Positions 1 through 32,000 of a DNA stretch of 32,000 bases are shown one piece after another. The DNA is from an uncultured Opitutales bacterium (GTDB taxonomy: Bacteria; Verrucomicrobiota; Verrucomicrobiia; Opitutales; UBA9783), in contig CAKUSQ010000002.1 in the NCBI GenBank assembly GCA_934691225.1, positions 27,372-59,371 on the forward strand, in the 5' to 3' direction. A model generated the notes under the pieces. That model had not been told where the DNA came from and searched no databases. It saw only the letters and a list, made by a program, of their open reading frames with translations. How positions within the stretch are numbered: the first letter of the stretch is position 1; each line of letters opens with the position of its first letter. The position numbers and the translations under genes are program-made.

Positions 1-495
1 TAGAAGAGGATCAAGCGTATTTCGAATAACAAAGTAGAGTAGGGTACTTAAAAATAGAATTTTTGCAGCTGATTTTAAAAATTCAACTAAATTTTTTAAT
101 GAAAATATTTGTTTAACCTTGGAGATAGGATTGAGTTTGCTGAAATTAGGTTTGATAGATTCGAAGGATAATAGTAATCCAAACTGAAAAACATTAGCTA
201 TAACGCCGGTTAAAAATACCAATAAAACAAGGGGTAGAATTACTTTAACACCAATGGCTAAACAGGCTAATCCCATTTGGTTGCAGGCGGCAATAAAAGG
301 TTCCTTGAAGAAATTGTTTGGAACTACAATGAGATCAATCAAGGTTTTAAGAATGTACTCACGTCGCATACCGAAGTACGCAAAAATAACGATTAATAGC
401 GCAGTTGAAGTAACATCTTTGCTATTAGCAACTTGCCCTTTCTTACGTGCATCACGGAGTTTTTTTGCGGTTGGTTGTTCTGTTTTTTCACTCAT
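1..495 (-). CDS. sctU: Type III secretion export-apparatus switch protein SctU (YscU/CdsU/FlhB family), N-terminal ~165 aa only; gene continues beyond the left window edge
   Basis: Absent from the ORF track because no stop falls in the window. My minus-strand translation from ATG 495-493 gives MSEKTEQPTAKKLRDARKKGQVANSKDVTSTALLIVIF...FESIKPNFSKLNPISKVKQIFSLKNLVEFLKS. The EKTEQPTxKKxRDARKKGQV N-terminus and the IKPxxxKxNPxxGxKxIFS segment are hallmarks of YscU/FlhB. The ATG overlaps the sctT stop (ATGA at 492-495). Confidence 0.85.
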   Translation of the reverse strand, partial: MSEKTEQPTAKKLRDARKKGQVANSKDVTSTALLIVIFAYFGMRREYILKTLIDLIVVPNNFFKEPFIAACNQMGLACLAIGVKVILPLVLLVFLTGVIANVFQFGLLLSFESIKPNFSKLNPISKVKQIFSLKNLVEFLKSAAKILFLSTLLYFVIRNTLDPLL

Positions 496-1295
496 GATCG
501 CGTTAAGATTTTTATAAGATTTGTAGCATAGTTATGCGATTCAAATGTGTTACAAAAATAGTGCATTAAGTAGGAAAGGTAGAGGATGAAAAAAAACATG
601 GCTAGTTCACTCTTTATCGGCATGGATAGAAAGAATACATTAAGTTGGGGCGCAAATCTTGTAACTAAGCCGAGGCCAAATTCAGATAAGAATAGAATAA
701 AAAATATAGGACCTCCCAGCAAAACAATTTTTATAAATAGTTGACTACCCATATGGTCATTAAAAAATTGAGTGCCATGAATTTGAAAAAAATCAAATGC
801 GGTAAATACAGGTATTTTTTCATAACTCCAATAGAAAACGCGCATAAATCCTAAAAAACCGCCTGTAACCAATGCAAGAACCATAACAAATTTAAGCAAA
901 AAATCACCTAGTGGACTTGTTTGCGAATTGGATAATGGGTCAAATAAGCTAGCCATAGATGCACCACGTTGTGTATCTATAAGGAAACCAACGCTTTGGG
1001 CCGCATAAAAAATAAAATTAGATAACCATCCGAGCACCATTCCTAAAAGAACTTCTTTCATGGATATTCCAAATAGAAGTATGATGGGATTTGTGTACAA
1101 TTGTTTGAGACCTTCTACGTATAGTTGAGGAAACAGGGGAAAAGCTAAGGCAACAATGACGGCTCTGCGGGCAGTTCCTGTTAGATATTGCGATGAGAAA
1201 AATATAGAAACGGAGCAAAATCCAAGGATTCGGCTGCAACAAACCCAAAGAATTGTAAGATTGTCTAGAAAGGGTTTTACCTGTTCAAAATTCAT
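492..1295 (-). CDS. sctT: Type III secretion export-gate protein SctT (YscT/FliR family)
   Basis: 267-aa polytopic membrane protein of the right size, placed between sctS and sctU and ATGA-coupled to both. The call rests on position and membrane character; family motifs are weak by eye. Confidence 0.75.
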   Translation of the reverse strand: MNFEQVKPFLDNLTILWVCCSRILGFCSVSIFFSSQYLTGTARRAVIVALAFPLFPQLYVEGLKQLYTNPIILLFGISMKEVLLGMVLGWLSNFIFYAAQSVGFLIDTQRGASMASLFDPLSNSQTSPLGDFLLKFVMVLALVTGGFLGFMRVFYWSYEKIPVFTAFDFFQIHGTQFFNDHMGSQLFIKIVLLGGPIFFILFLSEFGLGLVTRFAPQLNVFFLSMPIKSELAMFFFILYLSYLMHYFCNTFESHNYATNLIKILTRS

Positions 1296-1564
1296 TTACC
1301 TGTCCAACGTTTAATGAGCATAAATATAGAATCCATGTAACGAATTAATTCACTTCCCATCCAGTGCGCTGTTAGGATTAAAACAAGTGTTATGCATATA
1401 AGACGAACAGCAAAACTAAGGGTTTGTTCTTGCACTTGAGTCAATGCTTGCAGCAAACTGACGCCAAGCCCTACAAATGTTGCTAATAAAATGGAAGGTA
1501 AGGATAGCAACAACACCAGAGACATGGCATCTGAAGACAATGAAACGATTATCGATGAGTCCAT
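1292..1564 (-). CDS. sctS: Type III secretion export-gate protein SctS (YscS/FliQ family)
   Basis: 90 aa with two hydrophobic helices. The core LLQALTQVQEQTLSF matches the YscS VQALTQIQEQTLGF motif more closely than the FliQ motif. Confidence 0.85.
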   Translation of the reverse strand: MDSSIIVSLSSDAMSLVLLLSLPSILLATFVGLGVSLLQALTQVQEQTLSFAVRLICITLVLILTAHWMGSELIRYMDSIFMLIKRWTGK

Positions 1565-1629
1565 TATAATAGATTAAGTCGCTAACTTCAACTTTTCTGT
1601 GCTTTAATATGTATTAAATCTAAAACATA

Positions 1630-1968
1630 TTACTTTTGAAAGTGTCCTAAACTTACAACCACATTTTCGTAAATAGGGAATAGCTCTATAAAACCAGAAA
1701 TTTCAAAGATTTGCCTGACTAAATCATTAACGTGAGCTATAGCTAGTCGTCCAGAATTTTTCTTAATTGTTTTTGCGAGTTTTAAAAGTACGCGTAACCC
1801 AGCACTGCTGATGAAATCTAAGTTTGTACCATCAATCAGTACATTATTTTCATTTTGGTCTAAGATTTTTTTGCAAGTAGCTTCAAGTTTTGGGGCACTG
1901 GAAGCGTCCGCACGACCTTTAATGGTTAAAATTACAACGTTTTCTATTTTATTGAGTCCTACTTCCAT
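1630..1968 (-). CDS. STAS-domain anti-sigma-factor antagonist (RsbV/SpoIIAA/BtrV-like)
   Basis: 112 aa. LTIKGRADASSAPKLE...LIDGTNLDFISSAGLRVLLKLAK...FEISGF is the canonical STAS pattern, including the phosphorylatable Ser in DFISSAGL. Confidence 0.85.
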   Translation of the reverse strand: MEVGLNKIENVVILTIKGRADASSAPKLEATCKKILDQNENNVLIDGTNLDFISSAGLRVLLKLAKTIKKNSGRLAIAHVNDLVRQIFEISGFIELFPIYENVVVSLGHFQK

Positions 1969-1981
1969 GTTTGAGTCCTAT

Positions 1982-1998
1982 TTAAATGCTGCATTTAA
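1982..1998. promoter_or_regulatory. Perfect 17-bp palindrome TTAAATGC-T-GCATTTAA, 14 nt upstream of the STAS gene ATG; candidate operator or 5'-UTR hairpin
   Basis: Read directly from the sequence: 8-1-8 inverted repeat in the divergent intergenic region between the STAS gene and the lipoprotein gene. Confidence 0.3.
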
Positions 1999-2068
1999 TC
2001 GAACATTACACTTGATAATCTAAAAAAAATTTTACAAAATGGCAAGTGAATTTTTTGAAAGTGTGTTT

Positions 2069-2596
2069 ATGCGGGATTGGTTTTTAAAAAAAATATGCGT
2101 GTACTTGATGTTTTTTGTTTTATCAGGGTGTGCACGTTATCGATCGGGTTACCCTATTAGCCAGACTTTTATAAAAACAATTTACGTAGCTCCCGCTGTT
2201 CAGCGTGCGATTGTTCCACAAATGTCAGCTACGTTATCGCGACAAATTCGTGAAGAAATTATTAGAAATAGTAACCTTAGATTGGTCGATAAAGGTTGCG
2301 CAGATGTGGAATTAGAAACAACGATTACAAATTATGGTCGTTCGATTGGAACGGTGGATGAGTACGATCCTGATACAGCAAAAACATTATCGTTAAATGC
2401 TTCTATTTGTTGCAATTTAAAACGTTCAGATGGGCATTATATTTTTAAAAATCAAACCTTTTCTTCAAGCATTAGTATCAATGCTAATAATTCTGCACAA
2501 GCTTTGGAATATCAACGTTTACCTCAATTGGCTCGGGAATTAGCAAAGAAGATTACGACTCGAATTATGAATCTTGATGCATCCATAAATAGATGA
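2069..2596 (+). CDS. Lipoprotein, possibly LptE-like LPS-assembly lipoprotein
   Basis: The ORF track starts at 2039. The internal Met at 2069 gives a signal peptide MRDWFLKKICVYLMFFVLSGC with lipobox L-S-G-C. Size (~175 aa) and a mixed beta-rich pattern fit LptE, but the family assignment is tentative. Confidence 0.5.
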   Translation: MRDWFLKKICVYLMFFVLSGCARYRSGYPISQTFIKTIYVAPAVQRAIVPQMSATLSRQIREEIIRNSNLRLVDKGCADVELETTITNYGRSIGTVDEYDPDTAKTLSLNASICCNLKRSDGHYIFKNQTFSSSISINANNSAQALEYQRLPQLARELAKKITTRIMNLDASINR

Positions 2597-3225
2597 CTAT
2601 AAAATCGATTGAATGGTTGCCTTCATTGTTTGCAGCTGATCCGCTTAATTTGTCCGCGGGGATGGATAAAATTGTAAATTCAAATTTGAACAGTGTGCAT
2701 TTGGATATTATGGATGGACATTTTGTTCGTAATTTTAGTTTAGGTTTGAATGTTGTCTCAGCGGTAAAAGAAAGATACCCGAATGTATTTAGAGATGTTC
2801 ATTTAATGTTACAACATCCAGAAGATTTTATCCAAAAATTTATCCAAGCAGGAGCTCAGCGTATTTTTATTCATTGTGAAATACCTAGAAAATCTTTAGA
2901 AAAGAGTATAGATCTATTAAAAGAAAGTGGTATAGAATGGGGGATAGCTATCAATCCAGAGACGCCATTGCTAATTTTGCAATCTTATTCTTATCAGGTT
3001 CCGATAATGGATATGCATAGAGTATTGTTAATGAGTGTTTATCCTGGATTAAGTGGGCAACCTTTTATTGAAGATACCGTAAATCGTGTACGCGATTTAC
3101 ATAAATGTTTTCCGCAGCTTGAAATTTGTGTAGATGGTGGTATTAATGAAACAATCGCGCAATCGTTGACAAAATTAGGTACATTTCATTTTGTGGTAGG
3201 ATCTTCTTTTTTTAATGATAAATAA
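2593..3225 (+). CDS. rpe: Ribulose-phosphate 3-epimerase
   Basis: LPSLFAADPLNL...VHLDIMDGHFVRNFSLG...HLM...VDGGIN are typical Rpe TIM-barrel motifs. ATGA overlap with the upstream lipoprotein gene. Confidence 0.9.
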   Translation: MTIKSIEWLPSLFAADPLNLSAGMDKIVNSNLNSVHLDIMDGHFVRNFSLGLNVVSAVKERYPNVFRDVHLMLQHPEDFIQKFIQAGAQRIFIHCEIPRKSLEKSIDLLKESGIEWGIAINPETPLLILQSYSYQVPIMDMHRVLLMSVYPGLSGQPFIEDTVNRVRDLHKCFPQLEICVDGGINETIAQSLTKLGTFHFVVGSSFFNDK

Positions 3226-3269
3226 GGGTTTAAGTCCTTAGATTGTTTACAAAATACCTAAAATCTTCC

Positions 3270-3297
3270 TGGACCTTTATGCTTAATTAAGTATAAT
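3270..3297 (+). promoter_or_regulatory. Putative sigma70-type promoter for pfp (TGGACC-16 nt-TATAAT)
   Basis: A perfect TATAAT at 3292-3297 lies only 10 nt before ATG 3308. No Shine-Dalgarno sequence in between. Confidence 0.3.
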
Positions 3298-3307
3298 ATA
3301 GTTATTT

Positions 3308-4507
3308 ATGAAAGTAGCGATATTGACTTCAGGTGGACTTGCCCCGTGTTTATCAGCAGCGGTAGGAGGATTAATTCATCGGTACAATGAACTGGATCCA
3401 ACTATAGAAATTATGGTTTATTTAAATGGGTATCAAGGTTTACTGTTAGGACAGTCACGTGTAATTTCCAAAAAAGCTCAAAATGAAGCTTTAACGTTAT
3501 TAAATTTCGGCGGAAGTCCTTTAGGAAACAGTCGTGTAAAATTATCTAATGCTAAAGACTGTGAAAAGAAAGGATTAATCCAGGCAGGTGAAAATCCATT
3601 TGAAGTATCTGCTAAACGTTTAATGGCAGATAAAGTTGATATTTTACATACCATAGGTGGAGATGATACAAGCACAACAGCGGCAGAATTATCTCAATTT
3701 TTGAAAAAACACGATTATCCATTATCTATAGTTGGTTTGCCCAAGACCGTGGATAATGATATTGTGCCTATTCGTTGCAGTTTGGGAGCAACAACCGCAG
3801 CTGAGCAAGGAGCTGTATTTTTTGAACATGTGGTTCATGAGCATAGTGCAAATCCAAAAATGTTAGTTATCCATGAAGTGATGGGGCGTCATTGTGGTTG
3901 GCTTACTTATGAAACAGCAAGGATTTATACAGAACGTCTTGAGCGAAAAGTCTTTGTTGAAGCTTTAGGTTTTCCTAAGGACAAGTTTTCTATCCATGGC
4001 ATTTATGTCCCAGAAATAGAATTTAATTTGGAAGCAGAAGTTCAACGTTTGCAGCCAATATTTAATAATTTAGGTTGTTTAAATCTTTTTGTGAGTGAAG
4101 GCGCGTGCGTTTCAGCTATTATGCATGCTTTAGAAGCCAGTGGGGAAGTGCTAGAGCGTGATGCTTTTGGACATGTAAAACTGGATAAAATCAATGCTGG
4201 TAAATGGATTGGCGAGCAGTTGCTCAAACGATTAGGCGCACAAAAAATGCTAGTTCAGAAAAGTGGTTATTTTGCACGTTCTTCAGCTGCTAATGCTTTT
4301 GATTTAAATTTAATTCAATCATGTGTAGATTATGCAGTTGAATGTGCTTTAAAACATCAAAGTGGTCTTGTGGGACATGATGAACAGCAAGAGGGTCGTT
4401 TGCGTTGTATTGAGTTTGAGAGAATTTCTGGCGGAAAACCTTTAAATATAAAAGATGAGAAAGTTATAAGTTTTTTGCAAAGTATCAACGGAAAATCTTT
4501 TAAATAA
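3308..4507 (+). CDS. pfp: Pyrophosphate-dependent 6-phosphofructokinase (short ~400-aa type)
   Basis: MKVAILTSGGLAPCLS, GGDDTSTTA (Asp where ATP-PFKs have GGDGS), PKTVDNDI (Lys where ATP-PFKs have GTIDND), and MGRHCGWL. Confidence 0.85.
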   Translation: MKVAILTSGGLAPCLSAAVGGLIHRYNELDPTIEIMVYLNGYQGLLLGQSRVISKKAQNEALTLLNFGGSPLGNSRVKLSNAKDCEKKGLIQAGENPFEVSAKRLMADKVDILHTIGGDDTSTTAAELSQFLKKHDYPLSIVGLPKTVDNDIVPIRCSLGATTAAEQGAVFFEHVVHEHSANPKMLVIHEVMGRHCGWLTYETARIYTERLERKVFVEALGFPKDKFSIHGIYVPEIEFNLEAEVQRLQPIFNNLGCLNLFVSEGACVSAIMHALEASGEVLERDAFGHVKLDKINAGKWIGEQLLKRLGAQKMLVQKSGYFARSSAANAFDLNLIQSCVDYAVECALKHQSGLVGHDEQQEGRLRCIEFERISGGKPLNIKDEKVISFLQSINGKSFK

Positions 4508-4595
4508 AGTTGTAAAAAAAGGATAATCTTTTGTTTTTTTAAGATTTTATTATTTTTTAATTTACTTTAAAATAAAATTGAATCAAATAGAAAAC

Positions 4596-5279
4596 ATGTC
4601 TGTATCACTTCCAAAATTGAACTGGTGTATCGTTAGATTAGGAAACGATTATAATTGGTGGGTTAAAGAAATTAGTGATTCTATTCACTGGGGGGTTGAT
4701 TGCCTCAGTTTGTTGGATCCAAAACAGGTAGCTTACTTATTGGAATTGACAGACGATTTAAAAGATTACGGGTTTTCACCCGATATGTTGGATCGTGCTT
4801 TTTTCCGTTTTAAAATCGATAAGCGTATAGGGGAAGACTTAGTGCGTTTGGTAAGAACAGAACAGAGTTTGAGCGATAGTGAAGAGCCTCTGTTTGCTTT
4901 ACCAGACATCATCGATGAGGAGAAGGGGCCTTACGTAGATTTTCTAGATTATATCACAAAATTGCGCGTTAGACTTCTAAATGATAGTATCGATTTTGAG
5001 AAAACTCTTTCTTCAGAGGAAGTCACTGAGGAATTAACAGAAAAGTACCGTTTGGAATATTTCGAAGGAGCTTGTGTTCATGTGTATCGTGAATTGACAG
5101 ATATATTGGAGTATGTCCCAGAAGGGTTTGATCTAGATAAAGAAGAGAAAAAGTTGTCTATGGATGACTATGAAAATGTCGATACTGGTGATATTGATGA
5201 GGAAACAATAGAAGAAGATGAAACCATGCGTTGGGATGATTGGGATGAATCAATTGAAAATAAAAATTTGAAAAAATAA
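4596..5279 (+). CDS. Hypothetical, strongly acidic protein (no recognisable domain)
   Basis: Long ORF in an otherwise empty interval. I prefer ATG 4596 over the track's TTG at 4578. The C-terminal third is rich in D/E (DTGDIDEETIEEDETMRWDDWDES). Confidence 0.6.
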   Translation: MSVSLPKLNWCIVRLGNDYNWWVKEISDSIHWGVDCLSLLDPKQVAYLLELTDDLKDYGFSPDMLDRAFFRFKIDKRIGEDLVRLVRTEQSLSDSEEPLFALPDIIDEEKGPYVDFLDYITKLRVRLLNDSIDFEKTLSSEEVTEELTEKYRLEYFEGACVHVYRELTDILEYVPEGFDLDKEEKKLSMDDYENVDTGDIDEETIEEDETMRWDDWDESIENKNLKK

Positions 5280-5320
5280 TCTTGATTTAATTTCTTTTAT
5301 TTGTGATCCTAAAAGTAGAT

Positions 5321-5395
5321 GGCACGGTAGCCAAGTGGTAAGGCAGGAGTCTGCAAAACTTCTATACGTCGGTTCAATTCCGACCCGTGCCTCCA
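5321..5395 (+). tRNA. tRNA-Cys (anticodon GCA), CCA encoded
   Basis: Cloverleaf folded by hand. Acceptor GGCACGG/CCGTGCC; D arm GCCA..AGGC with the A13:A22 mismatch typical of tRNA-Cys. Anticodon stem GGAGT/ACTTC with loop CT-GCA-AA. T arm GTCGG-TTCAATT-CCGAC. Discriminator U73, then CCA. Confidence 0.95.
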
Positions 5396-6046
5396 ATGGA
5401 CTATATGGACCAACATCAAAAAGAGTGGCGCGAATTTAAAATAAGGCGTTTTCGACTTTTAAAAAAGTTTTTGCGTTATTTGCCATCTCGTTCTACCTTG
5501 AGAAAAAACTTTATCTTTAAACGATGGGGTAGAGTTTTATTGGATAAATATCCAAAGTTGTGGTCTTTTTCATACGAGCCTATGAAGGCTGCGTACTATG
5601 CAGGTTGGATTTTAACATTTTTGCCGGTTATGGGAATACAGATCCCATTAGCCATCTTACTAGCGCTTATTTTTAAAGGAAACGTGATGGTTTTGATAGC
5701 GTTGCAAATGATATCAAATCCACTTACAGTAGGTTTTTTATGGACGTTTGAATATCATCTAGGTAAGTTTGTTTTATCATTTTTGCCTGTAAAAAATCAA
5801 ATTTTAGTGCAAACTTCAGTGGTTGAAACCTTAGGACAAGGTGGGAAAGGGGTTGCATTTATCAAAGCGACATTAGCTATTTGTTTAGGTGGGATCATTT
5901 GTGGAATTATTTGTGGAAAAATTTCCTGTTGCATTCACAAATATGTTTTGAAGCATATGATGTTAAGCTACGAGCAATTTGTTGAAAAGAAGAAGAAAAA
6001 ATTAAAGCAATTGAAAAAATCTTCGAAAACTTTTCTATCAAAATAA
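5396..6046 (+). CDS. DUF2062-family membrane protein
   Basis: The track start (GTG 5387) lies inside the tRNA, so ATG 5396 (or 5405) is more plausible. The pattern PMKAAYYAGWILTFLPVMGIQIPLAILLALIFKGNVMVLIALQMISNPLT matches the DUF2062 pattern (G..P..G.Q...A..LA...R.N........NP.T). Confidence 0.7.
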   Translation: MDYMDQHQKEWREFKIRRFRLLKKFLRYLPSRSTLRKNFIFKRWGRVLLDKYPKLWSFSYEPMKAAYYAGWILTFLPVMGIQIPLAILLALIFKGNVMVLIALQMISNPLTVGFLWTFEYHLGKFVLSFLPVKNQILVQTSVVETLGQGGKGVAFIKATLAICLGGIICGIICGKISCCIHKYVLKHMMLSYEQFVEKKKKKLKQLKKSSKTFLSK

Positions 6047-6054
6047 TTTGTAAA

Positions 6055-8208
6055 TTACAAAGTACCCCACGAAAAGTTTCCTGTTTCCTTTTTCCACAAG
6101 TTAGCATCGTCGATAAATATAAGATGTTTTTTAGCACGGGTACAGGCTACATAAAACAAACGTTGAAGTTCACGTTTTTGAGAAAGTATGCGATCTTGAT
6201 TTAAAATGTGTTCATACTTATGCCAAAGAATATGGTTGTTATAAAGCAAAGGATAACGGGGCGGTGCATGACGAATAGGACGGTAAAAAAAAGGAAGAAT
6301 TACGGTATCCCATTCTAAACCCTTGGCTTTATGGCAAGTGTAGCACTGGATAGAATGGGTATTGAGTTGAGGTTCCGAATTGATTGCTGAAGTTAAATAA
6401 GGTCGTAGGTGTTGTTCCAAAGAGATCCAAGATCCATGCAAATTTTGAGTTTGGAATGTTGTATTTAAAAGAATATCAAAAGCATCTGAATCGGTGGGAT
6501 TAGGTGAGCATTTATCTTTAAAAAATTCTATTATTTTTATGATTCCTTCCCATAAGGACATTTGCATAACCTCTTGTCGCAATTGAAATAATATTTGCAG
6601 GATATTAGAAATGTCATCTTTTAATAAAGTTGCGCAAGCGATTTGAAATTCATTTTCATAGTCAGTTAGTGCGTGTGTTGGAATGCAAAAAGTTCTTTCT
6701 AGCATACCTGCAAGCTCGAAGCTGTCATTAGGAAAATTAATTAAATGAATAAATGTTAAAACATTACAAAAAAATGGATTTGTTCGTCCAGTGATGTTAG
6801 ATGAGTAGAGTTGTGTTAACCAGCCGTGTTGATTTAAGTAAGAACTTATCTCGTTAAGCCAATCTTTGCGAGGTGCAAGTATGCAAATATTAGAAAGTTC
6901 AGTTGGATATGCCTTTAAATGTGCTTTTAATATATTTGATAGTTGTTCGAGTTCATAAGATTTGACATCTACGGACGATGTTGGTTTCTGAATAGGAATG
7001 ATTTGAAAGGTACCTATCGTTTGTGCAGCTGATATCAAAGGTACAAATCTAACTTGTTTTTTATCAATCTCAGGGCACAGAAGTGTAGGAAATTTTCTGT
7101 TAAGCATAGAAACGATTGCTTCAGGGCAGCGAAACGTTTTTGAGAAGATAAGTTCTGTACAGGTTTTATGTTCAACGAGAGTTTTATGTGCATCTAAATA
7201 ATAATTTACATCGGCTCGCGAGCTATAAATAGCTTGCTGAGGGTCACCTACCATTGAAAAACGATTGCATTTATTGAGATTAACTAACGTTTGTAAATAT
7301 TGAAATTGATAAGGATCGGTATCTTGGGCTTCATCCAATAAAATTGAGATAGGTGTTTGCTCGAAAAATTGTTTAACGTCAGGTTTAGAAAGGTTACATT
7401 GAGCTAAATAAATTAAGTCCGTATGTTTTAAAAATCCTTGTTGGACACGAAATTCGTAATAACGTTTTGATAAAATTTTAGCTAAAAGAAGTGCTTCTGT
7501 TTCCAGCTGTTTGAAAAGAGGCTCAAACGTTTTATAATAAACCTGTTTAAAATTTTCACCACCTACAAGGCATTCCGGTAAGGGTAATGGCATATCCGTC
7601 GCATAATCCTTTTCCCATTGTTTTAAACTTGATTTTATGTAACCAATGGCTGTTTTATTACGAGGTTCTGGATTATAACCATAAATAGGTGATAAATCAA
7701 GACTTACCCTGTGAAATGGTTCTTTAGGGATTTCAAAACTTGTAACAGGTAGTTCAAAATGATCGCATAAAATATCTAGGTCGACAAAACGCAAAATATG
7801 AGCAAAATGCTTATAAATGGGATCATTGATAACCAGTGTGCTTAAAAACTTATTTTTTAGTGACGTATCTTCTTGTAAGACTTCATAGCGTATTTGTGGA
7901 TCAAATTGCTGAATATGTCGCCAACATAAGCTGTGGATGGTTCCAAAAAAGCTTTGGGAAAATAAATATTCAAATTGAGAAAAATTAGGATGTTTTTGTA
8001 AACGATTTTTTACTCGCGTACGCAACGTTTCAGCAGCTTTCTTGGTGTAAGTGATGACATACAAACCACGCAACATTTCAGGAGCTTTATCAGCCATGTT
8101 GTAGATCCTTTCAGTGATAGCGTAGGTTTTACCAACGCCTGCTGGAGCTATAACTGAAAAATTACGATCGATACAATGACAAAAAAGCTCTCGTTGTTGC
8201 TGATCCAT
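6055..8208 (-). CDS. UvrD/Rep/RecB-type superfamily 1 DNA helicase (no nuclease domain)
   Basis: Walker A VIAPAGVGKTY, motif II LLDEAQDTDPYQF, motif III MVGDPQQAIY, motif V/VI CHKAKGLEWDTVILPF and FYVACTRAKKHLIF. The protein ends ~20 aa after motif VI. Confidence 0.8.
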   Translation of the reverse strand: MDQQQRELFCHCIDRNFSVIAPAGVGKTYAITERIYNMADKAPEMLRGLYVITYTKKAAETLRTRVKNRLQKHPNFSQFEYLFSQSFFGTIHSLCWRHIQQFDPQIRYEVLQEDTSLKNKFLSTLVINDPIYKHFAHILRFVDLDILCDHFELPVTSFEIPKEPFHRVSLDLSPIYGYNPEPRNKTAIGYIKSSLKQWEKDYATDMPLPLPECLVGGENFKQVYYKTFEPLFKQLETEALLLAKILSKRYYEFRVQQGFLKHTDLIYLAQCNLSKPDVKQFFEQTPISILLDEAQDTDPYQFQYLQTLVNLNKCNRFSMVGDPQQAIYSSRADVNYYLDAHKTLVEHKTCTELIFSKTFRCPEAIVSMLNRKFPTLLCPEIDKKQVRFVPLISAAQTIGTFQIIPIQKPTSSVDVKSYELEQLSNILKAHLKAYPTELSNICILAPRKDWLNEISSYLNQHGWLTQLYSSNITGRTNPFFCNVLTFIHLINFPNDSFELAGMLERTFCIPTHALTDYENEFQIACATLLKDDISNILQILFQLRQEVMQMSLWEGIIKIIEFFKDKCSPNPTDSDAFDILLNTTFQTQNLHGSWISLEQHLRPYLTSAINSEPQLNTHSIQCYTCHKAKGLEWDTVILPFFYRPIRHAPPRYPLLYNNHILWHKYEHILNQDRILSQKRELQRLFYVACTRAKKHLIFIDDANLWKKETGNFSWGTL

Positions 8209-8243
8209 ACGGCTAGCACATGTGCAGTGCTTTTGTTGATGGA

Positions 8244-8900
8244 CTATTTAAAATAAGTATTAAGTCCTTCGTAATTTGGCTGCATAGCTTTATCTCCTTT
8301 GTGCCAATCAATGGGGCAAACTTCGCCAAATTGTTCGAAATGCTGTAAGGCTTGTACCATACGCAAAGTTTCTTTAACGGAACGACCTAGGGGCATATTG
8401 TTAACCACTTGGTGTTGAACAATTCCGGCTTTGTCGATGAGAAATAATCCTCGGTAAGCAACCATAGGACCATCTGATTGTAAAAGACCGTTTTCATCAT
8501 AGTAATAATCACCTGCCAATACGCCGTAATTAGCAGCAATGGTTTTGTTAATGTCGGCGACCAATGGGTATGTGATACCCTGAATACCTCCTTGATTTTT
8601 GGGTTGTTGCAGCCAACCGTAGTGACTAGCTTCTGAATCAGTTGAACAAGCCACAATTTGCGTCGAACAGGCCTCAAAGCTTTCTAATACAGCTTGGAAT
8701 GCGTGCAACTCAGTTGGGCAAACAAAGGTGAAATCTTTAGGATAAAAAAACAGAACAACATACTTTTTGCCCAAAAATTGATTTAAGCTAAAGTTTTCAA
8801 CTATTTGTTGCCCGTTAATAACAGCAGGGGCTGAAAAAGCAGGTGCTTTTTTGCCTACTAAGGTCCCTGTTACTGCTTTAAAACAATTACATTCACACAT
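8244..8900 (-). CDS. ahpC: Typical 2-Cys peroxiredoxin (AhpC/Tsa family)
   Basis: Peroxidatic Cys in FFYPKDFTFVCPTE and resolving Cys in GEVCPIDW. The N-terminus carries an extra MCECNCFKAV. Confidence 0.9.
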   Translation of the reverse strand: MCECNCFKAVTGTLVGKKAPAFSAPAVINGQQIVENFSLNQFLGKKYVVLFFYPKDFTFVCPTELHAFQAVLESFEACSTQIVACSTDSEASHYGWLQQPKNQGGIQGITYPLVADINKTIAANYGVLAGDYYYDENGLLQSDGPMVAYRGLFLIDKAGIVQHQVVNNMPLGRSVKETLRMVQALQHFEQFGEVCPIDWHKGDKAMQPNYEGLNTYFK

Positions 8901-8971
8901 GGACTTACCATAAAAACGGTGGCCATTTTCGTCAACTATTTTTGAGAAAAATTCAATGAATATTTAAATGT

Positions 8972-10942
8972 TCATGAAGATGGTTCGTGCGTTTTTATTT
9001 TTTGTGCACACAATTCTGGTGTTAAATGAAATGTGTTAAAAATGGAGGCTGCGGGCGCACTTATCCCAAAACGATCGATTCCTATAACCAAGCCATCGGA
9101 TCCAACAAAACGATGCCAAGAAAGGGAAGAGGCAGCTTCGATAGCTATGCGTTTTTTACATGTGCTTGGCAAAATTTTTTCTTGGTATTCCGCTTCTTGG
9201 CGCAGGAAAATTTCACAAGATGGCATAGAAACAACACGTGTGCTTGTTCCTAGTAAGTTTGCTGTTTTTAGCGCTAATTCAACCTCGCTTCCTGTAGCAA
9301 TAATTAAAGTTGTTAGAGGTTTTGTTTCTGGGCGAATAATGTAAGCGCCGCGTTCAGAACCCCTTAGTTTATCGTTTTGAGGAATTGTATCGATGTAGTT
9401 CAGTGTTTGGCGTGAAAGGATAAAGACACTAGGCCCTTCTTTAAATTGAATTGCACATTGAAAGGCTGACCATAACTCATCGCTATCGGCAGGTCGAAAC
9501 ACTTGAATGTTAGGGATACTTCGTAAACCAACCAATTGTTCAATGGGTTGATGGGTAGGGCCATCTTCACCAACTGCGATGGAATCGTGAGAAAAGAAGT
9601 ACCAAACAGGTAAGTGACTCAAAGCTGCTATTCGTAAAGCAGGTTTAAGGTAATCCGAAAATGCTAGAAAAGTTGAACCTGAGGGTTGAAAAAAACCATC
9701 ATAGGCGATACCATTTAAAACACTTCCCATGGCGTGTTCTCGAATACCAAAGAATAAATTGCGTCCAGCAATTGTTTGTGCTGAAAAATCACCACAAGCG
9801 TGCAAATAATTTTTCACCGATTCAAATACATCTGCACTTCCAGTTAGCAAGTGTGGATTTTTTTGTGCTAAGTAATTGAGGTATTTTCCTGCGCATTCTC
9901 GAGTAGAAATTGAGTTTTTTTCTAAAGGAGGCTCAAGATCTTTGTAAACGTTTTTGGCAATTAAAAAGGAAGCTTTTTCAGGATATGTTTCACACCAATC
10001 TTCAAAATTTTTTACCCAATTATTGTAATTTTTTTGCAGGTGTAGTTTATGTTTTTCAAAAAATTTTTTTGTAGTATCAGAAATAAAAAAACTTTTGTGT
10101 GGATCAAGTCCCAAAGTTTGTTTGACCTGAACAATTTCTTTAATGCCAGCAGCTCCGTGCGCTTTTGATGTTCCAGATATACTTAATCCATACCCAATAA
10201 TTGTTTTTAAAATAATTAGTGTAGGTTTGTCACTAGAAGTGCGTCCTTGCTCTAAAGCCTGAAGGATCGCTGTAGGATTTTGTCCATTGACTTCGTGTAC
10301 GTTCCATCCTAAGGCTTCAAATTTTGACCGTGTATCTTCATTTTGAGAAACTGAAGCATTGGTATCTAAAGTTACTTGATTGCAATCATAGATGAGTATC
10401 AAATTATTTAGTTTCCATAGACCTGCGAGTGTTATGCTTTCCAGTCCCACGCCTTCTTGCAAACAACCTTCACCACATAAACATACCACACGATTGTCAA
10501 TGATTGTATGAGTAGATGTATTCAATTGTTCGGCTAATTTTTTTTGTGAAACAGCTATTCCTACTGCATTTCCAATGCCTTGTCCTAATGGACCTGTAGT
10601 GGCCTCAATACCTGGAGTTAGACCAAATTCAGGATGTCCAGGTGTTTTGCTTCTTAGTTGACGAAATTGTTTTAAATCTTCTAAAGAAATATCGTAACCA
10701 CATAAGTGCAAGCAAGCGTAAAGCAGAGCGCTTCCGTGTCCAGCTGATAATACAAACCTATCGCGATTAATCCAACGTGGATTTTTAGGAAGATAACGTA
10801 AAAATTGTCCAAATAAAACTGTACCACATTCAGCACATCCGAGAGGTAATCCAAGGTGTCCTGAGTTAGCAGTCGCTATCATATCAAGACAAAGACCGCG
10901 TATTTCATTAGCAATTGAGGCCTGCGTATTTTCCATTTTCAA
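8972..10942 (-). CDS. tkt: Transketolase
   Basis: SGHLGLPLGCAE, SAGHGSALLYA, GEGCLQEGV and EDGPTHQPIEQL motifs; 656 aa. Confidence 0.95.
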   Translation of the reverse strand: MKMENTQASIANEIRGLCLDMIATANSGHLGLPLGCAECGTVLFGQFLRYLPKNPRWINRDRFVLSAGHGSALLYACLHLCGYDISLEDLKQFRQLRSKTPGHPEFGLTPGIEATTGPLGQGIGNAVGIAVSQKKLAEQLNTSTHTIIDNRVVCLCGEGCLQEGVGLESITLAGLWKLNNLILIYDCNQVTLDTNASVSQNEDTRSKFEALGWNVHEVNGQNPTAILQALEQGRTSSDKPTLIILKTIIGYGLSISGTSKAHGAAGIKEIVQVKQTLGLDPHKSFFISDTTKKFFEKHKLHLQKNYNNWVKNFEDWCETYPEKASFLIAKNVYKDLEPPLEKNSISTRECAGKYLNYLAQKNPHLLTGSADVFESVKNYLHACGDFSAQTIAGRNLFFGIREHAMGSVLNGIAYDGFFQPSGSTFLAFSDYLKPALRIAALSHLPVWYFFSHDSIAVGEDGPTHQPIEQLVGLRSIPNIQVFRPADSDELWSAFQCAIQFKEGPSVFILSRQTLNYIDTIPQNDKLRGSERGAYIIRPETKPLTTLIIATGSEVELALKTANLLGTSTRVVSMPSCEIFLRQEAEYQEKILPSTCKKRIAIEAASSLSWHRFVGSDGLVIGIDRFGISAPAASIFNTFHLTPELCAQKIKTHEPSS

Positions 10943-12540
10943 TGTTCTTGTGAAGTTTCTGGAGTTGTTGAGGTATCTTTAAAGCTGTTTACAATCCACT
11001 GAGATAAAATTTTAGAAGCGTCAGCAATAAAATTTTTATCAAGAATAAACGTATCTTTTTGTTCATTACGAGCAATGATCTTTAGGCCATAAGCGAGATT
11101 TTGAAACAATGTATTGCATAAAGATGAAATAGGTTTGTCGGAAAAAATACTTTGTTGAATCAACGCTTGTACAGCATCATCAGTGAATTGAATTTTTATA
11201 TTATTTTCTTTGAAAAAATGTGTTTCATAAGCGTGAATGTCGGAAATCCGTTGATCATTTAATAAGGCTTGATTGTCCAAAAGTAATTGTTTTAAAGCCT
11301 TGTCTGGATCTGTAACTGTATCCGTATTTACCTCGAAAAAATGAATACCTGAAGATGGAAGTTCGAACTTAAAATTGCGCAAAATTTTTTCAAAAATAGT
11401 CATCAAACCTCGCGCTCCCGTTTTCTCTTTTTCAGCTTGTTCAGCTATTTCAGAAATGGCTTCATTTGTAATTTCCATATTAATGCCATATCCTGAAAAA
11501 TCATTTTTGTATTGTTTTAATATAGAACACTCTGCATCAGTTAAAATGTGGGCTAGATCATTTTTGTTTAAGTTATTACAAGCTACACGAATAGGAATTC
11601 GACCAATAAATTCAGGTTCAAAGCCATATTGAATGAAGTCTTGGGTTTGAACTTGATGCAGGTATTGTTGCATTTGGTTTTCATCGGTTGTAGGCGACAC
11701 ATTAAAACCAATAGTGCCTTGATCTAGCCGGCGTTTGACAATTTCTGATAATTTATCAAAAGCGCCGCTGAAGATGAATAAAATATGTCGAGTGTTGATG
11801 GTCGTTTTTCTTGGTTTTCCTTGACCTTTTTGCATATCCATAACGGCCTGCAATTGTCCTAACATATCCGTGGGTGTTACCAAGTTAACGTCGCTTTCTT
11901 CCATGAGTTTTAAGAGATTGATTTGTACACCGCGTCCGGAAACATCACGTCCTTGAGAAGATACAGAAGCAATTTTATCGATTTCATCGACATAAATAAT
12001 TCCGTACTGTGCTAAATCAATATTGCCATTGGCTACTTTTACCAAATCACGAACTAAATCTTCAACATCACCGCCTACATATCCTGTTTCAGAAAATTTC
12101 GTGGCATCTGCTTTAACGAATGGCACACCAATACGTTTAGCTATATTGCGAATAAGATACGTTTTCCCAACACCCGTTGGCCCTAACACAACCACGTTTT
12201 GTTTTAAATATAAATGATCAGCTTTTTCAGGATGCTGTATGCATTGGCGAACATGATTATAATGGTCGCAGATAGCTACAGATAGCACTTTTTTAGCTTC
12301 GTCTTGTTTAATAACGTAGTGGTCTAAATAGTCTCGAATTTCCTTAGGTTTTAAATTGAAATTTTCTATCTGTTTAATAAAATCTTCTTGTTCATCATTT
12401 ATGGTGTTATTATCAGAGCCTTCGTTGTTGGCTTGAAAATTATTTGAGAAGGGAAAATCTGAAATATGTACAGGTATTTTGCCAAAAGCTTCCTCTAATT
12501 TTGCTTTGATTGTATTCAAGGTATCATCTTTTTTATCCAT
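10939..12540 (-). CDS. clpX: ClpX-family AAA+ unfoldase lacking the N-terminal zinc-binding domain and carrying a C-terminal extension
   Basis: LDHYVIKQDEAKKVLSVAICDHYNHV, Walker A GPTGVGKTY, pore loop ETGYVGGDVE, Walker B IIYVDEIDKI, RDVSGRGVQINLLKLME, IGF loop (GTIGFN), EFIGRIPI, sensor-2 KTGARGL. There is no Cys in the first ~90 aa, so no C4 zinc finger. Confidence 0.75.
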   Translation of the reverse strand: MDKKDDTLNTIKAKLEEAFGKIPVHISDFPFSNNFQANNEGSDNNTINDEQEDFIKQIENFNLKPKEIRDYLDHYVIKQDEAKKVLSVAICDHYNHVRQCIQHPEKADHLYLKQNVVVLGPTGVGKTYLIRNIAKRIGVPFVKADATKFSETGYVGGDVEDLVRDLVKVANGNIDLAQYGIIYVDEIDKIASVSSQGRDVSGRGVQINLLKLMEESDVNLVTPTDMLGQLQAVMDMQKGQGKPRKTTINTRHILFIFSGAFDKLSEIVKRRLDQGTIGFNVSPTTDENQMQQYLHQVQTQDFIQYGFEPEFIGRIPIRVACNNLNKNDLAHILTDAECSILKQYKNDFSGYGINMEITNEAISEIAEQAEKEKTGARGLMTIFEKILRNFKFELPSSGIHFFEVNTDTVTDPDKALKQLLLDNQALLNDQRISDIHAYETHFFKENNIKIQFTDDAVQALIQQSIFSDKPISSLCNTLFQNLAYGLKIIARNEQKDTFILDKNFIADASKILSQWIVNSFKDTSTTPETSQEH

Positions 12541-12551
12541 AAATAAACGGC

Positions 12552-12568
12552 ATTGAATTTAATTCAAT
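12552..12568. promoter_or_regulatory. Perfect 17-bp palindrome ATTGAATT-T-AATTCAAT, 12 nt upstream of the clpX-like ATG
   Basis: Read directly from the sequence. It lies in the clpX-like/hisS divergent intergenic region, which also holds a direct repeat GTTTTGAAA at 12619-12627 and 12637-12645. Confidence 0.3.
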
Positions 12569-12698
12569 CATATTCGTTACTGTATTAAAGTAAAGAACTA
12601 TCCTAAAAATATGCAATTGTTTTGAAAATTTTTAGTGTTTTGAAAGATTTAGATGTAAAAATCTTGCCAAGGTAAAGGGAACGCTAAAAAATAACGTT

Positions 12699-14015
12699 AT
12701 GTTTGAGGTTTTACCCGGATTTAGAGATTTTACTCCAGCAGCCTGTGCTGTACGCAATGCTATTTTTACAAAATGGCGTTCTACAGCTCGTATTTTTAAT
12801 TTTGAAGAATTTGATGGTCCTGTTTTAGAATCTTTAGAACTTTTTACAAAAAAATCAGGAGAAGAAATCACCGAACAATTATTTAATTTTGAAGATAAAG
12901 GTGGGCGGCAAATTGCGTTGCGTCCAGAAATGACACCTTCATTGGTTCGAATTTTAGGAAAAAATTTGGCTGTTTTAAAAAAACCTACCAAATGGTTTAA
13001 TATTACAGAAAATTTTCGTTATGAACGTCCACAAAAAGGTCGGTTGCGTTCTTTTTATCAGTTTAATGCTGATATTATAGGTGAAGAAACTTTTTCGGCA
13101 GATGCTGAGTTGATTGCTCTAGCTATTCAAAGTTTTAAGAATTTTGGACTTACACGCGAACATTTTTACGTGCGTTTAAGTGATCGTCAGTTATGGATGT
13201 TGTGGTTGCAAGGTTTCGGTATAAAAGATTTTGAGCTAGCTCAAAAGGTGTTAGCGGTTTGCGATAAATTGGAACGAAAACCATGCCAGGTTATTGAGGA
13301 TGATTTGTCAAAAATTTTACCAGAAAGTATTTCACCGGCTGTATTTTATAAATTGACGCAAAGGCTGAGATCCTCTGAAACGTTAACGGAAATTCGAACA
13401 TGCTTTCAAGAGTTGATGGAATGGAAGGCTGTTACAGAGGTTTTAGAACATCGTTTAGTTGAATTTGAACGTTTATTGCAACGTTTACAAGCATTGCAGT
13501 GCGATGAGTATGTTTCTATCGATTTAAATATCGTTCGTGGTTTAGCTTATTATACAGGATTTGTGTTTGAGGTCTTTGAAGTAGGGGATCAAGGACGAGC
13601 ACTTGCAGGTGGAGGACGTTACGATCAGTTGTTTGAAAAATTGACTGGGCATGCAATGCCTGCAGTTGGATTTGCCGCGGGTGATGTTACTTTAACCGAT
13701 ATATTAGAAAAAAATCGTTTGTTGCCTGCGGTGTCCACGGGTGTGGATGTTTTTGTTATTTTCGATGAAATCATGCAAAATCAAGCACTTCAATGGGCAC
13801 AGAATTTTCGTTGTGCTGGCTATATAACAAGTTATCATTTAGGTGAAGTAAAAAGTATAACCAAGCAATTGAAAAAAGCGTTTTCAGAAGGTGCTAGAAA
13901 CATTGTTATTTTTACCCAAGAAGCTGTTATGAATGGGAAAGCTCAGGTGAGGTATACAATGGATAAGACAGAGACAACAGTGAATATTTCAGAGCTTTTG
14001 CAAGTTATACGCTAG
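12699..14015 (+). CDS. hisS: Histidine--tRNA ligase
   Basis: Class II motifs LRPEMTPS, FRYERPQKGRLRSFYQFNADIIG and AGGGRYD; 438 aa. Confidence 0.95.
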   Translation: MFEVLPGFRDFTPAACAVRNAIFTKWRSTARIFNFEEFDGPVLESLELFTKKSGEEITEQLFNFEDKGGRQIALRPEMTPSLVRILGKNLAVLKKPTKWFNITENFRYERPQKGRLRSFYQFNADIIGEETFSADAELIALAIQSFKNFGLTREHFYVRLSDRQLWMLWLQGFGIKDFELAQKVLAVCDKLERKPCQVIEDDLSKILPESISPAVFYKLTQRLRSSETLTEIRTCFQELMEWKAVTEVLEHRLVEFERLLQRLQALQCDEYVSIDLNIVRGLAYYTGFVFEVFEVGDQGRALAGGGRYDQLFEKLTGHAMPAVGFAAGDVTLTDILEKNRLLPAVSTGVDVFVIFDEIMQNQALQWAQNFRCAGYITSYHLGEVKSITKQLKKAFSEGARNIVIFTQEAVMNGKAQVRYTMDKTETTVNISELLQVIR

Positions 14016-14087
14016 ATGATTACGGAAGTTTAAAGCATAAGTAATTAATATTAGAGCGGAAATTTCTTTTTAAAGTTTAGTAAAATT

Positions 14088-14116
14088 TTGACTTTCTGAG
14101 AATTTTTTCTTAAACT
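14088..14116 (+). promoter_or_regulatory. Putative sigma70-type promoter (TTGACT-17 nt-TAAACT) for the LysM gene
   Basis: The -10 element ends 7 nt before ATG 14124, implying a leaderless or near-leaderless transcript. Confidence 0.3.
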
Positions 14117-14123
14117 TATCTAT

Positions 14124-15047
14124 ATGCGTTTACTTACGAGTTACTTATCGGCTTCTTTATTAATTTTTTCGGTTCAAGCAGCACCTGTATTATCGAATTC
14201 ACCGCATTCACCTTACCGTCAGCTTCGAACATTAATGGAAGATATGAATGGTTTGAAGGAAGAAATTCAAGAATTGAAGAGTGAAAAAACCTTGTTAAAT
14301 AATGTACTTGAAACAGTATCGCAGGAAGCTCAACATCGGAATTTGGCATTTGAACAGTTAACTTCTGAAAATGAGGCTTTAAAGGATACGCTTCAACAAT
14401 TGACGAAGGATTATGAAGCGTTGAAATCGAACTTAGTAGCTTTGGAAGAAAATCAGAAAGGTTTATTGGAAAATTCTGCGTTAGAGTCTGTAAAAGAGCA
14501 GTTAAAGAGCGCAAATGAAAATGTTAGCCATTTGTCGCAATGGAAAGAAGACCGTGAGAAATTCCTGAAAGAACTTCAATTAAAATTGCCTAATATTAAT
14601 AAATTAAGTCAAGAACTGTGTCATATTCAAACTAATACTGAGGATTTTATAAGAGTTTCTTACGAGGAAATTTGCAATAAGATTCAAAGTTTAGAAAGAG
14701 ATATCGATAAAGTAACTTCTGCGAATGCAAAAGCTAAAAGCAATGATTTTCAATTCCAATTGAGTGCTTTAAAAAAGGAAATTACTGATAAATGCAAGGC
14801 AATGTGTCTTTCAACGCTCAATCAAGCGAATGATCGTTTACAAAGTTTAGCACAACAAATGCAAACAAATTTTGATTGTTTACGTGAAAAAAGTTATATC
14901 AAACACATTGTTTTAGCAGGAGAATCTTTAAGTTCGATTGCCAATCGTTATCAGTCTTCGGTGTCGCAGATTTTGGCAGCTAATCACTTACAAAATTCAA
15001 AAAATGTAAAAGTAGGTGATATGATTTGGATTCCTAAAAATTTTTAA
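14124..15047 (+). CDS. Secreted coiled-coil protein with C-terminal LysM peptidoglycan-binding domain
   Basis: Signal peptide MRLLTSYLSASLLIFSVQAAP, then ~200 aa of heptad-like E/K/L/Q-rich sequence. C-terminal LysM: HIVLAGESLSSIANRYQSSVSQILAANHL...VKVGDMIWIP. Confidence 0.8.
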   Translation: MRLLTSYLSASLLIFSVQAAPVLSNSPHSPYRQLRTLMEDMNGLKEEIQELKSEKTLLNNVLETVSQEAQHRNLAFEQLTSENEALKDTLQQLTKDYEALKSNLVALEENQKGLLENSALESVKEQLKSANENVSHLSQWKEDREKFLKELQLKLPNINKLSQELCHIQTNTEDFIRVSYEEICNKIQSLERDIDKVTSANAKAKSNDFQFQLSALKKEITDKCKAMCLSTLNQANDRLQSLAQQMQTNFDCLREKSYIKHIVLAGESLSSIANRYQSSVSQILAANHLQNSKNVKVGDMIWIPKNF

Positions 15048-15421
15048 TTAGTTAGCTTCAAGACATAGGTTATTAGGCATTTTTTTTGTACAAGGCTAAA
15101 AAATTGAATGTAATGGAGGTTAGAACTGTCTTTTTTTACAGAAATTTTAAAAGTAGCTGAGGGATCAAAATCTTTTTTGAAATAACGTTCCTTAGTGATT
15201 GCATCATGATAAGACCACCAAATTCCTTTGACTTCTTGATTATTTTGCAAAAACCACTCGAATGCATCTATGTAAGTGTGTAAAATTTTTTCCTCTTCAA
15301 GTTGAATATGTTTTTGTTGTTTTAAGGTTTTTAAATGAATAACCACAACTAGGCAGACTGAAAAAATCATGAGACTTAACATGAATTCCAGCAGACTGAA
15401 CCCACAAACATTATTTTTCAT
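15044..15421 (-). CDS. Prepilin-type (type IV pilin/pseudopilin-like) protein
   Basis: Class III signal MKNNVCG|FSLLEFMLSLMIFSV: Gly at -1, Phe at +1, Glu at +5, then a hydrophobic helix. 125 aa. Its ATG overlaps the stop of the FtsZ-like gene. Confidence 0.65.
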   Translation of the reverse strand: MKNNVCGFSLLEFMLSLMIFSVCLVVVIHLKTLKQQKHIQLEEEKILHTYIDAFEWFLQNNQEVKGIWWSYHDAITKERYFKKDFDPSATFKISVKKDSSNLHYIQFFSLVQKKCLITYVLKLTN

Positions 15422-16548
15422 GGTTCTAACTTAAGCCCTAAACGTAAATAAGTAGGGGTATCCCAAAAAGATTCGATGCCTTGACCTTCGAAATCAAATT
15501 GAATTTGAACGTGATTTTGTTCAGATGATGTTTGTTTTTTACTTCGATAGCGAACTGTCTTTAGATTCATTTTACTGTAAGAGAGTAAAATAAAAATTTT
15601 GGCTTCCTTTTCTCCTGATAAATGCGAATGGCAAACGTTGAGTAGGGTTAAATCGGGAATGCCTAAGAAACTTTGCAGTTCGTAATTTAAGTTTTTTAAC
15701 TCTGTTAGCGCGATATCATGGCTTAAATTTGTGTAAACAAATGCATGTTGTGAAGGTATATTTTCTACGTGAACTTTTAATGCAGGGCAGTTCATCGCTG
15801 ACTGAAGTGCGACTTCTACCGCTTTTTCACCTTTACCTTCGCCGTATCCCCAGCAGACCGCATCAGGTTTGCCAGAAAAATGTTTAATGAAATCATTTAA
15901 ATTGCATGAAAAGGCTCCCGTTTCAGTTTGAGTTAAACTTGAGAAAAAAGATTGTAGCAGTTGGCTTAATAAATGATTTCCGGCTGCAAAAGCTTCTTTG
16001 ATGGTTGCAGTGTTGGGTAATGTTTGAAACAGAATATCGTTGTAAAAGGGTACAACTAAGTCAGCTAAACTGTGCAATGTTTTTAATTGAATTTGAGCAC
16101 GAATTCCTTTGTTTTTCCCTTCAAAAGAAAAAGGTATGATCGGAATAACCAGTACAAATGCGCCTGTTTGAATTGCTTTTTGCACTGTTGCGTTCAGCAT
16201 TCCACATCCAGAACCACCGCTTAATCCTACTAGTAACACAAGTACATCGAGCTTTTGGCAAAAATTTTCAACGAAATTATCTTCTTTAGCAAAAGATTCC
16301 TTGATGAGAGTTTCATCTCCGCCAGAACTGAATCCGCGCAAAATATTTTTTGCAAAACAGTATTTGGGTAAATTGGAGGATAAACTTTCTAAACAACGTA
16401 GGTCTGTGTCAACTGCTAGACAAAGATCTGTTATGTAAGTGTTTTGTGAAAAAAAATAATTAAGAGCTCGACAAGCAGCACTACCTAAGGCAAGAAATTT
16501 TATTCGTGCACCAGGATTAACAGTAGATTCTTCAAATAATTCCTCCAC
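15418..16548 (-). CDS. Highly divergent FtsZ/tubulin-family protein
   Basis: GTG start. Full-length by-eye colinearity with FtsZ: LAVDTDLRCL, VGLSGGSGCG (tubulin signature), IIPFSFEGKNKG, VPFYNDIL, NLNDFIKHF (T7 region), GYGEGKGEKAVEVALQSAMNCPAL, and the C-terminal DTPTYLR tail. Confidence 0.7.
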   Translation of the reverse strand: MEELFEESTVNPGARIKFLALGSAACRALNYFFSQNTYITDLCLAVDTDLRCLESLSSNLPKYCFAKNILRGFSSGGDETLIKESFAKEDNFVENFCQKLDVLVLLVGLSGGSGCGMLNATVQKAIQTGAFVLVIPIIPFSFEGKNKGIRAQIQLKTLHSLADLVVPFYNDILFQTLPNTATIKEAFAAGNHLLSQLLQSFFSSLTQTETGAFSCNLNDFIKHFSGKPDAVCWGYGEGKGEKAVEVALQSAMNCPALKVHVENIPSQHAFVYTNLSHDIALTELKNLNYELQSFLGIPDLTLLNVCHSHLSGEKEAKIFILLSYSKMNLKTVRYRSKKQTSSEQNHVQIQFDFEGQGIESFWDTPTYLRLGLKLEP

Positions 16549-16579
16549 ATACTAATAAAATCTTAATTTTTTAAAAATG

Positions 16580-18040
16580 TCAACGATAGATCTTTTGCCC
16601 TAAAAATTTCATATTTTTGATGCAGCTCGGTTTTGCAATAAATAATGAGAAAAAGAACAATAAAGTGATAAAAACCGTAAAAGGTATCGTTAGTGTAAAG
16701 CAAGCAAAAGGTAATTTTTCTAAATATTCAACCGACATTAAAAGTATAGCAATACAATGGCTAGCTATTATATTGATTAAAGGATGTAATATTTGAATGA
16801 AAGTTGCACAAAACCAAGTTGTGATGCCTAAAATAACTATAAAACTGGCTAAAGGTATCAAAAATAAGTTAGCTATGAATGCCCAAGGTGTAAATAAATT
16901 CCAGTAATAGATAGAAAATAAACTGCTTACTACGCTTGCACTTAATGAGATTATGCACGAAGTTTTCAGTTTGTAGTAACGATCGATGTTTTTATTTATA
17001 TAAGCGGTTAGTGGTATTCCAAGGTATAAAATGCTCGCTACAACTCCATAGGAAAGTTGAAAGCCAACGTCCCAAAGTTCAAATGGGTTAAAAAAGAGTG
17101 TTGTGCCAATGGTATTAAAAAAAGCTCCTTGAATGTCGATTGGACGAGAAAGTAATTGTGCGCACAAAATGAAGAAAACCATTAAAGAAGCACGTAAAGT
17201 GGATGGGCTAAATCCAACGATAGATGCATAAAAAAACACGCCAGTTCCACTTAAAATAATTCGAAGTATTTTAGGAAAACGAAGTAATTTGCAGATGAAA
17301 AACAAAAATGTGCTAACGACACCTACATGTAGACCGCTAACGGCAAACAGATGCATCGTTCCGGTGTAAAAAAAATGTTGCAACTGATGACTTTCAAGGG
17401 TTTCTTTTTTACCCATTAGAATAGCTCTGTAAATATTTGTGTATGTTTTATCTTTTAAGCTAAGTGTTTCAGAAAAGAACTTACGTTGTTCTTGTAAAAA
17501 TGTAGGAGATGCATAGAGGTCTACCGATAATTTTGCGTACGAAGCATGATGACGTACACCGCGAGACCATAAGTAAAAAGAAAAGTTGTTTGTGACATTA
17601 AAAGGGGGCCGTAAAGGCATAAGTTTCCCTGATAAACGATACGTAAGGTTGTCCTTTAAACAAATGGGATGCTTAGTGTTTATGTGCAAATATACGTTTT
17701 CTTGCCGACCTTCCGGAAGCTCAACCTTTCCAATGCCACCAATTCGCCCTTTATGCGTTCGAAAAATTTTATCAAATCGAAAGGTGCATTCGTGAATTTT
17801 ATGCGGTGCATCCAAGTATTTTTCACTATTTATCATGTGTAATGCAGGATTTATACTTAGAAGTGCACATATGAAAAATTTAAATGATAAAAGTTTTATA
17901 GAGTTAACTTTTATAAAAAACAATGTGAATAAGATGTAAATAACCCAAGTGATTAAAGAGGCATGTGTTAAATAGCAAAACGTACCTATAAGTATAAAGA
18001 TACAAATAAAACTAAAATAACACATTGGGTATTGTTGCAC
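16580..18040 (-). CDS. comEC: DNA internalisation channel ComEC/Rec2 (DUF4131 + competence domain, no metallo-beta-lactamase domain)
   Basis: 486-aa polytopic membrane protein with the FYTGTMHLFAVSGLHVGVV competence-domain motif and an N-terminal OB-like segment. It ends before any HxHxDH MBL motif. Confidence 0.85.
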   Translation of the reverse strand: MQQYPMCYFSFICIFILIGTFCYLTHASLITWVIYILFTLFFIKVNSIKLLSFKFFICALLSINPALHMINSEKYLDAPHKIHECTFRFDKIFRTHKGRIGGIGKVELPEGRQENVYLHINTKHPICLKDNLTYRLSGKLMPLRPPFNVTNNFSFYLWSRGVRHHASYAKLSVDLYASPTFLQEQRKFFSETLSLKDKTYTNIYRAILMGKKETLESHQLQHFFYTGTMHLFAVSGLHVGVVSTFLFFICKLLRFPKILRIILSGTGVFFYASIVGFSPSTLRASLMVFFILCAQLLSRPIDIQGAFFNTIGTTLFFNPFELWDVGFQLSYGVVASILYLGIPLTAYINKNIDRYYKLKTSCIISLSASVVSSLFSIYYWNLFTPWAFIANLFLIPLASFIVILGITTWFCATFIQILHPLINIIASHCIAILLMSVEYLEKLPFACFTLTIPFTVFITLLFFFSLFIAKPSCIKNMKFLGQKIYR

Positions 18041-18047
18041 TGAATAA

Positions 18048-18788
18048 TTAGTGTGTTGATTTAAATTCTAGAATGCATGCTTTTTTTAATAATGATTGCG
18101 GCAGCAATTCTAATTGTATTTGTTCTGATTGAATGTGTAGATTGACAGATCGTTGAAATTGTTTGTTTTTTAGAGTACAATTATAATAACCATCTTTGGG
18201 TATTAACTCACAATGATGCTTAAATATGCAATGTTCATCTACATGACCAATGCATTGATAGGGCAATCCTAACAGTGCATTAGCTTCTTCAATAAAACCT
18301 TTTAATAAAACTTGTCGGATGCGTGAACTGCAAATTCGTTCGTTAGCAAATTTTAAATGTTTGAATACTTGTAATTCTATAGTACCGTCTTTCTGACAAA
18401 GCTGGTTTAATGTGGTGGTATCTCCGCAACGATTATGCCCAAAATGGAAATCTTCCCCTACGTACAAACATTTTAAATTAGGGAAAAGTCGTTTTAGATA
18501 AGCAAAGAATTTTTCTGGTAAATACTGTGACCAGGCTTCTGTAAATTTTTTGATAAAAACATAATCACAACCCAGTTTTTTTAATAACCAGTAACGTTGT
18601 TGAATGGGATAAATAAGTTGAGGTGCATCGGCTAAATGCAAGATTTTCTTAGGATGCGGATGAAATGTTAAAGCTCCTGCCCAAGCATTTGTGGCACGTG
18701 CATTGCGAATGGCTTCACCTATTAAATATCTATGGCCATTATGCACCCCATCGAAAACACCTATAGCTAAGTGAAGAGGTTTTAACAT
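18048..18788 (-). CDS. ribF: FAD synthetase (FMN adenylyltransferase) RibF with a shortened, degenerate riboflavin-kinase domain
   Basis: AIGVFDGVHNGHRYLI, LTFHPHPKKIL, YVGEDFHFGHNRCGD and SSRIRQ. Only ~75 aa follow the LLGLPY linker, and the GRxxGFPTAN motif is absent. Confidence 0.8.
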   Translation of the reverse strand: MLKPLHLAIGVFDGVHNGHRYLIGEAIRNARATNAWAGALTFHPHPKKILHLADAPQLIYPIQQRYWLLKKLGCDYVFIKKFTEAWSQYLPEKFFAYLKRLFPNLKCLYVGEDFHFGHNRCGDTTTLNQLCQKDGTIELQVFKHLKFANERICSSRIRQVLLKGFIEEANALLGLPYQCIGHVDEHCIFKHHCELIPKDGYYNCTLKNKQFQRSVNLHIQSEQIQLELLPQSLLKKACILEFKSTH

Positions 18789-18791
18789 ATA

Positions 18792-19562
18792 TTAAGATTT
18801 TAGCAATTGGTAATTTGCATACGGAATGATGTAGGGTTTTAAACTCTCTATAGAATTTTTCCCTAATATATCATTTAAATCCATTGCGTTTTCAATAGAA
18901 AAATGGCCGCTTTTGATTCTTCTTAATCCAGCTAAATGTCCGCCGCATCCTAATTTTTGTCCTAAATCATGCGCTAATGAACGTATATAAGTACCTTTAG
19001 AACATCTTACATGAAAGTGTGCATTAGGATTATCATGTTGGACTAAGTTAAATTTTTCAATTGATATAAAATTAGGTTCACGCGCGATATCTCGACCTTT
19101 TCTAGCTAACTTATACAGAGGAACCCCCGCATGTTTTTTAGCTGAAAACATGGGTGGATTTTGATATTGATCTCCTAAAAAAGTTTGCATACAGGTTTGA
19201 ATTAAATCGGTATTTAATCCATCTGTAGGGTGCGTTTCTGTTATTTCTCCTTCGCGATCGTAAGTGGATGTTTCTGTACCAAGCTGAATTATGCCTGTGT
19301 ACTCTTTAATTCCACACATGAGCTGTTGAGATAGTTTTGTTGCTTTACCGAGCACCACTATTAAGAGCCCTGTGGCCAATGGATCTAAAGTTCCTGCATG
19401 ACCTAATTTTAAAATTCCAAAGTGATGTTTTAAACGTCGAATGACGTCAAACGATGAACATCCGTAAGGTTTGTCGATGAGCAAGATTCCATCTACTTGG
19501 ACTTGCGTTTTAGCTCGTTGCAAAGGTGTAGAGATGTTAGGGGAGCAATGAATCCAAATCAT
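18792..19562 (-). CDS. truB: tRNA pseudouridine(55) synthase
   Basis: GILLIDKPYGCSSFDV, LGHAGTLDPLATGLL, PPMFSAKK, CSKGTYIRSLAHDLG. The start may instead be the in-frame TTG at 19523, which removes the overlap with the upstream gene. Confidence 0.93.
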   Translation of the reverse strand: MIWIHCSPNISTPLQRAKTQVQVDGILLIDKPYGCSSFDVIRRLKHHFGILKLGHAGTLDPLATGLLIVVLGKATKLSQQLMCGIKEYTGIIQLGTETSTYDREGEITETHPTDGLNTDLIQTCMQTFLGDQYQNPPMFSAKKHAGVPLYKLARKGRDIAREPNFISIEKFNLVQHDNPNAHFHVRCSKGTYIRSLAHDLGQKLGCGGHLAGLRRIKSGHFSIENAMDLNDILGKNSIESLKPYIIPYANYQLLKS

Positions 19563-20493
19563 GAATAAATTCCTTAAATGAAAAATTATTTAAATCACAT
19601 TGAAAGCCTGCGGCGCATATATGTCCACCACCGTTCCATTTTTTTGCCACAACATTGACAGGAATATTAGGTTGATTAGAACGTAAACTGCCTTTGACGA
19701 ACGTTTTATTGTATTCTATAAAAGCGGCAATTTTTGCATTTTTTAACGTTAACAATTGGTTAACAAAACCTTCTGTATCGTTATGGTTTGTGTTGGTATC
19801 TGCATAATCTTGAAACGAAAGTGTTGAAACAACAATAGCGTCTTGGGAGTAAATTTCGACATGATCCAAAAATAAACTTTGGAGTTTCAATTGCGCTTGA
19901 GTTCTGTTGTTGAAGATTCGCTGTATAATTTTACAGGGTTCAACCCCGGCGCGTACAAGTTGTTCAGCACATTCGAACGTGTGTTGTGTGACATTGTTGT
20001 GCGAAAAATTACCAGAATCTGTTAACAGCCCTAGATATAAGGATTCATTAATAAAAGTATTATTGAACCGGTAACCATTTTGACTGAGCAAAAATGTCAA
20101 AATTTCACATGTTGAAGATGCTGCTGGTTCTACGCAGCTAAATTGAGCCCATTTGTCTTCTTTTGGATGATGGTCGATAACTAATAAAAAACGACATTGC
20201 CTAAGCGATTCAGAAACGCGAGAAGGTTTTCCGCAATCAACCGCAATCCAGTAAGATTTTGCTTCAACATCGATATCTTTTACATTTTTATTAGGTGAAT
20301 TATTTAGAAATGTTCTAAAAATTTCAGGCGTATCTTCGGTTACAACAGCGTAAGCTTGATATCCTAACGTGTTTAAATAAACTGCCAATGCAATTTGGCT
20401 CCCTATAGCATCACCGTCTGGACGTTCATGTCCAACGATGTAGATAGGTAAATGCTTATCACAAATTTTTAGACTTTGAGATAAAAAAGCCAT
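19537..20493 (-). CDS. nrnA: DHH/DHHA1 phosphoesterase (NrnA-like oligoribonuclease/pAp phosphatase)
   Basis: GHERPDGDAIGS, VIDHHP, and DHHA1 GGGHICAAGF. Confidence 0.8.
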   Translation of the reverse strand: MAFLSQSLKICDKHLPIYIVGHERPDGDAIGSQIALAVYLNTLGYQAYAVVTEDTPEIFRTFLNNSPNKNVKDIDVEAKSYWIAVDCGKPSRVSESLRQCRFLLVIDHHPKEDKWAQFSCVEPAASSTCEILTFLLSQNGYRFNNTFINESLYLGLLTDSGNFSHNNVTQHTFECAEQLVRAGVEPCKIIQRIFNNRTQAQLKLQSLFLDHVEIYSQDAIVVSTLSFQDYADTNTNHNDTEGFVNQLLTLKNAKIAAFIEYNKTFVKGSLRSNQPNIPVNVVAKKWNGGGHICAAGFQCDLNNFSFKEFIHDLDSLLP

Positions 20494-20522
20494 AAAATTA
20501 AGAAAAAGATTTTTGCATCAAA

Positions 20523-21239
20523 TCACAATGTTTTATTTACAAAATTTCTTCCTTTGTTTTCAATGCATTCATTTACAATAATGCTGTTAGGGATGATAAC
20601 AATAGTGTCATTTTCAGTTAGAAGTCGTGTTGATCGTAGTCCTATCGATATAACTTTTCCGCGAGCTCGCGTTCCAATTAGAATCCAATCGCCTTCTTTG
20701 AATGGATGATCCAGTATGATCGAAACTGTAGCCCACAGATTAGAGATGGTATTTTGTGATGCAAAAGCTAAAGCTGCTCCACCTATCCCTAATGTTGTTA
20801 GAAGACCTCCAATCGAATACCCTAAATTATTAGCGGCTACAACAATACCTAAACTTACAAAACCAAACAGTACAAGTTTTCGCATTAACGGATAGAAGTC
20901 TGCCATGTTTTTGATAAGTTTTCCAAAGCAAATCAAGCAGACCAGAACAATAAGATCACCTAGAATTAAACAGAGCAAAAAGCTTGAAAGGGCTTTGCAG
21001 ATTTGGCCTATAGGACCTAGTTGTAATGCATGTGCTCCAAGCCATACAACGACGAATGTCCAAAGAAGGTATATTTTTAGTCTGAGACTTATGAAAAGTT
21101 TTTGTAAATAATTAGGTGAAAGCGATAATTTATGAATCCATGTACGTAATTTCTTAACGCCAATAATGAGAAATACGTGACCAATTGCATAAGCAATTAA
21201 GTAAAAAATAATCGTGTACAGATCAAAGTTTTTTATCAT
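20523..21239 (-). CDS. Small-conductance mechanosensitive channel family protein (short, MscS-like)
   Basis: Pore helix/beta-domain pattern GGAALAFASQNTISNLWATVSIILDHPFKEGDWILIG..GKVISIGLRSTRLLTENDTIVIIPNS. The protein ends soon after the beta domain. Confidence 0.75.
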   Translation of the reverse strand: MIKNFDLYTIIFYLIAYAIGHVFLIIGVKKLRTWIHKLSLSPNYLQKLFISLRLKIYLLWTFVVVWLGAHALQLGPIGQICKALSSFLLCLILGDLIVLVCLICFGKLIKNMADFYPLMRKLVLFGFVSLGIVVAANNLGYSIGGLLTTLGIGGAALAFASQNTISNLWATVSIILDHPFKEGDWILIGTRARGKVISIGLRSTRLLTENDTIVIIPNSIIVNECIENKGRNFVNKTL

Positions 21240-21876
21240 GTGCTTGTTCCGTTAATTTTTTGGCTTCTTCAGGACATACAGCACCTCCAGAAATAATAAG
21301 CTTAATCGCCTCACCGACGGTCATGTCTAAAATGATCAATTTTTCTTCAGGAACCATAATTAAAAAACCTGATGTTGGATTAGGTGTTGTTGGTACGAAA
21401 ACATTGCAAACATTTTCTTTGGTTTTTTCTTGAGTTTCACCTCTTGAACGGTTTGTTAAAAAACCGATTGAATACATGCCATCGCTAGGAAACTTCACGA
21501 GCACAGCTTTTTGAAATACCGCTTGTTTGTTTTTTCCAATGGTGTCAACAATTTGCTTTACGGTATTATAAATTGTGTTAATGAAAGGGATATTTCGAAT
21601 TAAACTTTCAATGAAATTTAAGAAAGTTTTACCTAAGAAAAATTTCGAAAGCCATCCGAAAAGCGTAATCATTGCAATCACAATAAATATAGACATTAGA
21701 CTGGCTATTAATTCTACCCATTGTTTTTCGAACAGATGGCTCCATGGACTGAAGAACAGAACGCTTGCCGGTTGACCAATTTTTTCTAACAGAAATTTTA
21801 TAACCACAAAAGTAACACCTAAGGGCATTAAAACGACAAGTCCTGTAACGAAAGAATTTTTCAAATTTTTCAGCAT
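21223..21876 (-). CDS. DUF502-family membrane protein
   Basis: Two N-terminal TM helices and the VFVPTTPNPTSGFLIMVP signature. Confidence 0.8.
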   Translation of the reverse strand: MLKNLKNSFVTGLVVLMPLGVTFVVIKFLLEKIGQPASVLFFSPWSHLFEKQWVELIASLMSIFIVIAMITLFGWLSKFFLGKTFLNFIESLIRNIPFINTIYNTVKQIVDTIGKNKQAVFQKAVLVKFPSDGMYSIGFLTNRSRGETQEKTKENVCNVFVPTTPNPTSGFLIMVPEEKLIILDMTVGEAIKLIISGGAVCPEEAKKLTEQAHDKKL

Positions 21877-21953
21877 TGGCTTAAACTCTAGCGCAGATTA
21901 AGAAGTAAAGACAAGAAAATTTTTACGATAAACTATTTTATGTACAAAAAATT

Positions 21954-22724
21954 TTAAAAATTAAAAAATTTGCGAGTATTTTCAGAAGTAACGCGAACGC
22001 ATTCATCATAGGAAATATTTTTTATTTCTGCTAATTTTTGTGCTATCCAATGCACGTTTTCAGGAGAGTTAACTTTTCCTCGGTGAGGAGCCGGGGATAG
22101 ATAAGGACTGTCAGTTTCTATTAAAATTTGATTTAATGGTACAAGTTGAGCTGTTTCAACGGTATGTCCTGGTTTTTTAAACGTTAGGATACCAGAGTAT
22201 GAAACAAAACCACCATTTTCAAGAATCCAATTGACACTCTTTACATCTTCAACAAAACAGTGAAACATAGCGCGATGAAGGTCAAATTTGGTGTAAATTA
22301 AAATTTCTTTTAAAATGGTAAAAGCATCGCGGCAATGAATAACAATGGGTAGGTGATATTTTTGTGCCAATCGAATTTGTCGCTCGAAAATTTTCATTTG
22401 TAATTTCATGCGTTCAATATTCTCAGTTTGAAAAATACTGTGAAAATCAAGTCCTATTTCACCTATAGCTACACCTTGAGTTACATAGGTTTCAAGCGCA
22501 TTTAACTCTTCCTGCCAATGATCCGAAATTTCCAAAGGATGAATGCCATAACATACTTTTATGTTAGAATATTTTTCAGACAATGAATGATAAAAATGCC
22601 AGTCATGAGATTTCGCGGCTGAAGTAACCACATAAGACATTGAGTGATTGGAAAGTTGTTCTAAAAAAGCGCTTGCGCTTTCAATAGATAAATGATCCAA
22701 ATGACAGTGAGCATCGATTAGCAT
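21954..22724 (-). CDS. tatD: TatD-family metal-dependent hydrolase/DNase
   Basis: MLIDAHCHLD start (internal Met preferred over the track start at 22760), plus EIGLDF, VIHCRDA and ETDSPYL. Confidence 0.9.
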   Translation of the reverse strand: MLIDAHCHLDHLSIESASAFLEQLSNHSMSYVVTSAAKSHDWHFYHSLSEKYSNIKVCYGIHPLEISDHWQEELNALETYVTQGVAIGEIGLDFHSIFQTENIERMKLQMKIFERQIRLAQKYHLPIVIHCRDAFTILKEILIYTKFDLHRAMFHCFVEDVKSVNWILENGGFVSYSGILTFKKPGHTVETAQLVPLNQILIETDSPYLSPAPHRGKVNSPENVHWIAQKLAEIKNISYDECVRVTSENTRKFFNF

Positions 22725-22776
22725 TGCATAAAGCTTCAAAAATTTTACGTAAAAAATCAAATAAAATTTGAAGTTT

Positions 22777-24042
22777 TTATATTAATTTCAATGATGAAAA
22801 TATTCGTTGAGCTGCACCTTGATTGTTTTGTACCCATACTAACGCGGATGTTCCATACGTTTTGGCAGCTTCAGGATCTTTTAACCAAGCTAAAAAAGTT
22901 TGTTTAACTTCATAAGCATCTTTGCAGCGATAAGCCCCGTGCGCAGCCTCAAGACTTTTACAAATAGCTCGAAAATTTTCCATATGCGGACCGTAAAGCA
23001 TAGGTTTACCGAGCGAAGCAGCTTCTATAGGTGTTTGTCCACCTTGGTTAGGATCTAAACTTTTACCGATAAAAACAAAGTTGGCAAACGATAAAAATTG
23101 ATACAGTTCGCCGGTTGTATTGACTACATAAATTTCAGCATCATTGATAGGTTCTGTTCGCAAACAAAATGTAAAAGAGTATGTCTGTAAAAGTTTTTTG
23201 ATTTCTTGACTTCGTTCTGCATGTCGTGGTACCAAAATGAGCCGCAAATAGGGATCGTATTTACGCGCTTCCTGATATAAATCTAGCAGTAATTTTTCCT
23301 CTCCAGGCCATGTGGATGCTCCTAACAAAACGGTTGAGTGTTTCCAGTGCTCACCTAAACTTTCTAATTGAAGGTTCTGGGTTGGGAATTGGAGGTGACA
23401 AAGCGCCGCATCTACTTTCAAATTTCCTGTATTTTCTACAGGAATATTAGGGCAAAAGTGGCGAAAACGTTGCGCATCTATTTCACTGGAAGCAAAAATT
23501 TTTGTTAAAAAACTAAATAAAATACGTGCAACCGGTTTGCAGTAATTGTAGTGAGCAAATGATTTGTCAGAACAACGTCCGTTTATCACATATGCATCCA
23601 CATGGTGGCAGATTGCTTGATATAAATGTTCAGGCCATAGTTCTGATTCCATCAAAATCACTGCTTGAGGTCGGATGCGGTGCCAAGCAAGTTTTGAAAA
23701 CAACCAAAAATCTAATGGGAAATAAGCAATAACACTCGCTAAATCTACATATTTTTTATGCGCAATACGATGAGCGGTTGATGTCGTTGTCGTTAAGTAC
23801 ACGTTATAATGGTGACGTTTAAAAAGCTCCATCAGCGGTTGCAAAGCTTCAACCTCACCTACACTGACAGCTTGTATCCAAATAATATGATTTAGCGAAT
23901 GTTTAGGTACAAATCCAAAACGATGTAAAAAACCGTTTTTATACCCACCACGACGCCACATTTTTAATAAATAATACGGCATTAAACATAAGAAGATCGG
24001 AAAAAATAATAACCGATAAATGAGGATAAAACATAACTGCAT
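22777..24042 (-). CDS. waaA: 3-deoxy-D-manno-octulosonic acid (Kdo) transferase
   Basis: IWIQAVSVGEVEAL, ESELWPE, LILVPRHAER, GGQTPIEAASLGKPMLYGPHMENF; colinear with E. coli WaaA/KdtA. Confidence 0.9.
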   Translation of the reverse strand: MQLCFILIYRLLFFPIFLCLMPYYLLKMWRRGGYKNGFLHRFGFVPKHSLNHIIWIQAVSVGEVEALQPLMELFKRHHYNVYLTTTTSTAHRIAHKKYVDLASVIAYFPLDFWLFSKLAWHRIRPQAVILMESELWPEHLYQAICHHVDAYVINGRCSDKSFAHYNYCKPVARILFSFLTKIFASSEIDAQRFRHFCPNIPVENTGNLKVDAALCHLQFPTQNLQLESLGEHWKHSTVLLGASTWPGEEKLLLDLYQEARKYDPYLRLILVPRHAERSQEIKKLLQTYSFTFCLRTEPINDAEIYVVNTTGELYQFLSFANFVFIGKSLDPNQGGQTPIEAASLGKPMLYGPHMENFRAICKSLEAAHGAYRCKDAYEVKQTFLAWLKDPEAAKTYGTSALVWVQNNQGAAQRIFSSLKLI

Positions 24043-24111
24043 ACGTTCTAATGCCGATATTTATCAAAATTTTGCACGAACATTATTTTATGATCATGCT
24101 CTAAAAATTGT

Positions 24112-24366
24112 TTATTGTTTTTTATTAAATTTAGGTTCTAAATATTCGACGCAAGAATTGAGCGATTCAAGGTGTGAATAATCAGCTTCTGGAACTTCAA
24201 TATTATATTTTTTGCGCAACTCCATAACGATATCTAAAAAGTCCATAGAATCTAATTCCAACTGGTCGCGCAACCGAATATCATCTTTTAAATTGCTTAG
24301 ATCTTCATCCGGTGCAATTTCGGCAATAATATCAATAATAATTTTACGAATGTTTGATTTTTCCAT
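24112..24366 (-). CDS. Specialised acyl carrier protein (non-AcpP type)
   Basis: 84 aa. Phosphopantetheine-attachment Ser in LELDSMDFLDIVMEL, which differs from the housekeeping AcpP GADSLDTVELVMALEEEF. Confidence 0.8.
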   Translation of the reverse strand: MEKSNIRKIIIDIIAEIAPDEDLSNLKDDIRLRDQLELDSMDFLDIVMELRKKYNIEVPEADYSHLESLNSCVEYLEPKFNKKQ

Positions 24367-24377
24367 TGTTTTTTAAG

Positions 24378-25625
24378 TTAAATGACTGGATTATAACGTT
24401 TCACAATTACAACTGAATTTATGCCAAGCATCCCAAAAGAGTTGTTAAGAATGGTATCTATTTTTTGTAAATGTTTCGGTTGATTAATCACTAAATTGTT
24501 AAGTTCGCATTCTGGATCTAAGTTATCTACATTGATGGTAGGATGAACCATATGATCTTCGAATGATGGTAAATTACCAGCTAATTCCAAGGATCCTGCA
24601 GCTCCCATGGCGTGACCGATAAAACTTTTTGTGTTGTTAAAATGTGTATTTGGAGCATCTTTGAAAGCTTCACGTAAAGCTTGGCATTCTTTGATATCCC
24701 CTAAAATAGTCGATGTGGCATGCGTGTTGACAATATCAATATCATTCGCTTGTAAGTTCGCTTTTTTGAGCGCTAATTCAATGCATTCAACCTGGCGTTG
24801 ACTGCAAGGGAGAACAGCACTTTCTGCATCCGAGTTGATGCCGTAACCTACAATTTCTCCAAAAATTTTAGCTTTTCTGGCAAGCGCTGCGTCTAAACGT
24901 TCGAGGGTGAAAAAGCATCCACCTTCGCTAATAACAATACCATTACGGGCTTTATCGAAAGGTCGACTGGCTTTGTTAGGATCAGGATTTTCTGCTAATG
25001 CGCCTTGATTTTTAAATCCAGCAAAAATTCCAAAAGTATGTATACTTTCACTTACCCCACCAACCAATGCCATATCTACTTCATTTAAACGTAACATTTG
25101 GACACCTTGGATAAGGCCCAAATTTCCACCAGCACAAGCACCTCCGATTGTATAATGTGGCCCTGTGATTCCTAAGTTGATCGAAACTTCACCTGCTGGA
25201 TTATTAGCAACGGTTCGAGGATTATGGTGATGATTCCAAAAGCGTGTGTCATAACCAAATTTTGAAATCTGGTAAACTTCATTTTCAGTTTCTACATTGC
25301 CGTGTTCGGTAACACCTACATACACACCAATGCGATGCTTATCCATTTGGTCGAGGTTTAAGCCACTGGATTCAATAGCTTTATGGGCACAATAAATGCC
25401 TATACTTCCAGCACGTGTTCCTACACGCAATTCTTTTTTTGTTTGGTAATCTGTTGCGTTAAAAGTACAAACACCGGCTAACACCAATCCAATATAGCGC
25501 ATGTCAATACGTTGAATACAGGCATATCCTTCCAGCAAATGTTTTCTAAACTCTGTTAAAGAGTTACCATTGGGGGCTGTTAAACCCACCCCTGTAATAA
25601 CAATGCGTTCAGATAAATTCAACAT
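24378..25625 (-). CDS. Beta-ketoacyl-ACP synthase, elongating KAS I/II (FabF-like) family
   Basis: Cys-His-His triad context: IGGACAGGN, VNTHATSTILGD, KSFIGHAMGAAG. N-terminus is RIVITGVGLTAPNG. Confidence 0.85.
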   Translation of the reverse strand: MLNLSERIVITGVGLTAPNGNSLTEFRKHLLEGYACIQRIDMRYIGLVLAGVCTFNATDYQTKKELRVGTRAGSIGIYCAHKAIESSGLNLDQMDKHRIGVYVGVTEHGNVETENEVYQISKFGYDTRFWNHHHNPRTVANNPAGEVSINLGITGPHYTIGGACAGGNLGLIQGVQMLRLNEVDMALVGGVSESIHTFGIFAGFKNQGALAENPDPNKASRPFDKARNGIVISEGGCFFTLERLDAALARKAKIFGEIVGYGINSDAESAVLPCSQRQVECIELALKKANLQANDIDIVNTHATSTILGDIKECQALREAFKDAPNTHFNNTKSFIGHAMGAAGSLELAGNLPSFEDHMVHPTINVDNLDPECELNNLVINQPKHLQKIDTILNNSFGMLGINSVVIVKRYNPVI

Positions 25626-25691
25626 AAACGACCTTTGAAAGCTAATACTGTAACAAGTTTTTACAGAAATAAAAGCTAAAAAACAAGTTTT

Positions 25692-28340
25692 TTACATAAT
25701 TAATTTTTTCAAAGCATTACGTTTTTGAATATTATCTTCTAACAGTTTTTTAACCCCAACAATGACTGCTTCAGGAGCGTGCGACATGAAACGTTCATTG
25801 GCTAATTTTTGTTCTGCGGATTGAATATGTTTGGTTAACAATTCGATTTCTCTTTTTATTGCATCCGTATCATCTTGGGTAGAGGTTTGATCGATAATTA
25901 AGAAAAATGTTCCCCATAAGGTGACTGTTTTGGGCATACCTTCTTTAGGTTCTGTTTTCACATCAATCTGTTTCAATCCAACTAGTTTTTTTATCAATTC
26001 TGTATGTTGATGGAAATATTCAGCATATTTACCTTTAGTTTCCAACACAACTGTCATGGTGACATTTTTGTCTGAGGCTAACCCATGTTTGGATTTCAAA
26101 GCGCGCAATTCACTAACTAAATTCCGTAATTGCTCAATAGTTTCAATTTCATTTTCTGTATAACTTTTGTGCACTTGAGCCCATTGTTTTAATGGATTTA
26201 TGCTCCATCCAGATTCCTGAATAATGCAATCATTTAAATGCAATTGTGCATAAAGCTCTTCAGAAATATAAGGAGCGTAGGGTTCCAGCATAGTTAATAT
26301 TTGCGTTAAGAATAAATCTTGAACAGCCAAGCACGTGTGTGTTTGGTGTTTTTGAACTTCAAGATACCAATCGCAAAATATGTTTTTAAAACATTGTTGC
26401 AGGAGCTTTATGGCAGCACTGAATTCGTACTTTTCTAGAAATTTTTCGTAATCTGCCATTGTTTTTAGTAGAATGGAAAGCAGATGTGCATCGTAAATAG
26501 ATAAATTGCCGAAATGTTCAATTTTATTTAAAATATCATTCAGATTTCGGTAAGGGATAATATCGCCTTGCATTTGTCTAAAACGGCATGCATTCCACAA
26601 CTTTGTGCAAAAATTTCTTCCTTGAATTAAGAAGCGCTCATCAAAACGAATATCTTGGCCTTGTGGAGCAATTGAAAGTAAACCGACACGCACACCATCA
26701 GCACCAAATTTTTTGATTAAATCAAGAGGATCAGGTGAATTACCGAGACTTTTGGACATTTTTCGGCCAATTGAATCTCTAACAATACCTGTCAGGTAAA
26801 TATTTTTGAATGGAATACGTTGTTCTAAAGGACGATCATCCAAAAATTCAAGAGAAGCGATAATCATGCGTGTGATCCAGAAAAATAGAATATCTGGACC
26901 AGAAACAAGTGTATTAGCTGGAAAAAAGTCGTTGAAAAACTGTTTTGTCTCCGGCTTATTATCTAACCAGTTTAAAGTTCCTAATGGCCAAAGCCAGGAA
27001 GAAAACCAGGTATCCATAACATCGGGATCTTGTTCCCAATTTTCAGGATCTTGTGGCCCATCCACTGAGACGTGAATGATGGATTTATCGGTTTTGTGGT
27101 ACCAAACGGGAATGCGATGTCCCCACCAAAGTTGACGGCTAATGCACCAATCTTGAATGTTTTCTAACCAATGCAAATACGTTTTTATCCAACGTTGAGG
27201 CCAAAATTTTACAAAGAATTTCTCGGCGACTTGTTTGGCTTCTTCGACTTTAGGATAACGAACAAACCACTGTTCTGATAAGCGAGGTTCTATAGGTACA
27301 TCAGCGCGTTCTGAATAACCTACGGCATGGTCGTAAGGTTTTTCTTCAACCAGCAGATTTTTCTCACGTAAAGCTTCAATTACAGCTTTTCGTGCTTGTA
27401 AGCGGTCCATGCCTTCGAAAGGTGCTCCCTGAGCGTTAACGATTCCTCGTTCATCCAAAACCTCTATAAAAGGTAAATGGTGGCGTTGCCCAACATCGAA
27501 ATCAATAGGATCATGTGCAGGCGTAATTTTTAAAGCGCCCGTTCCAAATTCACGGTCTACAACTTCGTCTGCAATAATAGGGATAACTCTAGAAGCGTCG
27601 AAAGGACATTGTGCGTGCAATCCTATAAGGTTTTGATAACGTGTATCTTGTGGATGAACAGCTAAAGCTACGTCTCCCATAATCGTTTCTGGACGCGTCG
27701 TAGCGATATTAATGAATGTTCCAGGTTTCTCAACAATAGCGTAACGAAAAGTGTACAAAAATGCAGATGTTTGTTTCATAATCACTTCTTCGTCACTGAG
27801 AGCTGTTTGGGAAACAGGGCACCAATTTACAAGACGTTTACCTTTGTAAATGTATCCACGTTCGTATAATTTTACAAATGCTGTTAAAACACCACGAGAA
27901 TAATTTGGATCTAATGTATAAGTGTTGTGATTCCAATCGCAAGAAACACCTAGGCTTTTCATTTGATCACCAATGATGTGTTTGTGTTCTTTAACCCACT
28001 CTTGTACACGTTCTATAAAAGCTTTTCGTCCCAATTTTTGCCGAAATAAGCCTTCTTTCTTTAAAACTTTTTCAACCTTATTTTGAGTAGCAATACCTGC
28101 ATGGTCGGTCCCTGGAATCCAAAGCACATCTTTCCCTTGAATGCGTGCCCACCGGCAAAGCACATCTTGGATCACATCATTAAGCATATGCCCCATGTGC
28201 AATATACCAGTAACATTAGGCGGTGGCATAAATAAAGTAAAAGTGGGTTTACCGTTGTGTTTAGCTTCAAAACAGTGGGCTTCTTGCCAATATTTATTCC
28301 ATTTTTTTTCAATGTCTTCAGGGGAGTATGTTTTTTCCAT
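25692..28340 (-). CDS. valS: Valine--tRNA ligase
   Basis: PPPNVTGILHMGH (HIGH), KMSKSLGN (KMSKS), PGTDHAGIATQ, and a C-terminal coiled coil. I prefer ATG 28340 (MEKTYSPEDIEKKW) over the track's TTG at 28370. Confidence 0.97.
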   Translation of the reverse strand: MEKTYSPEDIEKKWNKYWQEAHCFEAKHNGKPTFTLFMPPPNVTGILHMGHMLNDVIQDVLCRWARIQGKDVLWIPGTDHAGIATQNKVEKVLKKEGLFRQKLGRKAFIERVQEWVKEHKHIIGDQMKSLGVSCDWNHNTYTLDPNYSRGVLTAFVKLYERGYIYKGKRLVNWCPVSQTALSDEEVIMKQTSAFLYTFRYAIVEKPGTFINIATTRPETIMGDVALAVHPQDTRYQNLIGLHAQCPFDASRVIPIIADEVVDREFGTGALKITPAHDPIDFDVGQRHHLPFIEVLDERGIVNAQGAPFEGMDRLQARKAVIEALREKNLLVEEKPYDHAVGYSERADVPIEPRLSEQWFVRYPKVEEAKQVAEKFFVKFWPQRWIKTYLHWLENIQDWCISRQLWWGHRIPVWYHKTDKSIIHVSVDGPQDPENWEQDPDVMDTWFSSWLWPLGTLNWLDNKPETKQFFNDFFPANTLVSGPDILFFWITRMIIASLEFLDDRPLEQRIPFKNIYLTGIVRDSIGRKMSKSLGNSPDPLDLIKKFGADGVRVGLLSIAPQGQDIRFDERFLIQGRNFCTKLWNACRFRQMQGDIIPYRNLNDILNKIEHFGNLSIYDAHLLSILLKTMADYEKFLEKYEFSAAIKLLQQCFKNIFCDWYLEVQKHQTHTCLAVQDLFLTQILTMLEPYAPYISEELYAQLHLNDCIIQESGWSINPLKQWAQVHKSYTENEIETIEQLRNLVSELRALKSKHGLASDKNVTMTVVLETKGKYAEYFHQHTELIKKLVGLKQIDVKTEPKEGMPKTVTLWGTFFLIIDQTSTQDDTDAIKREIELLTKHIQSAEQKLANERFMSHAPEAVIVGVKKLLEDNIQKRNALKKLIM

Positions 28341-28607
28341 GAGAACCATAACATTTCTATTCAGCGACAAATGTGTGTTTTCGTCCAGATTTTTTTGTAA
28401 ATTTATAAAAAATTAAATTGTATGATATGAAAATTAAAAGAAGAAAAAGGCAATTTGTGCAATAAAAACAATGATAAGCAATGAATAGGTAATTTTGATA
28501 AAAAGATTGTGCTTACGGATGCAGTTTTGTTTTTTAGTTTTTTTGAAATCAAAACAATGGGTAATATCTCTAGGCGATTCCATAAAAACATTAGAAGATA
28601 AATTCTT

Positions 28608-29939
28608 TTAACCTGCAACCAAATTTTCTAAATGATAGCAGTGGCTACCTTTTAAATAGATACAGTCAATGTTTAGTTGCGCCAAAAATGCGGTTACTTC
28701 ATTTGAATTTTCAAACGTTTTGATTTGTTGTGTTTGGGCCCCTTGTTGCTTTAAACCATCTGCTAAAGCTTCTTTAAATGTACCAATACAAATATAAATA
28801 TCGGTAGGACGAATGTGAAATTTTTTGGCTAAATTTTTATGAAAATTGATGCTATTTTCTCCCAATTCCATCATACTTCCTAGACAGTAACAAATGGATT
28901 TTACATGAGGACATGTGCGATAAAAATGTTGAAGACTGTCATTAAAAGCAGCTGGATTGGCATTATAACAATCGATAAAAAAATGTTGGCCGTTTTTATG
29001 TTGCCAAACCCCTCGATTGGGTATGGGTTTTAATTGTTGCAGTCGTTCTTGAATGGTTAACGGCGAGATTCCTATGGTTAATGCATAGCCTATGGCCATA
29101 GCAAATGATTCTGCTGCACCATTTCCACATAAAGAAGGAATACTAAAAGTTTGGTTATTAATTTGTATGTCCCATCCATTGGGAGTTAAATCTAAATGGT
29201 AAGAAATTGTATTGTTGTTCGTTTGTATTTTCCCATTTACGTATTCATAGTATTTTCCGTTACATGTATAAAATTTCGACCAAGTTTTAGGAAAAAATGA
29301 ACTATGTTTAGCTGCATTTATCAATTTAAATTTTTCGTAACCGATGGATTTTATGGATGAAAAATTTTGAAGATGAACTGGATTTACATTAATCAAAATA
29401 GCGTCATCAGGAGATATTATTTTTGCTAAAATATCCATTTCACCAGGGGCGCTTATTCCAGTTTCAATGACTGCATATGAATGGATTTTTGGATCGATGC
29501 ATGTGATGGACAAAGGTATCCCTAAATGATTGTTAAAATTGCCTGGTGTTTTAAATGTGGATGGACCTAATAAGGTGGCTAAGATTTCTTTAAACGTGGT
29601 TTTTCCACAACTTCCTGTAATGGCAATGATGTGCGTATTTAAGGTTTTTCGATAATTTTCAGCAATATTTTGAAAAGCTTGAAGCGTGTTTTTTACAATC
29701 AATTGAGGGAGCAAACAATCGGGAATTTCTTTCTCAACAATAGCAGCACGTGCACCTTTATTATACGCTTCATTAACAAAAAGGTGACCATCGTTTGTTT
29801 TATTTTTTATAGCCAAAAAACAGTCGTTTGCATTTAACAATCTTGTGTCAAAACAAAAATTTTTAATATCAGAATGTGGTTTATTTAACCAATATCCTTG
29901 TGTCCATTTTTGCAATAAAATCGGATCAAATATTTTCAT
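28608..29939 (-). CDS. murF: UDP-N-acetylmuramoyl-tripeptide--D-alanyl-D-alanine ligase
   Basis: Mur ligase P-loop ITGSCGKTTFKE, 443 aa, immediately after murE with an ATGA overlap. Confidence 0.9.
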   Translation of the reverse strand: MKIFDPILLQKWTQGYWLNKPHSDIKNFCFDTRLLNANDCFLAIKNKTNDGHLFVNEAYNKGARAAIVEKEIPDCLLPQLIVKNTLQAFQNIAENYRKTLNTHIIAITGSCGKTTFKEILATLLGPSTFKTPGNFNNHLGIPLSITCIDPKIHSYAVIETGISAPGEMDILAKIISPDDAILINVNPVHLQNFSSIKSIGYEKFKLINAAKHSSFFPKTWSKFYTCNGKYYEYVNGKIQTNNNTISYHLDLTPNGWDIQINNQTFSIPSLCGNGAAESFAMAIGYALTIGISPLTIQERLQQLKPIPNRGVWQHKNGQHFFIDCYNANPAAFNDSLQHFYRTCPHVKSICYCLGSMMELGENSINFHKNLAKKFHIRPTDIYICIGTFKEALADGLKQQGAQTQQIKTFENSNEVTAFLAQLNIDCIYLKGSHCYHLENLVAG

Positions 29940-31486
29940 TTATTTTTTTGAATATTATCAAAAACTTCAACTACTTTTTTATCATCGAAAGGTAAGAAAT
30001 GACCATCAATTTCTTGATATTGTTCATGACCTTTACCTGCAATTAAAAGACAATCCCCAGGTTGACAATGGCGCAAAGCCGTACAGATAGCTTCAGCTCT
30101 ATCGACTATGAAATTTACATGGTTATTATTTGAAAATCCAGAACGTATATCATCAAAAATTTGTTCTTGTGATTCTGTTCGAGGATTATCACTTGTGACC
30201 CAAATTTGGTTTGCGTAGGTCTCTGCCACATGCGCCATTACAGGGCGTTTAGTGCGATCTCTATTGCCACCGCATCCAAATACGACGTTTAAATTTTTTG
30301 ATGTTAACCCTCGAAGCGTTTTTAGTACATTTTTTAAGGCTTCAGGCTTGTGTGCAAAATCGACAAAAATTTTTATGCCAAGGGAATTGAGTACTTCTTC
30401 TAGCCGTCCAGGAACCTGTGAAAATGTTGATAAAGCTGGCACAACGGTATTTAAATCATAGCCTTGTGCGTAGCATATTCCAAGAGCTGTTAAGCAATTA
30501 TAAACGTTAAATTGACCAAGTAAGGCAGTTTTTACAAGCCATTCCCCCGTGGGTGCTTTTAAAACGAAGGATGTACCTGTTAAATCTGTTTGCACTTGTG
30601 TTGCTTGCAGCATAGCTGGCGTATCGATTCCAATGGTAATCAATTTAATGGATGGAGAAATTTCCGATAAAAGGCGTTGTCCATAAGGATCATCTACATT
30701 AATAACAGCGTTTTTTAATCCGGATTGTAAAAACAACTGTTTCTTGGTTTGATAGTATGATTCCATGGTTTTATGGTAATCCAAATGTTCTAAACTTAAA
30801 TTTGTAAAAGCGGCTGTTTCAAATGTAAGTGATGCCGTTCGTTTTTGTTCAATGGCATGCGATGAAACTTCTAAAATGGCATTACGTTCGTGTGATTGTA
30901 CCATTTCATTAAGATAGCTGTTTAAGCTAAGTGCATCTGGAGTTGTTCTGGAAGCAGGGAGGATACGTCGGCCAAGATCATAATGCAGACTACCGATTAG
31001 TCCAGTGGTTTGTTTAAGAGAAGTTTGATATATGTGTCGTAATAGCCACGAAGTTGTTGTTTTACCACTGGTACCTGTAATGCCTACGAGTCGCAGTTTT
31101 TTGTCTGGTGTATTATAAAATTTATTCGATATTTGACTAACAGCTTCACGTATATTTTTTACTTGCACTTGAATGATGTTGTGCAATCGAGGAAACATTT
31201 TTTCGGTAACAATTACTTCAGCGCCCTTAGCAATCGCTTGTTCGATAAAATCGTTACCATCACAATGCATTCCTTCGATAGCGAAAAATAGTCCTTGAGG
31301 TTGTACGCATTGACTATGAATAGCTAGATGATTTATTAAGGGATTTATTTTAGGTCCTGAAATCTTTTGTACTGAAATGCCTCGCAGCAATGTTTTTAAA
31401 TCAATGGGAGTTGACATGAATTTAAGTAAAGGGAATGTGAGTGTTGTTACGGGTGAAGTGAAAATAGGAAGGGTGTTGTTGAGCAT
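29936..31486 (-). CDS. murE: UDP-N-acetylmuramoyl-L-alanyl-D-glutamate--2,6-diaminopimelate ligase
   Basis: GITGTSGKTTTSWLL, and a DNPRTE motif (DNPR is associated with meso-DAP specificity). The true start may be the internal Met at 31417 (MSTPIDLKTLL). Confidence 0.93.
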   Translation of the reverse strand: MLNNTLPIFTSPVTTLTFPLLKFMSTPIDLKTLLRGISVQKISGPKINPLINHLAIHSQCVQPQGLFFAIEGMHCDGNDFIEQAIAKGAEVIVTEKMFPRLHNIIQVQVKNIREAVSQISNKFYNTPDKKLRLVGITGTSGKTTTSWLLRHIYQTSLKQTTGLIGSLHYDLGRRILPASRTTPDALSLNSYLNEMVQSHERNAILEVSSHAIEQKRTASLTFETAAFTNLSLEHLDYHKTMESYYQTKKQLFLQSGLKNAVINVDDPYGQRLLSEISPSIKLITIGIDTPAMLQATQVQTDLTGTSFVLKAPTGEWLVKTALLGQFNVYNCLTALGICYAQGYDLNTVVPALSTFSQVPGRLEEVLNSLGIKIFVDFAHKPEALKNVLKTLRGLTSKNLNVVFGCGGNRDRTKRPVMAHVAETYANQIWVTSDNPRTESQEQIFDDIRSGFSNNNHVNFIVDRAEAICTALRHCQPGDCLLIAGKGHEQYQEIDGHFLPFDDKKVVEVFDNIQKNK

Positions 31487-31490
31487 AATG

Positions 31491-32000
31491 TTACAAAAGT
31501 TTAGGTTCAGGTTGAATTCCCATATAAGTGATTAAGTCTTCAGCTATTTCTTTAAAAATAGGAGCTGCAACAACAGAGCCGTACGCAGTACCTTGCGTTT
31601 TAGGAGAATCTACAGTAATTGTAATTTCTATTTGAGGATTTTGGTTTGGAAAAAATCCTGAAAAAGAAGCAATATGTTGATTGTGTGAGTAACGTCCTTG
31701 GATAATTTTTTGACTTGTTCCTGTTTTACCGGTAACATTGTAGTTAGGTATGTAAGCTTTAGAATGTTCGGATAATAACAACATCGCGCGCATAGTTTGT
31801 GACGTTGTGTTTTTAATAACTTGTCGACGCGGATGTGGCAGAAAACTTCGAATGATTTCTCCTTTTGTGTTGTAGATTCTATGGATCCATTGAGGATAAA
31901 ACAAAGTACCTCCATTAGCGATAGCCCCCATAGCGTAGTGCATTTGAAATAAAGAACAAGCTAAGCTATGTCCAATTGGAAGTCGCGTAATTGTTAAACC
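31491..32000 (-). CDS. ftsI: Penicillin-binding protein 3 / FtsI-type transpeptidase, C-terminal part; gene continues beyond the right window edge
   Basis: KTG motif in VTGKTGTSQK. I checked that the frame stays open from 31943 to position 32000 (…GLTITRLPIGHSLACSLFQMHYAMGAIANGG…). Position directly upstream of murE. Confidence 0.85.
   Translation of the reverse strand, partial: GLTITRLPIGHSLACSLFQMHYAMGAIANGGTLFYPQWIHRIYNTKGEIIRSFLPHPRRQVIKNTTSQTMRAMLLLSEHSKAYIPNYNVTGKTGTSQKIIQGRYSHNQHIASFSGFFPNQNPQIEITITVDSPKTQGTAYGSVVAAPIFKEIAEDLITYMGIQPEPKLL

Follow-up and report, generated by a model that had tools for sequence, protein, structure and literature searches.

A divergent Opitutales FtsZ encoded apart from ftsA and paired with a pilin-like gene

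We identified, in an uncultured Opitutales bacterium, a gene for a divergent FtsZ that lies apart from ftsA and is directly followed by a gene for a small type IV pilin-like protein, a pairing that is conserved in most related loci. FtsZ is the central division protein of bacteria, with few and intensively studied partners, and unusual division machinery is classically associated with the PVC superphylum, to which the Verrucomicrobia belong. This FtsZ, which annotation pipelines have missed, is a naturally occurring one whose GTPase loops are remodeled. If its link to the pilin-like protein is functional, the latter would point to a kind of envelope protein that has not so far been associated with FtsZ. 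The explanation that we prefer, although we put it at close to an even call, is that the gene encodes the FtsZ with which this lineage divides and that it is expressed together with a pilin-like envelope protein specific to the lineage.

Gene layout in the window

We analyzed a 32,000-nucleotide stretch of DNA (the window), in which a comEC-like gene, the FtsZ gene, and the pilin-like gene follow one another on the minus strand. The features are as follows:

14124..15047, plus strand: convergent gene with a signal peptide, a coiled coil, and a C-terminal LysM domain (LysM, 7e-14)
15044..15421, minus strand: type IV pilin-like gene, 125 aa, matching N_methyl and TIGR02532
15418..15421, minus strand: ATGA in which the stop of the FtsZ gene overlaps the start of the pilin-like gene, read directly and taken as translational coupling
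15418..16548, minus strand: FtsZ-like gene (divergent FtsZ), 376 aa from a GTG start, assigned by Pfam Tubulin, a family profile, and an AF2 model; predicted parts are the GTPase domain, the C-terminal domain, a disordered linker (residues ~328-360), and a C-terminal peptide (residues 361-376, FWDTPTYLRLGLKLEP)
16549..16579, minus strand: AT-rich spacer of 31 nt between comEC and the FtsZ gene, read directly, without a hairpin
16580..18040, minus strand: ComEC-like membrane protein with the Competence domain only, 486 aa from a GTG start
28608..32000, minus strand: dcw fragment (C-terminal part of ftsI, murE, murF), from Pfam matches, on the same strand as the FtsZ gene and 12 kb upstream of it

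For comEC, gene callers prefer an ATG start at 17836, which yields a protein of 418 aa. Rereading of the minus-strand open reading frames, the 31-nt spacer, and the ATGA junction bore out all coordinates and junctions that the initial annotation had given for the three-gene string. The string also ends, as that annotation had said, in a convergent gene, the LysM/coiled-coil gene, which overlaps the 3' end of the pilin-like gene by 4 nt. A scan of positions 14000-22000 agreed with its further observation that no terminator separates the three genes, as the sole terminator-like site in that region was at 20399-20384. Promoter-like sites in the same region were no commoner than in shuffled sequence (25 found versus 29.7 expected). 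The caution that ATGA overlaps also couple unrelated genes in this genome was well placed: 4-nt overlaps are frequent in the window (fliQ/fliR, lptE/rpe, clpX-like/tkt, murE/murF), and thus an overlap in a single genome proves little.

Identity and descent of the divergent FtsZ

Among curated models, the FtsZ-like protein passed only the general Pfam Tubulin/FtsZ GTPase family PF00091 (52.2 bits, cutoff 33; 1.2e-13). Pfam FtsZ_C was not matched, and the score against TIGR00065 (ftsZ) was 72.4 bits, far under the cutoff of 295.2. A profile of the family matched FtsZ in the PDB with an E value of 4e-36 across residues 11-330, spanning both domains, and the AF2 model (pLDDT 78) had a target-normalized TM-score of ~0.87 to FtsZ structures. 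Residues 328-360 have low pLDDT in this model and are followed by a short helix at 366-369; a disordered linker and then a short helix at the end constitute the classic FtsZ layout. By predicted fold and architecture, the 376-aa protein is a genuine two-domain FtsZ.

We compared the nucleotide-binding motifs across 42 homologues. The T4 tubulin signature of the family is GL[SG]GG[TS]GSG, with Thr in 36 of the 42, and the FtsZ of the window carries the variant GGSGCG. In the T1 loop, the glycine-rich GxGGGGxN is replaced by a conserved LGS[ASC]ACR[AV]L. The NxDxxD of T7, the synergy loop that stimulates GTP hydrolysis, is unrecognizable; the residue at D219 is Asp or Glu in 36/42, at a site where the alignment is ambiguous. 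Judging from these sequences, an altered T1 or T7 loop could mean a function other than that of a treadmilling Z ring. The C-terminal peptide, W362-DTPTYLR-x-GLKL, is invariant or nearly so in the 42 sequences, at overall identities down to 41%, which indicates strong constraint at the sequence level. It aligns with DVPTYLR of Opitutae FtsZ and with DIPAFLR of E. coli FtsZ. In division FtsZs, a peptide of this kind (D-[IV]-P-x-[FY]-L-R) is the binding site for membrane tethers.

An exhaustive search placed this family relative to other FtsZs. Bit scores sloped gradually from 598 to ~140 through bridging sequences, without a gap, and the next-closest full-length group, among the best 120 of 3114 matches, was "cell division protein FtsZ" of Opitutaceae, Opitutus, and Nibricoccus, whose genes are placed after ftsQ-ftsA. 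In a neighbor-joining tree, the family nested within Opitutae FtsZ. On this sequence evidence, the gene is a long, fast-evolving branch descended from the division FtsZ of the class Opitutae (Verrucomicrobiota).

The Opitutae division FtsZs resemble the divergent FtsZ in their two-domain fold and short linker, and both have the GGTG.G signature, T5 PF.FEG, T6 ND, and a C-terminal D.PTYLR.G.K preceded by Q..F.F. The second Asp of T7 is already absent from the Opitutae proteins. However, identity between the two groups is only 23-28%, and T1 reads LGSAACR in the divergent FtsZ versus GVGGAG.N in Opitutae FtsZ. Unlike its Opitutae counterparts, the divergent FtsZ has no recognizable N.D in T7, no Pfam FtsZ_C match, and no ftsA before its gene. 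Opitutae ftsZ loci also lack the downstream pilin-like gene that follows the gene for the divergent FtsZ.

The family occurs in host-associated Opitutales from the human gut, rumen, and termite gut, and ftsA, ftsQ, and ftsW were found in none of its loci. The dcw cluster of the window's genome is broken into pieces: an extended locus (L028) carries mraZ-mraW-ftsL-ftsI-murE-murF and then valS, while mraY-murD lies separately to the left of the window, beside topA (L031). Because of this fragmentation, little can be read from the position of the FtsZ gene as to its role. Two of the bridging sequences, P0059 and P0060, are likewise encoded outside a dcw context.

Conservation of the pilin-like partner

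The initial annotation had recognized a prepilin signal, MKNNVCG|FSLLE, and this proved to be a canonical class III signal. The leader MKNNVCG and FSLLE are followed by a 21-residue hydrophobic helix and a predicted small beta-sheet domain, and the protein exceeded the cutoffs of both N_methyl (24.6 bits, cutoff 21.2) and TIGR02532 (19.5 bits, cutoff 16.3). We tabulated the prepilin leader and hydrophobic segment for 11 homologues and found Glu at +5 in nine, with Gly in its place in two loci. Protein length across the clade is 125-190 aa. The AF2 model (pLDDT 80) has a helix at 10-60 and five strands; compared with the PDB, it gave no significant match, the best coherent one being to GspI/EpsI (E value of 0.86).

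Minor pilins and pseudopilins (GspI/EpsI, ComGE-like) of type II secretion and type IV pilus systems are the nearest known proteins in form. They have in common with the pilin-like protein a short, basic leader with Gly as its last residue, F-[ST]-L-[LI]-E, a hydrophobic helix, and, as tentatively predicted for the latter, a long alpha-1 helix with a small antiparallel sheet in ~125 aa. However, the pilin-like protein falls under every curated pilin equivalog cutoff (ComGE, 25.6 bits against 49; GspI, 18.1 against 44), and its gene is partnered with ftsZ and not with genes of a pilus or secretion system. A search of 5.8 billion proteins yielded just 24 homologues, several of them on contigs equal in length to contigs that carry FtsZ homologues, and the family was not detected outside genomes with the divergent FtsZ or in any pilus or secretion operon.

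Of 20 loci of the FtsZ-like family, 14 have the pilin-like gene immediately after the FtsZ gene. An ATGA or GTGA overlap was present at nine of the 10 junctions that we read in relatives, the remaining one (L021, beside masked sequence) having adjacent genes that do not overlap, and the overlapping junction persists down to 45% FtsZ identity. Both deep branches of the family include loci with the pilin-like gene, and the pair therefore looks ancestral. The gene is missing downstream in the other six loci, from five termite-gut genomes and L015, so that in some members the partner is either dispensable or encoded elsewhere.

The surroundings of the pair are not conserved. Genes upstream of it vary in at least six ways, both outer flanks being variable, and 10 other neighbors from the window were tested, none of which is conserved near the FtsZ gene in relatives. 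In no other locus did the LysM/coiled-coil gene turn up near the FtsZ gene, and it is a neighbor in the window's species only. In relatives, the upstream neighbor is a divergent yajC/secDF, enolase, a tadA-like deaminase, a CHASE2 cyclase, fmt, or a divergent efflux operon. Where the upstream gene is divergent (L005 and L033), the pair stands alone as a unit. In one clade (L032), a secretin gene lies 3-5 kb away.

The comEC gene is among these variable neighbors. The initial annotation had proposed a module of comEC, the FtsZ-like gene, and the prepilin gene, to be judged by gene neighborhood; the FtsZ/pilin-like part of that string is syntenic in relatives, and the comEC part is not, as comEC was absent beside the FtsZ gene in all ~20 related loci outside the window's species. 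We rejected the three-gene module, since its members are scattered in relatives, an outcome that the initial annotation had itself named as refuting. The position of comEC upstream of the FtsZ gene is due to chance, is specific to the window's species, and falls outside the conserved unit.

Possible roles of the pair

The initial annotation had offered two hypotheses, a cytoskeletal or positioning element for a competence or secretion pseudopilus and a division FtsZ of this lineage that is expressed together with an envelope protein, and the evidence fits the second far better than the first. In our preferred explanation, the FtsZ gene would have left the ancestral ftsQ-ftsA-ftsZ site in the host-associated Opitutales clade and, in most members, would form a two-gene operon with the pilin-like gene via the [A/G]TGA overlap. 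The divergent FtsZ would still build the division ring, with its C-terminal peptide as the tether and FtsA as the likeliest partner, and the altered T1 and T7 loops would change, and probably slow, GTP turnover. The pilin-like protein would be made in a fixed ratio with FtsZ and may act at the division site, as a small accessory protein of the inner membrane or periplasm, and not in a DNA-uptake pilus. Direct contact between the two proteins is hard to picture, because pilin topology leaves just the leader, 5-10 residues, in the cytoplasm.

We consider it unlikely, though less so than the readings that follow, that the gene is a second, specialized FtsZ paralogue acting with its pilin-like partner in an envelope process other than division, such as the positioning or scaffolding of a surface structure, with a canonical FtsZ encoded beside ftsA elsewhere in the genome. 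The strong divergence from canonical FtsZ (~24% identity), the changes in T1 and T7, the tightly conserved, lineage-specific partner gene, the lack of ftsA, ftsQ, and ftsW in the family's loci, and the non-dcw setting of P0059 and P0060 all point this way. However, the protein keeps, in invariant form, the C-terminal peptide that marks division FtsZs, and specialized FtsZ paralogues such as FtsZm are not known to have one. The dcw cluster of the window's genome is fragmented in any case, and, as a weak further argument against a paralogue, the best 120 of 3114 matches included no canonical FtsZ assigned to a named Opitutales metagenome-assembled genome (MAG) from gut or termite.

It is more doubtful still that the two genes are simply co-transcribed neighbors by inheritance, with the pilin-like protein serving a type II secretion system or type IV pilus as a common minor pilin, functionally unrelated to FtsZ. 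Prepilin-type proteins are numerous in Verrucomicrobia, overlaps of 4 nt join unrelated genes commonly in the window's genome and are hard to undo once formed, and both the six loci without the downstream gene and the secretin gene of the L032 clade would fit such an arrangement. Against this, the FtsZ/pilin-like junction persists to 45% FtsZ identity while all other neighbors have been reshuffled, and the pilin-like family is confined, as far as it was detected, to genomes with the divergent FtsZ and is outside pilus and secretion operons. We regard as equally doubtful the opposite view, that the two form a true two-component module in which the pilin-like protein is a new class of FtsZ accessory factor (e.g., a divisome subunit or membrane-side partner), recruited as ftsZ and ftsA parted in host-associated Opitutales and working with an FtsZ whose nucleotide-handling loops, T1 and T7, have been remodeled.

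A single competence or pseudopilus machine of ComEC, the FtsZ-like protein as a positioning element, and the prepilin is highly improbable: in the window's species the three genes do share a strand, with a 31-nt spacer, a 4-nt overlap, and no terminator-like site between them, but the comEC adjacency is limited to that species, the ComEC-like protein matches only the Competence family in Pfam (PF03772, 173.7 bits, E value of 6.7e-51), with no metallo-beta-lactamase domain and a TIGR00361 (ComEC/Rec2) score of 83.8 bits, below the cutoff of 190, and comEA, pilB, pilC, and pilD are all missing from the window. Neither the 32-kb window nor its 10-kb extensions contained genes for a prepilin peptidase or an assembly ATPase or platform. 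A tubulin-assisted DNA-uptake machine is thus not supported.

Verrucomicrobial FtsZs are reported to be among the most divergent bacterial FtsZs and to be phylogenetically unstable (PMC9871819, PMC12283558). The proteins treated in these reports are dcw encoded, such as the V. spinosum FtsZ with its long essential C-terminal extension (PMC1845146, PMC9871819, PMC12283558), and we found no mention of a pilin-coupled, non-dcw FtsZ in the literature searched. FtsZl-1 and FtsZl-2 (Makarova and Koonin 2010) resemble the divergent FtsZ in the "FtsZ-like" label and in their location outside the dcw cluster. They are summarized as Pfam Tubulin_2 proteins without the FtsZ C-terminal domain and with large extensions (PMC9871819); unlike them, the divergent FtsZ matches PF00091, has the full predicted FtsZ fold, and retains the peptide at its C terminus. 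Genomes of this kind would be mis-scored if Verrucomicrobia MAGs from gut, rumen, and termites were surveyed for "FtsZ loss", and one family member is annotated as "hypothetical protein" by the NCBI pipeline PGAP.

Gene string in the window and in related genomes

Based on ORF calls, domain searches and reading of the junctions, three genes follow one another on the minus strand of the window.

Genes of the string (window coordinates)
16580..18040, minus strand: ComEC-like gene, 486 aa from a GTG start (Pfam Competence, 6.7e-51)
15418..16548, minus strand: FtsZ-like gene, 376 aa, GTG start (Pfam Tubulin/FtsZ GTPase, 1.2e-13)
15044..15421, minus strand: pilin-like gene, 125 aa, above the cut-offs of both N_methyl (24.6 bits, cut-off 21.2) and TIGR02532 (19.5 bits, cut-off 16.3)

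A 31-nt spacer separates comEC from the FtsZ-like gene, whose stop codon overlaps the pilin-like start as ATGA, and a convergent LysM/coiled-coil gene (14124-15047) closes the string. A scan of window positions 14000-22000 found no terminator-like sites between the three genes, and promoter-like sites did not outnumber those in shuffled sequence, with no signal above chance. The initial annotation had the ORF positions, labels, spacer, overlap, missing terminators and convergent end right. It had also cautioned that adjacency is weak evidence, and four-nucleotide overlaps are indeed frequent in the window; therefore, adjacency in a single genome carries little weight. The ComEC start is ambiguous (17836-18040): the GTG at 18040 gives the longest ORF (486 aa), with extra hydrophobic N-terminal segments, and gene callers start at the ATG at 17836, giving 418 aa and leaving a 211-nt gap after ribF. 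An Rfam search of the window turned up one RNA gene only, tRNA-Cys (GCA), at 5321-5395 on the plus strand.

Human-gut metagenome contigs, the longest 847 kb, encode a protein identical to the FtsZ-like protein of the window, and related genes occur in metagenome-assembled genomes from human gut, rumen and termite gut labeled Opitutales, Puniceicoccales or Verrucomicrobia. We scanned GTDB representative genomes with the family alignment, which gave 18 loci, and added two from metagenome contigs. When the 18 GTDB loci were searched by tblastn with 10 window neighbors (hisS, LysM, comEC, ribF, truB, nrnA, mscS, clpX-like, tkt and the pilin-like gene), the sole recurring neighbor was the pilin-like gene. 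We rejected comEC linkage, as comEC did not recur near the FtsZ gene in these loci and lies upstream of it in the window's own species only.

Genes upstream of the FtsZ gene in other family loci
L005: divergent yajC/secDF
L006-L008: enolase
L009: TPR protein, opposite strand
L033: divergent efflux operon
L013, L016-L018, L020 and L032: tadA-like deaminase
Termite clade: CHASE2 cyclase
L015: fmt

The genes past the pilin-like ORF also differ between loci. With both flanks variable and the three genes unlinked in relatives, the synteny comparison refutes the proposed comEC - FtsZ-like - prepilin module on the terms set by the initial annotation, which had named scattering in relatives as its refutation.

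The FtsZ/pilin-like pair, whose synteny the initial annotation had asked about with or without comEC, is kept without comEC elsewhere: a homologous pilin-like ORF lies directly 3' of the FtsZ gene in 14 of the 20 loci (window, L005-L009, L013, L016-L018, L021, L022, L032 and L033). The window junction and 9 of the 10 relative junctions read have an ATGA or GTGA overlap. With the upstream gene transcribed divergently in L005 and L033, the pair stands on its own there as a bicistronic unit. The loci without a downstream pilin-like ORF are those of five termite-gut genomes and L015. In a neighbor-joining tree, each of the family's two deep branches includes pilin-bearing loci, and the pilin-less loci are nested among these; therefore, the pair looks ancestral to the family, and lost or moved once. 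No pilin-like ORF follows canonical Opitutae ftsZ (L024-L026) or the genes of two bridging sequences, P0059 and P0060. In rumen/gut clade II, the pair has a secretin gene (PF00263) 3 to 5 kb upstream, on the opposite strand, with an MFS transporter gene and tadA between (L032 4931-7237; also L017 and L018, about 1.2-3.7 kb); this proximity could be coincidence or a distant tie to a pilus or secretion system.

Identity and descent of the FtsZ-like protein

The FtsZ-like protein is highly divergent. It scores 72 bits against TIGR00065 (cut-off 295), has no match to Pfam FtsZ_C, and one family member is named 'hypothetical protein' by PGAP. The T1 loop has a conserved LGS[ASC]ACR in place of the glycine-rich sequence, and the T7 NxDxxD is not recognizable in the family, with one acidic position retained in 36 of 42 sequences. 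Conservation is seen in the T4 signature (GGTGSG, with GGSGCG as the window variant) and in T5 (PF.FEG) and T6 (ND). From sequence, we infer that GTP binding would be kept and turnover altered.

The FtsZ fold is nonetheless well supported. A profile of 17 family members matched solved FtsZ structures (E 4e-36, residues 11-330), with far poorer scores for CetZ and TubZ, and the AlphaFold model (pLDDT 78) has a target-normalized TM-score of about 0.87 to FtsZ structures. The model ends in a disordered segment (328-360) followed by a short terminal helix. The final 15 residues, WDTPTYLRxGLKL, hardly vary among 42 homologues whose overall identity falls to 41%, and they align with the C-terminal peptide by which FtsZ binds its tethers, DIPAFLR in E. 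coli. Given the full FtsZ fold and this peptide, we rejected membership in FtsZl-1/FtsZl-2 (Tubulin_2).

In an exhaustive HMM search that covered 1.84 billion representatives, scores dropped off smoothly, leaving no gap between the family and other FtsZs. The closest full-length outgroup comprises proteins of about 390-440 aa ending GEDLDVPTYLRRGIKI. Those members of this outgroup that carry a name are annotated as 'cell division protein FtsZ', in Opitutaceae, Opitutus and Nibricoccus, and all three of its genes inspected lie in ftsQ-ftsA-ftsZ. The family and Opitutae FtsZ have in common the lineage-specific C-terminal motifs Q..F.F and D.PTYLR.G.K, and in the neighbor-joining tree the family branches within Opitutae FtsZ via the bridging sequences P0059, P0060 and P0062. 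The common motifs and this branching identify the protein as a derived Opitutae FtsZ, outside the Tubulin_2 'FtsZ-like' families.

Two groups of distant sequences were also recovered. Proteins of 730-860 aa from assemblies of the green alga Closterium (P0061 and cluster members) reach 217 bits with the family profile, more than most bacterial FtsZs do; plastid FtsZ, or bacterial DNA within the assemblies, may account for them. A Saccharibacteria (CPR) contig (L023 6001-6831) has a gene whose product shares 22% identity with the family, echoing the grouping of a divergent CPR FtsZ copy with verrucomicrobial FtsZ (PMC9871819).

The pilin-like protein

Eleven homologues of the pilin-like protein have in common a short basic leader with Gly as its last residue, then F-[ST]-L-[LI]-E and a hydrophobic stretch of 21-24 residues. 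The Glu at +5 is conserved except in two loci, where it is Gly (GFTTLG; L017 7125-7697 and L018 7125-7697). GTG starts in this subgroup are often missed by gene callers, leaving annotated proteins N-terminally truncated. Both flanks of the hydrophobic stretch are basic, making topology ambiguous by the positive-inside rule. In the AlphaFold model (pLDDT 80), a helix of 50 residues precedes a sheet of five strands, a predicted shape resembling the pilin 'lollipop'. Foldseek of this model against the PDB gave nothing significant; the only coherent weak matches were GspI-type minor pseudopilins, and all curated pilin equivalogs were under their cut-offs. Among 5.8 billion proteins, a profile search recovered only 24 homologues, several on contigs that match those of FtsZ homologues in length, and thus the family appears specific to the lineage and tied to this FtsZ.

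Genomic context and interpretation of the pair

The reading we favor, at roughly even odds, is that the gene encodes the division FtsZ of its own lineage, one that evolves fast. It would still be tethered through its invariant C-terminal peptide and, through translational coupling, be co-expressed with a pilin-like envelope protein specific to the lineage. Pilin topology would place the bulk of the latter in the periplasm, making a membrane or periplasmic accessory more plausible than a direct cytoplasmic FtsZ binder.

Alternatively, the protein could be a specialized second FtsZ paralogue with the pilin-like protein as its dedicated partner and a canonical ftsZ after ftsA elsewhere in the genome, which we consider unlikely, though worth keeping in view. 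Here, about 50 kb of sequence contains at least three separate pieces of the dcw cluster, with ftsZ between two of them.

Pieces of the dcw cluster
Window 28608-32000, minus strand, and L028 (10-kb window extension) 6641-12879: mraZ-mraW-ftsL-ftsI-murE-murF, then valS; 12 kb upstream of ftsZ, same strand
L031 (10-kb extension, left of the window) 14438-16803, other strand: mraY-murD beside topA

These fragments are the only division genes in the extensions, which contain no ftsA and no second ftsZ; ftsW, murG, murC, ddl, ftsQ and ftsA were not seen in the window or either extension, and a search near the family's loci for ftsA, ftsQ, ftsW, murG, ddl and pilB found none. With the cluster so fragmented, the missing dcw context around ftsZ is uninformative here. 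In L024 (1828-17215; P0117 genome, GCA_048222815.1), an inversion has split the cluster, with murG, murC/B, ftsQ, ftsA and ftsZ on one strand facing ftsW, a LysM gene, murD, mraY, murF and murE, which shows that dcw rearrangement is common in the class Opitutae.

Somewhat less probable again is that co-transcription of the two genes is inherited, with no functional tie. The competence machine first proposed, its comEC found beside ftsZ in one species, is very improbable.

Divergence of verrucomicrobial FtsZ was already known (PMC1845146, PMC9871819, PMC12283558). Our literature search found nothing specific on an FtsZ-pilin link or peculiarities of Opitutales FtsZ, and no description of an FtsZ gene outside dcw that is coupled to one for a pilin-like protein.

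Several minor observations concern the surrounding genes. In Opitutae dcw clusters, a multi-LysM protein adjoins ftsW (L024 11266-12321; L026 1-161); it differs from the LysM/coiled-coil convergent neighbor of the pilin-like gene, which was seen in the window species only. In Nibricoccus (L026 11026-12735), a PilB/GspE-type ATPase (MshEN + T2SSE) is encoded three genes downstream of canonical dcw ftsZ, with obg and an ORF of 176 aa between them. This gut Opitutales genome also carries fliQ, fliR and flhB (Bac_export_3, _1 and _2; flagellar or type III export; window 492-1564, minus strand, and L031 9732-11880), adjoining a STAS-domain gene.

Follow-up and report, generated by a model that had tools for sequence, protein, structure and literature searches.

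Introduction

Few bacterial proteins are as conserved as FtsZ. Its loss is classically associated with the PVC superphylum, and how cell division has been rewired there is still an open question. The FtsZ proteins of the Verrucomicrobiota are among the most divergent bacterial FtsZs, they are phylogenetically unstable and their C-termini align poorly (Santana-Molina et al. 2023, PMC9871819). The FtsZ-like proteins FtsZl-1 and FtsZl-2 carry the Tubulin_2 domain (PF13809) and large N- or C-terminal extensions, and they lack a domain of the FtsZ_C type (PMC9871819). Makarova & Koonin (2010, PMC2875224) report a genomic context for them that differs from that of the gene presented here.

The FtsZ homologue of this study is encoded in a window of 32,000 nucleotides, i. 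e. the whole stretch of DNA that was analysed. The host belongs to the Verrucomicrobiota (Opitutales/Puniceicoccales) and is indeed a member of the PVC superphylum, as the original prediction had considered. A search of the literature on FtsZ in Opitutales, Puniceicoccales and CAG-312 revealed no description of the protein family.

Results

The window encodes a true member of the FtsZ lineage

15418..16548, minus strand: coding sequence of the divergent FtsZ homologue (376 aa; GTG start, TGA stop at 15418-15420; open reading frame and translation)

The open reading frame, which had been reported without a strand, is real; it lies on the minus strand and starts with GTG at 16548. An ATG two bases upstream was rejected as the start: it is out of frame, and a stop codon is met soon after. 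The homologues of the family begin with MDEL or MEEL at the very position of this GTG. The label that PGAP gives to the protein is 'hypothetical protein'. The family comprises about 43 clusters with 41-100% identity and was seen only in MAGs of uncultured gut Opitutales/Puniceicoccales from human, ruminant and termite.

The window protein is a true FtsZ-lineage protein. A phmmer search against the FtsZ chains of the PDB gave an E-value of ~1e-19, and the profile-profile alignment with Opitutae FtsZ (hhalign) covers 310 columns (residues 11-325) with a probability of 100% and E = 3.7e-51. The domain models agree only in part: PF00091 (Tubulin/FtsZ GTPase) is found at residues 28-176 with 52.2 bits at a gathering cutoff of 33, but PF12327 (FtsZ_C) stays below its cutoff with 12.8 of 27 bits, and the FtsZ equivalog model TIGR00065 is not passed either (72.4 bits, cutoff 295.2). 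The C-terminal (activation) domain becomes visible in the predicted structure: the AlphaFold model (pLDDT 78, pTM 0.79, confident for the core residues 12-327) aligns with ~312 columns of solved FtsZs, and its top 50 PDB matches in a Foldseek search were all FtsZ (target-normalised TM 0.78-0.90), with no CetZ, TubZ/RepX, BtubA/B or tubulin structure among them. The family profile detected FtsZ chains in the PDB at E-values of 1e-36 to 1e-25, the three archaeal chains 4b45, 4b46 and 3zid, which we take to be CetZ, at 5e-10 to 6e-4, TubZ/RepX at ~0.01-0.07, the 'Tubulin-like protein' chains 7ev*, presumably OdinTubulin, at 0.015, and BtubA at 0.13. Since the best matches in both sequence and fold are FtsZ, membership in the TubZ, CetZ, BtubA-B or tubulin families was rejected. 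The same holds for FtsZl-1/FtsZl-2: PF00091 and PF12327 were the sole Pfam models returned even when E-values up to 10 were allowed, PF13809 did not appear, and the protein has the full FtsZ fold. The colinearity with FtsZ that had originally been noticed by eye is thus borne out by phmmer, by hhalign and by the fold matches.

The strong divergence of this FtsZ is specific for the gene, as originally proposed, because the neighbouring housekeeping proteins ValRS, MurE, TruB, HisRS and Tkt all pass their equivalog cutoffs whereas the FtsZ homologue reaches only 0.24 of its own. A genome-wide fast evolution was rejected as the cause on the same grounds.

A graded series leads from Opitutae FtsZ to the family

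The nearest conventional FtsZs are those of Cerasicoccus, Ruficoccus, Opitutaceae and Opitutus; the window protein is 31% identical to the FtsZ of Ruficoccus as compared to ~20% for E. coli FtsZ. The family and the Opitutae FtsZs are linked by a graded series that runs from P0096 via P0365, P0364, P0095 and P0093 to P0092 and P0366 and finally to the family. Along this series, the TIGR00065 scores fall smoothly (294, 287, 188, 129-102, 89 and 72 bits, with 294 for Ruficoccus FtsZ and 102-188 for the intermediates), and the T1 loop changes from GGAG.N via GGGGC and GGAAC to GSAAC. In a neighbour-joining tree of 309 core columns, i. e. with a simple distance method and with the family on a very long branch, the family and the intermediates group together with 100% bootstrap support and are nested in the Opitutae FtsZ clade at 76%. 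The early idea of an 'intermediate FtsZ' applies insofar as the family stands at the far end of this gradient.

No conventional FtsZ from the family-bearing MAGs was found by name or locus-tag matching among the best 120 matches listed. The FtsZ P0254, annotated as 'Puniceicoccales bacterium', was considered as a co-occurring conventional copy and rejected, it comes from an unrelated assembly.

The nucleotide loops are conserved and in part altered

16462..16494, minus strand: T1 loop region, residues 19-29 (LALGSAACRAL), GSAACR in place of GGGGGN
16201..16233, minus strand: T4 tubulin-signature loop, residues 106-116 (LVGLSGGSGCG), mean column conservation 0.89
15877..15912, minus strand: T7 loop and start of H8, residues 213-224 (FSCNLNDFIKHF), catalytic N-x-D-x-x-D pair incomplete

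The pairings with FtsZ motifs that had been drawn for T1, T2, T4, T5, T6 and S7/H9 were reproduced by hhalign and by a MAFFT motif table, in which the T1 region is aligned with residues 17-26 of E. coli FtsZ. The T1 loop of the family is not canonical: four of the five glycines of GGGGGN are missing. However, the claim that GTP binding is 'eroded' goes too far, since the altered loop is itself conserved. Five of the six positions of GSAACR are the same in 25 or more of the 27 family members (G22, A25 and R27 in 26 each, S23 and C26 in 25 each), and conservation within the protein is highest in the nucleotide loops: of their 79 columns, 44 are at least 90% conserved, as compared to 37 of 237 columns elsewhere (odds ratio 6.8, p = 1.7e-11). 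T5 and T6 are kept in the family, T4 largely so, and T2 reads DTDLRC. For T4, the family consensus is GL[SG]GGTGSG; the window copy has SGGSGCG and retains G111, G112, G114 and G116.

The T7 loop is non-canonical, as had been stated. The assignment of K222 to the second catalytic aspartate depends on the alignment, and the ungapped hhalign alignment places D219 at this position: S214, N216 and D219 correspond to N207, D209 and D212 of E. coli FtsZ, and the loop reads S-C-N-L-N-D instead of N-x-D-x-x-D. Among the 27 family members, column 216 is occupied by Asn (14), Arg (9), His (2), Thr (1) and Asp (1), and column 219 by Asp (18), Glu (3), Asn (3), Ser (1), Gly (1) and Ala (1), i. e. by an acidic residue in 21. 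The phmmer alignment yields yet a third register. The pair is incomplete in every register tested (phmmer, MAFFT, hhalign). The loss of the second aspartate is not peculiar to the window gene: this residue is absent from all 119 conventional Opitutae-type FtsZs that were examined.

Purifying selection is strong, and it is concentrated on the nucleotide loops T1-T6 and on the tail. The dN/dS ratios are 0.03-0.08 in the family and 0.17-0.23 in one subclade, and all assembled family copies are full-length, intact open reading frames of ~375 aa. A relic, as had been considered, or a pseudogene was rejected on account of these ratios.

The C-terminal docking peptide is retained

15469..15567, minus strand: C-terminal linker, residues 328-360, basic and predicted to be disordered, with conserved NLKT.RYR.KK and Q.QF.F motifs
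15421..15468, minus strand: C-terminal docking peptide, residues 361-376 (FWDTPTYLRLGLKLEP), mean conservation 0.97

The existence of the FtsZ-like C-terminal peptide was confirmed, and it hardly varies within the family: W362-R369 (WDTPTYLR), G371 and K373 do not vary at all. In the AlphaFold model, the pLDDT is below 50 across residues 328-376, and a short helix is predicted at residues 365-369. The peptide is homologous to the C-terminal peptide of the Opitutae FtsZs, EDLDVPTYLRRG[IV].I, and WDTPTYLR of the family corresponds to DLDVPTYLRR of the Opitutae. The family and the Opitutae FtsZs have two derived tail modules in common, Q..F.F and D[VT]PTYLR.G[IL][KR][IL].

Genomic neighbourhood

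15044..15421, minus strand: small prepilin-type protein (G|FSLLE), 125 aa, its start overlapping the FtsZ stop codon (ATGA)
16580..18040, minus strand: ComEC-family membrane protein (PF03772, 174 bits), 31 bp upstream of the FtsZ start
28608..31943, minus strand: ftsI (3' part)-murE-murF, then valS, the 5' half of a split dcw cluster (Pfam and NCBIfam)

The prepilin-like protein of the window scores 24.6 bits with PF07963 (cutoff 21.2) and 19.5 with TIGR02532 (cutoff 16.3). In the human-gut and rumen subclades, a small gene with the motif G-F-[ST]-x-L-E follows the FtsZ gene and abuts or overlaps its stop codon, and the prepilin-domain cutoffs are passed only by the copies of the window and of locus L011; the gene is absent from the termite subclade and from the loci of the intermediates. 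On the other side, the ComEC-family gene and the FtsZ gene may possibly form one transcription unit: no terminator-like site was found in the scanned region 14000-19700, and a promoter-like site, a consensus match only, lies at 18141-18113 on the minus strand.

The gene had been described as lying outside any division cluster. This is correct with respect to ftsQ and ftsA, neither of which was found within 10 kb in any locus of the family or the intermediates (~25 loci), but the mraZ-rsmH-ftsL-ftsI-murE-murF half of the dcw cluster is located ~12 kb upstream on the same strand. This order, followed by valS, is seen in locus L038. The other half (mraY…ftsA) was not found beyond ftsI, where the extended locus gave only mraZ-rsmH-ftsL. 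Among the intermediates, P0093, P0365 and P0366 all lack an adjacent ftsA. A tblastn search of the examined family and intermediate loci with the Ruficoccus dcw proteins gave no match for FtsA, and a hand-made DNA pattern for D-M-G-x-G-x-T-D-W-A found six chance matches in metagenomes, none of them FtsA. In Ruficoccus, ftsZ is part of an ftsQ-ftsA-ftsZ cluster.

Discussion

We propose that the window protein is the FtsZ of a clade of animal-gut Opitutales/Puniceicoccales, a fast-evolved and strongly constrained descendant of the Opitutae ftsZ that most likely still serves as a division filament protein; the probability of this reading is roughly 0.6. The protein would still bind guanine nucleotide in a remodelled pocket, with T5, T6 and largely T4 kept and T1 re-specified to G-S-A-A-C-R, and it would polymerise head to tail. 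A conserved adaptor, with FtsA as the default candidate, would tether the filament to the membrane via the C-terminal peptide, and the tethered filament may then direct the synthesis of septal peptidoglycan; the genes for FtsI, MurE and MurF are located nearby. Neither GTP binding nor hydrolysis is assured because the T1 glycines are missing and neither T7 position is invariantly acidic. With the acidic pair of T7 incomplete, GTP turnover, and in consequence the dynamics of the filament, is probably altered as compared to the model FtsZs, being either slowed down or catalysed in a different way. It is tempting to speculate that most of the clade has gained a further partner in the translationally coupled prepilin-like membrane protein.

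The protein might instead be an accessory paralogue that modulates the Z-ring of a conventional FtsZ, e. g. as a co-polymerising, T7-inactive subunit or as a competitor for the anchor of the C-terminal peptide. The incomplete T7 pair and the remodelled T1 loop would be expected for a regulatory non-catalytic subunit, and conventional FtsZ is very distant in sequence. The gene is also never found next to ftsA or ftsQ, but this location is no argument for paralogy because the conventional Opitutae-type FtsZ P0160 is encoded away from ftsA and outside the dcw cluster as well. Moreover, the intermediates form a gradient rather than two discrete classes, no second tubulin-family gene is present in ~400 kb of family-bearing loci (one match per locus), and the full linker and an invariant docking peptide are retained, whereas accessory FtsZ paralogues usually lose both. 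We regard a paralogue as unlikely, though as an explanation to be taken seriously. A role outside of division seems very doubtful to us. Here, an FtsZ-derived scaffold would work with the prepilin-like protein, and perhaps with ComEC or a secretin, in a membrane process related to pili, competence or secretion. The overlap of the FtsZ stop codon with the start of the prepilin-type gene points in this direction, as does the conservation of this pairing in the human-gut and rumen subclades despite different upstream genes (comEC in one of them and tadA in the other); ComEC is encoded directly upstream in the window, and a secretin is found nearby in loci L007 and L008. However, related genomes may share synteny simply by inheritance, Verrucomicrobia very commonly have proteins with prepilin-type N-termini, and the termite subclade and the intermediates have the same protein with the same tail without the pilin-like gene. 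The tail itself is the docking peptide of Opitutae FtsZ, and it therefore points to the ancestral partner.

A decaying ftsZ in a lineage that is about to divide without FtsZ, like the Chlamydiae and most Planctomycetes, would agree with the PVC host, the loss of the canonical T1, T2 and T7 motifs and the split dcw cluster. Yet the selection analysis effectively refutes it: at such low dN/dS ratios, with all open reading frames intact, with the substituted motifs themselves conserved and with the conserved columns clustering in nucleotide loops and tail, decay is hardly conceivable. Less remote, though still improbable, is a bolder reading in which these gut Opitutales have no other FtsZ than the family. 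It would form slow or non-hydrolysing filaments and, instead of a treadmilling Z-ring, build a static scaffold tethered by its tail, and most of the clade would have acquired the translationally coupled prepilin-like protein as a new partner; such a protein would represent a living intermediate stage as PVC bacteria pass from FtsZ-driven to FtsZ-independent division.

The clade offers a graded natural series from an ordinary Opitutae FtsZ to a protein in which the T1 loop has been rewritten and the T7 pair is incomplete, and even this extreme form is still under strong purifying selection and keeps its membrane-docking tail. It is a natural experiment on how far FtsZ can change and yet be retained. 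If the protein is the sole FtsZ of these bacteria, it shows which features of FtsZ are dispensable in vivo and provides concrete sequences for testing the need for GTP hydrolysis and treadmilling. Because the NCBI pipeline calls the protein 'hypothetical', genome surveys would come to the wrong conclusion that these gut Verrucomicrobia have no FtsZ.

Comparison with known systems

The canonical FtsZs of E. coli, B. subtilis and S. aureus have a fold like that of the modelled window protein (target-normalised TM ~0.85-0.9 with solved bacterial FtsZ structures) and share with it T5, T6, largely T4, and the order of a core followed by a linker and the C-terminal peptide D-x-P-x-[FY]-L-R. They differ by the low identity (~20%) and by T1, T2 and T7 motifs that the window protein does not match, and the equivalog cutoff is missed by a factor of four. 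CetZ, TubZ/RepX, BtubA/B and tubulin have the GTPase domain of the superfamily in common with the family, but its profile is far closer to FtsZ. In beta-tubulin, with Lys254, and in GTPase-impaired FtsZ T7 mutants, the T7 loop is devoid of the acidic residue by which hydrolysis is activated in the adjacent subunit. The entry 7oja, which we take to be the D210N T7 mutant of S. aureus FtsZ, is listed among the fold matches of the model. These non-catalytic subunits are an analogy in the way of working only; a heterodimer partner for the family has no support here. Like FtsZl-1 and FtsZl-2, the window protein is a divergent member of the tubulin superfamily encoded outside the division clusters, but unlike them it matches only PF00091 and, weakly, PF12327, and it has the fold and the tail of FtsZ.

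With respect to the divergent group of verrucomicrobial and CPR second-copy FtsZs, the family is the extreme of the trend described for the Verrucomicrobiota (PMC9871819). That study does not include the gut Opitutales subfamily, its T1 and T7 changes, the intermediates or the genomic context, and the divergence of the family goes far beyond that of ordinary Opitutae FtsZ as judged by the TIGR00065 scores.

The closest relatives are the Opitutae FtsZs themselves (Ruficoccus amylovorans, Cerasicoccus spp., Opitutus/Opitutaceae). The family differs from them in T1 (GSAACR instead of GGAG.N), in T2 (DTDLRC instead of NTDAQA), in the first aspartate of T7, which is Asn or Arg in the hhalign register, and in the H8/S7 segment (HFS.KPD..WG instead of AF...GGKTLFG). 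The tail module RG.F.KTERN...GE is deleted, the window protein lacks an FtsZ_C match in Pfam and scores 72 rather than ~290 bits with TIGR00065, and, in contrast to Ruficoccus, the gene is located outside an ftsQ-ftsA-ftsZ cluster and is often followed by the overlapping prepilin-like gene. All the same, both have the same two-domain fold with a colinear core, a T3 loop of the RG[LF]S[ST]GGD type, conserved T5 and T6 loops and a largely conserved T4 loop, both lack the full acidic pair of T7, and both end in a disordered tail with the Q..F.F module and the docking peptide D[VT]PTYLR.G[IVL].[IL].

The protein is FtsZ by fold

Window 15418-16548, minus strand: FtsZ homologue, open reading frame and translation of 376 amino acids

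The gene starts with the GTG at 16548, where the homologues open with MDEL or MEEL too; the ATG two bases upstream is in another reading frame, and the TGA stop shares bases with the start codon, ATG, of the gene downstream (ccATGAaa). The colinearity with FtsZ that had been seen by eye was borne out over the whole core by sequence, profile and structure comparisons: The single sequence matched solved FtsZ structures with E-values of about 1e-19, and the profile of the family, i.e. the protein and its gut Opitutales/Puniceicoccales relatives of at least 41% identity, with 1e-36 to 1e-25. Profile-profile comparison with 16 Opitutae FtsZs gave a probability of 100% (E = 3.7e-51, residues 11-325). 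AlphaFold2, run on the alignment of the family, gave a model (pLDDT 78, pTM 0.79) in which residues 12-327 form a confident core, followed by a disordered region and, near the end, a short helix (365-369); the best 50 PDB fold matches of this model are all FtsZ (target-normalised TM-scores 0.78-0.90, about 312 columns). Because of these E-values, the model and its PDB matches, we conclude that both its fold and its best sequence matches make the protein an FtsZ. The Pfam models agreed in part: the Tubulin/FtsZ GTPase domain scores 52 bits (cutoff 33), whereas FtsZ_C remains below its cutoff (12.8 versus 27 bits).

A TubZ, CetZ or Btub identity is ruled out by the fold matches and by the family profile, which matched CetZ-like archaeal chains (three PDB chains that we take to be CetZ), TubZ/RepX, OdinTubulin-like chains (further PDB chains, presumably OdinTubulin) and BtubA with E-values of 5e-10 to 0.13. 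The Pfam matches and the published family description rule out FtsZl-1/2 (Tubulin_2).

In a search of 5.8 billion proteins, the protein itself was present on 20 contigs (longest 847 kb), along with 42 further clusters of 41-75% identity, nearly all of about 375 amino acids; below these, identity falls sharply, the next matches being ordinary FtsZs (about 24%). With one genome per GTDB species scanned, the family turned up in about 17 species, each represented by an uncultured MAG. Named members are from 'Opitutales bacterium' or 'Puniceicoccales bacterium' MAGs and are annotated as 'hypothetical protein' by the NCBI pipeline and as FtsZ in IMG. The sources are human gut (Hadza samples, MGYG-HGUT-04418), rumen (yak, roe deer) and termite gut; the G+C content of the window is 35.5%. 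In Verrucomicrobia bacterium UBA1183 (locus L028), the gene was recovered as four tblastn pieces at a locus with runs of N, most likely through faulty assembly and not because the gene has decayed into a pseudogene.

Divergence is confined to one gene

Scores of window proteins against NCBIfam equivalog models (bits, cutoff)
ValRS: 1002, 704
MurE: 540, 373
TruB: 231, 151
HisRS: 317, 287
Transketolase: 711, 682
MurF: 278, 289
ClpX: 347, 359
FtsZ homologue (TIGR00065, FtsZ equivalog): 72, 295

Since the other proteins meet or come near their cutoffs, the strong divergence is specific to the FtsZ homologue among the window proteins scored, as the original prediction had proposed; equal divergence of all proteins does not fit these scores. 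The ClpX-like protein (10939-12540, minus strand, 533 amino acids) is spanned by its model only at 48-414, which leaves about 120 amino acids at the C-terminus as an unmatched extension. The RibF homologue (18048-18788, minus strand, 246 amino acids) matches the FAD-synthetase part alone of the bifunctional enzyme (132 bits, cutoff 184), and its riboflavin-kinase domain appears to be missing.

The family probably descends from Opitutae FtsZ

When 1.84 billion representative proteins were searched exhaustively with a profile, the scores formed a gradient without a gap: above 495 bits for the family, then 328 for P0092, 226 for P0093, 211 for P0095, 192 for P0096 and onward, with several of these intermediate proteins matching through to the C-terminus. 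A third search added the intermediates P0364, P0365 and P0366. The TIGR00065 scores likewise fall smoothly, from Ruficoccus (294 bits) and the conventional P0160 (287) over P0096 (188), P0043 (129), P0365 (126), P0092 (115), P0366 (106), P0364 (102) and P0021 (89) to the window protein. The closest conventional FtsZs among the matches listed are from Opitutae (Cerasicoccus, Ruficoccus, Opitutaceae, Opitutus); identity is 31% to Ruficoccus FtsZ and about 20% to E. coli FtsZ. In a neighbour-joining tree (309 core columns), family and intermediates form one clade in 100% of the bootstrap replicates, and this clade is nested within the Opitutae FtsZs in 76%, by a simple distance method and with the family on a long branch. 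Two proteins of the representative library, P0094 (840 amino acids) and P0097 (826 amino acids), carry two complete FtsZ cores in tandem in a single polypeptide.

The C-terminal tail points to the same ancestry. Verrucomicrobial FtsZ tails have in common, in this order, the modules Q..F.F, [RK]G.F.K[ST]E… and G[EQ]DLD[VT]PTY[LI]RRG[IVM].[IL]; in the family and in all intermediates the first and the last are present and the middle one has been deleted (window tail QIQFDFE … FWDTPTYLRLGLKLEP). This architecture is shared and derived; it links the family with verrucomicrobial FtsZ and indicates that the binding partner is conserved. The predicted docking peptide is real: W362-R369, G371 and K373 are invariant in a family only 41% identical overall. 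In verrucomicrobial FtsZs such as P0249, P0160, P0385, P0386 and P0368, the disordered linker carries Q..F.F and [RK]G.F.K[ST]E[PR][TN] as conserved modules ahead of the docking peptide.

A rewritten T1 loop and an incomplete T7 pair

Nucleotide-binding and T7 motifs
T1: canonical GGGGGN, Opitutae GGAG.N; family G-S-[A/S/C]-A-C-R
T2: canonical and Opitutae NTDAQA; family DTDLRC
T3: Opitutae RGLSTGGD; family RG.SSGGD
T4: canonical GGGTGTG; family GL[SG]GGTGSG (kept), window SGGSGCG (G111, G112, G114 and G116 kept)
T5: canonical and Opitutae PF.FEG; family PFSFEG (kept)
T6: canonical and Opitutae ND; family ND (kept)
T7: canonical N-x-D-x-x-D; S-C-N-L-N-D in the hhalign register

Five of the six residues of the altered T1 are each conserved in at least 25 of 27 family sequences, and the intermediates show the steps towards it: GGGGC (P0365, P0364, P0095) and GGAAC (P0092, P0366).

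The alignment of T7 is ambiguous and its register differs between methods. In the ungapped profile-profile register, with which MAFFT agrees, S214, N216 and D219 correspond to E. coli N207, D209 and D212; phmmer places N218 at D209 and I221 at D212, and the original register had D219 at D209 and K222 at D212. The incomplete Asp pair itself stands, as none of the three registers restores both residues. Family column 216 holds N14 R9 H2 T1 D1 and column 219 D18 E3 N3 S1 G1 A1.

Loss of the second Asp is not confined to this gene: among the matches listed, each of the 119 conventional Opitutae-type FtsZs (P0245-P0363) reads N-x-D-F-x-[T/M/A/S]-L, with T, M, A or S at the position of E. coli D212 (see also Ruficoccus locus L033:10001-11302). 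Thus, one catalytic T7 Asp is missing from an entire class of FtsZs that are dcw-encoded and otherwise ordinary, and its absence is, to judge from the sequences, a lineage-wide trait, whereas the other Verrucomicrobiota sampled keep INVDFADL. Both aspartates are required for normal GTPase activity in the FtsZs of E. coli, M. jannaschii and S. aureus; the S. aureus D210N mutant (7oja) is among the PDB fold matches. A further degenerate FtsZ, P0049 (ENA, 450 amino acids, 16-kb contig), has T4 GLGSGFASV, T7 VRITRSHF and a tail, EDLDTPTYLRLGLKF, near-identical to the family docking peptide.

Genomic context

28608-31943, minus strand, continued in L038 (the extension beyond the window ftsI): split dcw cluster mraZ-rsmH-ftsL-ftsI-murE-murF, directly followed by valS
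15044-15421, minus strand: prepilin-type small protein, 125 amino acids, directly downstream of the FtsZ homologue

The minus strand continues after valS with fabF, acpP, a glycosyltransferase gene, tatD, DUF502, mscS, a DHH phosphoesterase gene, truB, the short ribF, comEC, the FtsZ homologue and the 125-aa gene. The dcw cluster thus breaks off after murF; its mraY…ftsQ-ftsA half is placed elsewhere and was not found within 10 kb on either side. As predicted for the window, neither ftsA nor ftsQ is near the gene at any family or intermediate locus examined, and none of our searches found the clade's FtsA. This differs from the classic ftsA-ftsZ pair of Ruficoccus and P0254, but it is weak evidence on orthology because the conventional P0160 also stands alone.

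The 125-aa protein exceeds the prepilin-type N-terminal cutoffs (PF07963, 24.6 versus 21.2; TIGR02532, 19.5 versus 16.3). In the subclades from human gut and from rumen, equivalent genes with G|F-[ST]-x-L-E overlap or abut the stop codon of the FtsZ gene (L011:4092-4610; L024:11125-11697), although the upstream genes differ between these subclades (comEC versus tadA); the curated cutoffs are met by the window and L011 copies only, with the L024 copy below. A consensus scan of 14000-19700, a region that takes in comEC as well as the FtsZ and pilin-like genes, found no terminator-like site. Convergent with the pilin-like gene, and overlapping its 3' end by 4 bp, is a gene for a 307-aa protein (14124-15047, plus strand) with a long apparent coiled coil and a C-terminal LysM domain. 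In Ruficoccus, a LysM protein (L033:1258-2400) is encoded within the dcw cluster between a Mur-ligase gene at the edge of the locus (probably murD) and ftsW; tblastn detected no similarity between the two.

A probable division filament under constraint

With the homology, fold, lineage, selection and architecture of the family established, we favour, at a probability of roughly 0.6, the interpretation that the gene encodes the clade's own FtsZ, evolved fast from Opitutae ftsZ yet under strong constraint and still forming the division filament. The suggestion of a relic is effectively excluded by low dN/dS together with conserved loops and C-terminal peptide. Among close family members, Nei-Gojobori dN/dS is 0.03-0.08 both in the termite subclade and in the one closest to the window protein; the gut/rumen subclade, which is more distant, has 0.17-0.23. 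Of the 79 columns in the nucleotide-binding loops, 44 are at least 90% conserved, versus 37 of 237 in the rest of the core (odds ratio 6.8, p = 1.7e-11), and mean conservation of the C-terminal peptide is 0.97. This is an argument that the protein still has its functional centre in the nucleotide pocket, with the rewritten T1 as part of it. The main rival, in which the protein would be an accessory paralogue alongside a conventional FtsZ, we consider unlikely. Even less probable is a function outside division that would be tied to the pilin-like protein, whose gene is absent from the termite subclade and has no pilin-like counterpart among the downstream genes seen at the intermediates.

As a division filament, the protein would still bind guanine nucleotide within a remodelled pocket, polymerise head to tail and be tethered via its C-terminal tail, with FtsA as the default anchor; since the acidic pair of T7 is incomplete, GTP turnover is probably slowed or altered. 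If this were the sole FtsZ of its genome and hydrolysis were impaired, the interest of the family would be much greater. In the literature searched, we found no description of the gut Opitutales subfamily or its intermediates; published work (PMC9871819) already counts verrucomicrobial FtsZs among the most divergent of bacteria.
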